A DNA stretch of 64,000 nucleotides from an uncultured Acidobacteriaceae bacterium (GCA_963799155.1 CAWCWB010000017.1:980-64979); one strand, 5' to 3'. Positions 1 through 64,000 are shown, counted from the first letter of the stretch. Notes: generated by a model not told the origin, from the sequence alone. Made by a program: numbers and translations.

Positions 1-2221
1 GGCAAAGGGATTTCTCAGAGGACAGATCGATGCCTGAACTGAGCAGCAGAAATCGGCTTGGCCGGGAGTGCCAGAAATGGCCGCGCTCGCGTATTAGGTA
101 CACCACGCCTTGTCCGCTGAAGACCAGCATGACGAAGACGAGTGTCTGTAGTTGAGCAAGCGGGAAGCGCAGGAAATCTCGCGCCGTAAAGAACACGGTA
201 AAGGAGAAGAGCAGAATAAGCGCCGCGAGAGAACCAGCGGTCAGCATAAGCGTGCGTATGTCCCATCTGTCAGGTTTGGGCGAGGGCGATACGTTGTCGG
301 TAGCGATGGACATGGTCACAAAATCATTGGTGAATAGCAAGAGGACCATCAACAGCGGAGTAATCACCAAGCTGCGCGTTACGATTATGCCAACACTAAC
401 GAAAAGACCGATCTCGATTGTCTTTATGATCTTGTTGAGCGTATAGGTCAGCATGCGCTGGTAGATCTGGCGGCTTGTATTCACGGCGGCGACAATATCC
501 TCAAGACCGGGGTTAGTTAGCACCAGGCTCGCAGCGGCCTTCGCCACATCCGTCGCGTTCGCGACCGCGATACCGGTTTCGGCCTGTTTCAGTGCAGGCG
601 CATCATTCACGCCATCGCCCGTCATGCCGCACACATGGCCGTGCGCCTGGGCCGTACGCACCAGCGCCAATTTGTCCTCCGGATAGACCCCGGCAAAGAT
701 GTCGCATCCGTTCAACCCGTCGCAGCCGGACTTCGCCATAGCCGCAACATGGCAGACACGAGGACCGATACCGACCTGCGCCGCTACCGAAGCCGCAGTC
801 GCTGGGGCATCGCCCGTGACGATTACCACCCGAACGCCAAGGTTCGTGAGTCGGCCGACGAGATCCTTCGAGTCGGCTCGTGGAGGGTCCGCCAGAGCGA
901 TGAAACCCACCAGGTTGAGCTTCTGGCCTTTCGTCCCAGACGCCACTGCAATGACCCGATTTCCCTTCCCGGCGAGTCGTTCCTCGTCTGCCTGCCACTG
1001 CGGCAAAGGCGTCGTCTCCGCGACCACCGACGCCGGAAATCCCTTGACGATATGTAATTCCTGGCCGCCCTCGGCCGCGAAGGCCTCGCTTACTTTAGTG
1101 GCAGGATCGAATGGTACGAATTGCGTTCGGGTGATTGGGGAGAGCGCCACGCCACCCGCTTGGCTCGCCTCTGGACTCGCATCGCTCGCGCCCAGGATCG
1201 CCTCATCAATCGGGTCCTCATTTCCGGCATCGCTTGCGAGCGAAGCGAGCCGAAGCAGCTCTGACCTGGAAAAGGGAGGAAAGACAAGCGTTTCGGTCAC
1301 TGTCAGGCGGTTTTCCGTGAGCGTGCCGGTCTTGTCGCTTAGCAGAAGATCCATCGCCGCCGCTTCCTCAATGGCGGAGAGCCGGGTTACCAAAACGCCT
1401 TCCTTGGCCAGTTCCATCGACCCAAGAGCAGTGGCGAGCGTAAATGTTGCGGGCAGCGCAACGGGCACCGAGGCGACCAGCAAAATCAGCGCCACTGGTA
1501 GCATTTCCCGCATCGGAAGGCCGAAAAAGGATGCGAAGATCAAAAGGCCCGCGACTAGAACCAGATCCAAAACCACCAAATACTTAACAATCTTGAAAAT
1601 GATGGCTTCAAGGTGACTGACTGTCTTCGTCGTGCTCACCAGTTCCGCGGTTTTGCCAAAGGAAGTATGCTGACCGGTCGCAGTGACCTTCGCGCTTGCT
1701 TCACCGCGCGTTACCGTTGCGCCGGCATAGGCTGTTTGCCCCGGACCTATGTCGACAGGCTGCGACTCTCCCGTGAGGGCTGACTGGTCAAGCGAGATAT
1801 GCCCCTCTGCGATGAGTGCGTCCGCCGGGACGATATCACCCATGCGCAGGTAGATCGCGTCTCCCAAGACGATCTCATTGGAGTCGATGAGTTGCCACTT
1901 TGCGTCGCGCATCACGCGGGTTCTCACCGGCAGCCGCTTGCGCAACAGCGCCAGCGCGTTCGCCGCCTTGCGTTCCTGTCCCTGGCTGATCAAAGCGTTG
2001 AAAAGGAGAAGCATCCCAATGACAAGCGCCTCGACTCGCTTGCCAAGAAACAGTTCGAGCACGATTGTGACTTCCAGCATCCAGGGCACGGGCGCCCAGA
2101 ACCTACTCAGCAGCGAAAGAAGGGGGTGCGAAGCAGGTTCCGGAAGCGCATTCGGGCCTGACTGCCGGAGCCTTACACGGGCTTCTTCCGTGGTCAAACC
2201 GCTCAAGAGCTCTTGTGGCAT
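1..2221 (-). CDS. Cation-translocating P-type ATPase (P3-like, H+/Mg2+ type); C-terminus continues past the left window edge
   Basis: Not in the ORF track because no stop is reached inside the window. Reverse-complement reading from the ATG at 2221 gives MPQELLSGLTTEEARVRLRQSGPNALPE. It continues through ALTGES, LLSDKTGTLTENRL (phospho-Asp motif) and GMTGDGVNDAPALKQAETGIAV (hinge motif, about 560-625), then hydrophobic C-terminal helices. Confidence 0.85.
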   Translation of the reverse strand, partial: MPQELLSGLTTEEARVRLRQSGPNALPEPASHPLLSLLSRFWAPVPWMLEVTIVLELFLGKRVEALVIGMLLLFNALISQGQERKAANALALLRKRLPVRTRVMRDAKWQLIDSNEIVLGDAIYLRMGDIVPADALIAEGHISLDQSALTGESQPVDIGPGQTAYAGATVTRGEASAKVTATGQHTSFGKTAELVSTTKTVSHLEAIIFKIVKYLVVLDLVLVAGLLIFASFFGLPMREMLPVALILLVASVPVALPATFTLATALGSMELAKEGVLVTRLSAIEEAAAMDLLLSDKTGTLTENRLTVTETLVFPPFSRSELLRLASLASDAGNEDPIDEAILGASDASPEASQAGGVALSPITRTQFVPFDPATKVSEAFAAEGGQELHIVKGFPASVVAETTPLPQWQADEERLAGKGNRVIAVASGTKGQKLNLVGFIALADPPRADSKDLVGRLTNLGVRVVIVTGDAPATAASVAAQVGIGPRVCHVAAMAKSGCDGLNGCDIFAGVYPEDKLALVRTAQAHGHVCGMTGDGVNDAPALKQAETGIAVANATDVAKAAASLVLTNPGLEDIVAAVNTSRQIYQRMLTYTLNKIIKTIEIGLFVSVGIIVTRSLVITPLLMVLLLFTNDFVTMSIATDNVSPSPKPDRWDIRTLMLTAGSLAALILLFSFTVFFTARDFLRFPLAQLQTLVFVMLVFSGQGVVYLIRERGHFWHSRPSRFLLLSSGIDLSSEKSLC

Positions 2222-2558
2222 TCGGCGAAACCTCCCGAGATGAACCAGCCCTGACTGGTTATCCTCATGTATCCCAGGTAATGGTAACGAGAACGCCCAT
2301 GTCGGCTGGATTGCTTTTGGAATCACGCTAAATCGCCGAAGCGCGAATCGAGCGCCCAGGAGGCAAAATCCGGTGTTCCGGCCGTATCGCCGCGCAATCG
2401 GAAGTTACCGGTTGATAGACATTCGCGCACGCCCTCGGCGCGAATGATGCCGCGCATTCTCTCGCGCAACCGGTGTCAGAATTGCTGTGTACGAGATGGC
2501 AGGATTCGCCGCAACCTGCAATCTGATTTGTCGGGAATCTAACGAATGATGCGTCAAC

Positions 2559-2614
2559 AAGCTGAGAGCTGAAAGCTGAGGGCTGAAAGCTAGCAGCTAG
2601 AGGCTAGAAGCTGC
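2559..2614. repeat. Tandem 7-nt repeat (AGCTGAG/AGCTGAA/GGCTGAA/AGCTAGC/GGCTAGA), about 8 units
   Basis: Read directly: aagctgagagctgaaagctgagggctgaaagctagcagctagaggctagaagctg. It overlaps the stop codon of the 2597-2875 CDS. Confidence 0.8.
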
Positions 2615-2875
2615 TTCTTTCTGCACCGGCTTTTTCTTGCTCGCGTCCACCTCGTCGCGGGCGTTCAGCTCGCTCTGGCGGTCCATCCACTCGTCGAGGC
2701 GCGACCGCTTGAATCTCCAGCGGTTGCCCAGCTTGAACGCGGGCACAAACCCCTCCGAGGCGTACTTGTAGAGTGTGTCGGGCGAGATGCCAAGATAGCC
2801 CGAGGCCTGGCGAATATCCATGACCTCGCGCACTTCAGGAACCAGCAGGTTCGAACGGGCTGCAGCGTTGCGCAT
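2597..2875 (-). CDS. Excisionase-family (HTH_17/MerR-like) helix-turn-helix DNA-binding protein
   Basis: ORF 2597-2965. The internal start MRNAAARSNLLVPEVREVMDIRQASGYLGISPDTLYKYASEGFVPAFKLGNRWRFKRSRLDEWM matches the usual pattern of excisionase-type HTH proteins. Start choice is uncertain. Confidence 0.6.
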   Translation of the reverse strand: MRNAAARSNLLVPEVREVMDIRQASGYLGISPDTLYKYASEGFVPAFKLGNRWRFKRSRLDEWMDRQSELNARDEVDASKKKPVQKEAASSL

Positions 2876-3140
2876 GATTGCCTCCCGAAAAAGCGGGATG
2901 AAGAACGGTATTCTTGCGGCAAATGTGCCGGTACTTCTGTATTTAACCCGACTTGATCGGTTCATTCAAGGATTTTCCGTAAGTTACAGGAATTCCAAGG
3001 GGTTTCACCCGACCACACTTAGCCAGCACCCCTGTGGAAAACCCCATCCCCTTGTGTCCCCGCCCCACCCCCAACGCAACCCATAGCGCCCTTGAAGCAC
3101 ATGGTCCGGCGCTCTTCCCTCCGTAACCTCATCCCAATCG

Positions 3141-3350
3141 TTCCCTGCCTTCTTGGTCCCTCGGTCCTGGGTCCCTGTTTTTCTGTTCCCTTGGTCCCTT
3201 GGTCCCTCGTTCCCTCGGTCCCTGTTTTTTTGTTCCCTTGGTCCCTTGTTCCCTCGGTCCCTGCATTTCTGTTCCCTTGGTCCCTTGGTCCCTTGTTCCC
3301 TGGGTCCCTGTTTTCAATTCCCTACTCCCTATTCCCTACTCCCTGCTTCT
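3141..3350. repeat. Array of 8-nt C-rich repeats (TTGGTCCC/TCGGTCCC/TTGTTCCC) with a nested period of about 57 bp
   Basis: Read directly. There are four higher-order blocks, each starting ggtccctg + T-rich spacer + gttccc. The array ends with ccctactccctattccctactccc (3320-3343). Confidence 0.85.
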
Positions 3351-3351
3351 C

Positions 3352-3693
3352 TCACATTTCCTTCCGCCACCACGCCGTCCTTTCGTCGCTCAGGAATTTG
3401 GTCTTCTCCCCACGCGATAAATGAAAGTCCAGCACATCGCCTTTGCGAAAGGTCGAGCAGTCCGGCCAGCTCAAGTCCTTTTCGAAATGCGTCTCCGCCT
3501 TGTGGCTGTCCACCAGCGTGATCTCCGTCGGTGTGCACTCCACCACTTGTTGTGCATAGAGCCAGAAGGTGTACCCGGAAGGCGGCTCGGGCGGCATCTG
3601 GTTGGCAATCTTGGTCAGCAGCAGGATGCAGACAAAGACCGCCGCCACAATGGCAATCATCTTTACGTCAAGCGAGCGCTTTGAAGTCTTCAT
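3352..3693 (-). CDS. Hypothetical small membrane-anchored protein
   Basis: ORF 3352-3735. The likely start MKTSKRSLDVKMIAIVAAVFVCILLLTKI gives one N-terminal TM helix. No recognisable family. Confidence 0.4.
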   Translation of the reverse strand: MKTSKRSLDVKMIAIVAAVFVCILLLTKIANQMPPEPPSGYTFWLYAQQVVECTPTEITLVDSHKAETHFEKDLSWPDCSTFRKGDVLDFHLSRGEKTKFLSDERTAWWRKEM

Positions 3694-3970
3694 GGCAAAC
3701 CAGCGCCTCGGGAATCGCCCGTCGCGCGGCCGCATGGCCTTATCTCGCGCAAATCGCGAGCAGCGGCCCCGCCGCGCGCATCCGTGAGGTCAAGTATAGC
3801 GAAGCTCAGCGCAACTGACAGCCTGCTCCGACCGCATTGACGCATCGACGCAAAAACGGCTTCCCTCTCAGGAAGCCGTTTCCACTTGTCACGATTATCG
3901 AAGCGTGAGCCCACGCAGCCAGACGATATCCCCTCGCCGTGTCCTACTCCCTACTGGCTACTCCCTGTTT

Positions 3971-5455
3971 TCAGTTCTGGTCATCGCGGCGGTGCAGCGT
4001 CGGCGGCCCGTCGCCGGAGTTCGAGGGATTGCTGCCGTCCTGGGCGGTCGAGTCACCCGGGTTGCCGTTGTCGTCCCCTCCGGTGCTCGCTCTGCGCAGT
4101 GACGGTCTCGCGGCTCCCTTCGTGTCGGTCAGCCGGCGCTTGTTCTCGATGCGCGCCAGCCGCGCCTTCACGTCGCTGAATTCCGAAGTGGTGACCAGAT
4201 AATCGGATTTCGCCGGCAGGATCCGGGCAATCTCCTCCTGCGTGTGCAGAATGCGGTCCGGCGTTTGCGGATGGTCGCTGAACGCCTTGGCCACCAGTCC
4301 CGGCTTCCGCTTCTCCAGCGCCTGCACCTTCTCAAAAAAGGTGATGAATGCCTGCGGATCGTAGCCCGACCGGTACATATATTGCACGCCCAGGTAGTCG
4401 GCCTGCGCCTCAAACTCGCGCGAGAACTCCAGGAACGTGATCGGAATCGCCAGTTGCGCCGCCTCGTAGATGCCGATGCCGGTCAAAGTGTAAGGGTCTG
4501 TAAAGATCATCAGCGGCACCATGCCGATCTGTGCGTAGTTCAGCCGCGTCATCTCGCGGGCCGCGTGGTGCGCGCAAACGTGCGCCGTCTCGTGCGCCAT
4601 CACGCCCGCCAGCTCAGCCTCTTCGTCCGCCGCCAGAATCAGTCCGGAGTTGACGTAGAAGAACCCGCCCGGCAGCGCCATCGCATTGATCTCGTCCGAA
4701 TCGATCACCTTGATCGTGAACGGCACTTTGCAGTCGGAGTTCTTCACGATGTTCTGCCCGATGCGATTGATGTACTCGTCGACCACGGGATCGGTGATAA
4801 ACTTCGTGCTCTTCTCGATCTCGTCGGCGTACTCCTTGCCCATCTTGATTTCGCCGTCGGTCGAGTACCAGTTGCCCAACCCGCGCTTGCCAATATCGCG
4901 ATTCCCTACCGCATTCACGTCCTCGATGCTGCCCGGCTTCACCTTGATCATGTCGCTGCCGGGATCGACCACCTTGTTGACATCCACCGTCTGTGACGGC
5001 CCGGAGCAATCGCCGCCCACCGGCGTCGTGCCCGGCTCCGGATCCTCGTCCGCGTCTTTACCCTTATTTTTGCCCTTCTTGTCTTCCTTCTTCGTCTCGC
5101 AGGGAACCGTCTGCACGTTACTCGCCGTGGTTGCCGTTCCCGAATCCGGCCGCGATGACGGCAGTGGTGAATCTCCGCCCACTGTCGTGGTGCCGGGAGG
5201 CGGCTCCGCTGGCCCCGATGTCGTTGGGCTCGCCGCCGGACCAGTTTGCGCGCCAGTGCCATCAGGTGCCGTACCCGGCGGAGCCTGCGCCGAAGGCGAG
5301 TTGGATGGCGAACTCCCCGGCCTCTGCGCGCCCGGCTGCGCCCACACCACAGCGGTCACTGCCAGCGCCAATCCTGCCAGAACCGCCGTCCTCAACCCCA
5401 TGCGATCCATTGCCCTCATGACCTCTCCTCTGCTGCAGTTGGCCTGCTGCCACAC
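3971..5455 (-). CDS. M48-family zinc metalloprotease with signal peptide and Pro/Gly/Thr-rich linker
   Basis: 494-aa ORF with HExxH in GVMAHETAHVCAHH. It has a signal-like N-terminus (MGLRTAVLAGLALAVTAVVWAQ) and a BepA/YfgC-like core. The start may be an internal Met near 5419. Confidence 0.8.
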   Translation of the reverse strand: MWQQANCSRGEVMRAMDRMGLRTAVLAGLALAVTAVVWAQPGAQRPGSSPSNSPSAQAPPGTAPDGTGAQTGPAASPTTSGPAEPPPGTTTVGGDSPLPSSRPDSGTATTASNVQTVPCETKKEDKKGKNKGKDADEDPEPGTTPVGGDCSGPSQTVDVNKVVDPGSDMIKVKPGSIEDVNAVGNRDIGKRGLGNWYSTDGEIKMGKEYADEIEKSTKFITDPVVDEYINRIGQNIVKNSDCKVPFTIKVIDSDEINAMALPGGFFYVNSGLILAADEEAELAGVMAHETAHVCAHHAAREMTRLNYAQIGMVPLMIFTDPYTLTGIGIYEAAQLAIPITFLEFSREFEAQADYLGVQYMYRSGYDPQAFITFFEKVQALEKRKPGLVAKAFSDHPQTPDRILHTQEEIARILPAKSDYLVTTSEFSDVKARLARIENKRRLTDTKGAARPSLRRASTGGDDNGNPGDSTAQDGSNPSNSGDGPPTLHRRDDQN

Positions 5456-5616
5456 TGCCCCGCTTCGCTCTATCTCTTAGACGTCAGTATGGGCCAGTTG
5501 GGCAACAAAGGAAAGCCGGATTTCTCCCTGTACGCTCCAGATCGCCCGCCCCTTCCCGGCAATTCCTGCCCAAACACCCTCCCCATTGCCCGCCTTACCG
5601 CCTTCCCGCTGGGCTC

Positions 5617-7818
5617 TTGGAGCTTCGAACCTCCTGCGAGTACAGTGGTGAAGAAAACGCACAGGGAGGCGCTTTGCGGCTCAGAATTCCAGCGGCAGTT
5701 TGGCTTGCCGTCAGCGGGGTAGCTCTGCTCGCTGCCCAGGCCGCGCCTCCGTCCATCAACCCTCCGTCCGCGGCTGTGCCCAAACCGCGCAGCCACGCCA
5801 AGCCAACCAGTCCCTCAGCGCCGTCAGCCCTTCAGGCCATCTTCGATGCCACCAGCCTCGGCTCCCCCCTCCTCCTCGATAAAGACTGGCGGGTGGGCAT
5901 CACATCCGATCCCGCGGCGGCCTCGCCCGCTTTCGATGACTCCGCGTGGGCCATCCGCACCGCCCAGGCCGCTATGGATGAGGTCCCGGACGAGGATCAG
6001 CCGCAACCCGCTTCCGGCGCCAAGCCAGCCGCCGCAGCTCCCGGGCAGCCGGCCCAGAAAGCCCCTCCGCAGCGCTACGCCTGGTTCCGGATTCATATCA
6101 AGCTCGCTCCCAACCACGGGCCGGTCGCATTACTCATCGAGCTCCCTTTCTCGAAGAATACTTCCTTCGGCCCTGACGCTCTGGAGTCAACCCCTGACGT
6201 CTTCGCCAATGGCGCCGAGATCCAGCCCCAGGGGCCGCATGGCAATGCCCCCGGAGATTATCAGCCGATCTCTCGCATCTACAATCTCCATCTCGAACCC
6301 TCGGAAACCTCGCTCACGCTGGCCGTGCGCATCATCTACGTGCCCTTCGGCTATGGCGCTTACACCGGCTTCTTTTTGAACCACACTCTGCGCCTGGGCA
6401 ACCCTGACGATCTCGCGCGCGAACTCAATCTTTGGTCCGACCAGAACCTTTTCCTACGCCTGCCCCGCCTCATCTATTCCGTGCTCCTCGCCGTGCTGGC
6501 GATCTTTCTCTTCGCGCTTTACTTCGCGCAGAAGGGGCACATCGAGTACCTGTGGCTGGCCTTGCACGAGCTGGTTCAGGCGCCCATCGGCTTCATCGAG
6601 CAGGCCGGCAGTTCGGCACGAATCGACAGCCTTTGGTTCGCGGCCCTCACCGTGCAGCTCGTCCTCATCTCGGCCTACCTCTTCTTCGAGTTTCTCGTCG
6701 CCTTCCTCTCGCTGCCGCGGCGATGGTATATCCGGTGGCTCCGCTATACCGCGCCCGTTCTGGCCGGCGTGGGGCCTGCTCTTCTCTTTATCTTTCACGG
6801 CGGATCGGTTTCTATCCTGGCCAGCATCTTCCTGTCTGCCGTGTTATGGCTGCTGGTATGGGCGATCTTCGTCTTCACGACGCTCATCTCCGCGGCGCTG
6901 CGTCGAAACTTTGAGGCGGGCCTCTTTCTCGTTCCCCTCGTGTTCAACCTCGTGAGCGTTGTCGAGGCGGCTGTGACCTCTGCCCTGGGCGGCGAAAGCG
7001 GAACCCCCTACAGTTCCCCGTTCAGCTTCCAGGCCGGCCCCATTCCCATTCGTCTGTACAACTTCGGCGACTTCACCGGCATCCTGGTCATCGTGATCAT
7101 CGTCTTCTTCCGCTTCCTGCGCATTCAACGCGAGCAGGAACACGCCAGCAACGAGCTGGCCGCCGCGCGCGGCATTCAGGAGTTGCTGATTCCCCGGGAA
7201 AAACCGGCCACCCCCGGCTTCGAGATCGACTCCGTCTACAGCCCCGCTACGGAAGTCGGCGGCGATTTCTTCCACGTGCGAACCGTCGGCATCGAGGGCA
7301 TGGTCGTGGTCATCGGCGACGTGGCAGGCAAAGGCCTCAAGGCGGCGATGAACGTTTCCTTGCTGATGGGCGCCTTACGCCGTACTGAGGAGCGAAGCCC
7401 TGCCAGAATTCTCCAGGCGCTGAATGGCGTGCTGACCGGGGCCGACAGCTTTACCACCTGCCAGGCTGTCTGGTTCGGAGCCAATGGCGAGATGATCATC
7501 GCCAGCGCCGGCCATCTGCCACCGTATCTCAACACTCAGGAAATCACCTTGCCCGGCGGGCTTCCGCTGGGCGTGCTGGCCGAGATCGGTTATGAAGAAT
7601 CCCGCTTCTACCTCCATCCCGGCGACCGCGTTCTCCTGCTCTCCGACGGTGTCGTCGAGGCGCGTCTACCCTCCGGCGAGCTCTTCGGCTTCGATCGCGT
7701 CCGCAACCTCAGCCAGCAGTCGGCCCTCTACCTGGCCGATGCCGCCAAAGCCTTCGGCCAGCAGGACGACATCACCGTGCTCACCGTTCGCCGCCAGGCC
7801 CAGGTCCTCGCCGCGTAG
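5617..7818 (+). CDS. Membrane sensor phosphatase: 7TM-DISM-like N-terminal sensor fused to a SpoIIE/PP2C domain
   Basis: 733-aa ORF with an extracytoplasmic region followed by about 7 TM helices. The C-terminal domain has GGDFFHV, VVVIGDVAGKGLKAAMNVSLLMG and LLLSDGVVEA motifs typical of SpoIIE-type PP2C phosphatases. Confidence 0.8.
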   Translation: MELRTSCEYSGEENAQGGALRLRIPAAVWLAVSGVALLAAQAAPPSINPPSAAVPKPRSHAKPTSPSAPSALQAIFDATSLGSPLLLDKDWRVGITSDPAAASPAFDDSAWAIRTAQAAMDEVPDEDQPQPASGAKPAAAAPGQPAQKAPPQRYAWFRIHIKLAPNHGPVALLIELPFSKNTSFGPDALESTPDVFANGAEIQPQGPHGNAPGDYQPISRIYNLHLEPSETSLTLAVRIIYVPFGYGAYTGFFLNHTLRLGNPDDLARELNLWSDQNLFLRLPRLIYSVLLAVLAIFLFALYFAQKGHIEYLWLALHELVQAPIGFIEQAGSSARIDSLWFAALTVQLVLISAYLFFEFLVAFLSLPRRWYIRWLRYTAPVLAGVGPALLFIFHGGSVSILASIFLSAVLWLLVWAIFVFTTLISAALRRNFEAGLFLVPLVFNLVSVVEAAVTSALGGESGTPYSSPFSFQAGPIPIRLYNFGDFTGILVIVIIVFFRFLRIQREQEHASNELAAARGIQELLIPREKPATPGFEIDSVYSPATEVGGDFFHVRTVGIEGMVVVIGDVAGKGLKAAMNVSLLMGALRRTEERSPARILQALNGVLTGADSFTTCQAVWFGANGEMIIASAGHLPPYLNTQEITLPGGLPLGVLAEIGYEESRFYLHPGDRVLLLSDGVVEARLPSGELFGFDRVRNLSQQSALYLADAAKAFGQQDDITVLTVRRQAQVLAA

Positions 7819-7870
7819 ATTGCGGTTTATATGCTATCTTCAGCAACATTGAGTTCTTCAAAAAATAAGT

Positions 7871-8030
7871 TGTCATCCTGAGCGAGTTTTGGCGCGCTTT
7901 TTGCGCCAAAATGAGTCGAAGGATCTGCGGTTGCCTTTCCTGGAGCGTGTTTCATAAATCCGCTTTGTATCAGGGCACGACTTGCCGGGGTCCCCAACGA
8001 CAGGTCTTCGTCGTTGGGCTGGAAGACCCG
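7871..8030. repeat. Composite of dispersed hairpin-repeat modules (R1 GTCATCCTGAGCG..CGAAGGATCTGCGGTTGC; partial R2 TTGTATCAGGGCACGAC; R4 CCCAACGAC-loop-GTCGTTGGG)
   Basis: Modules recur elsewhere. R1 recurs at 34479-34561 and 41813-41875. R2 recurs at 22325, 23700, 33042, 38107, 41695, 47194 and 56573. R4 recurs at 14103-14130. Confidence 0.75.
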
Positions 8031-8087
8031 CACACCCAAATCGTTGCAACGCAGACCCCGCACTGCTGTGCTATCTTCTGCCGTATC

Positions 8088-9868
8088 GTGAGTCCCTTGA
8101 AGAACCCAGTCGACCAAGCCCCAGGCGCCAAGCCTTCCCACTCCACCTCGCTTGTCCTCGAGGCCGCCATCTTCTTCGCCCTCATCGCCGGCCTCATCGT
8201 CCTCTTCAAAACCAATCCCGCAGCCCTCCATTGGGCGCAAGGCTACAATCCCACCGGCCACTGGGTTCTCTCCACTCTCGTCGCCGCACTTCCCATCGTT
8301 GTCCTCCTCGGCGCCATGGCCATCCTGCGCCTCAAGGCGCACGTCGCGGCAATCGCCGGCCTCATCACCGCTCTCGTCGCCGCAACTCTCGTCTTTCACA
8401 TGCCCGCGCGCCTTGCCTTCACCGCCGCGGCCTACGGCGCAGGCTACGGCGTCTTTCCCATCTGCTGGATCATTCTTCCCGTCATCTTTCTCTACGACCT
8501 CACTGTCCAAACCGGCCGCTTCGTCACCCTCCAGCAGAGCCTCACCGGCATCACTGCCGATAGCCGCCTTCAGCTTCTCCTCATCGCCTTTGCTCTCGGC
8601 GCGTTCTTTGAGGGAACCTCCGGCTTCGGCACGCCCGTCGCGGTCTGCTCCGCCATCCTCATCAGTCTCGGCTTCCGGCCTCTTCAGGCCGCCGGGTTGT
8701 CTCTGCTCGCCAACACCGCCCCCGTCGCCTTTGGTGCCATGGGAATTCCCATCGTGGCCCTCCACGGCGTCACCGGCCTCGATCTGCTCTCGCTCACCCG
8801 CACCACCGCCGTCATTCTCGTTCCCTTCGATCTTCTTGTTCCCTTCTGGCTCATCTGGGCATTCGCGTGGCTTTCGCGCCATGCTCGAAGTCTGGCCAGC
8901 AATTCTCGCCGCAGGCGCCACCTTCGCGCTCGCGCAGTTCCTCATGGCCGCATATAGCGGCCCCTGGCTGGTCGCCATCGTCGCCGCCTCCGCCACCATC
9001 GTCGTCCTCGTCGTATTTCTCCGCTTCTGGCAGCCCCGGCGCACCCTCAACGTCCATCGCGAAGACATCACCGGCCAGGCTCGCCTCCATCACGGCCACA
9101 GCGCCTCCACCATCTTCAACGCATGGCTGCCTTGGCTGGTTCTAAGCCTCGTGGTTTTCATCTGGGGCCTTCCGAGCTTTTCCGCCTGGATGGACGCACA
9201 CTCCACCATCAAGATATCTGTCGCCGGCCTCCACAACGCCATTCAGCGTGTCCCGCCGGTCGTCGCAGCGCCCACAGCCGAAGCCGCGGTCTTCAACCTC
9301 AACTGGCTCGCCGCAACAGGCACCGGCATTCTGCTCGCCGCGCTCGTCGCCGGTTTGCTCATGGGCCTCGGCCCTCGCTCGCTCGCCACGGCCTTCGCGC
9401 GCACTGTCTTCAACATCCGTTTCACCATCGTCACCATCGCCGCCATGGTGGCCCTTGGCTACGTCACGCGCTACTGCGGTCTCGACGCCACCCTCGGCCT
9501 CGCCTTCGCCCGCACCGGCTCGCTTCTATCCCTTCTTCGGAACCCTCATCGGCTGGCTCGGCACCGCCTCGACCGGCTCCGACACCTCGGCCAACGTGCT
9601 CTTCGGCAGCCTGCAGCGCATGACCGCCCGTCAGATCGGCGTCTCGCCCGTGCTCATGGCCTCGGCCAACGCCGCCGGCGGAGTCATGGGCAAAATGATC
9701 GCCGCCCCCAGCGTCGTCGTCGCCAGCACCGCAACGCAGACCTACGGCCAGGAGGGCTCGATCCTGCGCTTCGTCTTCCTGCACTCGCTCGCTCTCGCTG
9801 CCCTCGCCGGAATCGTCGTCACCCTACTGGCTTATGTGCCTTTCCTCGCCGGCCTTGTCGCCCGCTAA
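8088..9868 (+). pseudogene. lctP: L-lactate permease (LctP/LldP family) interrupted by two frameshifts (real or assembly artefact)
   Basis: Three consecutive frames carry the protein. Frame 0 reads ..WAQGYNPTGHWVLSTLVAALPIVVLLG..PFWLIWAFA to about 8868. Frame 1 reads [25 protein letters not shown] to about 9522. Frame 2 reads [31 protein letters not shown].. to the stop at 9868. The start codon is uncertain (GTG 8088 proposed). Confidence 0.8.
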
Positions 9869-9925
9869 CTCCGCTAACCCCGCTGCCTTATCTCCCATTC
9901 GCACGATTTCCAAAAACGTACTATC

Positions 9926-11068
9926 ATGGAACTTCCGATGAAATCCTCCGCCGGCCCACGCGCGTCGCCACCTTTCCGCACGCCCGCTGCGCCCGCCTTC
10001 CGTCCGCGCCTCCGCACCCTCTTCGACGACGCCGCCGGCAACCTTCGCGGCAAAGTCGTCGGTATCTACGGCGTTCTCTTTCTCTTCAATGCAGGCGCAT
10101 GGCTCTGGGCCGCCGTCGCCTTTCGCCACTTCCCCCTCCTGCTCGGCACCGCTCTGCTCGCCTACAGCTTCGGCCTCCGCCACGCCGTCGATGCCGACCA
10201 CATCGCCGCCATCGACAACGTCACCCGCAAGCTCATGCAGGAAGGTAAGCGTCCCGTCGCCGTTGGCTTCATGTTCTCGCTCGGCCACTCCACCATCGTC
10301 GTCATCGGCTCGGCCCTCATCGCCGCCGCCGCCCTCGCCTTGCAGCACCGCGTCCTTTCTCATCACATCGGCGCGGCCCGCGACATCGGCGGCCTCATCG
10401 GCACCCTCGTCTCTTCGCTCTTCCTCTTCGCCATCGCCATCGTCAACATCGTCGTCCTCGTCTCCATCTATCGCGCCTTCGTCCGCGTCCGCAACGGCGC
10501 CCCCTACGTCGATGAAGACTTCGATCTCCTTCTCGCCAATCGCGGCTTCCTCGCCCGCCTCTTCCGTCCCATGTTCGCCATGATCCGCCGCAGTTGGCAC
10601 ATGTATCCCCTCGGCGTCCTCTTCGGCCTCGGCTTCGACACGGCCACCGAGATCGGCCTCCTCGGCATCTCCGCCGCCGAAGCCTCCCACGGACTTCCTC
10701 TCGGCTCCATCCTCGTCTTCCCCATCCTGTTCGCCGCCGGCATGTCCCTCATCGACACCACCGACAACATCCTCATGCTCGGCGCCTACGGCTGGGCCTT
10801 CATCAAGCCCGTGCGCAAGCTCTACTACAACCTCACCATCACCTTCGTCTCCGTCCTCGTCGCTCTCGTCGTCGGCGGCATTGAGGCCCTGGGACTCCTT
10901 GCCGGCCAGCTTCATCTCGCCGGCAGCTTCTGGTCCGCCGTCCTCCGCCTCAATGGCAACTTCGGCACCATCGGCTACTTCATCGTTGGCCTCTTCGCCC
11001 TCAGTTGGATCGTCTCCATCGCCATCTACAAATGGCGTCGCTTCGACTCGCTCGAATTCGGCGACTGA
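9926..11068 (+). CDS. High-affinity nickel/cobalt transporter, NiCoT (HoxN/HupN/NixA) family
   Basis: 380-aa polytopic ORF with the NiCoT signature RHAVDADHIAAIDN, plus LGHSTIV and GLGFDTATEIGL motifs. Confidence 0.85.
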   Translation: MELPMKSSAGPRASPPFRTPAAPAFRPRLRTLFDDAAGNLRGKVVGIYGVLFLFNAGAWLWAAVAFRHFPLLLGTALLAYSFGLRHAVDADHIAAIDNVTRKLMQEGKRPVAVGFMFSLGHSTIVVIGSALIAAAALALQHRVLSHHIGAARDIGGLIGTLVSSLFLFAIAIVNIVVLVSIYRAFVRVRNGAPYVDEDFDLLLANRGFLARLFRPMFAMIRRSWHMYPLGVLFGLGFDTATEIGLLGISAAEASHGLPLGSILVFPILFAAGMSLIDTTDNILMLGAYGWAFIKPVRKLYYNLTITFVSVLVALVVGGIEALGLLAGQLHLAGSFWSAVLRLNGNFGTIGYFIVGLFALSWIVSIAIYKWRRFDSLEFGD

Positions 11069-11106
11069 GCCCGCCCGCACCCCGGCGCGCGATGATCGCC
11101 GCGCAT

Positions 11107-11274
11107 TCAAAACGACGCCCTGCCAACCGCCAGAGGAAAATCTCTTGTGAAAAAGTCCACCATGAACAACTGCCAGTGATCCCGATCACGTTGTGCGGTC
11201 AAATTGGCGAACTCCTTCTTCACCTCGTCGTGATTTTTCGCCCAAGAAAGACACAGATAATTCCAAATCTTCAT
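11107..11274 (-). CDS. Hypothetical small protein inside a lower-GC insert
   Basis: ORF 11107-11340. Probable start MKIWNYLCLSWAKNHDEVKKEF. No family recognised. Confidence 0.3.
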   Translation of the reverse strand: MKIWNYLCLSWAKNHDEVKKEFANLTAQRDRDHWQLFMVDFFTRDFPLAVGRASF

Positions 11275-11405
11275 CTCGCGGCAACGGCTCCTGAGTTTAG
11301 AATGCCTCGTAGCGACTCCCCCGCATAAACCACGAGTCATCGTGTGTTCAACCTGATTTTGGGCCCGGCCTGAAAAGAAGACGCGCGCTCTGGCGAGGGT
11401 GCTTC

Positions 11406-12047
11406 ATGCTTGCTCTGGTATTCCTGGGCAGATATTCCACAGATCCAGCATGGACGCCGCCGACGCCCGCGGAGAAACAAGACTTGGAGCCTGCAGTGAA
11501 GATTACGAATGAACAGATCGCGGCGGAGATTGCGGATCTCACCTCCGAGGCAGATCGTTGGGTCGCCTCGGCGAAAGCGCTGTTCCTCGAAGCCTCCAAG
11601 CTCAAAGCACAGGCGGATCATTTCCGGCGCCTTCTGGAATTGCGGTCACAAGCGGAGCACCACCCGGGGCTGACCTCGTATGTCCTACTGGGCTTTGTTC
11701 CGGAGAATGAAGAGCCCCCAACCCCCTTGTGCGCTGTCACATGGAAGGGCTTAACTGCAGCACCGCGAGACGTTCGCATACTCCTGACCTCCAATTGGAC
11801 GAGGGCCTTGGCCGCTGATGTTTTTACCTACTTCAATGAACTGTTGGAAGCCTGGGAGAAGATGCTGCAAACCCAGCCGGAAACAGTGTTGGCCATGGTC
11901 GCGGACCTCTCGGCTGGTCCCATTCGGACCATCGATCAGGGCACCATGCACGAAGAGCGAGTTTCGATTCTGGTTCAGGAGAAACTGGGTGAGGTTCTGC
12001 GCTTTCCCGCGAGCCCCGCTCAGATCAGGGTGGAGGGCCTTAGGTAG
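11406..12047 (+). CDS. Hypothetical protein (213 aa) inside a lower-GC insert
   Basis: Only sizeable ORF in the 11071-12140 insert. It has a helical/coiled N-terminal half (ITNEQIAAEIADLTSEADRWVASAKALFLEASKLKAQADHFRRLLELR). No family recognised. Confidence 0.4.
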   Translation: MLALVFLGRYSTDPAWTPPTPAEKQDLEPAVKITNEQIAAEIADLTSEADRWVASAKALFLEASKLKAQADHFRRLLELRSQAEHHPGLTSYVLLGFVPENEEPPTPLCAVTWKGLTAAPRDVRILLTSNWTRALAADVFTYFNELLEAWEKMLQTQPETVLAMVADLSAGPIRTIDQGTMHEERVSILVQEKLGEVLRFPASPAQIRVEGLR

Positions 12048-12140
12048 CAGGGCCATTCAGTTTCACTTGTGGCCGGAGCCCCTGCACTCGAGCCGCCCCG
12101 CTTCCCGATAAGTGCCTGGACGTCGTGACCGTCTGGCGGC

Positions 12141-12273
12141 CCGTCCTCCGCCTCAACTCCAGCTTTGGAACCCTCGGCTACTTCATCGTCGGCCTCTTCG
12201 CCCTCAGTTGGATCGTCTCCATCGCCATCTACAAAGGTCGCCGCTTCGACTCCCTCGAATTCGGCGACTGAGC
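12141..12273 (+). pseudogene. Orphan 3'-terminal fragment of a NiCoT transporter gene
   Basis: About 121 of 133 positions are identical by hand alignment to 10938-11070. It encodes ..LGYFIVGLFALSWIVSIAIYKGRRFDSLEFGD-stop, with no upstream gene body. Confidence 0.75.
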
Positions 12274-12392
12274 ATGCGCCTCTCGCCCACTTGCGGTACA
12301 ATTCTGCCAACCTGCGCATGTATCCTGCGTTCGACACGACCCCCCCCCGCGCGTCGGAGCCGTCTCTCCGCGCAGCCTGAAGAGGCCTTCAC

Positions 12393-12776
12393 GTGCCGAC
12401 GCTCAATCTCATCGGCGGTTGGTTGGGAATGTTGGCCGGCGTCCTCTCCGGCGCTGCCGTTGGCCTGTTCTTTCACCAGGAAGGCTGGATGGGCGGATAC
12501 AATTCCTATCGCCGCAGGCTCACGCGCCTCGGCCACATCTCCTTCTTCGGCCTCGCCTTCGTCAACCTCTTCTTCGCAGCCACCGCAGGCCAGCTCCATC
12601 TTTCCCGCGCCTATCTTCCCGTCGCGTCCTGGGGATTGATTGTCGGCGCCATCACCATGCCGGCGGTCTGCTTCCTCTCAGCGTGGCGTAAGCCCATGCG
12701 GCATCTGTTTCCCATCCCGGTGGTCTCCGTCACAGCAGGAATTCTCGCAATCCTGATTGGATGGTGGCATCGATGA
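12393..12776 (+). CDS. Hypothetical 4-TM membrane protein
   Basis: 127-aa hydrophobic ORF (GTG start). Its stop overlaps the next start (ATGA at 12773-12776). Confidence 0.5.
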   Translation: MPTLNLIGGWLGMLAGVLSGAAVGLFFHQEGWMGGYNSYRRRLTRLGHISFFGLAFVNLFFAATAGQLHLSRAYLPVASWGLIVGAITMPAVCFLSAWRKPMRHLFPIPVVSVTAGILAILIGWWHR

Positions 12777-14173
12777 AGCTCGGTCTCATCGCCATGAGTG
12801 GAGTTCGCGCGCACAACCCCGAACTCACCGCGCTTGGCCTCACGCTTCCCGGCTTCGTCGAGCGCAACAAGGTCATCGCTTCACTGCCCAGCCTCGGCCT
12901 CCTCACGCTCGCCGGCCTCACGCCCGCCGAAATCGATCTGCGCTACCTCGAAGTTCCCGACATCCAGGCCTTCCCCGGCGTCCCTGAAGAATTCGACGTC
13001 GTCGGCATCTCCAGCTTCTCCGCGCAAATCCACGAGGCTTACGAGCTGGCCGACCGCTACCGCCTCCTCGGCACGCGCGTCATCCTCGGCGGCCTCCACG
13101 TCAGCGCCCTGCCCCACGAAGCCCGCCTTCACGCCGACGCCGTTGTCATCGGCGAGGGCGAGCCCGTTTGGCCCGCCATCATGGCCGATCTCCTCTCTCC
13201 CGCCGGCCTCAAGCCCGTCTACGATGCGCGCTCCCTCGACTACTACTTCGCTCGCTCCCCCATGCCGCGCTTCGATCTCCTCGACATCGATCGCTACAAT
13301 CGGCTCACCGTGCAAACCCAGCGCGGCTGCCCCTTCCGCTGCGAGTTCTGCGCCGCCTCCATTCGCATCTCGCCCACCTACAAGATCAAGCCTGTCGACC
13401 GCGTCCTCGCAGAAATCCACGCCATCAAGGCCCTGTGGAAGCGCCCCTTCATCGAATTCGCCGACGACAACACTTTCGTCAACAAGGCCCACTCCAAGCA
13501 GCTCCTACGCGCGCTCGCCCGCGAAGACGTCCGCTGGTTCACTGAAAGCGATCTCTCCGTCGCCGACGACGAGGAGGTGCTCGACCTGCTCCGTGATGCC
13601 GGCTGCGCTGAAATCCTCATCGGCTTCGAAGACACAACCTTCAGCGCCGTCGACGGCATCGAGCAGCGAGACAATTGGAAAGCTAAGCGCGTCGACACCT
13701 ACCTCGAAGCGATTCACAAAATCCAGGACCGCGGCGTGCGCGTGAACGGCTGCTTCATCCTCGGCCTCGATGGCGCCGACCCCGACTCCTTCGACCAGAT
13801 CTGGGAATTTGTCCAGGCCAGCGGCCTCTACGATGTGCAGATCACCGTGCAGACCCCATTTCCCGGCACGCCGCTCTACCAGCGCCTCAAGCGCGATGGC
13901 CGCATCCTGCGCGACGAGGCCTGGGAACTCTGCACCCTCTTCGACGTCAACTTCCAGCCCTCCAAAATGTCCGTCGCCGACCTTGAAGCCGGCCTGCGCA
14001 CGCTCGGCAGCCGCATCTACTCTGAGGACTCCACCGCCAAGCGCCGCCAGGACTTTCGCCGCAACTTCATCGCCAAGCACCGCCAATCAACCCCGTTCTC
14101 CAACGGCAGGTCTTCGTCGTTGGGGCGGAAAACCAAAGAATCACGAGGTGAACATGTCCACAAAATGGATTAA
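12773..14173 (+). CDS. B12-binding-domain radical SAM enzyme (class B)
   Basis: Has the CxxxCxxC motif in QTQRGCPFRCEFCAASI. The N-terminal Rossmann-like region (VVGISSFSAQIHEAYELADRYRLLGTRVILGGLHVS) is typical of cobalamin-binding rSAM proteins. The last ~25 codons run into an R4 repeat module. Confidence 0.8.
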   Translation: MKLGLIAMSGVRAHNPELTALGLTLPGFVERNKVIASLPSLGLLTLAGLTPAEIDLRYLEVPDIQAFPGVPEEFDVVGISSFSAQIHEAYELADRYRLLGTRVILGGLHVSALPHEARLHADAVVIGEGEPVWPAIMADLLSPAGLKPVYDARSLDYYFARSPMPRFDLLDIDRYNRLTVQTQRGCPFRCEFCAASIRISPTYKIKPVDRVLAEIHAIKALWKRPFIEFADDNTFVNKAHSKQLLRALAREDVRWFTESDLSVADDEEVLDLLRDAGCAEILIGFEDTTFSAVDGIEQRDNWKAKRVDTYLEAIHKIQDRGVRVNGCFILGLDGADPDSFDQIWEFVQASGLYDVQITVQTPFPGTPLYQRLKRDGRILRDEAWELCTLFDVNFQPSKMSVADLEAGLRTLGSRIYSEDSTAKRRQDFRRNFIAKHRQSTPFSNGRSSSLGRKTKESRGEHVHKMD

Positions 14174-14534
14174 GGTCCTCTTCATCGTCGCCGCCATCTA
14201 CGACCTTTCGCTCGGCATTGCTTCAATCGTCGCCGCTCCACAAATCTTTCGCTGGGCGCACGTCACGCCGCCCAACCACTGGGGATACGTGTACTTCCCG
14301 GCGCTGTTGGTCGTCATGTTCGGCGTCATGTTCCTGCGCATCGCCGCCGATCCCGTCGGCCGCCTCGAACTGATTCACTACGGCATGGGCCTCAAGGCCT
14401 CATACTGCGGCGTGGTCTTCTGGTACATGATCATCGGCAGCGTGCCCACTCTCTGGATCCCGTTTGCCTGGGCCGACCTCGCCCTCTTCATCCTCTTCTT
14501 CTTGGCGTGGAAGAAACTCAGGCCCAAAGCATAA
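14154..14534 (+). CDS. Hypothetical 4-TM membrane protein
   Basis: ATG at 14154 is preceded by GAGGTG. Sequence MSTKWIKVLFIVAAIYDLSLGIASIVAAPQ.. is hydrophobic throughout. It overlaps the rSAM 3' end by 20 nt. Confidence 0.55.
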   Translation: MSTKWIKVLFIVAAIYDLSLGIASIVAAPQIFRWAHVTPPNHWGYVYFPALLVVMFGVMFLRIAADPVGRLELIHYGMGLKASYCGVVFWYMIIGSVPTLWIPFAWADLALFILFFLAWKKLRPKA

Positions 14535-14599
14535 GCTCGATCGAAAGATCGCCTTCACCTTGCACCGCAATTCACTTGCCGCCGTTGAGGCAGCTTTCG

Positions 14600-16156
14600 T
14601 CATTGCCCGGCAAAGATCTCCCGCGTTGCGTCGCCGGCCGCCGCAAGGTTCGCTAGCCACATCTCTGTGTACTCCCTCGCTAGAACCACGCCGTCGCCTC
14701 CGGCAGCAAAGGCCGCGCGCACCTCGGCCTTCACGCCTTCTGGCGTCGTCTGCTTCCAGCCGGGCTGAACCGGAACATTGATATCGACGCTGGGGTAGAT
14801 TTGAATGGAATGTCCGGTGTCCGCGATGGCGCGCCTGGTCTCGCGCGCAATATAGTCGACGGAAAGGCCCGTGGCCGCGAGTTTGTCGAACGGCGCCTCG
14901 TCGTAGCCCATCATCTTGAAATACACCGGCGTCAATTCCTCCGGCGTGGCATCGGCAAAGACGGTCGAGCACAGCCTTTCGATAAAACCTGCCATGCGCC
15001 CGCCGCCGGCATTGTTATAGGTCGCGATCTTGATGAAGTCGGAATAATTCTTGATCGCTGCGTAGTCGTCTGCCGCGCTATAGAACGGGCTGAACGTGAT
15101 GTTCTGCATCATATGAAAACCGAACGGCTTTCCCGGCGCGATGGCCTTCGCCGTCCTGTACAGCGCCGAGCGCGTCTGGTGATAGCTGTCATGCCACATG
15201 CGGTGCCAGGCCGGCACCTCCGGATACTCGATGAGAATTCTCCAGAAAGTGATGAAATACCCGTCGGCGGGGCGCTGCCGATTGCCCGCCGCCTGAAACA
15301 ACCGATCGAGCCGGATAAACCCTTCCTGCGCTCTTTCGACGGAGATGCCGCGGTCTCTGGCTTTGGCGCGGCAATAGGGGCAGAAGCAGGAGATCCCGCT
15401 TGTCGCCCAGCCGCCGCCGATCAGGTTATCCAGCGGGCCCATGCGCTCGCAGCCCCAGATGATGCCCGCCACCTGATCGGGGTAGCCGGAGAGATACGAT
15501 TCGATCCTGCCGGTGAGCAGCGCGCGGTAGTCAGGATGGTTCCAGCACGCGCTGTCGGTGCGCCTGCCGTAGACGTCGATCTCCGCCACCTCGGTCAGTC
15601 CCGGAATCAGCCGCATCATGTTGGCGTTGGTGTTGTTGTAGTCGAAGGCGAAGAAATGCATGCCCCGCGCCTTCATCTTCGGCGCCACTTCGCCGATCAC
15701 ATTGAATCGGCTGGCCGCATGAAATTCCTTGAGCCTCGTGTCGGCGAAATATTTCAAATCGTAGTCGTAAAACGCGCCGCCAATCTCCGGATTCGCCTTG
15801 CTATACGTTCCGTGGTCTGGGAGCGGAATCTTGCCGCTCACATCGGTCGCTTCAGAGTTGAACGTGAAGGCGAACACGGTATTCACGTTGCCCTTCTGCT
15901 GCAGGTTGTCGAGCAGAGATTCGATTCCTTCATCCTGCCAGGCATACGCCTTCACCTGGGTCGCCACAAGGTTCTTCCGGTTGATGGTCTTCGACGCGCC
16001 CGGCGAAGCCGGTTCCAACCCTTTCGGCGAAGCCGGTTCCAACGCGTTCGGGGAAGCCTGCACCGCGCTCGCCTGCGCGCGCGAAGGCAGACTGCTGGCC
16101 GATGACAAGGCGGCAAGCAATTGCACAAACCGCCGCCTCGTGACTTCGAAACGCAT
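14600..16156 (-). CDS. Tat-signal secreted protein, unknown function (possibly a TIM-barrel glycosidase-like fold)
   Basis: 518-aa ORF with twin-arginine N-terminus MRFEVTRRRFVQLLAALSS. A 24-bp tandem duplication at about 16009-16056 encodes LEPASPKGLEPASPG. Confidence 0.6.
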   Translation of the reverse strand: MRFEVTRRRFVQLLAALSSASSLPSRAQASAVQASPNALEPASPKGLEPASPGASKTINRKNLVATQVKAYAWQDEGIESLLDNLQQKGNVNTVFAFTFNSEATDVSGKIPLPDHGTYSKANPEIGGAFYDYDLKYFADTRLKEFHAASRFNVIGEVAPKMKARGMHFFAFDYNNTNANMMRLIPGLTEVAEIDVYGRRTDSACWNHPDYRALLTGRIESYLSGYPDQVAGIIWGCERMGPLDNLIGGGWATSGISCFCPYCRAKARDRGISVERAQEGFIRLDRLFQAAGNRQRPADGYFITFWRILIEYPEVPAWHRMWHDSYHQTRSALYRTAKAIAPGKPFGFHMMQNITFSPFYSAADDYAAIKNYSDFIKIATYNNAGGGRMAGFIERLCSTVFADATPEELTPVYFKMMGYDEAPFDKLAATGLSVDYIARETRRAIADTGHSIQIYPSVDINVPVQPGWKQTTPEGVKAEVRAAFAAGGDGVVLAREYTEMWLANLAAAGDATREIFAGQ

Positions 16157-16405
16157 CGCGTATCCCCCTTTCGGCGAAAAGCCGCTGAAAGGCCGAAGCT
16201 AGTTGCAGGTGGCGCCTGGGACCCTGCTGCGCATGGGCCAAGCGGGTGAGCAAGGCGCCGGCTGGAAGAGTCCCTTCGCCGCAAGCTCCAGCTTACGCGG
16301 CGGGCGGCACGCGCACCGGCGTTGGTCCGCGGCAATCCCACATCTCATCCGCCGCGGCGGACGAGACGTGGGACGCGCGGATTTTTGTTTTTGGGGAAGA
16401 CGGTG

Positions 16406-17212
16406 TTATTTCGATGCGGTGATCTGGTCTTCCACCTTGTAAACGACCGTATGTTCGATGGTGCAGGCCTTGTCCAATACCGTAAAGGCATCGTTGGGGG
16501 TCATCTCGGGATGCACCTTCTTCCAGCGGGTGATGAAGTCGGGTCCGAAGTAGTTAAACATCGAGTCCCAGGTGGGGAAGATGTCCACGGTGCTCACGCG
16601 GCTGGGGTCTTTCTCGCCGCGAGGCTCGATCTGTATGTTCACCGCCCAGCCGTCCTGCGCGCCCTCTTTCACACCTTCCTCGGCGAACGGCTGCCATAGC
16701 CTCTTTTGCGCGGCGACGCACTGGCCCGCGTCGGTTGCGCGCATGGAGTTGAAGACCAGGTAGTCACCCTTTTTCGAGCCGCCAACCAGCGCCTGATATT
16801 GGGTGATGTTGTTGGAGACCAGCTCGCCGACCGCGGAGAGGCGATCGCGCCACTCCTGCAGCGTGGAGGTGACGCCGGCTTTTTGCAAGACGGCCGTCAT
16901 CTCCTCGTCACTGAGAGGCGCAGTAGGCAGGCCAGGGTAGAACGAAACGAAAACGTAGTCGCACTTCGCATCGGTCCCCGCGGGGATGACGGTGCGCAGC
17001 GCAATCCAGGTTGAGATCGCTCCCGAGTCAACGCGCGCCTGCTCAACCTTAAGGTAGTCTCCGTTGAGAAGAGCGTGAAAGGCAGCGGATTGCCCGGGTT
17101 TGACCCGGACACAGGAAATGCTGTGATATCCAACCGGCGCTTGTTGAGCAACAAGTGTCACGGAAAGCACCGCAGCCAGCGCGGCGCCCCAAGCCATATG
17201 ACGTATTCCCAT
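16406..17212 (-). CDS. Hypothetical secreted protein
   Basis: ORF 16406-17290. The likely start MGIRHMAWGAALAAVLSVTLVAQQ is signal-peptide-like. Confidence 0.5.
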   Translation of the reverse strand: MGIRHMAWGAALAAVLSVTLVAQQAPVGYHSISCVRVKPGQSAAFHALLNGDYLKVEQARVDSGAISTWIALRTVIPAGTDAKCDYVFVSFYPGLPTAPLSDEEMTAVLQKAGVTSTLQEWRDRLSAVGELVSNNITQYQALVGGSKKGDYLVFNSMRATDAGQCVAAQKRLWQPFAEEGVKEGAQDGWAVNIQIEPRGEKDPSRVSTVDIFPTWDSMFNYFGPDFITRWKKVHPEMTPNDAFTVLDKACTIEHTVVYKVEDQITASK

Positions 17213-17386
17213 CGCAAGACCTCCTTGGTCTTTGTTGTTGTTTCGGGTTTGGTGTGTGATGCTCGACTTTCGACTTGGCAGGGGAGGCAAACTTGAACGA
17301 TGACTGTGCTCCGGGGAAGATTTTTGGGCTGGCCGCCCGGCCCGTAACTCCGCCAGCGCCGCTCACTCCGCTAGCTCCGCTGCTTC

Positions 17387-18136
17387 TCAGCTTTTGAGCC
17401 AGTCTTTCACTTTCTGCACCATCACGTCGCGGCTGATGTCGGAGATGGCGTTGGTGAGCGGAATCAGCTTGGGGCAGGCCTTCACGCAGTTCTGCGCGTA
17501 GCCGCACTCCTGGATGCCGCCGTCGCCAGCCAGCGCTCTCAGGCGGTCTTCCTTGAAGACCTTGCCCGTGGGATGGTTGTTGAACAGCTTGACCTGCGCA
17601 ATCGTGGCCGCGCCCACGAAGCCCGTCGTCTCGTTGAACTGCGGGCAGACCTCCATGCAGCAGGTGCAGGAAATGCAATTCGAGAGCGGATAATTCGCCT
17701 CCTGCTGCTGCGGATAGACGCGCGGCCCCGAGCCGAGATCGTAGGTCCCATCCACCGGTACCCACGCTTTCACGCGCATCAGGTTTTCAAACAGAACCGA
17801 CCGGTCAACTTGCAGATCGCGCACCAGCGGAAACTTCGTGAGCGGCTCGACGCGGATGGGCTGGTCCAGATTGTCAACGAGCGCAGAGCAGGCCATGCGC
17901 GCGCGGCCGTTGATCCTCATCGTGCACGACCCGCAGATCTCCTCCAGGCAATTCGAGTCGTAGGTGATCGGCGTGGTCGGCTTGCCGTCGGCGGTCACAG
18001 GGTTCGTGGCGATCTCCATCATCGCCGAGACAACATTCATCCCCGGCCGCCACTCCAGCTCAAACCGCTCCCACACCGCCGGCGCCTCCGGGCCGGCCTG
18101 GCGCTTGATTTCGAAAGTGACTGTCCTCGTCGCCAT
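17387..18136 (-). CDS. sdhB: Succinate dehydrogenase/fumarate reductase iron-sulfur subunit
   Basis: 249 aa with Cys clusters CLEEICGSCTMRINGRARMAC, CISCTCCMEVCP and CGYAQNCVKACP. Confidence 0.9.
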   Translation of the reverse strand: MATRTVTFEIKRQAGPEAPAVWERFELEWRPGMNVVSAMMEIATNPVTADGKPTTPITYDSNCLEEICGSCTMRINGRARMACSALVDNLDQPIRVEPLTKFPLVRDLQVDRSVLFENLMRVKAWVPVDGTYDLGSGPRVYPQQQEANYPLSNCISCTCCMEVCPQFNETTGFVGAATIAQVKLFNNHPTGKVFKEDRLRALAGDGGIQECGYAQNCVKACPKLIPLTNAISDISRDVMVQKVKDWLKS

Positions 18137-18142
18137 ATTTTT

Positions 18143-18562
18143 CCTAATCCGATTCAGAGTCGATTAAATGCAACTCACTTGCGAAATTCTGTTCGATAAT
18201 ACCGATCTTGCCACCTGGAACCTTGACGAAGCCTCCGACAACTGGCCAGACGAGGGATAAGACTGCAAGGCCCCAGTGATGATGCACCGCCTGAATGATG
18301 GAACATATGACAGCGACGACATATTCCCGGGGTTAATAATCGTCGAAGCAAAATTCGCAATTCTCAAATTGTGAAACCTATATCTAAATGGTGCCCAAAT
18401 CACATTGGCAATGAGCAGCCCTAGGAGCACCTTCCACCACGCAAGCCAAAGGAAGGCAATTGGAGCTAGCACCAGTGAGAGAAACGAGGGCCAACTGCAC
18501 CACTCTATAGCCCGTAGCCATAACATCCTTCGTATCTCCGCTTCGGTCCATTCGACTGTCAT
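18143..18562 (-). pseudogene. Small AT-rich membrane-protein gene inserted between sdhA and sdhB; one apparent frameshift
   Basis: ORF 18164-18562 reads MTVEWTEAEIRRMLWLRAIEWCSWPSFLSLVLAPIAFLWLAWWKVLLGLLIANVIW... After the cccgggg run (18326-18332) a different frame continues with protein-like EYVVAVICSIIQAVHHHWGLAVLSLVWPVVGGFVKVPGGKIGIIEQNF.. to a TAG at 18143. A hand count of 18161-18220 gives 25/60 G+C, against 41/60 for 18061-18120. Confidence 0.45.
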
Positions 18563-18594
18563 AGATCGTTTCTAACTGTGTCTACTTCGCTGCG

Positions 18595-20362
18595 TCAGTA
18601 CCGTCTCGGCCGCGGCTTGATGAACTGCGTATCCACTTCCTCAAACTCGAATTTCGGTCCTTCCACGCTGCCCGTGAAGCTCGCTTTCGTCGTTTTCAGG
18701 AAGCGTTCATCGTTGCGATCCGGAAAGTCGGGCTTGTAGTGGGCGCCGCGCGACTCATCGCGCAGAATCGCGCCCAGCGTAACGGTCCGCGAAATCTCCA
18801 GCATGTTCTTGAGTTGCCGCGCAAAGGCAAAGCTGGTGTTGGCCCACTGGCTCTTGTCGCTCAGGTTCACGCGCTTGTAGCGCTCGAGCAACTCAACGAT
18901 CTTGCCGTCGGCTTCTTTCAGATCTTTGTTGTAGCGGATCACCGTTGCGTGCTCGGTCATGGTCTCGCCAAGCTCGCGCCACAACTTGAATGGATTCTCA
19001 CCGCCTTCGTTCTGAATGAGCTTGCCGTTGATCTCCGTCTGCCGCGTCACTTCCGCCGCCGCACCGCCATCGCCTTCCACTGCCGGCACGCTCTTCGCAT
19101 ACGCCAGCGCGTTCGGCCCCGCGCGGAAGCCGCCGAAGATGCAACTGACCAGCGAGTTCGCGCCCAGCCGGTTCGCGCCGTGATATTGATACTCACATTC
19201 GCCGGCAGCAAAGATGCCGGGAATATTGGTCATCTGGTTGAAGTCCACCCAGAGTCCGCCCATCGTGTAGTGCATGCCCGGGAAGATCTTCATCGGTTCC
19301 AGGCACGGATCGACGCCCACGAACTTTTCGTAGATCTCCAGAATCCCGCCGAGCTTGTAGTGCAGCGTCTCGCGGTCGATGTGCGTCAGATCGAGATAAA
19401 CCATCGGCTGGCCGTCGAGCCCAAGGCCCATCTCGTACACCACTTTGTGAATGGCGCGCGTCGCTACGTCGCGCGGTACAAGGTTGCCGTACTTGGGATA
19501 CCACTCCTCGAGGAAATAGAACCGCTCCGCCTCCGGAATCGCCTTCACCGCGCGCTTGTCGCCCGGCGTCCGCGGAACCCACACGCGCCCGCCCTCGCCA
19601 CGCGCCGACTCCGACATTAGCCGCAGCTTGTCCTCGCCGGGAATGCACGTGGGATGCACCTGGATGAACTCGCCGTTGGCGTAGTACGCGCCCTGCTGGA
19701 AGATGGCCGACTGCGCCGACCCCGTGCAGACCACGGAGTTGGTGCTCTTGCCGAAGATGGCGCCGATACCGCCAGTAGCGAGGATGATCGCGTCCGCCGT
19801 GAACGCCTTCAGCCTCCATGGAGCGCAGATCGAGGGCTACGATGCCGCGTGCCGTGCCCTTCGCGTCGATCACGGCGGAAAGGAACTCCCATCCCTCGTA
19901 CTTGTGCACCTTACCCTCTGATTCGTAACGGCGCACCTGCTCATCGAGCGCGTAGAGCAACTGCTGGCCCGTTGTGGCCCCGGCAAACGCGGTGCGGTGG
20001 TAGAGCGTGCCTCCGAAGCGGCGAAAGTCGAGCAGCCCCTCGGGTGTACGGTTGAAAGGGACGCCCATCCGGTCGAGCAGATCGATGATCCCCGGCGCCG
20101 CCTCGCACATGGCCTTCACGGGCGTCTGGTTGGCAAGGAAGTCGCCGCCGTAGATCGTGTCGTCGAAGTGCTGTGCGGTCGTGTCGCCCTCACCCTTCAG
20201 GTTCTTGGCGGCGTTGATGCCGCCCTGGGCGCAGACCGAGTGCGACCGCTTGACCGGCACGATAGAAAACAGATCGACAGTCCCTCCGGCCTCGGCGATC
20301 TTGATGACCGCCGCAAGCCCGGCCAGCCCTCCGCCAACCACGATGATTCTGGGTGCTGCCAT
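18595..20362 (-). pseudogene. sdhA: Succinate dehydrogenase flavoprotein subunit with a single frameshift near 19813 (real or assembly artefact)
   Basis: The N-terminal frame reads MAAPRIIVVGGGLAGLAA..HSVCAQGGINAA..ARGIVALDLRSME. The C-terminal frame reads KAFTADAIILATGGIGAIFGKSTNSVVCTGSAQ..HPTCIPGEDKLRLMSESARGEGGRVW... One extra nt near gagGctg joins them. Confidence 0.85.
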
Positions 20363-20458
20363 TGTCGATCGAATCCTTTCCAAAAGGGCCACTCTGCGTT
20401 TCCGGGCTCTCGCCGTTCGCGACCGGTCAGGTAGTACGCCTCAGCATCAGAAGGCCGG

Positions 20459-21223
20459 TCAGACAGAACCGCCTGAATCGATTGGCGCTGCCAAGTAAGT
20501 GAGCGGCACGTTTTCCGGAGCGTTCTGGAACTTTGGTCCGGTAAACGCCCAGATGCTGGCGATTCCCATCGCCGCCAGCAATACGCCCAGCGCAGCGCAG
20601 ATGTAGCCAAACCGCCGGCGCGCCGTCTCGCCCGGCGTAATGCCCCACTTGGCGGCGAAGAGCCACACGCCATAGGCGAAGTGCCAACATACGGCGATCA
20701 TGGCGATCACGTAGACAGCGAGCATCCAGGGGTTTGCCAGCTCCATTTGCACCTTGTGAAAGGCGGCGCCGGGATTCTCGGGCAGGCTGATACCCATGAA
20801 GCGCTGCCTCAGTACATGCTGAATGATGTACGCAAAGGCGATGAGGCCCGTGTAGCGCTGCACCAGGTATAGCCAGTTCCCCGCCCACGGGTAATACACG
20901 ATGTTCGCCCTGCCGCGCAGCCAGATATAGACGCCATAGATGCCGTGGTACAGGATGGGCAGGAAGATGAAAACCCATTCCAGGACGCGCACCAGGGGCA
21001 GGCTGTTGAGGAGCTTGACTTGCTCACCGTACGCGATCGGGCCCTTCAACGCCTCGAAATTCGAAAGCAGGTGCTCAAGGAGAAAAGCTCCGATGGGAAC
21101 GATGCCGAGCAGAGAGTGCAGCTTATGCCAGAGAAAACTGGTGCCTTGCCCTGCGCGTAAGGGCTCGACGCCGCGGCGGACAAGATGCGCAGAGCGGGGC
21201 GCGGCGGGTTGAACGGTTGCCAT
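20459..21223 (-). CDS. sdhC: Succinate dehydrogenase cytochrome b558 membrane subunit (5-TM, Bacillus-type)
   Basis: 254-aa polytopic ORF directly upstream of sdhA, with conserved His-containing helices (LHSLLGIVPIGAFLLEHLL, ILYHGIYG, CWHFAYG). Confidence 0.8.
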   Translation of the reverse strand: MATVQPAAPRSAHLVRRGVEPLRAGQGTSFLWHKLHSLLGIVPIGAFLLEHLLSNFEALKGPIAYGEQVKLLNSLPLVRVLEWVFIFLPILYHGIYGVYIWLRGRANIVYYPWAGNWLYLVQRYTGLIAFAYIIQHVLRQRFMGISLPENPGAAFHKVQMELANPWMLAVYVIAMIAVCWHFAYGVWLFAAKWGITPGETARRRFGYICAALGVLLAAMGIASIWAFTGPKFQNAPENVPLTYLAAPIDSGGSV

Positions 21224-21640
21224 GGAGAATTTGGCTCCTAGGGTCTGATCATGCTACTCGGGTGGATGGCGCTGCTTGCGAAAATTGTGCCAGACGAGGC
21301 CGAGCCCGAAGGCTGTGGCGTCCCACTGCAAAGGGCGAGAACGAAGTATGGCGCAATTCTCGCCGCAGCCCAAAGGGCCCGGGCCGGTTTTCCCCATTTC
21401 GTTGTCGCTCGTCGCTCCAGTAATTCACTTTAGCTCGCTCCTCGCTTCTAGAACTGGGCGAAACCGGCTCCGGTCGCCACCATCCCAGTAGCATGTTCAG
21501 ACCCCCGTTGCGGGCCGAAGCAGTCTTAAATTGAGGGACGAAAGCTCGCGCTCTGGTTCTCACGCATTATTCGAGGCCGATGCTACGGTCGTCAAGGCGG
21601 CGTTCCACGCTTTGGCGTTTTTGAGAAGAGCAGCGGCTGG

Positions 21641-22263
21641 TCAGGGCAAGGGTTTTGGCAGTAGCGCCGCGAACGCCCGTCCGCGATGGCTCAAGCTGAG
21701 CTTCGTTTCGAGATCGATTTCGGCCATGGTCTTTCCCAACTCGGGCAGGTAAAACAGCGGATCGTAGCCGAAGCCGCCGGTTCCGCGCGGGGCGTCCAGA
21801 ATCATCCCTTCCACCGTTCCATCGGCGACCTGAACCACCTCTCCGTCGCGCGCGGCAACGAGTGTGCAATGGTAGCGGGCCGTCCGCAGCGCCGCCGGAA
21901 ACGCCTCCAGCTTCTGCAGCAGCAACATATTGTTCCATACGTCGGTGTTATCGTTGGCCTCGGGGGAGTCCACGAGGCCCGTATCCGCCGCGAATCGGGC
22001 CGAGCGCACCCGGGTGCTCCGCCGAGCGCATCCACTTCGAGGCCGGAATCATCGGCGACCACCAGCTCCCCGGGAGCGAAACGCGAATAGTAAACAGCCT
22101 TTGTCGCCGCATTCTCGAGGAACGTGTCGCCATCCTCTTTCGGGGCGGCGATCTTCTCGATGTCGGGAAGCGGTTCGATTTCGACCGCGTACGCCTGCGC
22201 GGCCGTGCGAAAGTCGCGCAGCTTGCCCGCGCTGGTTGTTGCGGCGTAAAGGCGGAGAGCCAT
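21641..22263 (-). pseudogene. rdgB: dITP/XTP pyrophosphatase (RdgB/HAM1 family) with one frameshift at a G/C run near 22010
   Basis: The N-terminal frame reads MALRLYAATTSAGKLRDF..ADDSGLEVDALGGAPG. The C-terminal frame reads VRSARFA..YHCTLVAARDGE..PRGTGGFGYDPLFYLPELGKTMAEI..KLSLSHRG. The junction cccgggtgcgc would read through if it carried one more G. Confidence 0.8.
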
Positions 22264-22324
22264 AGAGAGAGTGTAAGACGGTGCGCCGATGGTTCGGTGG
22301 TGGGTCACTTTGGTTGTGCTTTGA

Positions 22325-22415
22325 GAGGGCACGACTGGTAGGTCGGGGATTCATCCCCGACTGCCGCAAATCGCGCCAAATGAATCGGGGGTTTAGCCCC
22401 CGAGGGAGAGCTTCC
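22325..22415 (-). repeat. Dispersed two-hairpin repeat element (R2/R3), reverse orientation
   Basis: gagggcacgac..gtcgggg..gccgcaaatcgcgccaaatgaatcgggggtttagcccccgaggg. It is near-identical in its right half to 23745-23800. Confidence 0.7.
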
Positions 22416-22537
22416 CAAAAACTGACCGACCACCGATGGCTTCGTTCGCTGTACAAAGCGCGCATAGAGCCGATAGGCTTTGAGTTTGCTTGCGGGCTTT
22501 GCGCGGGCACTGCTCGGAGCAAATAGAGGGAGTAAGA

Positions 22538-23578
22538 ATGCCGACAGCGATCCTGGCAGGAATCGGATGGCACATTATCGGAGCGGCCTGCGCTGCTTCG
22601 TTCTATGCGCCTATCGAAAAGGTGAGAGAGTGGTCGTGGGAGACGACCTGGGCCGTAGCCGGATTCTTCTCCTGGATTCTGTTGCCGATCGGCGTGAGCT
22701 ATCTTCTGCTGCCGAGCTTCCACGGCTTCTACGCTTCGCTCGATGCTGGCCTCATGTTGAAAGTTGCGCTCTTTGGCGCCATGTGGGGAGTGGGCAATGT
22801 CAGTTACGGGCTTACGATGCGCCACCTCGGCATGTCCCTCGGCATCGGCGTCGCCATTGGCGTCACTCTCATTGTCGGCACGCTCGTGCCGCCCCTGATG
22901 CATGGCCAGGGCGCGATGCTGTTCGCCACGCGCAGTGGCCTGCTTACGATGGCAGGCATTTTGGTTGCACTGATCGGAGTGGCAGTGGTGTCGTATGCCG
23001 GCCATCAGAAAGAAGTGCAGCTGGGCGCCGAGGTACAGGAATTCAATGTGAAGCTCGGGCTTGCGCTCGCCGTGATGTGTGGAATCTTTTCGTCGGGCAT
23101 GTCATTCGCCATCGATGCAGCCAAGCCCATCGCGGCTGCGGCGCAACACGTGGGCGTCAACTCGCTCTATGCGGCGTTGCCCAGTTATGTGCTGATCATG
23201 GGTGGCGGCGCGGTCATCAACATGAGCTACTGCTTCGTCCGCCTCGCCCTCAAGCGCGATCTCTCGCTCCGCGCCGACCTCGCGCAGCCACCTGCGACAT
23301 TGGCCAGGAACGGTTGCTTGGCCGCCGCCGGCGGCATCATGTGGTATCTCCAGTTCTTCTTCTACGCCTGGGGCCAAGCCAACATCCCCAAGCGACTCGA
23401 TTACGTCAACTGGATGCTGCACATGAGCATCTACGTGCTGTGTGGCGGGCTCGTGGGTTTGGCGCTGCGCGAGTGGGCGGGAGTGCAAAGCAGACCCAAA
23501 CGCCTGCTGTGGGCCGGAATCCTCGTGATCATCGCCGCGGCAAATCTTGTGGGTCTGGGAATCGCGTCGAAATCCTGA
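22538..23578 (+). CDS. rhaT: L-rhamnose/proton symporter
   Basis: From MPTAILAGIGWHIIGAACAASFYAPIEKVREWSWETTW the protein is collinear with E. coli RhaT as recalled. Shared motifs include GAMWGVGNVSYGLTMRHLGMSLGIGVAIG, ALPSYVLIMGGGAVIN and MWYLQFFFYAWG. Confidence 0.85.
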   Translation: MPTAILAGIGWHIIGAACAASFYAPIEKVREWSWETTWAVAGFFSWILLPIGVSYLLLPSFHGFYASLDAGLMLKVALFGAMWGVGNVSYGLTMRHLGMSLGIGVAIGVTLIVGTLVPPLMHGQGAMLFATRSGLLTMAGILVALIGVAVVSYAGHQKEVQLGAEVQEFNVKLGLALAVMCGIFSSGMSFAIDAAKPIAAAAQHVGVNSLYAALPSYVLIMGGGAVINMSYCFVRLALKRDLSLRADLAQPPATLARNGCLAAAGGIMWYLQFFFYAWGQANIPKRLDYVNWMLHMSIYVLCGGLVGLALREWAGVQSRPKRLLWAGILVIIAAANLVGLGIASKS

Positions 23579-23649
23579 TCGCTGAAATGCCCGTTCGTAT
23601 TTTCTTGCTTGTTTCGCCAGACGCCCTAGAACTTGTTGCACAAATCCGG

Positions 23650-23805
23650 TTTTGAAAGGGCACGGCTTCAGCGCTTGCCGAAGAACCCATCGACCCGGGA
23701 GTCTTGTATCAGGGCACGACCGGGGAACCCACCCTGTGGGTGGGTCGCGTGCCGTAAATCGCGCCAAATGAATCTGGGCTTTAGCCCCTGAGGGAAACTC
23801 TTTCA
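23650..23805 (-). repeat. Dispersed hairpin repeat elements (R2/R3), reverse orientation
   Basis: gaaagggcacggcttcagcg.., cttgtatcagggcacgac..gtcgcgtgccgtaaatcgcgccaaatgaatctgggctttagcccctgaggg. Confidence 0.7.
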
Positions 23806-23962
23806 CAGCCCCAAGTTATTTATGCAATCAGTTCTAGGCCATCGCGGATTCGCCAACTCTGTCGCTGTTCTCGTGAAAGCGCCTTGTCAAGGTTGAGTGC
23901 TGCCTTTAGACTGACGCAAACATTCGTTCTCTCCGGTTCGGAATTCCTCTGGCGCTCAAACC

Positions 23963-24754
23963 ATGGATTGGCCCTCGATTCGGCACCGAATGCGCGGCTC
24001 TCTCAACGCCTTGGCGTCTGGTGGGCGCTGCATTGGCGGCAAATTGCACCTCGCCCTGCCCTGCGTCGTTGCTGCGCTTTGCCTTGCCGCGCCGTTGCTC
24101 GCAGTGGCCCAGGATGGCTCACCTCCGGTGGAGATGAACGACACTCCGGCGTTCGAGAATGCGAAACTACCGTCACCTAAGCGACCGGTGGCGAGTGAAA
24201 TCACTTTGGAAGGAATGGTTTCTTACGGCAACTACAAGATCTTTGCTTCCGGTGAGAATTGCAAGATGTACGACGTGGGCATCGAGTACGACCGGCACTC
24301 CTGGGGCCGTTTTCTTGGGGCGCGTGTTGATTATGTAGCTGAAGTCTTGCCCATGATTCTGCTCAATCAGCCGACGCAGATGAACATTTGGGGCTCTACC
24401 CTCAGCCAGAGCCGAAAAACGGTCCCAGGAATCGACATCGCTCCGATGGGCTTTCGCTGGCTGTGGCGCGACGGGAAGACGATCAAGCCATACCTGATGG
24501 CAAAAGGCGGCTTCCTTGTCTTTACGCAGAAGGCGCTTTCGTCAAATGCAACCTACGAGAACTTCAGCCTGCAATCTGCGGGGGGCTTGCAGGTCAAGAT
24601 CAATGAAAGGTTCGACCTGCGCTTGGGTTTGTTCGGCGATTTCCATTTTTCCGACGGCTTCATTGTGCCGGCCAACCCCGGCCTCGATGTGATGAACGCG
24701 ACGATGGGGCTGACCTATCATCTCGGCGGCAATCGGCAAACCGCAGCGCATTGA
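23963..24754 (+). CDS. Outer-membrane acyloxyacyl hydrolase / lipid A deacylase (PagL-like) beta-barrel
   Basis: Has a signal-like region LALPCVVAALCLAAPLLAVAQ and alternating beta-strand pattern. The C-terminal FHFSDGFIVPANPGLD resembles the PagL-family H-x-S-N-G..NPG catalytic segment. Start codon uncertain. Confidence 0.5.
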   Translation: MDWPSIRHRMRGSLNALASGGRCIGGKLHLALPCVVAALCLAAPLLAVAQDGSPPVEMNDTPAFENAKLPSPKRPVASEITLEGMVSYGNYKIFASGENCKMYDVGIEYDRHSWGRFLGARVDYVAEVLPMILLNQPTQMNIWGSTLSQSRKTVPGIDIAPMGFRWLWRDGKTIKPYLMAKGGFLVFTQKALSSNATYENFSLQSAGGLQVKINERFDLRLGLFGDFHFSDGFIVPANPGLDVMNATMGLTYHLGGNRQTAAH

Positions 24755-24765
24755 CCGCGTCCGCG

Positions 24766-25410
24766 TCAGGGCAGAGGCAGCTCCGCATCCAACCCTGATT
24801 CCGCTAGGTCGCGGCGCAGTTTTTCCACGGTTGAGAAGACCAGCCCCCTCATTCCCATCGCAACCGCAGGTTCGACATTGGCCGGCCTGTCATCGAGGAA
24901 GAGTGTCTCCTGGGGGCGAGTGCCGAGTTTTTCGAGGGCGTAGCGATAAATTGCCGGATCGGGCTTGGCCACGCGAAGTTGATAGCTCCAGACAAGCACA
25001 TCGAATCGCGAGAGCCAATCAAATTCGCGCTCCATAAGTTCGAGCACACCATCGCCCATGTTGGAGACGATGGCTGTGAGCAGGCCGCGATGCTTGAGCT
25101 CCGCTTGCCACGCAAGCATGGCGGGGTTTTCGGTGGTCCACATGCGGGCATCCCAGAGATTCAACTCTTTGATCGCGGATGCAGGCAGGTCGAGCCCGGC
25201 ATCGCGCACGAGCTTCCGCCAGAAGCCGAGGCCGGTCAGCTTGCCCTCGTCATAAGCTTGACGATTGGCCCAATACAAGCTGTCGAAGCGATCCGCCGCA
25301 AGGCCAGTGATGCCGAGCAGTGCGGCACGGGCCACGGGGTCCGGGGGACCCGTCAAGACCCTGCCATAATCGAAGATCACCGCGCGCAGAGCCAACATCA
25401 CCTCGCCCAT
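24766..25410 (-). CDS. HAD-superfamily hydrolase (subfamily IA-like)
   Basis: Reads MGEVMLALRAVIFDYGRVLTG (motif I variant), IVSNMGD (motif II region) and FLDDRPANVEPA (motif IV region). The long N-terminal extension in the ORF track is unlikely to be translated. Confidence 0.7.
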   Translation of the reverse strand: MGEVMLALRAVIFDYGRVLTGPPDPVARAALLGITGLAADRFDSLYWANRQAYDEGKLTGLGFWRKLVRDAGLDLPASAIKELNLWDARMWTTENPAMLAWQAELKHRGLLTAIVSNMGDGVLELMEREFDWLSRFDVLVWSYQLRVAKPDPAIYRYALEKLGTRPQETLFLDDRPANVEPAVAMGMRGLVFSTVEKLRRDLAESGLDAELPLP

Positions 25411-25516
25411 GTATCCCCTTGGTTCCCCATGTATCGTTGCAAGAGGCGCTTCTTTCATTGTGCACGACGGGCGGTTAAGGCCTGATCGGCCGTGACGAGC
25501 TGCGCGGAAAAAGCGG

Positions 25517-26701
25517 ATGCGCTTTTCGCAAAGGACGGACTGGAACACGGAGGAGAGCGAGCTGGCGCACGCGCACCGGCTGCGCCTCGAGGCCGGTCTG
25601 CCGGTTGCCGATCTTACGGCGTCAAATCCCACGCGCTGCGGCTTCGCTCATCCCGCCTCCCTGCTCGCCGCGCTCACCGACCCGCGCGGCCTCGACTACG
25701 ATCCGCAGCCCAGGGGCCTTTCCGTTGCGCGCCAGGCTGTCTGCGATTACTACGCAGCCCACAGCGTGGCTCTCGACCCGGATCAAATGGTCCTGACCAC
25801 CAGTACCAGCGAAGCCTACAGCTTCCTTTTCCGGCTGATGTGCGATGCGGGAGACGAGATCCTCATTCCACAGCCAAGTTATCCGCTCTTTGACTTCCTG
25901 GCCGCTCTTGACGATGTGCGCCTGAAAGCCGCGCCCCTGGTTTATGAGAACGGCTGGCAAATCGATCCCGCCGGGATTCGCCGCGCCCTCACGCCCCATA
26001 CGCGGGCCATCGTGGTGGTTCACCCCAACAATCCAACGGGCCACTTTACCAAGCCCTGGGAGGCAGCGGAGTTCGCCCGCCTGTGCCGCGAATTCCACCT
26101 TTCGCTCGTTGTCGACGAGGTCTTTCTCGACTACGGTCTGGGCGCGGAGGGAGCCAGTTTTGCCTCGGGCCTTGAAGCGGTTCCGGTCTTCGTGGTGAGC
26201 GGGCTCAGCAAGATCGCCGGGCTTCCGCAGATGAAGGCGGCATGGATTGTGGTGACCGGTCCGGAGCGGGAGCGGACGCTCGCGCGCCTCGAAGTCATTG
26301 CCGACACGTTCCTCTCCATGAACGCTCCTGTCCAGTGGGCGCTTCCGGCGTGGCTCGCGGGCCGTGCGGCAATCCAGAACCAGATTCGGAATCGTCTCGC
26401 CGCGAATCTGGCCGTGCTGGATCGAAAGCTTGCCGCGCTCCCCGCCGTGCAGCGGCTCGCGCTCGAAGGCGGATGGTACGCGGTGCTGCGAATCCCGGCG
26501 CTCGCGCCGGACGAGCGGACGGTTTTGGCGCTGCTGGAGCGCGGAGTCTGGCTTCATCCGGGCTACTTTTTCGGCATGGCAGAGTCGGGCTGGTTGGTGG
26601 TGAGCCTGCTTGCTGCGGAGTCAGAATTCAGTAACGGAGTAGATATCCTGATTAACTACTTGGGAACGAATCACGGGCGTAACAGGTCGGGCCGGCAATA
26701 A
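25517..26701 (+). CDS. Pyridoxal-phosphate-dependent aminotransferase, class I/II
   Basis: 394 aa with VVHPNNPTGH, VVDEVFLDY and the SGLSKIAGLPQMK PLP-lysine segment. Confidence 0.8.
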   Translation: MRFSQRTDWNTEESELAHAHRLRLEAGLPVADLTASNPTRCGFAHPASLLAALTDPRGLDYDPQPRGLSVARQAVCDYYAAHSVALDPDQMVLTTSTSEAYSFLFRLMCDAGDEILIPQPSYPLFDFLAALDDVRLKAAPLVYENGWQIDPAGIRRALTPHTRAIVVVHPNNPTGHFTKPWEAAEFARLCREFHLSLVVDEVFLDYGLGAEGASFASGLEAVPVFVVSGLSKIAGLPQMKAAWIVVTGPERERTLARLEVIADTFLSMNAPVQWALPAWLAGRAAIQNQIRNRLAANLAVLDRKLAALPAVQRLALEGGWYAVLRIPALAPDERTVLALLERGVWLHPGYFFGMAESGWLVVSLLAAESEFSNGVDILINYLGTNHGRNRSGRQ

Positions 26702-26753
26702 GAACTATCTCTTGAACGAATTCATATATCTATATGGTTATAAAGGTCTTAAT

Positions 26754-27401
26754 TTAGCGGCTATTTGGCTGCCGCGTTTGCAGAAAAGGATTGAAGCGGC
26801 GTTCTTCGGCGATGGTTGTTGCGGGGCCGTGGCCGGGTAAAACCTTGGTTTCATCGGGCAGAGTGAGCAGCCGGGAGTGCAGCGAATCGATGATCTGATC
26901 GAAGTTGCCGCCGGGCAAATCGGTGCGGCCGATGCTGCCGGCAAAGAGCGTGTCGCCGGCAATCAGCAGCTTCAGCGGAGCAAAGTGCAGGCAGACCGAT
27001 CCCTGCGTGTGGCCCGGCGTGTGGAGCACCTGCGCCGGATAGCTCTCCAGGCCGACAACCTGGCCGTCGGCGAGCGACTCGTCGGGCGGAGCGGTTTCGG
27101 GCGTGCTCATGCCGAGCCAAGCCGCCTGCGCCGCCATCATCTTGAGCAGCGGCAGGTCGTTTTCGTTCAGGTAAATGGGCGCGCCGGTGAGCCGCTTGAG
27201 CTTCAGCGCTCCGCCGACATGATCGATGTGGGCGTGCGTCACGATGATCTGCTTGAGCTTGAGGCCCAGCTCAGTGAGGCGATTGGCGATGCGACTGACC
27301 TCGTCGCCGGGATCGATCACGATGGCCTCGCGGGTTTCCTCGTCGCCCAGGATGGTGCAGTTGCAGGCCAGCGGACCGACGGGAAACGACTCGAGGATCA
27401 T
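26754..27401 (-). CDS. MBL-fold metallo-hydrolase (glyoxalase II-like)
   Basis: 215 aa with the THAHIDHVGG (HxHxDH) motif and later HTPGHTQGS. Confidence 0.85.
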   Translation of the reverse strand: MILESFPVGPLACNCTILGDEETREAIVIDPGDEVSRIANRLTELGLKLKQIIVTHAHIDHVGGALKLKRLTGAPIYLNENDLPLLKMMAAQAAWLGMSTPETAPPDESLADGQVVGLESYPAQVLHTPGHTQGSVCLHFAPLKLLIAGDTLFAGSIGRTDLPGGNFDQIIDSLHSRLLTLPDETKVLPGHGPATTIAEERRFNPFLQTRQPNSR

Positions 27402-27424
27402 GGAACGATTGTAGGTCGAAAGGC

Positions 27425-27520
27425 AGTGGTTAGCGGTTAGTGGTTAGTGGTTAGTGGTTAGAAAAGCAGCGAACAGTGGTTAGTGGTTGGTGGTTAGCCG
27501 GGAGCCAGTAGCCAGTAGCC
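27425..27520. repeat. Tandem 7-nt repeats (GGTTAGT/GGTTAGC, then CCAGTAG)
   Basis: cagtggttagcggttagtggttagtggttagtggttag ... cagtggttagtggttggtggttagccgggagccagtagccagtagccg. Confidence 0.85.
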
Positions 27521-27653
27521 GTGGGAGCGCGAAAGACCGGCCGTCAGCTTTCAGCTTGCTGGCCGGTGAGCGGGGCTGTTTATCTTCTAGGGCAATAAAT
27601 ACCTTGACTAACCCATCGACTTGTGGCACACTTGGGTTAGTGAAGGTATCGCC

Positions 27654-28626
27654 ATGTATATCCCAAAGACATTGACCGAGGCCGTCCGGTACTACTCCGA
27701 CGAGCAGGTTTGCATTGACACCGTTGCGGCGCTGCGCTGGCCGAACGGCAAGCCGGTTTGCCCGAAATGTGGAGCAGAACAGGGCGAACGTAAACACTAT
27801 TGGCTGGACACTCAGAAACGTTGGAAGTGCTACGCCTGTCGGAAGCAATTCAGCGTCAAAGTTGACAGCCTCTTTGAAGATTCCCCCCTCTCTTGATAAG
27901 TGGCTCATCGCCCTCTGGATGCTCTGCAACTGCAAGAACGGAGTGAGCAGCCATGAGATTGCGCGGGAGTTGGGGATCGCTCAGAAGTCCGCATGGCATC
28001 TCCTACACCGCTTGCGCTCCGCTCTGCAATCGCCCGATGAAAACAGGCTGGGCGCTGGCGGCAAGATCGTAGAGATGGATGAGACTTTCATCGGCGGGAA
28101 AATCAAGAACATGCACAAGTCAAAGAGGCCCGAGGGAACGGGCTTTAGTGGTCGTCCTATCGGCGCAATGGCGAAGACCATTGTGGTCGGAATGTTGGAA
28201 CGCGCGGACCGGTTTCGTGCTGAGGTTGTTGCAGAGCGCACCGCGCACGTCCTTCACGGCCTCATAGAGAAGCACATCGCAGATGGCTCTACCCTCATGA
28301 CCGATGAATGGGGCGGCTACAAGGGAACCGATTTGGCGCATGAAATTATCAACCACGCGAACGAGTATGTGCGGGGCCAGGTTCACACTCAAGGGATTGA
28401 AAACTTCTGGTCTTTGCTGAAGAGGGGATTGCACGGCACATACATCAGCGTCGAACCGTTTCACCTGTTCCGGTACATCGATGAACAGGCTTTCCGGTAT
28501 GAGCATCGCGCAACCAAAGACAAGCCCTACACGAACGCAGACCGCTTCGCTATAGCCTTATCGCAGATCGCGGGAAAGCGGTTGACTTGGAACGACCTGA
28601 CCGGCAAGGTGGAGGGGCGATTCTAG
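27654..28626 (+). mobile_element. IS1595-family (ISXO2-like) transposase gene, frameshifted in a C6 run (27883-27888); element ends not defined
   Basis: N-terminal Zn-ribbon MYIPKTLTEAVRYYSDEQVCIDTVAALRWPNGKPVCPKCG..WKCYACRKQFSVKVDSLFEDSP. A second frame then reads SLDKWLIALWMLCNCKNGVSSHEIAREL..IVEMDETFIGG..LMTDEWGGYKG..HANEYVRGQVHTQGIENFWSLLKRGLHGTY. I could not identify convincing terminal inverted repeats. Confidence 0.8.
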
Positions 28627-28880
28627 GAATTCGGCTGGGGCTTTGAGGGGACGTACCTGTATCGCCTATGCCTTGAAACGGGCGCTGCTGGAACGGTCGC
28701 TATACGTTTCTGCATTTCAGCGCGAGGAATGGAGACGATCTTCGACAATGCCTCGGAAAAAGCCGTTGTGACTTCGGGCTGTGGAAATCGTAGACGATTA
28801 GGCTTTCGCATGGCAGAAATTTACCGATCTGCGGTAAACTGTAACGCAGATCGGCTTTTGACCAATTTGCCGATTCGCCC

Positions 28881-28993
28881 GGACGGGCGTAGCTCAATGC
28901 ATAGAGCGCCGGTGGTTTCTACAGCCCCTCACCGCTGTAACGGTGAGGGAACCTGGCCCCGGAGACTGGAGGTTGGAATCCTCCCACTCGTCC
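28881..28993 (+). ncRNA. Atypical tRNA-like RNA gene (about 113 nt) lacking a canonical anticodon arm
   Basis: Has a tRNA-like D-arm (GTAGCTCAATGCATAGAGC) and T-arm (GGAGGTTGGAATCCTCC). The acceptor pairs as GGACGGGCG/CACTCGTCC (9 positions: one C.A mismatch, one G.U). The interior holds a perfect 9-bp hairpin CCCTCACCG-CTGTAA-CGGTGAGGG. A strong intrinsic terminator follows. Confidence 0.4.
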
Positions 28994-29004
28994 CTGGTTT
29001 CTAT

Positions 29005-29038
29005 ACCGGCCTCAAAACATCGGGGCCGGTTTTCTTTT
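29005..29038 (+). terminator. Rho-independent terminator downstream of the tRNA-like gene
   Basis: accggcctc (29005-29013) pairs with ggggccggt (29022-29030) with one G.U. The loop is aaaacatc, followed by tttcttttgt. Confidence 0.75.
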
Positions 29039-29044
29039 GTGACG

Positions 29045-29086
29045 ATAATCGTCGGTCCTTTCGACATAATCGTCGGTCCTTTCGAG
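29045..29086. repeat. Two tandem 21-bp units ATAATCGTCGGTCCTTTCGA(C/G)
   Basis: Read directly. The first unit junction forms the palindrome GACGAT-A-ATCGTC. Confidence 0.85.
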
Positions 29087-29344
29087 AGGTTAATGTTTTC
29101 CACAGACCTCTGTCAAGGAAAAATCCCGGCTAGCCCAATCCGTCGATCCCGATTTTCCGTTCCCTCCGAACTGGGTTAGCCATCGTAGTTAATGCCTCTT
29201 CTAGTAACCCCACCCGGCCACCCCTACATCTTTGAAGCCAAGTACGTCATGGCAAATGGGTTAAGGGTGGGGGGATCCCCCTAAGTCCTTCATTCTAAAG
29301 AGTCGCGTTTTGTAAAGACGTCATTTTATGAGAGTTACGCCGGC

Positions 29345-29462
29345 AGACGGTAGCCAGTGGCCAGTAGCCAATAGCCAGTAGCCAGTAGCCAGTAGCCGGT
29401 AGACGGTAGACGGTAGACGGTAGGCAATAGCCAGTAGCCGGTAGCCGGTAGCCGGTAGCTGG
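29345..29462. repeat. Tandem 7-nt repeats (CCAGTAG/CCGGTAG/ACGGTAG), about 16 units
   Basis: agacggtagccagtggccagtagccaatagccagtagccagtagccagtagccggtagacggtagacggtagacggtaggcaatagccagtagccggtagccggtagccggtagctgg. Confidence 0.9.
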
Positions 29463-29695
29463 CGAGGGAGACTTGGTTGAACGCCTATGAAACAAGTATG
29501 CGCTCAAAGGGGGAAATTATCTGCAAAGTTGGGAGAGAAATCGGGGAGCGGGGATCCGGTGGCGGATCAAGGGGTTAGCGGGTTTGCAGGGCGGTGACGG
29601 GGTGGTGCGAGGGGTTGACAGGGTCAGCGATTGGTCGGAGGAGAGCGGGGGGACGGTGAGGCTTTCGAGGACGCAGGAGCACGTCGATGGAGCCG

Positions 29696-32590
29696 TCAGA
29701 TTGCCAGTTCGGTCTGATCGCCGTCCGCTTCATCTGAGGGCTCGTCAATTTCGGGGGCCCAAGGGACAATGTCGCGTGCGTTCATGCCGGGCTCACGATC
29801 CAGTAGCTCTCTTATATGTGAAAAATCGGGGACCCGAATGGCCTTTGCAATCGCGTTGTCGATCGCGCGGCGGACAGGGTCCGAGTTGAGTCTTGCCAGG
29901 GGGTCGAGCTTCTGATTCGAGAGCCTATCGTAGTGAGCGGCCAGGCGCCTGATGCGAGGTTCGCTTAGCCTCCGCACGTCTAACACGGGCATCGACTCCC
30001 AAGCTGGCTGCTTCATCTGCATCCAGGCGCTCCTTGTGACGACGCGGCGACCGAAGTACAGGAGGAGCGCGAGAGAGCTGTTTAGCCAGAGGAGGAGAGC
30101 CTTTTCCTGGTCAGCGCCGAGAGCGTCTGATTTGAGGGCCCACCAAGTGTTGCCCAATACGTCGGTGTCGAAACCGACGGCGAGCACCTTATGTGTGATC
30201 GGCCAGAGGCGCTCCGCAAGCAATATCCTTCCGGCACGTTCCCAAAGGTGCGGTCCGTAGCCTGGCCCGCGAGGCGATTCGAGCCAAACGGAGAGGCGCG
30301 AATTGGGTTGCTGTGCAATGGTCAGTACGGCGGTCGAGTCGTGCCCCCAGAACGCTGGGTAGGGTGTCCAGTCATCTTTGGTTACCTTGAATCCCTCATG
30401 AATGCGCTTTCGGTCTGGGCCGATGGCGCCGATCAGGTCCAACCTGCAGAGGGGAAGCTTGACCACCTCCCCATCTGGCTCCCAAAGCTTGCTCTTTTCC
30501 AAGAGCCAGTGAGCCCTCATCAGATCGGTCTGCGCGAAGAGGACGCCCGTCCAGGATTCGCCGCGGCGCGGCGGGGGGGTGCTTATCATTTCGCCAAGCT
30601 TGTTGTTCGTGCCCCGGACCGTGGTCACCCCGGAGGACTCGACCGAGGCTGGCTCGGGCGCGCTCGTGAGCCTATTGGCAAGATCGAGCGCCTCGTGGAT
30701 CGAACGCGGATTTCGCCAGAGATTGATATAGGTGGTGCGCCCTGGCGCTTCATTTTCTCTCAACTTTCGTGCAATGAAGAGGATCTCCGAAAGGTCTGTG
30801 TTCTCGGAGAAATTGGGCCTCTCGGCGTCGTGGCTTGCGATGACTGTTTCGAGATGGTAGCTATCAGCAATAAGCTCTCTCGTCCTGGCCCAGGCCTCGC
30901 CGGAAGCGACCGCTGCTGGCAGTACAAACGCAAGTCGCCCCCCGTTTTTCAGCCGCAGATCGGCAAGCGCGACGAAAACACTCCCCAGCCCGGCGGTCGC
31001 GCTTGCGCCGATCTCTTTGACTCGTCGCTTGAGCTCCTTTTGCATGGCGCCTCTCTCGTCTGGAAGGGAGCCAAACAGGAGATTTCCACCAACGCTACGG
31101 ACAAACGGGGGATTCATCACGCAAAGGTCAAGCCTTGGGACGGCGGCGGTCGCCGCGGCGCTGGACGAGGCGCCTGTGCGGATCGTCTCCGCGTGCGAGT
31201 AGTCGAGAGCCATTTGGGTCTCGATCCTTGGCGATGTCAGAAAATCCAAGCTGCCCAGTTTCGGCTCTCCGTGGTCCAGCCCCATTGGCATGACAAAGAG
31301 GTTCATCCGCACGAACGCAACTTCGGGTGCAAGCATCGCCAGGGTCGAGGCGGTTAGGTGAACTGCTGATGGGAGCACGTCATACCCGTAGAGGACGTTC
31401 TCCATCAGTGCCCGGTGCAGCGTGGACATATCTTTAACCGCAAGCGGGAGGCCCTCGTTTGCCCGCCCTCTTATGTAGGCGTCTGATATGGCCTGCGCGG
31501 CGGCCATGAGGAGCGTCCCGGTGCCGCAGGCCAAGTCGGCGACTTTGAACGAGGAGAGCTCGACTGGATCAGTGAAGTCCTGTTTCCATTTCGCCGCGAG
31601 CGCAAGTTTGAGCAGGAGGGTCGCGGAAGAAACCGCCGTGTAATAGGTGCCAAGGTATTTGGCGTCTTGTAGGAGCCAGTGGTAGATCCGGCCCATCAGG
31701 TCGTGGCGAAGAGCGGCCTGTTGTGAGCAGATAGACATGGACTCTGCGAGCAGTGCCCGTGTCGCTATGATGGAATTTACGCTTGAGGGGAGCTCGTTGA
31801 GGATACGCTCGCCTAGCTGGAAAATCGGAACGTAATTGATGTTCTCCCATATCCAACGCCAATGATCTGCGGTCGTTGTGACGGTGTTTTCGTCCTTCAG
31901 CAGCTTGCGCAGCGGCGACATGCGGCCGTCTGTCGCTGCCAGCTGCTCTTGGAAGATGTAGGCGTTTGCGAGAACGAGCGCGGAAACTTTGGCTGCCGTT
32001 TCTCTCCTTAGTTGTGCCTTTTCTGGGGTCTCTCCCTTTGGGGGAAATATCCCAAGAATGGCCGAAAGGCGATCACATGCGCCTTTTTGGCCCATCCACA
32101 GCTTTGCTACGCCGATAAGGCTCCCGGAGAGCGACTTCGCCGTGCGTTCAACGATGTCGTCTTTTGTGAGATATTCCTGGGCGTGGCGCAGGGCGTCCAT
32201 CAGCGATGCTGGGTCGCCCTCAAACCAGGTTTCCGTTTCGTGTGTCTCAGAGACGATGCGATACTTCAGCTGGGAGTTTTTGAGCTTGTCCAGAACCTTT
32301 GCTGTTGATGTGCTGCGAAGTGCCGTAGGGTAAATGGCGGCTGCCGCGATATGCGCGATTCCGCTTCGAACCCGATTACGGGCGTCTTCGAGGACAACTT
32401 GCTCGGCGCCGGGATGGTCCGCGAACTTACCTTCGATGATTACGCGGAGTCCTCGGAGTTCAAACAGAACGTCCGGCCGCTGCTTACCATGGACGTGGAT
32501 GGTCTCGGCATCGGCGGTTACGCCCAACCGCGAAATGAGGATGGCTAACTGTGTATTTATGACCTCCTCGCGGTTTCGTTGCTTTTCCAT
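29696..32590 (-). CDS. Large fused N6-adenine DNA methyltransferase; candidate single-polypeptide Type IIG/IIL-like restriction-modification enzyme
   Basis: ORF 29696-32725; likely start MEKQRNREEV at 32590. SAM motif I is VADLACGTGTLLMAAA and catalytic motif IV is VMNPPFVRS (gamma-class order). The N-terminal segment QRPDVLFELRGLRVIIEGKF fits a PD-(D/E)xK pattern (inference). The ~400-aa C-terminal region could be a target-recognition domain. Confidence 0.7.
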   Translation of the reverse strand: MEKQRNREEVINTQLAILISRLGVTADAETIHVHGKQRPDVLFELRGLRVIIEGKFADHPGAEQVVLEDARNRVRSGIAHIAAAAIYPTALRSTSTAKVLDKLKNSQLKYRIVSETHETETWFEGDPASLMDALRHAQEYLTKDDIVERTAKSLSGSLIGVAKLWMGQKGACDRLSAILGIFPPKGETPEKAQLRRETAAKVSALVLANAYIFQEQLAATDGRMSPLRKLLKDENTVTTTADHWRWIWENINYVPIFQLGERILNELPSSVNSIIATRALLAESMSICSQQAALRHDLMGRIYHWLLQDAKYLGTYYTAVSSATLLLKLALAAKWKQDFTDPVELSSFKVADLACGTGTLLMAAAQAISDAYIRGRANEGLPLAVKDMSTLHRALMENVLYGYDVLPSAVHLTASTLAMLAPEVAFVRMNLFVMPMGLDHGEPKLGSLDFLTSPRIETQMALDYSHAETIRTGASSSAAATAAVPRLDLCVMNPPFVRSVGGNLLFGSLPDERGAMQKELKRRVKEIGASATAGLGSVFVALADLRLKNGGRLAFVLPAAVASGEAWARTRELIADSYHLETVIASHDAERPNFSENTDLSEILFIARKLRENEAPGRTTYINLWRNPRSIHEALDLANRLTSAPEPASVESSGVTTVRGTNNKLGEMISTPPPRRGESWTGVLFAQTDLMRAHWLLEKSKLWEPDGEVVKLPLCRLDLIGAIGPDRKRIHEGFKVTKDDWTPYPAFWGHDSTAVLTIAQQPNSRLSVWLESPRGPGYGPHLWERAGRILLAERLWPITHKVLAVGFDTDVLGNTWWALKSDALGADQEKALLLWLNSSLALLLYFGRRVVTRSAWMQMKQPAWESMPVLDVRRLSEPRIRRLAAHYDRLSNQKLDPLARLNSDPVRRAIDNAIAKAIRVPDFSHIRELLDREPGMNARDIVPWAPEIDEPSDEADGDQTELAI

Positions 32591-32774
32591 TCCCGACCCT
32601 TCGGTGGCGGCATCAAAGGAAATTCTATGCGTTAGCTCCTTCGGCGCCTTGGCTGTCCCCTCAAATTTACATCGGGTGGGGCGGAGTCGGGAGCCGGTTC
32701 CGGGATTGGGAACCACGGCGGGCACGCGGCGCGGCTTCGCCGCGTGCTTTCTTTCTCAAAAAGCGGGCTGGAAT

Positions 32775-33190
32775 TCGCGGGGCTGAAGCCCCACGCTCCC
32801 TCCGTTGTGATCCGGCGCAGGCGGAGATTGAGCGGGGCGACGGGAAGAGCCCGTGGCTAAAGCCGATCTCACGCGGGTCTTCATTCCGGGGCCTGAAGGC
32901 CCCTGCTCCTTCCGTTACGCTCCGGCTTCCGGGGCCTGAAGGCCCGTGTTCCTTCCGTCGCATAAGGCGGGGTTCGTGAGGATGGAGCCCCGCGCTCCCT
33001 CCGTTGTGATTTCCTGCCCCTGAAGGCAAAGGATAGAGGCGCAGGGGCTAAAGCCCGCTGTTTTTTGTTGGCTGCTTTCGGCATGGCTGAAGCCAAGCCC
33101 TGATACAAGGCCGGAGCTTTGCGCGACGCTGAGGGTTGTTGTGTCCCACCCTTTTCGCAATGAGGTCACGAATAGGATGGGGCACCCGGC
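32775..33190. repeat. Dense cluster of dispersed hairpin-repeat modules (R5 x4, R2, R6)
   Basis: ggggctgaagccccacgctccctccgttgtgat occurs at 32782 and a variant at 32983. ggggcctgaaggccc..tccttccgt occurs at 32888 and 32930. The R2 element is at 33042-33109. gtgtcccacccttttcgcaatgaggtcacgaataggatggggcacccg is at 33139-33188. Confidence 0.75.
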
Positions 33191-33192
33191 TC

Positions 33193-34143
33193 TTATTGCT
33201 TCACCAGCTCGACGCGGCGGTTCTTGGCGCGGCCGTCCTCGCTGTCATTCGACGCCACGGGAGCGTAGGGGCCACAGCCGTAGGCCTTCAGCCGAGCGGC
33301 CGGAACCGCGTGCTTCGTCGTGAGCGCGGCGAGCACCGCCTCTGCGCGCCGGCGTGAAAGGTCCATGTTCAGGTCGAGCGCACCCTGGTTGTCGGTGTGC
33401 CCGACGACATAGAGTTTCAGCGTGGGGTCGCCTTGCAGCAGCTTGGCGATCTCGTTCAGGGTCGCGTCGGACTCAGGCTTGACATCTGCCTTGCCGGTGT
33501 CGAAGTAGATGCCATAAACCGAAGCGTGGCCGGTACGGTTGATGTCGTTGGCCAGCGACGCTGCGTTCACGGTGATGAGATCCGACTCCATAGGCTTCAC
33601 TTCGATGACGTAAAGCTCGGCATCGGTTCGGGAATCCGGGCCCTGATCGTCGACCAGCAAGCTCACATAAACGTCGCCCTCCGGCCGCGCCAGCTTCGCC
33701 GAAATATAGTGAATCCCGTGCTCGGGCCCCCAGTAATCAGCGTTGTCGCCGCTGTTGGCATACGCATTTGCAATCGTGCTCCCGCAACCTTGCGGGCCGC
33801 ACGTAAAGAGCGTCTCAAACCCGCCCTTCTTGAGCGCGGCTTGATAGTTGCGAAAGACCTCCAGCACCGTGCGTCCCACTGGCGCCACGTAAACGATGCG
33901 GGTGATCTTCCCTTCCAGATGCTGGTTCTTGGTAATCGTGTTCTCCTCATCGACCGGACCCAGCGGAAGGCTGAACTCATCAAACTCTTTGGTCAGATAC
34001 TTCGCGATATACGAGCCGGGATACCGCGAAATCAAAGGATGGTCCTGGCTTCCCTCCACGTCCTGGTCTTGAGCTGCCGCGAATGTTGCCCACAGACCCA
34101 TCAACAAGCAGGCTGCGGATGCCATGCGAATGAGAGCTTTCAT
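33193..34143 (-). CDS. OmpA-family protein (periplasmic peptidoglycan-binding C-terminal domain)
   Basis: Start MKALIRMASAACLLMGLWATFAAAQ. The C-terminus reads LYVVGHTDNQGALDLNMDLSRRRAEAV..GRAKNRRVELVKQ. Confidence 0.85.
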   Translation of the reverse strand: MKALIRMASAACLLMGLWATFAAAQDQDVEGSQDHPLISRYPGSYIAKYLTKEFDEFSLPLGPVDEENTITKNQHLEGKITRIVYVAPVGRTVLEVFRNYQAALKKGGFETLFTCGPQGCGSTIANAYANSGDNADYWGPEHGIHYISAKLARPEGDVYVSLLVDDQGPDSRTDAELYVIEVKPMESDLITVNAASLANDINRTGHASVYGIYFDTGKADVKPESDATLNEIAKLLQGDPTLKLYVVGHTDNQGALDLNMDLSRRRAEAVLAALTTKHAVPAARLKAYGCGPYAPVASNDSEDGRAKNRRVELVKQ

Positions 34144-34266
34144 TGATTCCTCCCGAAGCGGTGTTTCCTGCAGCCTCCCAACGGCCACAAAGTATACTCC
34201 CCTCGCGGGATTCCGGCTCACTCGTTTTTGGCGCCACCTTCCAGCGGCGCCGGATGGGACGCCTAG

Positions 34267-34356
34267 TTTAGTGGGCGGCGTCGGAGTCGAGGACCGGATC
34301 GAGGGTGACGAGGACGATGTCGTTGGAGCTCATGGGGAGGTTGATGGTGAGGGCGC
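34267..34356 (-). pseudogene. Orphan 3'-terminal fragment of a GH39 gene with its own stop
   Basis: 34299-34356 matches 34590-34647 at 56 of 58 positions (hand alignment). It encodes GALTINLPMSSNDIVLVTLDPVLDSDAAH-stop. Confidence 0.7.
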
Positions 34357-34589
34357 AAGGTTTTGAGCGCGGCTTCGCCGCGTACTTCATTCTTCAAAGA
34401 GCGGGGGACGGTTCGCGGCACCCTTCGGCTCCGCTCAGGGCAAGCTTATGAACTCGTGCCCTTTCAAAGCGGCGAAAGGCAACCGCAGATCCTTCGACTT
34501 CGCTTACCCCATGTTCGCGTGGCGATCACGGGGCCCCAAAAACGCTCCGCTCAGGATGACAATTCTATGGAGCGGGAGTGGTGGTGGGC
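34357..34589. repeat. Insert made of dispersed repeat modules (partial R2 plus R1) lying between the GH39 3'-end copies
   Basis: gaactcgtgccctttcaaagcgg, then ggcaaccgcagatccttcgac...gctcaggatgacaa (34479-34561). Positions 34565-34589 are the unshared last codons and stop of the intact gene. Confidence 0.7.
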
Positions 34590-36187
34590 TCGAGGGTGAC
34601 CAGCACGATGTCGTTGGAGCTCATGGGGAGGTTGATGGTGAGGGCGCCGGCATTGGAGGCGTGGAGGATGCGATCGGTTTCGGGCGTGTCGCGAGTGAGG
34701 AAGTTGAGGTGGGCGATCTGGGGCGGAGTGAGGTCGGTAGGTGAGCCCATCTCAAGGTAGGCGGAGTAGGCGTCGTTGGAGTGGAAGCCGGTGCGGTGGA
34801 TTTGGAGATGGTAGGCGACGCCGGGAACGAGATGCGTGACGCGGAGCGAGACGGGAGCGGCGGAGCGCGCGGGGATGAGCTGGGTGTAGAAGGGACGGTC
34901 GCTGACGTTCTGAGTGGGTTGGGCGAAATCCCAGATGACGGCGGTGAAGTTACGGCCGTCGAAGGCGAGCATAGATTGGGGATCGGTGGAGAGGATCGAG
35001 TCGCCCTGAAGTGCGTGCAGGTATTTGTAGGCGAAGAAGGCGGGCTTGCGAATGCCGTCGCGGGAGATGAGGCCGAAGCCGCCGTGAAATGCGGTGGGAG
35101 GCGGGCCGGATTCCTCGAAGAGATCGGAGTAGGTCCAGTAGCTCATGCCCTGAACGAAGCCGGTGGAGGCTTTGAGCTTGGAGAGGATGTAGGGTGCGCT
35201 GATGTAGGAGTCGTGGACGGGGTCGCGGGGCGTGTAGCTGGTGCTCCACTCAGTGAAGTAGAGGGGCAGGCGCGGGAATGGGGATGCGGAGATTTGCTGG
35301 CGCACGCGGCGCACGTCGCTGATGATGGCGCCGGGCGAGGGATCGAGCTTGACGTCGCTCTTGCCATTGGCGTCGAGGAAGCCGCCGTTGACGCCGTAGG
35401 AGTGAGTGGAGACGAAGTCGATGGAGACGCCGGATTGGTGGACGTGGGCGAGGAAGTCGGGGATCCAGGCTGCTCCGGCGGTGGCGGGACCGCCGACGCG
35501 GAGGTCGGGGTCGATGGATTTGATGGTGCGGGCGGTGAGGTCGTAGAGCGCGAAGTAGGCTTTCTGGTCGCCGCCCTCCCAGAAGCCGGAGAGGTTGGGC
35601 TCGTTCCAGACTTCGAAGAACCAGGAGCGGACTTCGGGCTGGCCGTAGCGCTGCTCGATGTGGCGGATGAAGGCGGCGACGAGATCGGTCCAAGCCGCGG
35701 GCTTGGGGTGCGAGGTGTTGCCGTGCCAGTAGAAGATGCTGTTCCCGGAGGTGGCGAGGGCTTCAGGGGTGAAGCTGAGCTCGACGAAGGGCTTGATGTT
35801 TTTGGCGAGTAGATCGTCGTAGAGCTGATCGATTTTGGTCCAGTCGTAGACGGTTTGGCCGTTGACTTGGCGGACGGTGCCGAGGACGTCGTGGAAGATG
35901 GCGTGAAAACGGATGTAGCGGAAGCCGAGCTCGTCGACGGCGGTTTGGAGTTGCTGCTGGCTGTCGTCGCGGATGAGGGTGCCGGGATAATCGGAGCCGA
36001 CGGAGAGATCAAAGAAGCGATCGACGGAGCCGGAGGTGCGGTGGATGTCGGCGAGAATGACGCGAGGCGGGGGTGGAACGCCGGGCGATGGCGGTTGTGC
36101 TGAGGCGGGAGGGGCGGCGGCCAGCGAGAGGAGGGTGAGGAGGACGGAGAAAACGATTACTGGACGAATTGAGGATTTGTGGGGCAT
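34565..36187 (-). CDS. Glycoside hydrolase family 39 (beta-xylosidase-like), secreted
   Basis: 540 aa with a signal peptide. FFEVWNEPNL is the acid/base segment and LPLYFTEWSTSY is the nucleophile segment. Confidence 0.8.
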   Translation of the reverse strand: MPHKSSIRPVIVFSVLLTLLSLAAAPPASAQPPSPGVPPPPRVILADIHRTSGSVDRFFDLSVGSDYPGTLIRDDSQQQLQTAVDELGFRYIRFHAIFHDVLGTVRQVNGQTVYDWTKIDQLYDDLLAKNIKPFVELSFTPEALATSGNSIFYWHGNTSHPKPAAWTDLVAAFIRHIEQRYGQPEVRSWFFEVWNEPNLSGFWEGGDQKAYFALYDLTARTIKSIDPDLRVGGPATAGAAWIPDFLAHVHQSGVSIDFVSTHSYGVNGGFLDANGKSDVKLDPSPGAIISDVRRVRQQISASPFPRLPLYFTEWSTSYTPRDPVHDSYISAPYILSKLKASTGFVQGMSYWTYSDLFEESGPPPTAFHGGFGLISRDGIRKPAFFAYKYLHALQGDSILSTDPQSMLAFDGRNFTAVIWDFAQPTQNVSDRPFYTQLIPARSAAPVSLRVTHLVPGVAYHLQIHRTGFHSNDAYSAYLEMGSPTDLTPPQIAHLNFLTRDTPETDRILHASNAGALTINLPMSSNDIVLVTLEPTTTPAP

Positions 36188-36372
36188 GGGATGCAGGCGG
36201 CAACTCCTTTAGGACTCAAAAGCGACACTATTATAAGGCGTTGTGGGCCGGCGCCCGCGGTTGGGCTGGGTTGAAGCCGTTGTTGGCGTCCGGGCTGGGG
36301 ACGGTTGGCTGGGGACGCATTGTGGAAATGTGTGCCCAAAAAGTAACGGCGGAGACAAAATCTTCGCTTGCG

Positions 36373-36395
36373 GTTCGCTTTTTATTCGCTATAAT
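36373..36395 (+). promoter_or_regulatory. Candidate LexA box (GTTC-N7-ATTC direct repeat) abutting a TATAAT -10 element; lexA possibly leaderless
   Basis: gttcgctttttattc lies at 36373-36387 and tataat at 36390-36395. The ATG is at 36402, only 6 nt downstream of the -10 element. Confidence 0.5.
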
Positions 36396-36401
36396 GCGCC
36401 C

Positions 36402-37007
36402 ATGGCCGTCACACGAAGGCAAAAAGAGGTTCTGGACTTTCTGGAGGCGTTTGTGAGCCGCAACGGCTACTCGCCTTCCTTTGAAGAGATTGCACGCGGC
36501 ATGAGCCTGAAGAGCCTGGCCACCGTGCACAAGCACATCACCAACCTGGAAAAGAAGGGCATGCTGGATCGGGTGCACAACCGCAGCCGGTCGATTGACG
36601 TGCTGCCGCCGGGTACGCGGACGCGATCGAGCCTGAAGCTGCAACTGGCGGGACGCATCGCGGCGGGGCAGCCGGTGGAGGCGATGGAGAGCCCGGAGAC
36701 CATCTCGCTGGCCGACGTGGTGGGCAACCGCGACGTGTTTGCGTTGGAAGTGCGCGGCGACTCCATGCGCGACGAGCACATTATCAACGGCGACTACGTG
36801 CTGGTGGAGCGCACGAAGACGGCGCGGCAGGGCGAGATCGTGGTGGCGCTGGTGCACGGGGCGGAGACTACGCTGAAGCGGTTCTTCCCGGAGGGGAATG
36901 TGGTGCGGCTGCAGCCGGCCAATCTGGAGATGGAGCCGATCTACGTTCCGGCGGCGCAGGTGGCGATCCAGGGGCGGGTGCTGGGCGTGCTGCGGAAGTA
37001 CCGATGA
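36402..37007 (+). CDS. lexA: LexA repressor (SOS regulator, S24 peptidase)
   Basis: MAVTRRQKEVLDFLEAFVSRNGYSPSFEEIARGMSLKSLATVHKHITNLEKKG (winged HTH), then GRIAAGQPVEA (cleavage-site region), VRGDSMRDEHI (Ser) and VVALV..ETTLKRF (Lys). Confidence 0.92.
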   Translation: MAVTRRQKEVLDFLEAFVSRNGYSPSFEEIARGMSLKSLATVHKHITNLEKKGMLDRVHNRSRSIDVLPPGTRTRSSLKLQLAGRIAAGQPVEAMESPETISLADVVGNRDVFALEVRGDSMRDEHIINGDYVLVERTKTARQGEIVVALVHGAETTLKRFFPEGNVVRLQPANLEMEPIYVPAAQVAIQGRVLGVLRKYR

Positions 37008-37010
37008 GGC

Positions 37011-37053
37011 AGTGGTTAGTGGGTAGTGGTTAGTGGGTAGTGGTTGATGGGGA
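37011..37053. repeat. Tandem 7-nt repeats GGTTAGT/GGGTAGT directly after the lexA stop
   Basis: cagtggttagtgggtagtggttagtgggtagtggttgatgggg. Confidence 0.85.
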
Positions 37054-37126
37054 GTGCACGGTGGAGGCGCGGCGGCGCTGACCTAATGAGTCATACGCAT
37101 CGTGCTGACGGGGGCGCGGTGGTTCT

Positions 37127-38044
37127 TTAGCTTGCCTGCTCCGCAATGCGGCGGGCGCGCCAGAGAGCGCCGTTGAGGGCGACGGTTTCGGCTGTTGTGA
37201 CGGGCATCTGGGGCGCGGCGGAGTGAAGGCCGACGAAGAATGCCTCGCGGACGATGGGCATTTTGCCGATCACGCTGCCGGTCCAGGCTGTAGGAACTTC
37301 GGCGGCGATGGCATGCTTGCGGCGCAGCTTGGAGCGGACGAGAAGCACGTTCGCGACGAGATCGGCAGCAGCTTGACGGAGAACGCCGACAGCGACAGGG
37401 TCGCCAGCTTCGGCGAGCTCGTTGATGGCCGGCGCTAAGGCGGCAAAATCAGGCGCGGGAGTGCCGTCACCGACGTTGATCAATTCATCCATGGTGGGCG
37501 TGGCCCAAATCTCGGCCACTTTCTTTAGAACTTCGGTCGGTTCGTCGCGGTCGTAGGCGTTGAGCGCCCGGCGAATGGCGTGCAGACCGATCCAGTAGCC
37601 GGAACCTTCGTCGCCGAGGCGGGAACTCCAGCCACCGGCGGACTCGAAGCCGCCATCGGGGGCGCGCCCGATGGTGTTGGTGCCGGTTCCGGCGATCTGC
37701 AGGATTCCTGGGCCTCCTTGAAAGGCCGCGTCGAGGGCGATAATGTGGTCGCCGACGACCTCAGAGCGCTCGACTGCAAAATCGCGAAAGACGGCGGTGA
37801 TCCACTCCGTGATACCGGGCATGGTGGCGCTGGCTACGCCGCAGGAGGCCGCGCGCACGCCCTTCACGCCAGCCCGCGCGTACACATCCGTGAGCAGAGC
37901 GCGCAAGTTCTCTTCGGCAGCCTCGGCGCCGACGCGCAATCGCTTGATGGAGCCGCTCTCTGCAAAGGCCAGTTGACGCTCACCGTCGACGATGGAGGCG
38001 CGCGTGCGCGTTCCGCCACCGTCGATACCGAGAATCACGCTCAT
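37127..38044 (-). CDS. BadF/BadG/BcrA/BcrD-type ATPase, N-acetylglucosamine kinase-like
   Basis: Reads MSVILGIDGGGTRTRASI.., QIAGTGTN, GGWSSRLGDEGSGYWIG. Confidence 0.8.
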   Translation of the reverse strand: MSVILGIDGGGTRTRASIVDGERQLAFAESGSIKRLRVGAEAAEENLRALLTDVYARAGVKGVRAASCGVASATMPGITEWITAVFRDFAVERSEVVGDHIIALDAAFQGGPGILQIAGTGTNTIGRAPDGGFESAGGWSSRLGDEGSGYWIGLHAIRRALNAYDRDEPTEVLKKVAEIWATPTMDELINVGDGTPAPDFAALAPAINELAEAGDPVAVGVLRQAAADLVANVLLVRSKLRRKHAIAAEVPTAWTGSVIGKMPIVREAFFVGLHSAAPQMPVTTAETVALNGALWRARRIAEQAS

Positions 38045-38106
38045 TGCTTCCCTTCCCTTGCTCCCGCAAATCTCAAAGGATACGGCATCTGGCTACCTTC
38101 AGGGCT

Positions 38107-38175
38107 CTCAGGGGCTAAAGCCCCTCACTCTTTGGCGCGTTTTCGGCATGGCTAAAGCCATGCCCTGGTACAAGA
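38107..38175 (+). repeat. Dispersed two-hairpin repeat element (R2)
   Basis: ctcaggggctaaagcccctcactctttggcgcgttttcggcatggctaaagccatgccctggtacaag. Confidence 0.75.
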
Positions 38176-38345
38176 CCGATCCGTGCAGGATTCGTCTGAC
38201 GCTGCATAAAGCCCCAGGTTTTGCCGGACATTCTCGGCACCTTTCGAATTCGCCCAGGGCGGGCTTTGAAGTCGTGCCCTGATGCAAACCAGATGATGCC
38301 CGTGGCTGACTGCGCATTGAAATGAACCGTTTCACGCAACGAAAC

Positions 38346-39683
38346 CTATTGTTCCGGCGCGGCGCCGTGATCGCGCAGCGTTCCCGAAAGAATGTTCAGG
38401 TTTCCGTCGGATTTTGGCGGATGGTGGCCGAGCATGTGCGCCAACCATGGATAGAGATTGACGTTTTCGAAGGGCGCGACGGTTTTTCCGGGTATGAGAT
38501 CCGGTCCGGCGGCGAAGAAAATGGCCTTCATCTCGGGCAGCATGCGGGGATCGAAGCCATGCATGCCGATGGTGGGCGGGTGATCGTCCTGGCCTGCGGG
38601 CGGAGCATGCGCACGAATCGCATAGGGCCCGGTGGCAACGACGACCGGGTCGCCCTCGCGCGGATTCTGGTTGAAGTTGAGATCGGCGGGAACGTTTTTG
38701 AGGCGATAAACGACGAACTGCGATGAAGCGTGTTTGAGCTGGTCGTACACGCGGGCGCGATCGGCTTCGGCCCTGGCGTAGAGGAGCGAGCCGACGGTCG
38801 AGAAGCCAGTGAGGTCGGCGAATTGGTCGAGGTTGACCCAACCAACTTCCGACTTCACCATGCCGTGATCGCTCACGACCACCAAATCGATGGGCAGGCG
38901 GGTGGCCTTGAGCGCGGCTTCCAGCTTGCCTATGATCGCATCCATCTTGAGCGCGACGGCGCGTGTTTGGGGCGCATCGGGGCCGAACTCGTGGCCCACG
39001 TGGTCGGGTTCAGAGTAGTAAATGGTGATGAAGTGCGGGCGGTCGGCCGCAGGCAGACGCAGCAGGGCCACGGTATCGTCGATGCGAGCCTGTTGGCTCT
39101 CGGGAGTGGGCTCGTTCTTGAAATCGTAGTGCGCGTAGTACGAGGGCCGGAAGCCGGCAATCTTGGCTTCGGAGCCGGGCCAGATCAGGCACGCGGTGCG
39201 CATACCCTGGCTCTCAGCCAGGCTCCAAAGAGGAACGCCGCCATACCAGGAACCATCGGTGACAGCCTGCGGTTGTGTGGATGCGAAGCGAGATCCGCGC
39301 GCGGGATCGAGGAAGCTGTTGGCGACGATGCCGTGGCGCCCAGGATAAAGACCCGTCACCATCGTGTAATGGTTGGGAAAGGTGAGCGAGGGGTAGCTGG
39401 GCAACATGCCTTCGGGGGCCCAGACACCGCGCTTGCCGAGCGCCAGCAGGTGCGTGGCGTTGTCGCGCTTGGCATAGTCCCAGCGAAAACCGTCGAGCGA
39501 AACCAGCACGACGTAGTGCTGGCCTTGCGCCCAGGCTGAGTTGGGGCCGTTGTCGACATGCGTGAGGGGGAGAGCAGGATTGAAGCCGGTTCCCTGCCTT
39601 GCGGGGGTATGTGGAGCGTCGACCTGGACAAAGACGAGAAAGATTGCGGCGAGAGTGAGGCGAGCGATCGTGCGCAATCGCAT
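38346..39683 (-). CDS. Ectonucleotide pyrophosphatase/phosphodiesterase (NPP, alkaline-phosphatase superfamily), secreted
   Basis: Reads VVLVSLDGFRWDY, SLTFPNHYTMVTGLYPGRHGIV, EPDHVGHEFGP, VVSDHGM. Confidence 0.85.
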   Translation of the reverse strand: MRLRTIARLTLAAIFLVFVQVDAPHTPARQGTGFNPALPLTHVDNGPNSAWAQGQHYVVLVSLDGFRWDYAKRDNATHLLALGKRGVWAPEGMLPSYPSLTFPNHYTMVTGLYPGRHGIVANSFLDPARGSRFASTQPQAVTDGSWYGGVPLWSLAESQGMRTACLIWPGSEAKIAGFRPSYYAHYDFKNEPTPESQQARIDDTVALLRLPAADRPHFITIYYSEPDHVGHEFGPDAPQTRAVALKMDAIIGKLEAALKATRLPIDLVVVSDHGMVKSEVGWVNLDQFADLTGFSTVGSLLYARAEADRARVYDQLKHASSQFVVYRLKNVPADLNFNQNPREGDPVVVATGPYAIRAHAPPAGQDDHPPTIGMHGFDPRMLPEMKAIFFAAGPDLIPGKTVAPFENVNLYPWLAHMLGHHPPKSDGNLNILSGTLRDHGAAPEQ

Positions 39684-39743
39684 GCGGAGTACCTTGGAAT
39701 CAGCTTATCGCATGGGGTGAGGGCAAGCTCACGCGGGGATTCG

Positions 39744-40685
39744 CTAGTTGAAGACCCTTGCCCAAACCATGCGCGCAAGCCCTACGGCGAGGATGGCGAG
39801 CTTTTGCAGAAGCGGCACGCTGGCGCGCCGCGTGAAGACATCGTAGTTGGCGCGCTCAATGCGCTTGAGCAGAGCGTGGTAGATGGAAACCAGCACCCAC
39901 AGAGCGGGACGGCTCACGGGGTCGATGAGCGGGAGCAGGTGGCGCGCCGCGCGGTAGTAGCGTTCCGCGAGCCGCGCGATGGCAGCAAAGACTTCCCGCT
40001 GGCCGGGCGTGGGCGGCACGTCCTTGGCGCGATGAAGCAGCGAATCGAGAGTCACTCCGTGTTGCGCGAGTTCTTTAAGAGGCAGATAGACCCGGTTGCG
40101 CGCGGCGTCCTCGGCCACATCGCGCAAGATGTTGGTCAGTTGGAAGGCAATTCCGGTTTCCTCAGCGAGCTTTTCGGCGTGCATGTCGCGGTAGCCAAAG
40201 ATGCGGATGCAGACCAGGCCGACGACCGAGGCCACGAGATAGCAGTAGCGGTAGAGATCGGCGAAGGTCGCGTAGGTGTGCGGAGCGCCGGTGGGAACGT
40301 GGTCCAGATCGAGGATGACGCCGGCCACAAGCTCGTCGAGCAGGACGAGTGGAATCGCGAAGCGCCAGGTCGCGTCGCGCACGGCAAGAAAAACAGGATC
40401 GCTGGTGGCCGCGCCCTTCGCGGTCGCGCCCTTGGCAGCCTCGTGCCAAGCTGCCAGCCAGGCATCGAGGCGGTGGCGGCGCTCCTGGCGCGACAGGCTT
40501 TCGTCGTCGGCGAGGTCGTCAGCCTGCCGCATGAAGGCGTAGACGGCGCAGATGGCGTTGCGTCGCTCGAGTGGAAGAGCGACGAAAGCGTAGTAGAAGT
40601 TCTTGGCTTCGCGCTTGGCGATTGCCCGGCAGGCCGCGTAGGCGCGGGCCAGGTCCAGGTCGTGCGATGGGGCTTTCTGCGTCAA
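39744..40685 (-). CDS. hpnD: Presqualene diphosphate synthase (squalene/phytoene synthase family)
   Basis: AYAACRAIAKREAKNFYYAFVALPLERRNAICAVYAFMRQADDLADDE plus a second Asp-rich region NILRDVAEDAARNRVYLP. The TTG start overlaps the hpnC stop (TTGA). Confidence 0.8.
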   Translation of the reverse strand: MTQKAPSHDLDLARAYAACRAIAKREAKNFYYAFVALPLERRNAICAVYAFMRQADDLADDESLSRQERRHRLDAWLAAWHEAAKGATAKGAATSDPVFLAVRDATWRFAIPLVLLDELVAGVILDLDHVPTGAPHTYATFADLYRYCYLVASVVGLVCIRIFGYRDMHAEKLAEETGIAFQLTNILRDVAEDAARNRVYLPLKELAQHGVTLDSLLHRAKDVPPTPGQREVFAAIARLAERYYRAARHLLPLIDPVSRPALWVLVSIYHALLKRIERANYDVFTRRASVPLLQKLAILAVGLARMVWARVFN

Positions 40686-41679
40686 TCAGTCTTTCCTGTC
40701 GATCGAGCGCCGACCCCCAAAAAGGGCATTGTCTTGGCGCCCAGGGCTCGAGCGGCGAGCGCGAGCTTGGTGCGTTTCGAGATGGCCGGGCGCGCGCTGA
40801 GCACATCGTAATCGCGCTGCTCGATGGCGCGCAAAATCTCCAGGCCGCCACGGCTAAACAGATCGAGGTCGAGGGCGATGTCGCGGCTGACTTTGCCGAT
40901 GAGCGGAAGACCTTTTGCAAAAAGTGAGCGGGCAAAATCGACTTCATGGCGCAGCAGGGCGCGAAACTCCGGAGTCGCGACGCCTTGTGCGATCGTCTCA
41001 TCGCTCACGCCAAAACGGCGCATGTCTTCTTGCGGAATATAGACGCGGCCCTTGGCGAAGTCCACGCGCACATCCTGCCAGAAGTTGGCCAGTTGCAGCG
41101 CGGAACAGGTGGCATCAGAAAGCCTGAAGTTGGTTTCTCGCGCTTCGGGGCCAGCTTCGCCACAGGCGTAGAGCACTAGGCGGCCCACGGGATTCGCCGA
41201 GTAGCGGCAGTAGCCGAGCACATCGTCCATGGTGGCGTATCGGGTGACGGTCTGGTCCTGGCGAAACGCGACGAGCAGGTCGGCAAAAGGCTCCTTGGGA
41301 ATGGCGCAGGCGCGAATGGTCTCGGCCAGCGCCACAAAGACCGGATGGCGCGCGCGGCCCTCATAGCAGGCGTCCAGCTCCCGCCCCCACAAATCCAGCA
41401 GGGCAAGAGCCACGGAGCGGTCGCCGCACTTCGTCGCCCAGATCGTCGGAGATGCGGCAATAGGCGTAGATGGAATGGAAGTGCGGGCGCAGCGCTCTGG
41501 GCAGAGAACCAGGTGGCGACGTGGAAGTTCTCGTAGTGCGTATGGGCCAGTAGGCGGCAGTAGGCGCGCGCTTCTGCGAGCGTGGGTGCAACCTTGGGAA
41601 TGCGATAGCCGGGCGGAAGCGCGGCCCAGCCGCGAGCGACGAGTTCTTCGGACGAAGGCTGGGCGGCGGTGGCGGTCAT
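40682..41679 (-). pseudogene. hpnC: Hydroxysqualene synthase (squalene synthase family) with two frameshifts (about 41505 and 41427)
   Basis: Three frames carry the protein: MTATAAQ..AYCRLLAHTHYENFHVATWF, then LPRALRPHFHSIYAYCRISDDLGDEV, then GDRSVALALLDLWGRELDACYEG..ANFWQDVRVDFAKGRVYIPQEDM... Confidence 0.8.
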
Positions 41680-41694
41680 GGGACTGTTGCATTC

Positions 41695-41875
41695 CCTCAG
41701 GGGCAAATGCCCATCTCTATTTTGCGCCTTTTTCGGCACGAGTAAACTCGTGCCCTGTTACAAAACCGGATAAGGAACCACCTGCTGCAATCGATGTTAT
41801 GTCCGTCGAAAAGCAACCGCAGATCCTTCGACTCGTTTTGGCGAAAAACCACGCCAAAACTCGCTCAGGATGACA
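41695..41875. repeat. Dispersed repeat modules R2 (41695-41765) and R1 (41813-41875) between the ADH gene and hpnC
   Basis: ccctcaggggcaaatgccc..tttttcggcacgagtaaactcgtgccctgttacaaaa; gcaaccgcagatccttcgactcgttttggcg..cgccaaaactcgctcaggatgac. Confidence 0.75.
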
Positions 41876-41908
41876 GCTCATGTTTGTGCTTGGCCGCAGG
41901 TGGGCACT

Positions 41909-43183
41909 TCACGGCACAATGGCCGTCTTGATCTCGGTGGAGCGGTTCATCAGCTTCTCAAAGACGCGGTTGAGCTCGTAGAGGTGAGCGCGGCCGGTAA
42001 TGAAAGCGCCGGCCTGAAACTTCCCGCCGGCAATGAGCGCCAGCGCCTTGCGGCAAATGGCAGGTGTGTGATGGAAGGTGGCGCGCAGAGTGATGTCGCT
42101 ATAGTGGATGCGGTTGGTGTCGAGAATGACGTGGGTGTTGGCGGCGCAGCCGCCAAAGAAGTTCACGGTTCCGCCCTTGCGCACCAACTCGACGGCCTCC
42201 TGCCAGGTCTCGGGCATGCCCACGGCCTCAATGGCGATATCGACGCCGCGGTCGTTTGGCGTGAGCGCCCTGGCATCTTTGATGGCCTTGCGGATGGACG
42301 AGGTGTGCACGATGTGCGCCGCGCCCAACTGCCGCGCCGCGTCTGCCTGGCCGTCGTGTTTGACGATGGCGATGGTTTCGTAGCCGGCCAGCGCAGCCAC
42401 GTGCAGAATCATGAGCCCCAGCGGGCCGCCGCCGATCACCGCGACAATATCGCCCTTTTGGGGATGGGAGTCCTCGAATCCATGGACTGCGCAGGCCAGC
42501 GGCTCGGTGAGCGCGGCGTGCTCCAGCGGCACGTTGTCGGGAATGCGGAGGGTATTCTTGGCGACGATGCGCTCCGGAATCTTGATGAACTCGGCATAGG
42601 CGCCGTTGTTAAAGAGCAGATCGTCGCAGAGGTTCTCCTGGCCGCGCAAGCAGAAGTAGCACTTGCCGCAAGGCGCGGAGTTGAGCGCCACCACGCGGTC
42701 GCCGGGAGCAAAGTCGGTGACTCCCTCGCCCGCTTCGACCACGGTTCCGGCCTGTTCGTGGCCGAACAGCGCCGGAGGAACGATCATGCGCGCGTGATAG
42801 CCGCGGCGAAAGACCTTCAAATCGGTTCCGCAGGTGAGCGCAGCGCCCACCTGAACGACCAGCTCGCCCAGGGCTGCCTTGGGGATAGGAACCTGCTCGA
42901 TGCGGACATCTTCGCGGCCGTGGAGGATGGCGGCGCGCATGGTGACGCGTCCGCCGAGAAGCGCATTCTCTACCGTCTTGCGGCCCTGGTGGACAACGGT
43001 CTCGACCGTCTTGCGGCCCACGACGACAGCCGACTCGACTGTATTCAGGCCGACCTCAACGACCGTCTCGACTGTGTTCAGGCCGCCCTCGACGACGTCC
43101 TCAACTTTTTTGCGGCCTTCTTCGACAACGGTCTTGACCGTTTTGCGGCCCCGGAGGATCGCGGCTTTCACCGTGCTCGCCAT
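41909..43183 (-). CDS. Zn-dependent MDR-family alcohol/polyol dehydrogenase with an ~80-aa N-terminal 11-residue-repeat extension
   Basis: Core reads MRAAILHGREDVRIEQVPIP..CGTDLKVF..GHEQAGTVVEAG..CGKCYFCLRGQENLC..VIGGGPLGLM. The upstream in-frame ATG at 43183 has the SD GGAGGAG 4 nt upstream. The internal Met has no SD. Confidence 0.8.
   Translation of the reverse strand: MASTVKAAILRGRKTVKTVVEEGRKKVEDVVEGGLNTVETVVEVGLNTVESAVVVGRKTVETVVHQGRKTVENALLGGRVTMRAAILHGREDVRIEQVPIPKAALGELVVQVGAALTCGTDLKVFRRGYHARMIVPPALFGHEQAGTVVEAGEGVTDFAPGDRVVALNSAPCGKCYFCLRGQENLCDDLLFNNGAYAEFIKIPERIVAKNTLRIPDNVPLEHAALTEPLACAVHGFEDSHPQKGDIVAVIGGGPLGLMILHVAALAGYETIAIVKHDGQADAARQLGAAHIVHTSSIRKAIKDARALTPNDRGVDIAIEAVGMPETWQEAVELVRKGGTVNFFGGCAANTHVILDTNRIHYSDITLRATFHHTPAICRKALALIAGGKFQAGAFITGRAHLYELNRVFEKLMNRSTEIKTAIVP
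42914..43177. repeat. Eight tandem 33-bp units, in frame within the ADH 5' region
   Basis: Hand-phased units each start gcggcc/caggcc/gcgtcc at 42914, 42947, 42980, 43013, 43046, 43079, 43112 and 43145. They encode GRKTVKTVVEE/GRKKVEDVVEG/GLNTVETVVEV/GLNTVESAVVV/GRKTVETVVHQ/GRKTVENALLG/GRVTMRAAILH. Confidence 0.9.
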
Positions 43184-43202
43184 CAATCTCCTCCTCTGCT
43201 CC

Positions 43203-44360
43203 TTACTCAGCTCCCGCGCCGGGCACAGGCTCCATCATAATCTTCATCGAATCGGCTTTGGGGTGCGAAGCGATTTCGATGGCCGCGGCGGCCTCTTCCA
43301 GCGGGAAGCGGTGCGAAATCAACTGCGTCAGGTCGAAGCCGTTTCGGTACCCGCCAAAAACTATGCCCGTTACTTCGTCCATGAGCGGGAATGAAGAAGA
43401 GTATGAGCCGAGTAAGGTCTTTTCGTCCACACAGACCGCGGCGGGGTCGAATGTGGCCTCGCCGTGCTGCGTTTGGGCAAAGAGCATGACCTTGCCGCCA
43501 GGGCGCACTGCGTCCATGGCCGTGCGGATGAGGGCGTTGCCGCCGACAGCGAGGATCACCGCATCCGCGCCGCGACCGTCGGTCTCGGCAAAGACGCGAT
43601 CGACCACGTTCTCGGTTTCAGCGTGGATCGGGTTCGAGAGGCCGAAACGGGCGGCGATGGCGTGGCGCTCCGGGAAGAGGTCGGAGGTGAGCACGCGGGC
43701 GCCGGTGCGCGCGGCGAGCGCGGCATGCATCAGGCCGATGGGGCCCTGGCCGATGACCAGGACGGTGTCGTCGGGCGCCAGGTTGAGCATCTTTACGCCC
43801 TTCAGAACGGTGTTTACGGGCTCGACGAACGCCGCCTGTTCGAAGGGGACGCCCAAGGGAATGTGGACCACGCCACCCTTGGCGACCAAAAAGTCCATGA
43901 CGCGGATATACTCGGCAAAACCGCCCCCGGATGGCTCGAAGCCGGCTGTGGCGCCGGTTCTTTTGTAGAGCGGGCACTGCGCGGGCGTCTGCTTGCGGCA
44001 GTAGTAGCACTCGCCGCAGGGAACGTGGTGGAAGCTCACCACGCGGTCGCCCACCGCGAATCCGGTGACGCCGGCGCCCACCTGCGCGACCACCCCTGCC
44101 ATCTCGTGGCCGAAGATGCGCGGGGCCGAATGTGAGCCCATGTGGATTTTCTTGAGATCTGTGCCGCAGACGCCGCAGGTAGCGATCTTGATGAGCAGCT
44201 CGCCGGGTCCGATGCGCGGAACAGGGACGGTTTCCAGGCGCATATCGTTGATGCCGCGATAGACGACGGCGCGCATGGCGGAGGGAATTCTGGGATCGAT
44301 ACGCAGTCTGGGATTGGAGATTTGGGTAGCCATTCTATTCTCTGATGCGACCTCGTTCAC
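43203..44360 (-). CDS. Zn-dependent MDR-family alcohol/polyol dehydrogenase (sorbitol/threonine-dehydrogenase-like)
   Basis: Reads CGVCGTDLKK, GHEMAGVVAQVG, CGECYYCRKQTPAQC, VIGQGPIGLM. The GTG start overlaps the hpnG stop (GTGA). Confidence 0.85.
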   Translation of the reverse strand: MNEVASENRMATQISNPRLRIDPRIPSAMRAVVYRGINDMRLETVPVPRIGPGELLIKIATCGVCGTDLKKIHMGSHSAPRIFGHEMAGVVAQVGAGVTGFAVGDRVVSFHHVPCGECYYCRKQTPAQCPLYKRTGATAGFEPSGGGFAEYIRVMDFLVAKGGVVHIPLGVPFEQAAFVEPVNTVLKGVKMLNLAPDDTVLVIGQGPIGLMHAALAARTGARVLTSDLFPERHAIAARFGLSNPIHAETENVVDRVFAETDGRGADAVILAVGGNALIRTAMDAVRPGGKVMLFAQTQHGEATFDPAAVCVDEKTLLGSYSSSFPLMDEVTGIVFGGYRNGFDLTQLISHRFPLEEAAAAIEIASHPKADSMKIMMEPVPGAGAE

Positions 44361-45031
44361 GAGAGAAAATCGAGCAGTGACTCCGCGATGCTTTGGGAAG
44401 CCCGCTTACTATTCTCGCCCATCCGGAGGAGCGCGGGCCAGTACCAAGGCCGGAACACGGCAAAAAATGCAAAGCGCGCGCGGCGGAAGCGGCCATCGGG
44501 CGTGAGGAAGCGGTTGAAGTCGGGGAGGCGGTCGGTGAGGGCGTCGCTGACACCTTTGATGGAATAGAACGGGATGCCGCGCATGGCGGCGAGACGGGCG
44601 ACGGCCGCGGCTTCCATGTCCACGAGGGCGGCTTGGTATGCGGAGGTGAGGCGGCGCTTTTCGGTATATGGAGCCACCTTAGGGCTAGTGGCGAGCCAGA
44701 GTTCTCCAGCGCCCGCATCGCAATGGAAGCGCTCGCCGGTGCGAACGTCGATGACGCCGGCGACGTTGTGGGCCGTGCCGGGGGCGATTTCGGCGCGAAG
44801 CGCTCCGGCCCAGCCGACGGAGAAGACGAGATCGATGGGTCCGCCCTCTTCAATGGCAGCGAAGGTGCGGGTGGCGGCGAATTGGCCGGCGCCGGCGCAG
44901 GCTGCGATCCATTCTTCTTCCTTGTTGCGCCGGGCCCAAAATTGGATGCCATTCCGGGAGCTGTGCGGCCAGTTGCGGACGAGCGGCTTGAGCTCGCCGG
45001 GCATGGCGGCAATGATGGCGACGCGGGTCAT
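44357..45031 (-). CDS. hpnG: Hopanoid-associated phosphorylase-family nucleosidase (adenosylhopane nucleosidase)
   Basis: PNP_UDP_1-like: MTRVAIIAAMPGELKPL.., GWAGAL, LVDMEAAAVA. The ATG overlaps the hpnA stop (ATGA). The call rests on position between hpnA and other hpn genes. Confidence 0.7.
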   Translation of the reverse strand: MTRVAIIAAMPGELKPLVRNWPHSSRNGIQFWARRNKEEEWIAACAGAGQFAATRTFAAIEEGGPIDLVFSVGWAGALRAEIAPGTAHNVAGVIDVRTGERFHCDAGAGELWLATSPKVAPYTEKRRLTSAYQAALVDMEAAAVARLAAMRGIPFYSIKGVSDALTDRLPDFNRFLTPDGRFRRARFAFFAVFRPWYWPALLRMGENSKRASQSIAESLLDFLS

Positions 45032-46041
45032 GCGTGGACCTGTGCAGACCTTGCCGGCGCGTAGCCGTTCGAGCGGAACCAGTCGATGGCGGCGCGCATG
45101 GCCGGGTAGACGGGTAGGAGGCGGAAGCCAAGCTCAGCTTGAGCGCGAGCGCTCGAGGCGTACATCTTCTTGCGGCCCATGCGGACCTCTTCCAGCGTGG
45201 CGCGCGGCTCCTTGCCGCGAATGCGGCCCGTAATCCACTCCTCGAAGAAGGCGTAGGTGACGGCGACGGCGAAGGGAATTTTGACTGTGGGTGAGGGGAT
45301 GCCGGTGATGGCCGACATCTTGTCGAGGATCTGCTTGAGGGTGAGGTTTTCGCCGCCCAGAATGTAGCGCCGGCCGGGCTGGCCTTTGGTGAGAGCGAGC
45401 ACGTGGGCGCGGGCGACTTCGGAGACATCGACAAGATTGAGGCCGGTATCGACATACGCGGGGAATTTGCTGTTGAGGAAGTCGACGAAGATGCGGCCGG
45501 TGGGCGTGGGCTTGCGGTCGTTGGGGCCGATGGGGGTGGTGGGGTTGAGGATGATGACTTGCTGGCCGCCCTCGGCGGCTTTGATGGCTTCCTGCTCGGC
45601 GAGGAACTTGGAACGCTTGTAGTGGCCGACCATGTCGGCGAGCGAGACGGGCGTCTCTTCATTGATGACGATGCCGTCGGTGCGGAAGTGCATCGTTGCC
45701 ACGCTCGACGTGTAGACGAAGCGCTTGACGCCGGCCGCGCGGGCCAGGCGGAGCAGCTCGCGGGTGCCGTCTACGTTGGCGCGGACCATGGCCGCGGGAT
45801 CGGGAACCCAGAGGCGGTAATCGGCGGCGACGTGGACGACGGCATCGCAGCCGGTGAGCGCAGGACGCAGCGAATCGGGCTCGGCCAGGTCGCCGACGTG
45901 CGTCTCGCCGCGGATGCCTTCGAGGTTGGCGAGGTTCGAGGATTTGCGGACCAGCAGGCGCAGATCGGCGCCTTCCGCGGCCAAAGCCTTGGCCACATGA
46001 TGCCCAACGAATCCCGTCGCGCCTGTGACAAAGATCTTCAT
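45028..46041 (-). CDS. hpnA: Hopanoid-associated NAD-dependent sugar epimerase/dehydratase-family protein
   Basis: Reads MKIFVTGATGFVGHHVAKAL..VHVAADYRLWVPDP..YTSSVAT..YKRSKFLAE (YxxxK). Confidence 0.8.
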   Translation of the reverse strand: MKIFVTGATGFVGHHVAKALAAEGADLRLLVRKSSNLANLEGIRGETHVGDLAEPDSLRPALTGCDAVVHVAADYRLWVPDPAAMVRANVDGTRELLRLARAAGVKRFVYTSSVATMHFRTDGIVINEETPVSLADMVGHYKRSKFLAEQEAIKAAEGGQQVIILNPTTPIGPNDRKPTPTGRIFVDFLNSKFPAYVDTGLNLVDVSEVARAHVLALTKGQPGRRYILGGENLTLKQILDKMSAITGIPSPTVKIPFAVAVTYAFFEEWITGRIRGKEPRATLEEVRMGRKKMYASSARAQAELGFRLLPVYPAMRAAIDWFRSNGYAPARSAQVHA

Positions 46042-46303
46042 AGCGGAGTTCGCGGAGTTAGCCGTCCGCCGCGGCGGACGGGTTAGCTGAGTGGGCGGTG
46101 TTCGCGCGCGAGCTTGTTCCATTCTACGGCGGTTCCACGGTCGCTATTGCCATTTTTGAGTCACTTCAAGGTCGCTGCTCCCTGATGGTCGCATCGACTT
46201 GAATGGAGCGGCCTCGGGGCACAGTGACCCTGGAACCGCTATAAGCGCCGCGGCAGGCTTTCGACTCCCAACGGTTAGGGGCGGGCGATGAGCATGGGAC
46301 CAT

Positions 46304-46416
46304 CATGCGAATTTGCATTACTGTATCATGCAGATTTACATTACTCTGTCATGCAGATTTGCATTATTTTGCCTCGCGCTAGTTTTTTCATTCCCATTTC
46401 ATGCAGATATGCATTA
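46304..46416 (+). promoter_or_regulatory. Four iterated palindromic operator-like sites upstream of vapB
   Basis: cATGCgaATTTGCATTA is at 46304, cATGCAGATTTaCATTA at 46327, cATGCAGATTTGCATTA at 46350 and cATGCAGATaTGCATTA at 46400. Spacing is 23, 23 and 50 nt. Each contains ATGCA-N4-TGCAT. Confidence 0.6.
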
Positions 46417-46452
46417 CAATCGCCTTGTTGCGGGAAGTTCGAGGAGAAGCAC

Positions 46453-46704
46453 ATGGCGACACTGACGGTTACGGCGCGGGGGCAGGTTACGTTCCGCAAA
46501 GATGTGCTCAGGCATCTGGGCGTGAAGCCGGGAGAAAAGATCGCTCTGGAGCTGCTACCGGGCGGCAAAGGAATCGTCAGGGCGGCCCGCAAAACCGGCA
46601 GCATCGACGACTTTATCGGATCGCTGGCAGGCAAGACAAAGAAAACAGCGACCGTTGCCGAGATCAAGAGAGCCACAGAACGCGCATGGGCAGGGATACG
46701 ATGA
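46453..46704 (+). CDS. vapB: AbrB/MazE/SpoVT-family antitoxin
   Basis: MATLTVTARGQVTFRKDVLRHLGVKPGEKIALELLPGG. Overlaps vapC by ATGA. Confidence 0.8.
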   Translation: MATLTVTARGQVTFRKDVLRHLGVKPGEKIALELLPGGKGIVRAARKTGSIDDFIGSLAGKTKKTATVAEIKRATERAWAGIR

Positions 46705-47099
46705 AGGTTTCAGTGGACACGAATGTACTGCTGCGCGCTGCCGTCAGGGACCACCCCAAACAGAGCGAACGGGCCCGCGCCATCCTGCGCAGCGCAAGCG
46801 TAATCGCAGTCAGTCTTCCCTGCCTGTGTGAATTTGCCTGGGTGCTCGATCGCGTGTATGGCTTTGAGCGCAGCCAGATTGCCAGCGCGATTGAGACCCT
46901 GTGCAACGGATCAAATGTCGTTGTCGACCCGGAGGCAGTGAACGCAGGGCTCGAGATGCTCCGAGCGGGCGGGGATTTTGCCGACGGCGTGATCGCCTAC
47001 GAGGGTGCGTGGCTGGGCGGGGAGATCTTTGTATCTTTTGATAAGAAGGCTGTGGCCCTGATCGCCAGGCAGAGACAGAAGGCCAAGTTGCTGGCGTGA
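46701..47099 (+). CDS. vapC: PIN-domain ribonuclease toxin
   Basis: MKVSVDTNVLLRAAVRDHP.., with later acidic residues in CEFAWVL and GGDFADGVI. Confidence 0.8.
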   Translation: MKVSVDTNVLLRAAVRDHPKQSERARAILRSASVIAVSLPCLCEFAWVLDRVYGFERSQIASAIETLCNGSNVVVDPEAVNAGLEMLRAGGDFADGVIAYEGAWLGGEIFVSFDKKAVALIARQRQKAKLLA

Positions 47100-47193
47100 T
47101 GGCCGGTTCGGCTTTTCCGGCGCCAGCGCACCGAGGCCATGGAGGCCTCGAAGCTGTTTCATAACTGGCATCACGGCGTTCCGGCGACACGCA

Positions 47194-47260
47194 CAGGGGC
47201 TAAAGCCCTCACATATTGTGCGGCGCTGTCGGCACGACTGAAGTCGTGCCCTGATACAAA
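47194..47260 (+). repeat. Dispersed two-hairpin repeat element (R2)
   Basis: caggggctaaagccctcacatattgtgcggcgctgtcggcacgactgaagtcgtgccctgatacaaa. Confidence 0.75.
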
Positions 47261-47282
47261 GCGGAGTTGTGAAACAGCTTCT

Positions 47283-47317
47283 ACGAATCCCGTCGCGCCT
47301 GTGGCAAAAATCTTCAT
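47283..47317 (-). pseudogene. Orphan copy of the first 35 nt of hpnA (start codon plus 11 codons)
   Basis: acgaatcccgtcgcgcctgtgGcaaaAatcttcat here versus acgaatcccgtcgcgcctgtgAcaaaGatcttcat at 46007-46041 (33/35 identical). Confidence 0.75.
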
Positions 47318-47528
47318 TGGAGAAAAGGCGCTCTTATTCTATATAGCGCAGCGTGGCGCTCTTCGGCGCGTGAAGAGCGAGTCACCGCGCGTGCGAAAAG
47401 CGCGAACCAGCACGCCGGCGCTCTGAGGGTGAGCGGCCGTGGCGAGGTGCAGCGGCGACGTGGACAGGCGATCTGCGCCGCTACGGCGGTTCTCCTGCAA
47501 CTATGTGCCATTTCCGGCGAATTTCAGG

Positions 47529-47555
47529 GTGGCTTTTTCTTGTTGAAAAAGCCAC
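47529..47555. terminator. Perfect 11-bp hairpin downstream of the ExeA-like gene (possible terminator, no clear U-tract)
   Basis: gtggctttttc-ttgtt-gaaaaagccac. Confidence 0.35.
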
Positions 47556-47596
47556 TTAGCGATTGTGCCTTGGTCTACACCTGCAGGAGAACCGCT

Positions 47597-49249
47597 TTAA
47601 GGGGCGAGCTTGGGCAGGGCCGGACGCACATTGGGCGCCGCGGGTGGTTGCGCGGCCACCGGCGCGTTGCCGGCGAGCGCGGGCCGCACCTTGGTGGCCG
47701 CTGCGCCCGCTGGTGTGGCGGCCGTTGAGGCACTTTGCGCGGACGGAGCCTTAGTCTGCTGTGGGGCGACCGGGTTCGAGACCGCACCCGCGGAAGCCGG
47801 CTGTGCCGCTTTGCTCGCCGGTGGCAACGGCACGAGGGGCGGCGTGGGCGCCGAGAGCCTGGGTATGGAGCCATTGCCCTCGAGCGGCTGCAGACTGGGA
47901 GGGGCGGGCCACACGGTGACCGTCGAGGGTTTGGAAGCCAAGGTATTGGCGCGCAGCGGCCTGGGACTGGGAGCAGCGGACCACACGGTGGCTGGCGAGG
48001 GTTTGGGAATTGAGACATTGGCCTGCAACGGCTTGGGACTGGAAGCGGCGGGCTGCGCGGCGGGCGCCGAAGCCGGCGCGGAAACAGGATGGTCCACCGC
48101 GTATCGCAGTTCGAGTGGTGTCGTGCCCGGAGCGGGTTCGGTAGCGGTGGGTTCCGGGGTGTTTGCGGCGGGCGGCGCGGGGACTGACGCCGGCAGGACC
48201 GTCAACTGCATGGGCTGGTCGTCGCGTGCCGCAGGCGGCTGCGGAACCCGGAGTTCGGTGAGCCGGAACAGGCCCAGGAAGCTCATGACCAGGAAGAGCG
48301 CGGCTGCCGGAACCCAGAACATCACGCTGCCGGCGGTTGCTGAAACCAAATGCATCAGCCGCCGCTTGGCCCGCTCCCGATGTTTAGGTTCCCGAGGCGG
48401 CTCCGGCGCAACGTCAACGACGACGGGCTCTCTCGAATGCGGAGTCAATTCGAGGCCGGCAATGACTTTGGCCACCATGCTACTGTCAACCGGTTTGGTG
48501 TTCAGCTTGCGGCACAGGGAAAGCGCGTTAAAGCACAGGTTGTTGATGGTGCGGGGAGTGCCATGGCTGGCCTCGGTGATCAACTTGAGCGCTTTTTCTG
48601 TGAACAGCGGCACGCCAACATAGCCGGCTTGTTTCACACGGTAGTCGATGTACCCGACTGTCTCTTCCGCGGAAAGCGGTTCAATGTGGCAGACCGTTGA
48701 AATGTGCTGGCGAAGTTGCACCAGAGAAGCCTGCTGCAACTTGCCGGAGAGCTGCGGCTGCCCGGATAGGACGATTTGCATCAGCTTGCCTTGCGAAGTT
48801 TCGAAGTTGGTGAGGAGGCGGACTCTCTCCAGCACGGCTTCGGGCAGACTCTGCGCCTCGTCGATCACCACCACGAATTTCCGCCCCGCCCGATTCTCCC
48901 TGATGAGCGCGCTGCTTAACTGCGCGTGCATCTCGGCGCTGCTCTGGCCGGGAGCGATGTCGAGGTCGCGCAGGATGTAGGCGACAAATTCCCGCGGCTC
49001 GCACTGGGCATCGAGATCGAAGAGAAAGACAATGCGTGCGGTGTCACGAATGTCCTCGAGAAATTTGAACAACAGCGTGGTCTTCCCCATTCCCGGGGGG
49101 GCAATCATGGCCGTGAAACCGCGGTTGCTCAAGAAGCCGAAGTGCAGCGCCTCCAGCGCCTGCTGATGGGTTTGGCTGAGATACAAGCAACGCGGATCGG
49201 GAGTGACTGCGAATGGTTCTTCGCGAAAACCGAAGAAGTCCGACAGCAT
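47597..49249 (-). CDS. ExeA/GspA-like AAA ATPase with one TM segment and a long Pro/Ala-rich C-terminal region
   Basis: MLSDFFGFREEPFAVTPDPRCLY.., Walker A APPGMGKTTL, Walker B FVVVIDEAQ, then TM FWVPAAALFLVMSFLGLF. Tandem repeats of roughly 70 bp at about 47870-48050 encode the P-rich tail. Confidence 0.8.
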   Translation of the reverse strand: MLSDFFGFREEPFAVTPDPRCLYLSQTHQQALEALHFGFLSNRGFTAMIAPPGMGKTTLLFKFLEDIRDTARIVFLFDLDAQCEPREFVAYILRDLDIAPGQSSAEMHAQLSSALIRENRAGRKFVVVIDEAQSLPEAVLERVRLLTNFETSQGKLMQIVLSGQPQLSGKLQQASLVQLRQHISTVCHIEPLSAEETVGYIDYRVKQAGYVGVPLFTEKALKLITEASHGTPRTINNLCFNALSLCRKLNTKPVDSSMVAKVIAGLELTPHSREPVVVDVAPEPPREPKHRERAKRRLMHLVSATAGSVMFWVPAAALFLVMSFLGLFRLTELRVPQPPAARDDQPMQLTVLPASVPAPPAANTPEPTATEPAPGTTPLELRYAVDHPVSAPASAPAAQPAASSPKPLQANVSIPKPSPATVWSAAPSPRPLRANTLASKPSTVTVWPAPPSLQPLEGNGSIPRLSAPTPPLVPLPPASKAAQPASAGAVSNPVAPQQTKAPSAQSASTAATPAGAAATKVRPALAGNAPVAAQPPAAPNVRPALPKLAP

Positions 49250-49908
49250 GATGCTAACCTCCGCCCTTCGGCAGCGCAGCGAGCACCTGAGTGCTCCGGG
49301 AGCCGGCAAAAGTGTCCGGCGCGCTGAACGCTGGCTTCATATTATCTGGAATCTCCGGCAACCCTATCGCCTTCGAACCAATACAGTTACCTCCTCTAGC
49401 GATCTTTCCGGCATGGGTTTGAGAGCCAACGCCCTGCGCGTGCCCTGCAGGGCTATAGCCGGGATCGAAAAGCCGAGATCTGCCCCTTTCTGAGGCGAAG
49501 TCATAGATATCGGCGCTCCCTGACGCAGAATCCCGATCGCATGAAGCACTCCAGATGCGGTTTAGAAAGCACGCTGCCCATTGATCCGGAGGTGAAGATG
49601 GCGCGGCGATATACTGGCGGCAAGGCGGAAAGAAGCCGTCAATCCGGTACGATTCCGCGGGCGGACAGGGCTCAGGAGTGCTTTGATCGCGCGCGATAGA
49701 GCAAGAGAGATCACCGGATTAGCCCAGGAAGCAGGGTGTGACTTGCGGGCGGCAGATGGCTCCGCCGGGAGTCGGTTGAGGTCCTACTGCTGAGAAGGGG
49801 GAAAGACAGCCGGGAATGGAGACAGCCGCAGGAGGGCTCGCTCGGTCACAGAGTGAGTTCGATATCCGGCAGCGCCCCGCATCGGCAGCCGGCGGCGCGC
49901 CCGGCAAG

Positions 49909-51393
49909 ATGCGCTGGCGCTGGCCTGAATGGTGCGCGCTATTTGCCTATGCCGCGCTGGTTGCATTTGCTATCCCTTTTCACGAGCCGTTCGCGGATGA
50001 GGCCCAGGCATGGCAGTTAGCGCGAAGCCTTTCTCTTGGCTCGCTCTTCAAAACCTACATTCGTTACGAAGGATCTCCGGGCCTCTGGCATTTCCTGCTC
50101 TGGGTTCTGATTCGCATCCATATCAGCTATACCGGCATCCACTGGATTTCGGGAGGAATCGCCGTAGCGGCCACTGCGCTGCTGATCTTTAAGTCGCCTT
50201 TCCCTCGCTATCTCAAGCTGACATTGCCATTCACGGTCTTTCTGGTTTATCAATATGCGGTTGTGGCGCGTAACTATGTTCTGGCGCCGATTCTGCTCTA
50301 CCTCGTAGCGCTCGGCTGGAAGAGAAGCCCGCTGATCCTTGCGCTGTTGCTCGGCCTGCTGGCGAATGTTTCTCTCCATGCCTCGGTGATGTCGGGAGGG
50401 CTGGCCATCGTATACCTCGTCGAGCAGGTACGCGATGGAAGCGCCAACGACCCTCGCCGCCGGCGTCAACTGCTGCTGGGCGCGGTCATTGTTCTTGCAC
50501 TGTGGGCGTTTGCGATCTGGACAGCCTGGCCGCCGCACGACTTCTCAAATCACTTATCGGCTTGCCTGCGCAGTTCCCCGCTGCTGATCTTACGAGGAGC
50601 TGTGGGATCGCTGGTGTTGGGAATGTTCTACCCCTGGATCCTGTCTGTCGCCTTCTGGGTTGCCATCGTGAACTGCCTTCGCGCGCGACGCAGCCTCCTC
50701 TACCTTTTGCCGGTGGTATTTTTTGCCATCCTGGCCGGGATCGCAGGACTTACCTGGTGGCATGTTGGCCTCCTCATTCCGCTCGTCATCTGCCTTTTTT
50801 GGATTACATGGCCGGCTCCAGGGGGTAAAGTTTCCCAGCCCGAAATCTATGGCCGAACGGCCCTCGTGGCCATGTCCATCATGCAGATTCTCTGGGCGAG
50901 CTATGCCATTGAATTCGACCATTATCACGCGTTCTCTCCCGATCGCGCGACCGCCGAGTTTCTCCGGCCTTATGTCCGGCAAGGAGCGCGCATCGCTGTG
51001 ACCTATGCTTATGACCCGGAAGGTCACGGATTCTTCTCGATTGGGATACTGCCTTATTTTGATCACAATATTTTCATCAACCTGCCGGAACCTTTCTGGT
51101 CATGGAGGAATGGCGATCGGAGCGAGGAAATGTTCACGAAGGTTCTGCCGACCAGACCCGAGGTCGTGGTGGTCGAGCAGAATTCAAATGATCCGGGGCT
51201 CCCGATCAACATGCAGAATCTGAAGATTCGACTGCTGAACCGGGATGGCTATCGATTTACCCATATGTTTTGCGGCGTGATGCCGGTCGGCTTTGAGTTA
51301 GTGGGGAAAAGTTGTCAGTTGATATTTGAACGGAGTGATGGCAGACAGGAACTGCCTGCGACTGCGCCGAGCGCGACTTCGGCGACGAAATGA
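49909..51393 (+). CDS. Polytopic membrane protein, GT-C-like glycosyltransferase fold suspected
   Basis: ORF 49816-51393; likely start MRWRWPEWCALFAYAALVAFAIPFHEPFADEAQAW. It has about 11 TM helices followed by a soluble C-terminal domain. No diagnostic motif verified. Confidence 0.45.
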   Translation: MRWRWPEWCALFAYAALVAFAIPFHEPFADEAQAWQLARSLSLGSLFKTYIRYEGSPGLWHFLLWVLIRIHISYTGIHWISGGIAVAATALLIFKSPFPRYLKLTLPFTVFLVYQYAVVARNYVLAPILLYLVALGWKRSPLILALLLGLLANVSLHASVMSGGLAIVYLVEQVRDGSANDPRRRRQLLLGAVIVLALWAFAIWTAWPPHDFSNHLSACLRSSPLLILRGAVGSLVLGMFYPWILSVAFWVAIVNCLRARRSLLYLLPVVFFAILAGIAGLTWWHVGLLIPLVICLFWITWPAPGGKVSQPEIYGRTALVAMSIMQILWASYAIEFDHYHAFSPDRATAEFLRPYVRQGARIAVTYAYDPEGHGFFSIGILPYFDHNIFINLPEPFWSWRNGDRSEEMFTKVLPTRPEVVVVEQNSNDPGLPINMQNLKIRLLNRDGYRFTHMFCGVMPVGFELVGKSCQLIFERSDGRQELPATAPSATSATK

Positions 51394-51951
51394 ATTGGGT
51401 GGGGCGGGAGATTTCAATTTTCAGAGATTAGGGATCAGGGAAACTGGGCGGCGATTCGGGTGTTGATTGGATTGGAAACGTTCAGCCGGGACAGCTATCT
51501 GGGTGCTAGGGCTTTTGATCGAGACTTGACTGCCCAAGTGTCTGGTTTGCCCGTCATCCGGGAGTAATTGGCCGGAGAGTGCACGGTTCGCCGCTTGGAT
51601 GCGGCTGCCACATCGCACAGGCTCAGTTCATGGTTTGGGGGATTCACCAACGGTGGACCCAGGTTACGGTTTGCTGACGAACTGCCCGGAACCCGAAATT
51701 CGGGCGGAAGCTCAAGCACATCCAAGCTCCTCCTGGAGTTGGCGAGGCCAGCATGTGACCATAATTGGCTGAAATTGGAGTTCCTTGAAATCCTGCTTGA
51801 CAATCACGTGCCCGCGGACTTTCCTTATTCCGTTCGAGATTCACGCTCATTCCGGTCATCCGCGACCGGGCTCCCCCATTTTTACTCACCTGGCTCTGCG
51901 CGCGGAGCACCCGATCGAGCAGTACAGTCTCGACCTCGGAAAGGAGCTACC

Positions 51952-52305
51952 GTGCCAGAACCGAACCAGTCCGGCCTCTCTGATAACGTTGCCGGCGGAC
52001 TTGCCTACGTTACGTTCATCCCGGCGATCATCTTCCTCATCATTGAACCCTTCAACAAGAACACCTACGTGCGCTTCCACTCCTGGCAGTCTATCTTCCT
52101 GGCCATTGCCTGGATTGCAGTCGATGTCGTTCTCCACATTATTGGCAGGCTGCCCTTCCTCGGTCTGATCAATCTAATTCTGTGGCCGGTGGTGGGTCTC
52201 TTATTCTTCATCCTTTGGCTCGTTGTGATGATCAACGCCTTTAACGGTAAGCGTTTCAAGGTGCCGTTCATTGGAGATCTCGCCGAGAAGCAAGCAGGGG
52301 CCTAG
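51952..52305 (+). CDS. DUF4870-like small membrane protein
   Basis: GTG at 51952 preceded by AAGGAG. Reads VPEPNQSGLSDNVAGGLAYVTFIPAIIFLIIEPFNKNTYVRFHSWQSIFLAI... Confidence 0.6.
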   Translation: MPEPNQSGLSDNVAGGLAYVTFIPAIIFLIIEPFNKNTYVRFHSWQSIFLAIAWIAVDVVLHIIGRLPFLGLINLILWPVVGLLFFILWLVVMINAFNGKRFKVPFIGDLAEKQAGA

Positions 52306-52680
52306 CAACTGGATCGTCAGAGGTTGACGACCTGGAGGGTGGCTGGACACCTTGCGTCCTGTTGCGTCTTGTCGGCGCCATTTGCCCCAGCCTGAGCTGT
52401 GCGCCGTCACTTCCGGGTTGGCGACGATGTCGGCGCTATACTTATTCCAACTTAATCCGCGTTTCACTCTCAGTTTCGCTCTGTGGATGAATTCCTTATT
52501 CATCCTCGCCCTGGAGTCAGAGGCGGCATCTTCCGTAACCGCCTCGGTTGCTCGCAAACGGGCAGTCGCGAAAACGGCTCCGGTTCGATCCGCAGGCAAG
52601 CGCCGCATGACTTTCACCGGGCCGGCCCTGTCCGCTGCGGACGCGGCTGCTCTCGCAACACCCGTATGACGCCGATGGCT

Positions 52681-52785
52681 GCCCGCTTTCTCGATCAGGC
52701 AGCCAGTGGGAAGACGGCGCGATGGGTGGTGGCGAAAGTGGAGTTCATGCCGGGGAGTCGTTTCCCCGGGCGGGTTTCATCGTGA
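52681..52785 (+). pseudogene. Short relic resembling an internal segment of a DDE transposase (IS4/IS1380-like group)
   Basis: RWVVAKVEFMPGSRFPGRVSS resembles the recurrent RRVVAKVEWHPGELFPRVGFIVT segment of that transposase group, from memory only. Confidence 0.3.
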
Positions 52786-52833
52786 CTCGCCTGAAGCGTT
52801 CAAGGTCGGAGATTCCGACCAGGAGGAGCTACC

Positions 52834-53445
52834 ATGCATAAACTTGTGTGCCGCGTATTCTTCGTAATCGTTGCCACGTTGGGGATTGCGGCAAGCGTGC
52901 CGGACGGTTCGGCCCAGGCCAATCAAAGTCAACAGCTTCCACCGGAAATCCTTGCTCTGGTTCCAGACGGGGCCCAAATCACTACTCAGAGCTTTAGCGT
53001 GAACATGGTCAATGCGCAGGTCGAGTTTGTTGCCGAGAGGAAAAGCGGTTTGCGGAGCCAGGTAATGACTCACTACCACTTCATCTTCACCTCCTACGAC
53101 GGAAATAGCCAAATGTGGAAGATGATTGCGCCGGGCAGTCGAGAGGAGGTTGAAACTGACAGCAAGAGAGCAGCGCAAAGTATGGCTACAACCATTGACG
53201 AGATGATTAGCCAACCGGAAGTAACTCAGTATCCCTGGGGGAAAGGGGTGACCCAGCGGAGACGGTTTTATGGAGAAGGGGCGCCGGATTTCTATTCATA
53301 CCATTGTCTTTACTTCGGCGTGGCAGGAAGCACGGTGTTTCAACTGGAAGTGGAAGAGATACCAGATCGTGCGGATGCGGATAAGTGGGCGATGAAAGTC
53401 GCTGATGTCGCCGGCAAGACGAGTCGTACGAGTTTGAGTAAGTAG
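52834..53445 (+). CDS. Hypothetical secreted protein
   Basis: Signal peptide MHKLVCRVFFVIVATLGIAASVPDGSAQA, SD GGAGGAG upstream, lower-GC region. Confidence 0.55.
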   Translation: MHKLVCRVFFVIVATLGIAASVPDGSAQANQSQQLPPEILALVPDGAQITTQSFSVNMVNAQVEFVAERKSGLRSQVMTHYHFIFTSYDGNSQMWKMIAPGSREEVETDSKRAAQSMATTIDEMISQPEVTQYPWGKGVTQRRRFYGEGAPDFYSYHCLYFGVAGSTVFQLEVEEIPDRADADKWAMKVADVAGKTSRTSLSK

Positions 53446-53686
53446 TTGGGTGCCTCTCTTGAAGAAGCGTCGTTGCGACGGCCGCTGTGGATCTTCGCAT
53501 CGCCGGAGCGGGCAGCCAAGGATCAATGCTGTTCTGTCCTTGCGTTCTTCGCTTGAGGGGAAAGGCATAGCTTGCGGGAGTAGCTTCACAGGAATCTTGT
53601 GCGGAAAGGGCTGGTGAGGCGGCCGCAAGATGGGTAGTGGTCGAGTTACAACAATCTTGCCTTGGACAAGGCGAGGAGGTAGGTTC

Positions 53687-55132
53687 GTGACCAATCAGGT
53701 AGCGAAATCATTTGGACTCATGGTTGTACTTAGCGCTTGTTTCGGCCCCGGTTGCTGGGCCGCCGACTCAACCTGTGATTGCGGGATCGGCCGAGTGGGC
53801 ATGTTCGAGTTTGACGTCCAGGTTCCCCGGCCTACGGGGGATGCCAACGCCATCGTGCGCTATAAGTCGCTGTTCTACATGGCGAAGGAGACAATCATAA
53901 AGATCAGGTCGGACAATTCCTGTCCGCAGGCAGCCCTTGTTGACGGAAACCTGTGGACGCCCAACGGCGCGCCCCGTCTCCGATCCGGCCTGGAAACGCC
54001 TACTTTGCCCCCGCCCGGACGTCTTGATCTCGATTACATCGTCACGGGTCAAGTCACAGGCAGCGCTGGTGCTTATACAGTCGTGGTCCGCATCGAATCT
54101 GGTTATTCGCGCGAAGTGGTCAAGACGGCCTACTACACCCTCAAGGACCCGGGCAAGGGAACCCAGCTTCCGGACTTCGATGCCGCGGTAGATTCTCTCG
54201 CCGGGCAGTTAAGTCCAATTGGCGGCGTCATCACCCAATGGGAGAAAAAGAAACGCGATGCGGATCCCGGCATCGCCCGCAGCCAGCCCGAGGGAACACT
54301 AACGATCCGGCCAGCAAAGAACCAGTTGTATGAGGGCGAGACAACTGATGTCGAGCTCGATCTGGTGGACTGCGACGGCGTGCAGTTGAAGAATCGCACT
54401 GTCCATTTGCTGGCGGGTCAGTGGGAGACTCTGGGGAACCTTGAAGGCACGACGGGCGGGAAAGTACAGCCTTCTGTGGTAGTGACGGACGGTGACGGCA
54501 AGGCTCACGTAAAATTCACGGCGGGCGATCAGCGCGGTCCCGCGACCATCAGGGCCTGGTATGGCCATCACCGGCCCAGCGGCCAACCCAACGCGATCAT
54601 CGGAAAAGCCACCGTGAACATCGGAGCGGATGCGCTTTCATTCCGGACCGTTGTCGACGCGAAGATGCGGGAAGCGGAACTGCAACACAGTGAAACGCAG
54701 CACAGCGTGAGCGTGTACACCCCCACCTCGACTTACGGTTCCTATTGCACTACCGCCATGCAGGCAGGTGACAAGTGTGAGTTTGTGATCTCGTCATTCA
54801 GCGGCACAGCCACTTCCATGTCCCCGCATGGTTCCCACACGGCCAGCTCGAACAGCTTTGGCACTGCAGTTAATGCTGAGATCGTCCGCCTCCCTAAAGG
54901 TGCGACCCTGGAGTTTGGGGTCCCTCCCTTCTCGTACGGAAGTCCAGATCAGGACGACGAACAGTACATCGGCATTTGTGCCGACCAGGCATGGGTACCG
55001 ATGAAGTTCACCCTCAGCGAAGACGAATTCCTGCATTTCTCAACCATTCAGAAGACATTCTCCATCAGCTCGCCCCTCGGTGTGAACAATTGCACCGGTT
55101 CTGGAACCATTGTCCTGACCGGACAGCATTGA
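53687..55132 (+). CDS. Hypothetical lipoprotein with a bacterial Ig-like (Big_1/invasin-type) domain
   Basis: GTG at 53687 after GGAGG; lipobox VVLSAC. The segment TIRPAKNQLYEGETTDVELDLVDCDGVQLKNRTVHLL..VTDGDGKAHVKFTAGDQRGPATIRA is Big_1-like. Confidence 0.55.
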   Translation: MTNQVAKSFGLMVVLSACFGPGCWAADSTCDCGIGRVGMFEFDVQVPRPTGDANAIVRYKSLFYMAKETIIKIRSDNSCPQAALVDGNLWTPNGAPRLRSGLETPTLPPPGRLDLDYIVTGQVTGSAGAYTVVVRIESGYSREVVKTAYYTLKDPGKGTQLPDFDAAVDSLAGQLSPIGGVITQWEKKKRDADPGIARSQPEGTLTIRPAKNQLYEGETTDVELDLVDCDGVQLKNRTVHLLAGQWETLGNLEGTTGGKVQPSVVVTDGDGKAHVKFTAGDQRGPATIRAWYGHHRPSGQPNAIIGKATVNIGADALSFRTVVDAKMREAELQHSETQHSVSVYTPTSTYGSYCTTAMQAGDKCEFVISSFSGTATSMSPHGSHTASSNSFGTAVNAEIVRLPKGATLEFGVPPFSYGSPDQDDEQYIGICADQAWVPMKFTLSEDEFLHFSTIQKTFSISSPLGVNNCTGSGTIVLTGQH

Positions 55133-55184
55133 ACGGAATCGCAATCGGCAGCGCAAGAACGGGGCGCCTGCCGAGACTCGGGAC

Positions 55185-56438
55185 CTACTTCTTTACGACC
55201 TCCACGCGCCGGTTCTGCGAGCGGCCCAGCTCGGTGTCGTTGCTGGCCACGGGACGGCTCGCGCCGAATCCCTGGGTTGTCAACCGGTTCGCATTCACCC
55301 CGGCGGCGACCAAGTAGGTTTTGACGGAGATCGCTCGCTTTTCAGAGAGCGCCTGGTTGTGGGCGTCGCTGCCCGTGTTATCGGTGTGTCCTTCGATGGA
55401 AAAGTTCCACGAGGGCTGGTCGTGCGCAGTAGCCACGAGCGCGTCCAGCGTGGGTTTGGATTCGTCCTTGAGGTGGTCGGAATCGGTGTCAAAGAGAATC
55501 CCGTAGAGGCGAGCACGACCGTTACTCTGGAGCTCCTGCTCGACCGCATTGCCGGTTCCCGGCTTCCAGTACGGGCATGAGCCAACGTCGCGGGAGACTC
55601 GCGTGCCGTGCCAGCTTCCCCCAGGGCCTGCGTTGGTGTCGCCTTCGTGCCACCAGAAGCCAGTAAACGACTGGCCGTCGTCAGCGAAGGTGAGCATCGC
55701 CGGGCCGCCATGGCGTTCACCGCCAGCCGGGCCTTCGCTCCAGGTGAAGCGGAGCACCCTGCCGTCAAATCCGCCGTTTTCGATCAGCCCGTCAGCATAC
55801 TCATAACATCCGTTCACCGTGGCGCCGGTTTGCTGCATGTGGAAGTCTCCGTAATCCGAAGAAAAAGTGCCGGAGTTGTCGGCCAGTGCTGGTTGAACGA
55901 GCGGTTTGCCATAGGCGTAGACATCCATGATTTCCATGTACTGGTCGTCGCCCCAGTTGCTGAGTACCGTCAGCCTCAGGTAGCGCCCGGCGGCTGGCGC
56001 CTTCAGCACGAACTTCTGGTGGTCCATGACCGGCGCCAAAGACGGCGCGGCGATTTGTGTGAAGCCTCCGTCCTTGCGGTCGGAGATCTCCACCTTTACA
56101 TCCTTCGCTCCGCGTCCCCGGTTTTCGACTTGGGCAGTATCGAAGCCGAGACTGGTGATTTGGCTCCTGACTGCAAGCTCAAATACGAAGACCTTGGGCG
56201 TGAGGTCACCGGCCGGGGTGGCCCAACCCGAGTTTGTCAGCTCGTCGAGCAGTGCATCGGGCGACCAGTTACCACTTTCGGCATAGGACGGCGGCGCCTG
56301 CACGATGAGCGCGCCGGCGCCCCAGGACAGCAGGTTGACCGGAGTCGCGCCACTTTGGGCTCGAGCCGGGGATTTGGGTTGTAACAATAGGAATGCGCAA
56401 GAGAGTACGATGCATGCGGAGGTCCCGGAAAATTTCAT
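55185..56438 (-). CDS. OmpA-family protein with N-terminal discoidin/F5-F8-type-C-like domain
   Basis: Signal peptide MKFSGTSACIVLSCAFLLL. C-terminus reads IEGHTDNTGSDAHNQALSEKRA..ELGRSQNRRVEVVKK. Confidence 0.8.
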   Translation of the reverse strand: MKFSGTSACIVLSCAFLLLQPKSPARAQSGATPVNLLSWGAGALIVQAPPSYAESGNWSPDALLDELTNSGWATPAGDLTPKVFVFELAVRSQITSLGFDTAQVENRGRGAKDVKVEISDRKDGGFTQIAAPSLAPVMDHQKFVLKAPAAGRYLRLTVLSNWGDDQYMEIMDVYAYGKPLVQPALADNSGTFSSDYGDFHMQQTGATVNGCYEYADGLIENGGFDGRVLRFTWSEGPAGGERHGGPAMLTFADDGQSFTGFWWHEGDTNAGPGGSWHGTRVSRDVGSCPYWKPGTGNAVEQELQSNGRARLYGILFDTDSDHLKDESKPTLDALVATAHDQPSWNFSIEGHTDNTGSDAHNQALSEKRAISVKTYLVAAGVNANRLTTQGFGASRPVASNDTELGRSQNRRVEVVKK

Positions 56439-57044
56439 AGAATCCCCCTGAGCAGGGGAGTTTAGTTCCCTTGATCATGCAGGTCAAGGCATATCGGGGC
56501 TCGGGACCCGACCCGGCCCAGGGGGTGCATCGCCGCGCTCTTTGTTGTTCGGAAGAGCGGAGAAGGTTGCAGCATGACGGAAAGTCATGCCCTGATACAA
56601 GGCAGCATCAGGGATCAGGGAACCGGGGGCAAGTCAGTAAGCCAGCGCGTTAGCAAGCCGGCGAGGCCTCCCACCCCCCTTTGGGGGGTTCGTTGGGAGT
56701 GGGAGATTTGCGGTTGTGGTACTCCAGCCTGGGCGCAAAGACAAAAGCGCGTCGGTTAGAATACAGGCACCCAGCTCAGTTGATGGCAAGGGGAATTAGC
56801 AGCATTTGGGCCGAATGGGCTACGGAGAGATTCTTCGAAGATGAGCAAAACGAATCAGACACGACTCTGGGACCAGCCCACAATCACCAAAGAACCTGGT
56901 GCAGAAGCCCTCAGGCGCGGGGAAAGCGGTGGGGTGTGACTGGTCGTATCGGCTGAAGCCATCGCGAGTCCAGTCCATTCGACAATGGGAAGCTTGCTCC
57001 GGAACAAGCAGCAGTTAACGAAATGGAAGTCAGAGGAACCTCCT

Positions 57045-57923
57045 ATGAATTCGAAACTCATCGTCACTTCGGCAATCTTGACGCTGGCGCTTGGAATGGC
57101 CGCTCCAGCCTCGGCGCAGGATCAGAGGCAAGGCAACAAGCAAGGTCAACCGAATCAGCCGCAACAGCACGCCCAGCAACAGCCGGCGCAGCGGCAACAG
57201 CCAGCGCCGCAGCAGCACGCCCAGCAACAGCCGGCGCAGCGGCAACAGCCAGCGCCGCAGCAGCACGCCCAGCAACGGCCGGCGCAGCGGCAACAGCCAG
57301 CGCCGCAACAGCACGCCCAACAACCGCCAGCGCAGCGGCAACAGCCTGCACCGCAGCAGCACGCCCAGCAACCGCCGGCGCAGCGGCAACAGCCTGCACC
57401 GCAGCAGCACGCCCAGCGACCGCCGGCGCAGCGGCAACAGCCTGCACCGCAGCAGCACGCCCAGCAACCGCCGGCGCAGCGGCAACAGCCTGCACCGCAG
57501 CAGCACGCCCAGCAACCGCCGGCGCAGCGGCAACAACAGCAACCTCAGCGCAATGCAGCGCAGCAGCATACCGAGCAGACCACCTGGCAAAATCATCGCG
57601 CAGGAAATTGGCAGACCGACCACCGCACCTGGCAACAACGGGGCGGGTACAACGGCTACCGTGTCCCTGACGCCCGGTACAACGTCTACTTTGGGCCGCG
57701 GAATGTGTTTCGGATCTACGGTCTTCCCTTCATGGTTTTTGATGGATACCCACGTTTCCAGTACAACGGCTATTGGATTACGCTTCTCGACCCATGGCCG
57801 GGAAACTGGTCGAATGACTGGTATGACACCGACGACGTCTACGTGGTTTACGAGAACGACGGTTATTACCTGTACGACGACAGATATCCGGGCATCGGAA
57901 TTGCGATCAGCATCTCGATGTAA
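57045..57923 (+). CDS. Secreted Gln/Pro-rich repeat protein with aromatic-rich C-terminal domain
   Basis: MNSKLIVTSAILTLALGMAAPASAQ, then eight copies of QQHAQQ(Q/P)PAQRQQPAP, then a W/Y-rich ~130-aa domain. Confidence 0.65.
   Translation: MNSKLIVTSAILTLALGMAAPASAQDQRQGNKQGQPNQPQQHAQQQPAQRQQPAPQQHAQQQPAQRQQPAPQQHAQQRPAQRQQPAPQQHAQQPPAQRQQPAPQQHAQQPPAQRQQPAPQQHAQRPPAQRQQPAPQQHAQQPPAQRQQPAPQQHAQQPPAQRQQQQPQRNAAQQHTEQTTWQNHRAGNWQTDHRTWQQRGGYNGYRVPDARYNVYFGPRNVFRIYGLPFMVFDGYPRFQYNGYWITLLDPWPGNWSNDWYDTDDVYVVYENDGYYLYDDRYPGIGIAISISM
57162..57535. repeat. Tandem 48-bp repeat, about 8 units
   Basis: cagcagcacgcccagcaacagccggcgcagcggcaacagccagcgccg and variants. Confidence 0.9.
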
Positions 57924-58230
57924 TGACGCTGAGTGCGCGCCGTTCTTGCAGTGGCAGGACCGGTGGCGGGCTCAGGGCAGGCTTTCGACTGTGTTCGGTG
58001 CACAATTGGCGGCGATTGTGCGCCGACTTGCGCTCAGCATGATAATACAGACGGATGTGTTCGTGGCCTCCCATCCATCGCGCGATGGAGTTGCGCGATG
58101 GATGGGGTCCCCCTGGTTAAACTAAGCTACTTTGTCTATCTATAATGTCCTGCCCCTTCCGAGGCAGGGACGCTGGAGTTGTCAGTTCTCAGTTGTCAGC
58201 TTTCAGCAATTCCCGGGTTGCAATCGATTG

Positions 58231-59667
58231 CTAACTCATGAAGCCGAGGTAGGGGTTGGACCCGAAGTTGCCGAAGTTGGGGAAAACGGTGCGGATCTGG
58301 CTGTCGGAGAGGCCGAACCAACTGGCGAGGGTGCCGGCGTATTGCTCGACAGAGGTGGTGGGAATGAGGCGGCCCGCACCGAGGTCGTTGGTCTGATCGA
58401 CGCCGACCACGGGATATTGGCCGTACATGTTCTGGCCCTGCACCGCGCCGCCGACGACGAAGTGGTGGCTGCCCCAGCCATGGTCAGTGCCGTTGGAGTT
58501 CGAGGTGAGGGTACGCCCGAAGTCGGAGATGGTGAACGAGGTGACGTTGTTGCTGAGGCCCATGCCGACCATGAGGCCATCGAAGTACTGGAAGGCTGCG
58601 CCGAGCTGGGTGAGGAGCTGGGCGTGTTGTACGGCCTGGTTGTTGTGGGTGTCAAAGCTGCCGAGCTGGACGTAGAAGATTTGGCGGGTGACGCCGAGCG
58701 AGGCGCGGCCGGCAATGATGCGGGCGACGGTCTGCAAGGAAGTGGCGAGGGGGTTGTCGGCGAGCATGTTGGTCATGGGGTCGAGATACTGCGGGGGATT
58801 GGCGACGCCTGCCGCGCCTGCCGGAGCCATGGCCGTGGCGAGCATGGACTGCGCCTGCATGGAGCGGTTGATGACGATTTGATACTCCTGAGCAAAGAGA
58901 TTGGTTTCGTCGGCGGTGAGGATGGAGTTGAGCGGATTGGCCGCTGAGGGCAGGCCAAAGGGCGGCTGGGCGAGGCCGTAGATGGGGATCGGACCGGCGG
59001 AGGTGACGTTGAGCTGAAACGAGGTTTGCCCGGCGAGGAAGAGCGCGTTGCCTGCGGTGGAGATGCAGGTGAACATGGAGTTGGAGTTCATGTTCATGGC
59101 CTCGATGGCGTCGGCCACGGCGCCGCCCCAGCCCACGCGCTCGCCGCTGCCGAGATTGGAGGCAATGGCCTGCCATGCGGCGGTTTGATCGAAGTGCGAG
59201 AACAGCGAATCGGGGAGAGGGACAGTGTTGGAGTTGATCTCGGTTTTGGTTGCCGGCGCAATGAGGGTTCCGGTGTTAGCGACGATGGCGGCGCGGCCGG
59301 CGTTGAAGAGAGCTTGCACGCCGGCGAGAGAAGGATTGAGCGCGAAGGTGCGGCCACTCTGCGGAGTCTGGAGTGTGATGGGCAGCAGCTCGGAGAGCGG
59401 ATAGGCGAGGCCGGGCGCGCCGGAGCGGGCGGAGGTGAAGGCAGCATAGGAGTCAGGATCGGTGGCGATCACGGTGCCGTGACCGTCATTGCCACCCTGC
59501 AGATAGACACAGACGAGAGCTCGATAGTCTGTTCCGGTGCTCTCCTGCGCCATGGCGGCCAGAGAGTTGAGCTCGAGCAGAAACGGGCTGACGTAGATGC
59601 CGGCCATGGAGGCCATGGAGGCGGTGCGGAGGAATTGGCGGCGGGTTTGGTGACATGTGCAGCTCAT
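58231..59667 (-). CDS. DUF1501-family (sulfatase-like) Tat-exported protein
   Basis: Reads TRRQFLRTASMASMAG.., LQGGNDGHGT, DFGRTLTSNSNGTDHGWGSHHFVVGG. Confidence 0.85.
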   Translation of the reverse strand: MSCTCHQTRRQFLRTASMASMAGIYVSPFLLELNSLAAMAQESTGTDYRALVCVYLQGGNDGHGTVIATDPDSYAAFTSARSGAPGLAYPLSELLPITLQTPQSGRTFALNPSLAGVQALFNAGRAAIVANTGTLIAPATKTEINSNTVPLPDSLFSHFDQTAAWQAIASNLGSGERVGWGGAVADAIEAMNMNSNSMFTCISTAGNALFLAGQTSFQLNVTSAGPIPIYGLAQPPFGLPSAANPLNSILTADETNLFAQEYQIVINRSMQAQSMLATAMAPAGAAGVANPPQYLDPMTNMLADNPLATSLQTVARIIAGRASLGVTRQIFYVQLGSFDTHNNQAVQHAQLLTQLGAAFQYFDGLMVGMGLSNNVTSFTISDFGRTLTSNSNGTDHGWGSHHFVVGGAVQGQNMYGQYPVVGVDQTNDLGAGRLIPTTSVEQYAGTLASWFGLSDSQIRTVFPNFGNFGSNPYLGFMS

Positions 59668-59676
59668 GGCTGGCTC

Positions 59677-62562
59677 CTATTGCTGCGCGGCGAAGTCGGG
59701 CGACGCCACGGTGAGATATATGGCTGTTTGCACGCGCGCGAGAAGCGCGGCGTTGATTGCGTTCTGATCGCCGGTGGGTATGGGGATGGCGGTGATGGCG
59801 GCGAGAATCTGGTTGTAGAGAGTCGAGGACATCTGGCCGGACATGAGCAGCAGATTGATGCGGTCGAGCAACTGATCGGGTGTTGCGGCCAGGGTCATTT
59901 CAGTGGAGTAGGACGAGAAGACGTCAGGACCGCCAGTGGCGTTAGCGCCGATGGCGCTTTGCATGTAGTTGATGTAGCCGACCACGGTGGAAACATTGGT
60001 CATCTGCATCTCCGGCGCGAGCAGGCCGGCGGCGGAGATCGGCGTGTTGGGGGGCGTGTAGCCGGGGGCGAACCAGTTGAAGACGGTGGGCGAGCGGAGC
60101 CACATCTCGCCGAGGCCGTAGATGGGATCTTCGGTGCTGCCGATGTCGAACGAGCCGGTGCGCGATTGCGCGGTGAAGGCCCGCGCCCACTCTGTGTAGC
60201 GCAGCAGAGACTCGCGAACCTTGCCGTATTGCGGATTGCCGACGTCGGTGGCGGAGTCGCGCGCCTCGGGGTCCATGAGGATGGCGGTGATGACGGCCTG
60301 CAGATTGCCGCGCACGCCGGTGCCGTCGTTCTTGAAGACCTGCGCGACGCGATTGACGTAGGCGGGGCTGGGATTGCTGGTGACCAGGTGCTGGATCATC
60401 TGCTTGGAGAAGAAGGCGGGCAGATTGGGGTGGTTGAACAAGCGTGTCGAGAGCGATCTTGAGATCGCCGTTGGGGTCGGGGCTGCCTGATGCGGGAATG
60501 GTGACGCCGAGGAATTGCTTTTGCGACCGTGGAGTGGTGGTTGGGGAAGCTCTGCATGGGCAGCAGCTCTTCGCCGTAGCCGGGGCCGACGTAAAGGCAG
60601 CAGTTGGACCAGGCGTTGTCACTCGAGTCGCCGGGGATGTTCCAACTGAAGCCGGTGAAGACCGCGGCCAGGCCCATGACGTCGGTGTTCGAATAGGTGG
60701 GGATGGGCTTGCCGTTGCGATCCGAGCTGCTGCGAGCCGTCGTCGTTCAACTGCCAGAGGCCGATGGTGAAGAGCTGCATGACTTCGCGCGCGTAGTTCT
60801 CATCGGGATCGGTGGTGGCGTTGCCCTTGTCGTTGCCGAGCATGGAAAGGAACTGGCCCATCATCGGGCTGAGGGTGACGTCCTGCAGGAGCTGGCGGAA
60901 GTTGCCGAAGGCGTCGTTGCCGAGCATGTCGTAATAGCTGGCCTCGCCGCGCGGCATGCTTTGAATCGCGGTGGTGTTGTCGCTGGAGATGACGAAGAGT
61001 TGCGAGAGGGCGTACTTGACGCGCTGGCGGAGCTCGTCGGGCGCGGTGAGCGATTGCTGCCAGAAGGTATCCTGCACCAGGCCTTCGTCGGAGCTGTTCT
61101 GCACAAAGAGCGCGGCGTTGCACTTGACGTCGCCGGAGGCGCAGGGCGGGTTGTTGACGATCAGCGCCTGCTCGACGGCGGGCTCCGAGGGCGTGGGTGG
61201 CATGGCGAATTGCTCGTTGAGCCACGCCTGGTAGCCGTTCAAGCGAAAGGTGATGGATGTCGGCGTCGGTTGCGCCGAAAGTGGCCTGCTCAAGGAAGCG
61301 CGCCGCGTCCTTCGGGCTGACGACGGGAGTGGGCGGCGTGCCGCTGACTGTGGCGATGAGATCGGCCGATGTGGCGGGGCCGGGGCGGGATTGAGGACCT
61401 GCAGATCGAGATTGCCGGGCTCGGCGAGATCGACGTTGGCAGTCAATTGCGATCCGCTGTTGAAGGTGGTCGGCGCGGGAGCGCCGTTGACGAGGACCTG
61501 CGCGCCGTTGATGAATTGCTGGCCAGTGAGCACGATGGTCGCCGGTCCGGGATCGAAGGCCATGGGCGTGGCGGCGGTGAGAATCGGGATAGGATTCATC
61601 ACCGAGATGTTCTGCGAGATGGAGACCGCAGGATTGTCGACGCTGGTGATGGTGAGCTGGACGATGTTGCTCGGGGTGGGAACAACGGGCGGCGCGGTGT
61701 AGGTGATGGAGCCATCGGCGTTCGAGACCGCCGTGCCAACCACGGCATTGCCGCCGGCGATGCCATTCACCTGCAACGTGACGGCGGGATTATCGGTTCC
61801 ATTGACCATTAAGCCAAGGTTGAGCGAGTTCGATACGCGGACGTCCGTGCCGGAGTTTGGCTCGAGTGGCAGCACCACCTGGCCGGGGCCGACCACGAGG
61901 GAAAGCGGAGTTGCGGTCGCCGATCCGGGATTGGGATTGGTGACGGTCAGCGGATAGGTGCCGGGATTGGGAGCGGAGATTTGCGCCACCAGTTGCGTGG
62001 CGGAGACATAGGTCGTGGGAACGAATACGCCGTTCCAACTGATCTGGGCGCCGTAGACAAACTGCGATCCATTCACCGTGACGGTTGTGGTGCCCTCTGA
62101 GAATCCATTTGGAGTGACTGTGCCGAGCGTGGGAATGGGGTTCCAAACCTGGACCGAGATTGAGCCTGGCGTTGCGGTGGGGTATTGGGCGATGGAGCTG
62201 GTGATCTGGACCGTATAGGGATTGGGAACGACGGCGGGAGCGGTGTAAAGTCCGGTGTTGCTGATGGTGCCGATCTCAGAGTTGCCGCCGGGAATTCCGT
62301 TGACATAGAACGTCATGGCCTGTCCGGAGGCAACATAGCTGGAGGTGAGCTGCAGCGTTTGATTGACCCGGACGGTGTTGCTGGGAGCGCCGATGGCCGC
62401 GATGGTGTTCAGATCGACGGCGATCGATCCGCCGCCGCAACCTGTCATGAGGTAGGCGAACGGAATCAGCGAAGCGACAAGGAGGAATGACGCCCAGAGA
62501 GACGCAGTCGTTGGCTGAGGACTGCGTGGGGGCAGGGATGCGCGAAAACACGCCACTCGCAT
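59677..62562 (-). pseudogene. Lipoprotein with repeated IPT/TIG-like Ig domains fused to DUF1800; at least five frameshifts
   Basis: Lipobox LMTGC, then about 5 Ig-like repeats. The DUF1800 part is split over frames: TSADLIATVSG..AARFLEQATFGATDADIHH, then NGYQAWLNEQ..DENYAREVMQLFTIGLWQLNDDGSQQL, then DRNGKPIPTYSNTDVMGLAAVFTGFSW..HSTVAK, then QFLGVTIPASGSPDPNGDLKIALDTL, then FNHPNLPAFFSKQMIQHL.. Shifts lie near 61388, 61243, 60722, 60520 and 60440. Confidence 0.75.
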
Positions 62563-62829
62563 AGGTGCTCCTAGACGGGGAACTCCAAGGCAGGCAAATG
62601 CTGATCGACAAAGGAGGCAGGGGAAGAGAAAACCATCAAATTAGTTTCTGAGGTTATCGAAGTCACCTATGAAAAGCAAACTAAAATACGGTAAAGAATT
62701 ACCTAGGTAATCTCATGTGGCAGCGGTGTCGGCAGGGCTAGCGAGGTTAGCGGCGTTCGATCTTTGCGATCTCGCTTGGCGTTGGTGAATGTGAGGGCTC
62801 TGTGCGGTGTGTGTTCTTGTGCTGTGGTC

Positions 62830-62847
62830 CAATTGTGACTACAATTG
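62830..62847 (+). promoter_or_regulatory. Palindrome CAATTGT-gact-ACAATTG upstream of dinJ (candidate operator)
   Basis: Read directly. Lies 15 nt upstream of ATG 62863, next to SD GGAGGG. Confidence 0.45.
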
Positions 62848-62862
62848 AGTCGGAGGGTTTGT

Positions 62863-63129
62863 ATGGCAACGGCAGACACATACGTTCGTGCGCGCATCGA
62901 TACGGGGACGAAGGAGCGAGCGGCCGACGCACTTGAGGCGATGGGGTTGTCTATCTCGGACGCAATTCGCCTGCTGATGCTGCGGGTGGCCGATGAGCAG
63001 CGGCTCCCGTTTGAGGTGCGGGTTCCGAATGCGACGACGCGCAAGGCAATTGCCGAGTTGGAGGCCGGCAAGGGCAAGCGGTTCCGGAGCGTGAAGGCGC
63101 TGATGGACGATCTGCATGCGAACGATTGA
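62863..63129 (+). CDS. dinJ: RelB/DinJ-family antitoxin
   Basis: MATADTYVRARIDTGTKERAADALEAMGLSISDAIRLLMLRVADEQRLPFE. Confidence 0.85.
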   Translation: MATADTYVRARIDTGTKERAADALEAMGLSISDAIRLLMLRVADEQRLPFEVRVPNATTRKAIAELEAGKGKRFRSVKALMDDLHAND

Positions 63130-63397
63130 ACGCTCGTCGGCATTCAGGCGCGACTACAAGCGAGAGGCAAGGGGTCAGCACCGGGCGACGCTGGATGACG
63201 ATCTCGTGCCGGTCATCGAGGCTCTGGCGAACGACAAGCCGTTGGAACCGCGGCACCGCGATCATGAACTAAGCGGAGGTTGGAGTGGCTACCGCGAGTG
63301 CCACGTCAAACCCGATTTGCTGCTGATCTATCGGAAGCCTGATCAGGATACGTTGCGACTGGCGAGGCTGGGATCGCACAGCGAGTTGCTTAGGTGA
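63116..63397 (+). CDS. yafQ: YafQ-family (RelE/ParE superfamily) mRNA interferase toxin
   Basis: ..RRDYKRE..HRDHELSGGWSGYRECHVKPDLLLIYRKPDQDTLRLARLGSHSELL. Overlaps dinJ by 14 nt. Confidence 0.85.
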   Translation: MRTIERSSAFRRDYKREARGQHRATLDDDLVPVIEALANDKPLEPRHRDHELSGGWSGYRECHVKPDLLLIYRKPDQDTLRLARLGSHSELLR

Positions 63398-63512
63398 GCG
63401 ATACTGCCTTCCGGCTGGCGGCAATCATCTAGGCGGAGTGCTGGAGGCTGGGGCCGGTAACTTTTGCGCCGGACAAGATAAGGGCAACTTCGTGGGTGCG
63501 GGCGGCGGGCGG

Positions 63513-64000
63513 TCACATGGCGTGCCAGGTCATGTCGACGCGGACGGGGATCTCGTTTTTGATGGGCACGGTGAGGAACGAGGGGCGGTCGATGTTGAAG
63601 TCGGAACAGGTGAGAGGAATGGTTCCGGTGATGCGCACTTCACTTCCCTGCTGGGTGCGCTCGAAGGGAACTTTAGAGTAGCGGGTGGTTTGGCCGGCGA
63701 ACTGGACTTCGAGATCGGCGTGAATCCATTGCTGGGCGGATTCGGCCTGTGGGAAATGGGCGCGGACGACAATCATAGGAAACTGCGCACCGCGCGTGGC
63801 CTCGATCATGTGCAGGTCGCGGTTGGTGTCGCCGGAGTCGAACGTTTTAACGGGAACAGCAATGAGGAAGTCGCACCAGCCGGCGTGGCAGATGCCTTTG
63901 CCCCTGGCGGCGTGGCTGGTGCCATCGACCTCGTGCATGGGATGCGACATGTGGTAGGTGAGCGTGCCCTGATCGACGACCCAGGTTGAGTCGGGCTGCG
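63513..64000 (-). CDS. YceI-like domain protein; N-terminus beyond the right window edge
   Basis: The frame stays open to position 64000 (..QPDSTWVVDQGTLTYHMSHPMHEVDGTS..VPVKTFDSGDTNRDLHM..), which is YceI-family-like. Confidence 0.6.
   Translation of the reverse strand, partial: QPDSTWVVDQGTLTYHMSHPMHEVDGTSHAARGKGICHAGWCDFLIAVPVKTFDSGDTNRDLHMIEATRGAQFPMIVVRAHFPQAESAQQWIHADLEVQFAGQTTRYSKVPFERTQQGSEVRITGTIPLTCSDFNIDRPSFLTVPIKNEIPVRVDMTWHAM

Follow-up and report, generated by a model that had tools for sequence, protein, structure and literature searches.

The whole 64-kb stretch of DNA analysed here, referred to below as the window, belongs to a Terracidiphilus (a soil Acidobacterium) and carries on its minus strand hpnA, an hpnG-like gene, two genes for Zn-dependent MDR dehydrogenases (ADH1 and ADH2), hpnC and hpnD, in that order. 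The first-pass annotation had described hpnA, hpnG and the two ADH genes as co-directional, and all four are indeed encoded on the minus strand; coordinates and profile matches likewise place hpnC-hpnD after the ADH genes on the same strand, as it had proposed. The first gene of the unit, hpnA (45028..46041, minus strand), codes for a 337-aa extended-SDR protein of the 'hopanoid-associated sugar epimerase' family TIGR03466, to which it is assigned with 465.2 bits (cutoff 367.65), the HMM alignment starting at ATG 46041. Synteny with the nearest relatives begins exactly at this gene. Two sigma-70-like promoter matches from a consensus scan, which are weak evidence, lie upstream of it (46325..46391, minus strand). 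The nearest solved structure to HpnA is 3WJ7 (1.3e-93), the chain of which is itself a TIGR03466 member (506 bits) and which we take to be Gox2253 of Gluconobacter oxydans. The latter, studied by Yin et al. in 2014, is reportedly an NADPH-dependent reductase acting on C7–C10 aliphatic aldehydes.

At the other end of the cluster, hpnC (squalene synthase HpnC; 40682..41692, minus strand) scores 277.6 bits on TIGR03464 (cutoff 250.45), but the alignment does not begin before residue 93 of the ORF, so that its start codon is uncertain. It is overlapped by 4 nt by hpnD (presqualene diphosphate synthase; 39744..40685, minus strand), for which TIGR03465 is the best match at 224.7 bits, below the cutoff of 278.6. 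A PF01663 phosphodiesterase occupies the place of hpnE downstream of hpnD. The earlier statement that no hpnE adjoins hpnCD can be extended to the entire 64-kb window, where this gene was not found, and the copy of the cluster in this genome is also without shc and hpnH.

The hpnG-like gene (44357..45031, minus strand) encodes a 224-aa nucleosidase/phosphorylase (PF01048, PNP_UDP_1, 3.6e-18), presumed to be an adenosylhopane nucleosidase. Its best NCBIfam match is TIGR03468 (HpnG) with 85.8 bits, below the cutoff of 187.1; an orthologue at one of the related loci (L070) scores 88 bits on the same model, and the best PDB matches are, weakly, to MTA/SAH nucleosidases. It is the fastest-evolving gene of the cluster, with a median identity of 62% across the loci listed. 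Since HpnG is the top family and the gene has hpnA on one side and hpnH-linked genes on the other, its product is best regarded, by genomic context, as a divergent HpnG-like protein.

Junctions between the genes were read directly in the sequence. The ATGA overlap of hpnA and hpnG and the 19-nt gap between the ADH genes are as first annotated; the latter (43184..43202, minus strand) contains the Shine-Dalgarno-like GGAGGAG at 43188-43194, 4 nt before ATG 43183. The GTGA overlap postulated between hpnG and ADH1 requires a start at GTG 44360, whereas all 69 related loci compared share the ATG at 44333, and many of them have in-frame stops shortly upstream of it. Translational coupling through GTGA was accordingly rejected in favour of this conserved 'MATQ..' start; the span of ADH1 first given as 43203-44360 keeps its end at 43203 but not its start, and the hpnG-ADH1 junction becomes a 23-nt spacer.

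ADH1 (43203..44333, minus strand; 376 aa) consists of ADH_N and ADH_zinc_N domains, which match PF08240 (93.4 bits) and PF00107 (68.4 bits), both above the gathering cutoffs. The catalytic C53/H76/E77/E171 and structural C106/C109/C112/C120 are invariant in the alignment of its orthologues (A1), and the structural zinc site follows the CxxCxxCx7C pattern, as in ADH2. An NAD-type Asp at the end of strand beta-2 ('VLTSDL') is present in every captured orthologue. The first-pass span of ADH2, 41909-43183, stands, with an ATG at 43183. The protein reaches 424 aa because an 81-aa N-terminal repeat extension (42941..43183, minus strand) precedes the catalytic body (41909..42940, minus strand; 343 aa). 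The latter has the same two domains (PF08240, 83.5 bits; PF00107, 78.8 bits; again above gathering cutoffs) and an NADP-type signature, V-K/R-H/R, at the position of the NAD-type Asp. The corresponding alignment (A2) shows no variation at H142 and C172/C175/C178/C186, and conservation of 90% or more at C118/E143/E227. The body is modelled by AF2 with a pLDDT of ~97, and its nearest folds are generic TDH/SDH-like ones.

The two enzymes had been described as sorbitol- and threonine-dehydrogenase-like MDR proteins. Their Zn-MDR domains and ligands, as well as the top-ranking threonine, polyol and inosose dehydrogenase models, agree with this placement, but no equivalog cutoff is reached: ADH1 and ADH2 score 157 and 162 bits on TIGR00692 (TDH; cutoff 458), 160 and 150 bits on NF041097 (IolM; cutoff 450) and 92 and 100 bits on NF007375 (L-idonate 5-dehydrogenase; cutoff 469). 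The JGI annotation labels these proteins L-iditol 2-dehydrogenase. With the polyol/threonine branch (TDH, sorbitol/xylitol dehydrogenase, 1E3J ketose reductase, IolM) they share the two-domain fold (target-normalised TM-scores 0.87–0.91), the catalytic Cys-His-Glu, the 'EP' Glu, the structural Cys4 zinc lobe and GxGxxG. They differ from it in that identity is only ~25–31%, all equivalog models remain far under cutoff, and they sit amid lipid biosynthesis genes rather than genes for sugar or amino-acid catabolism. Because the best models are those of threonine 3-dehydrogenase and scyllo-inosose 3-dehydrogenase, while the aldehyde reductase Ahr model gives only 65–76 bits, family placement points to secondary-alcohol or polyol chemistry rather than aldehyde reduction.

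Bacteriohopanepolyols (BHPs) are major bacterial membrane lipids and precursors of geohopanes, which are among the most abundant molecular fossils. To our knowledge, the conversion of ribosylhopane to bacteriohopanetetrol (BHT) is the sole reaction of the core pathway without a gene; we know of the ribosylhopane reductase activity from a cell-free system only, and of no protein family defined for it. The cell-free reduction, described by Bodlenner et al. in 2015, is said to have used NADPH. The premise of the first-pass annotation that this step has no assigned gene is upheld by the literature of 2025–26: according to a 2025 paper in Geobiology the enzyme turning ribosylhopane into BHT is still to be established, a review of August 2026 draws the step as non-enzymatic, and no gene assignment was found in the literature up to that month.

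The association of dehydrogenases with acidobacterial hopanoid clusters is itself not new, having been published in 2017. For subdivisions 1, 2 and 3, Sinninghe Damsté et al. (2017, Front Microbiol 8:968) independently described a cluster C (hpnA-hpnG-ug1) and a cluster A (ug2-hpnC-hpnD-hpnE); their paper lists ug1 (~370 aa, after hpnG) and ug2 (~350 aa, before hpnC) as Zn alcohol dehydrogenases, the function of both being 'not established'. ADH1, with 376 aa and 23 nt past hpnG, directly follows hpnA-hpnG as ug1 does, and the 343-aa body of ADH2 lies upstream of hpnC-hpnD as ug2 does. In position and size they therefore correspond, clusters C and A being concatenated in Terracidiphilus, where ug1 and ug2 are represented by ADH1 and ADH2. 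Local departures are the additional 81 aa of ADH2, with its repeat, and the absence of hpnE, shc and hpnH from the cluster.

The comparison of gene order drew on 80 species-representative loci among the matches listed, all from Terriglobales, with ADH1 identities of 68–89%. The order hpnA-hpnG-ADH1-ADH2-hpnC-hpnD is found in about 75 of these 80 species-level genomes, usually inside ispH-shc-hpnH…hpnE; shc is present in 47, hpnH in 49 and hpnE in 63 of the loci listed, counts that are limited by contig ends. ADH1 lies directly downstream of hpnG in 78 of the 80, and the two genes are no more than 60 nt apart in 74 of these 78. HpnG varies far more across the loci listed than ADH1 and ADH2 do, the median identities of the latter two being 79% and 81%. 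The Terriglobales counts are inflated by shared ancestry, all of the evidence being synteny in one order.

Co-localization with hpn genes, proposed as a check for either ADH, held within Terriglobales/Acidobacteriaceae, and Acidobacteriaceae fill the list of ADH1 matches; it did not extend to ADH2 homologues of 45–48% identity, beside which, including a Ktedonobacterales-like one, no hpn genes were found. The nearest non-acidobacterial homologues lie in sugar-utilisation or unrelated neighbourhoods. A survey published in Geobiology in 2025 found no comparable ADH candidate beside alphaproteobacterial hpn clusters; outside Acidobacteriota, BHT production evidently requires no such enzyme. Given this, and the lack of hpn context around ADH2 homologues of 48% identity or less, neither ADH appears to be the general enzyme for the ribosylhopane-to-BHT step.

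When the cluster is split, ADH1 keeps with shc-hpnH-hpnA-hpnG and ADH2 with hpnC-D-E. In Edaphobacter the array ispH-shc-hpnH-hpnA-hpnG-ADH1 ends at ADH1, without ADH2; its genes thus stand in the order of the pathway steps, ADH1 closing the series. Terriglobus roseus has an ADH2 orthologue of 355 aa (60% identity) that shares 4 nt with hpnC at the head of ug2-hpnC-hpnD-hpnE, and hpnA, hpnG and ADH1 were not found within 10 kb of it. The coupling to hpnG first claimed for both dehydrogenases thus applies to ADH1 only.

Taken with hpnA, both ADH1 and ADH2 are plausible candidates for the last step of BHT synthesis, as judged from gene order and sequence. At least one of them probably works in the hopanoid pathway. 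The ADHs would be soluble or peripheral Zn-MDR oxidoreductases, co-expressed with hopanoid genes and acting on alcohol or carbonyl groups of the lipids of this pathway. That either is the physiological ribosylhopane reductase is a minority possibility; for ADH1 specifically we consider the assignment rather unlikely, and for ADH2 very unlikely. If ADH1 had this role, HpnG would strip adenosylhopane of its adenine, the ribosylhopane so formed would equilibrate between its hemiacetal and the open-chain C-35 aldehyde, and ADH1, made from the mRNA of hpnG 23 nt downstream, would hold the polyhydroxylated head group at its catalytic zinc while hydride transfer from NAD(P)H yields BHT. We offer this mechanism, hydride transfer to the open-chain aldehyde, tentatively. 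ADH2, of the NADP(H) type and with its N-terminal 11-mer extension, would go functionally with the squalene/hopanoid lipid module and not with HpnG. It speaks for the role of ADH1 that all known genes from FPP to ribosylhopane flank the ADHs co-directionally in the loci listed. It speaks against it that HpnA, ADH1 and ADH2 make three oxidoreductases for one missing reduction, that the Asp of ADH1 is of the NAD type while the cell-free reduction is reported to have used NADPH, and that the case for the ADHs is synteny within one lineage. As a candidate, HpnA is in no way inferior to them. Synteny and sequence data do not discriminate among HpnA, ug1 and ug2; in the Terracidiphilus lineage the search is narrowed to these three co-transcribed oxidoreductases, which differ in linkage. 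Were ADH1 or ADH2 to catalyse the step, no gap would be left in the pathway, in soil Acidobacteria at least, heterologous BHT production would become possible and genomic prediction of BHP producers sharper.

HpnA, like the ADHs, is an NAD(P)-dependent oxidoreductase of the same transcription unit, linked to hpnG and competing for the missing reduction; unlike them, it has an unrelated SDR fold without zinc and occurs in many hopanoid producers beyond Acidobacteriota, whereas the ADHs are lineage-restricted among the matches listed. HpnA might therefore be the ribosylhopane reductase, with ADH1, alone or with ADH2, carrying out another redox reaction on the C35 side chain that is specific to the lineage; we consider this explanation possible without favouring it. 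ADH1 could then oxidise the ribosylhopane hemiacetal to the lactone ribonylhopane, a compound that according to the literature is known from bacteria, or NAD-linked oxidation and NADPH-linked reduction could invert a carbinol to give a BHT stereoisomer. An NAD-type ADH1 and an NADP-type ADH2 are what would be expected of such an oxidise-then-reduce pair, and both look like polyol, threonine and inosose dehydrogenases. HpnA, for its part, is a clear family member that accompanies hpnG in all these genomes, and its family TIGR03466 includes PDB 3WJ7, said to be an NADPH-dependent aldehyde reductase. It was also HpnA that Sinninghe Damsté et al. (2017) put forward for the step. However, according to the literature Rhodopseudomonas palustris forms BHT without hpnA, and some evidence suggests that B. 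cenocepacia, too, can do without hpnA in making BHT. Moreover, the literature consulted contains no report of unusual BHT isomers or lactones from subdivision 1 Acidobacteria, whose BHPs were analysed only after Rohmer degradation, and the separation of ADH1 from ADH2 in certain genomes speaks against their being an obligate pair.

Two further explanations are less in keeping with the data. ADH2 could serve the squalene branch as an NADP(H) enzyme whose substrate, connected with HpnC/D/E, is an isoprenoid alcohol or aldehyde such as one of the farnesol or hydroxysqualene type, its adjacency to hpnG in the window being incidental to fusion of the two clusters. The 4-nt overlap of ug2 with hpnC in T. 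roseus, away from hpnA, hpnG and ADH1, the Edaphobacter side-chain clusters without ADH2, the 2017 placement of ug2 in squalene cluster A and an N-terminal repeat that may bind membranes are all consistent with this. We nevertheless find it improbable: the literature has HpnC, HpnD and HpnE sufficing for squalene, so no redox step is missing there, ADH2 in the window is at least 216 nt from hpnC (a variable distance that includes a REP-like element) yet 19 nt from ADH1, and a membrane anchor is only marginally supported. It is similarly doubtful that the ADHs are dehydrogenases of general function, for polyols or sugar alcohols and without a part in hopanoid synthesis, and owe their place in the cluster to a frozen accident of vertical inheritance in Terriglobales, as could be read from the single order covering all 80 loci among the matches listed, the L-iditol 2-dehydrogenase label, the context of the nearest non-acidobacterial homologues and the generic folds, since spacing is operon-like (19–23-nt gaps or overlaps), curated polyol-dehydrogenase models are all under cutoff, and the linkage has outlasted numerous insertions in the region as well as two different ways of splitting the cluster, with an hpn gene remaining beside each ADH throughout.

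The copy-number-variable extension of ADH2 is a new detail, unmentioned in the 2017 paper. It comprises ~7 repeats of the 11-residue unit G-R-K-T-V-E-T-V-V-x-x (33-nt period in TRF), the last copy of which runs into strand beta-1. In ~35 related species it is an open frame of 6, 7 or 8 repeats; it is missing from ~27 close relatives and all more distant ones, and a six-frame search of 1.3 Mb found the 11-mer at the ADH2 position only. There is no match to it in Pfam. AF2 predicts helices at residues 2-32 and 38-78 (pLDDT 51–66), and amphipathicity is marginal under a periodicity-preserving control. The extension resembles the amphipathic repeats of alpha-synuclein, apolipoproteins, perilipins and LEA proteins in its 11-residue period, in a top hydrophobic-moment harmonic of ~98 degrees for most flavours and in the long AF2 helices. 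It differs from them in its marginal amphipathicity, in one flavour that appears beta-like, in the lack of detectable homology (the Synuclein Pfam model gives a non-significant E = 0.067) and in deriving from the gene's own first beta-strand. A joint reading would make ADH1, translated right after HpnG and capturing the reactive hemiacetal/aldehyde, the dedicated Acidobacteriota ribosylhopane reductase and ADH2 its membrane-tethered NADPH-dependent partner, with the 11-mer repeat, arisen by tandem duplication of that first strand, as an amphipathic lipid anchor; we judge this combination unlikely.

Between ADH2 and hpnC lies an intergenic region of at least 216 nt (41693..41908, minus strand), in which no canonical terminator was found; among relatives the gap varies from about -81 to 3863 nt. 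The region contains a REP-like palindrome (~41820-41875) and a second hairpin, folds with a z-score of -2.87, and harbours the motif GTCATCCTGAGCGAG, which recurs at 7872 and 34546.

Four genes are arranged head to tail on the minus strand of the window: hpnA (46041, with an ATG start, to 45028; a clear member of TIGR03466, where it scores 465 bits and the cutoff is 368), a gene for an HpnG-like protein of 224 aa with a PNP_UDP_1 domain (45031–44357), and two genes for alcohol dehydrogenases with ADH_N and ADH_zinc_N domains, ADH1 (44333–43203; 376 aa) and ADH2 (43183–41909). They are followed on the same strand, across a 216-nt structured spacer, by hpnC and then hpnD. As described in the first-pass annotation, hpnA and the HpnG-like gene share an ATGA overlap, a 19-nt spacer containing GGAGGAG separates ADH1 from ADH2, and hpnE is absent beside hpnCD; tblastn searches of the window returned no match to hpnE, shc, hpnH or ispH. 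A scan for promoters and terminators detected only weak promoter-like sequences ahead of hpnA, and behind ADH2 it detected no terminator. [quoted passage not shown]

That description of the operon is real with one exception, the GTGA overlap between hpnG and ADH1, which requires GTG 44360 as the start codon. When 69 related loci were lined up, all 69 had instead a conserved ATG, encoding 'MATQ..' and corresponding to 44333 in the window; codons upstream of it were unconserved, with frequent in-frame stops. The ADH1 protein is therefore 376 aa long, and its gene starts 23 nt from the hpnG stop. The two genes are at most 60 nt apart in 74 of 78 loci, and their linkage is operon-tight even without the overlap. 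The spacer (44334–44356) and its equivalents in loci L001–L062 contain in many cases a conserved GAGGTCAC(A) motif ∼15–20 nt upstream of the ADH1 ATG, too distant for standard Shine-Dalgarno spacing, and in many loci the hpnG frame extends 26 nt beyond the ADH1 start.

The HpnG-like protein is named on context, because its TIGR03468 score falls well short of the curated threshold (85.8 versus 187.1 bits), although HpnG is still its best family. A distant orthologue, at 88 bits, is likewise under the cutoff, and since the orthologues are systematically so, Acidobacteriota have a divergent HpnG subfamily. Across the 80 related loci used for comparison (L001–L080) this protein evolves much faster (median identity 62%, minimum 36%) than HpnA, ADH1 and ADH2 (79–85%; medians of 79% for ADH1 and 81% for ADH2).

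To retrieve the related loci, each GTDB species was scanned through a single genome, which yielded more than 581 ADH1 relatives; the best 80, all from Terriglobales and 68–89% identical, were used. The names of homologues assign the source organism to Terracidiphilus (family Acidobacteriaceae). In tblastn searches with the window proteins, the order hpnA-hpnG-ADH1-ADH2-hpnC-hpnD was colinear in about 75 of these 80 loci. With SHC, HpnH, IspH and HpnE added as queries, the usual full order on a single strand was ispH-shc-hpnH-…-hpnA-hpnG-ADH1-ADH2-hpnC-hpnD-hpnE; HpnE was found in 63, HpnH in 49 and SHC in 47 loci, counts that are limited by contig ends. The two dehydrogenase genes thus lie amid every known gene for the conversion of farnesyl diphosphate to ribosylhopane.

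Three loci, two of them from Edaphobacter, carry an ispH-shc-hpnH-hpnA-hpnG-ADH1 array that ends at ADH1, with neither ADH2 nor hpnCD nearby. The ADH2 orthologue of Terriglobus roseus, 60% identical, lies in an ADH2-hpnC-hpnD-hpnE array and shares a 4-nt overlap with hpnC; no hpnA, hpnG or ADH1 was found within 10 kb of it. Coupling to hpnG had been proposed for both dehydrogenases; because ADH2 stays with hpnC-hpnD-hpnE where the clusters split, it is a property of ADH1 only, which remains with hpnA-hpnG. ADH2 belongs with the squalene genes, and only a fusion of the two clusters, such as the window shows, brings it next to ADH1.

The association of these dehydrogenases with hpn genes has been in print since 2017. 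Sinninghe Damsté et al. 2017 (PMC5462960) described a 'cluster C' (hpnA-hpnG-ug1) and a 'cluster A' (ug2-hpnC-hpnD-hpnE) in Acidobacteria subdivisions 1–3, concatenated in Terracidiphilus gabretensis; their Table S1 lists ug1, the equivalent of ADH1, as a Zn-dependent ADH (∼370 aa) and ug2, that of ADH2, as a Zn-binding one (∼350 aa), the function of each being given as 'not established'. Within the collection of papers searched, hpnH, hpnG and an alcohol dehydrogenase were mentioned together in this paper alone. The new detail is a repeat in ADH2, described below.

Our ADH1 sampling covers Terriglobales (the best 80 of more than 581 relatives), subdivisions 2 and 3 being taken from the 2017 paper, and the best 120 matches listed in the ADH protein searches were all at least 84–86% identical. 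An exhaustive profile search found the closest relatives of ADH2 beyond its own cluster at 60% identity (Terriglobus) and the next ones at 48% at most. Several representatives with 45–48% identity were traced to long contigs and had no hpn neighbours; one was Ktedonobacterales-like, one lay in a sugar-utilisation locus and the others were unrelated. The co-localisation expected of hopanoid genes was thus borne out within Terriglobales but not among these ADH2 homologues: the synteny is strong, but single-lineage and previously published. A 2025 survey of Alphaproteobacteria that sought unknown genes near hpn clusters found none besides hpnA, hpnB, hpnL and hpnM.

ADH1 and ADH2 are only 32% identical to each other. 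Both possess catalytic Cys/His/Glu ligands together with the distal 'EP' Glu and a structural CxxCxxCx7C motif, all invariant or nearly so in their families. The first-pass annotation had called them sorbitol- and threonine-dehydrogenase-like, and sequence and predicted fold indeed place both in the threonine/polyol dehydrogenase branch of the medium-chain dehydrogenases/reductases (MDR). More specific assignments failed: the best curated models, threonine 3-dehydrogenase (TDH) and scyllo-inosose 3-dehydrogenase, scored 150–162 bits, far under cutoff, the Ahr aldehyde reductase model only 65–76 bits, and identification as threonine, sorbitol/iditol, idonate, galactitol-1-P or inosose dehydrogenase or as Ahr was rejected accordingly. 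A match to TIGR03366, 'HpnZ_proposed', was discarded, as that name is phosphonate-related and unconnected with hopanoids. Foldseek with the AF2 model of ADH2 and a PDB sequence search retrieved generic TDH/SDH/ADH neighbours at 20–31% identity, which therefore give no clue to the substrate.

The cofactor positions differ between the two enzymes. ADH1 carries the Asp of 'VLTSDL', a mark of NAD-preferring MDRs, in every orthologue captured, whereas ADH2 has V-K/R-H/R there; 4EJ6, its closest solved relative, has S-T-R at this position, an NADP-type signature. Cell-free reduction of ribosylhopane is reportedly NADPH-dependent. The signature of ADH2 would be compatible with a reductive role; for ADH1 in the role of an NADPH-dependent reductase, the Asp would be neutral or speak mildly against it. 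Alternatively, the dehydrogenases may carry out other side-chain or isoprenoid redox steps: an NAD-type enzyme such as ADH1, acting on the sugar hemiacetal, could equally give ribonylhopane, a lactone reported from bacteria.

The reduction of ribosylhopane to bacteriohopanetetrol (BHT) does lack an assigned gene, as had been presumed: a 2025 paper terms the step unestablished, an August 2026 review 'non-enzymatic', and the searched literature since 2016 mentioning ribosylhopane contains no gene assignment. Its attribution to the two dehydrogenases is reasonable for ADH1 and weaker for ADH2, but sequence evidence favours it over neither of two alternatives, reduction by HpnA or other side-chain or isoprenoid redox steps for the dehydrogenases. 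We consider it probable that at least one of them works in the hopanoid pathway, and possible, though less likely than not, that one is the ribosylhopane reductase of these bacteria; that every BHT producer relies on either of them as its general enzyme has next to no probability.

The step may instead be performed by HpnA, encoded in the same operon and suggested for it, in preference to ug1 or ug2, in the 2017 paper (PMC5462960). Among solved structures, 3WJ7 comes closest to HpnA (1.3e-93), and its chain itself belongs to TIGR03466 (506 bits), so that a structure exists for this uncharacterised family; it is called a 'putative oxidoreductase', apparently without an HpnA label. We take 3WJ7 to be Gox2253 of Gluconobacter oxydans, reportedly an NADPH-dependent reductase of C7–C10 aliphatic aldehydes. 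If this identity and these substrates are right, the chemistry of HpnA is exactly that of the missing step. According to the literature, however, R. palustris makes BHT without HpnA, and HpnA is maybe dispensable in Burkholderia.

ADH2 starts 81 residues ahead of the canonical MDR start, MRAAILHG. This extension (42941–43183, minus strand) is built from an 11-residue unit, G-R-K-T-V-E-T-V-V-x-x, repeated about seven times. About 35 related species have it in an open frame, with a copy number of 6, 7 or 8 and in three sequence flavours homogenised within lineages; it is missing in about 27 close relatives and all more distant ones, and a search of 1.3 Mb of related sequence located the 11-mer repeat at no other site. 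The final copy runs into the first beta-strand of ADH2; the repeat thus originated from the 5' end of the gene itself, through tandem duplication of 33 bp. A Pfam search with it gave no significant match. AF2 predicts two long helices at low confidence (pLDDT 51–66), and the hydrophobic moment is greatest at the angle of an 11/3 helix. A shuffle test of amphipathicity (0/5000) overstated the effect, since power at 98 degrees is a property of every 11-periodic sequence; with a column-permutation control, which preserves periodicity, the values were 0.03–0.06 for four repeat flavours and 0.40 for a fifth. This leaves the amphipathicity marginal, so that the idea of an amphipathic anchor that binds lipids is attractive but has weak support.

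Compared with its nearest relatives (L001, L006 and L056), the window loses synteny precisely at the hpnA start. These loci have ispH-shc-hpnH 1–3 kb upstream, where the window has a short ORF region (46349–46756) that resembles L002 (2867–3272) and is probably the 'ug3' of Sinninghe Damsté et al. 2017. Beyond it lies an AAA_22/PEP-CTERM-type ATPase gene (47597–49309), with no shc or hpnH up to the window end (64000). After hpnD, where most relatives have hpnE, the window encodes a PF01663 phosphodiesterase/nucleotide pyrophosphatase (38346–39683) and a BadF/NagK-like ATPase (37127–38044), a replacement common only to the window, L001, L002, L006 and L056; since HpnG is called a phosphorylase, a role of the PF01663 protein as a putative phosphoribosylhopane phosphatase is conceivable. 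Relative to L001 and L006, a ∼9-kb insertion (∼27400–36330) encodes a 1009-aa protein with an N6 DNA methylase domain (29696–32725), an OmpA/DUF4892 protein (33193–34221) and a GH39 glycosidase (34565–36187). A REP-like palindrome, GTCATCCTGAGCGAG … CGAAGGATC around a GC-rich hairpin, is present in three copies (41860–41874, 7872–7886 and 34546–34560), the first of them within the spacer between ADH2 and hpnC, whose fold is more stable than those of its shuffles (z = -2.87).
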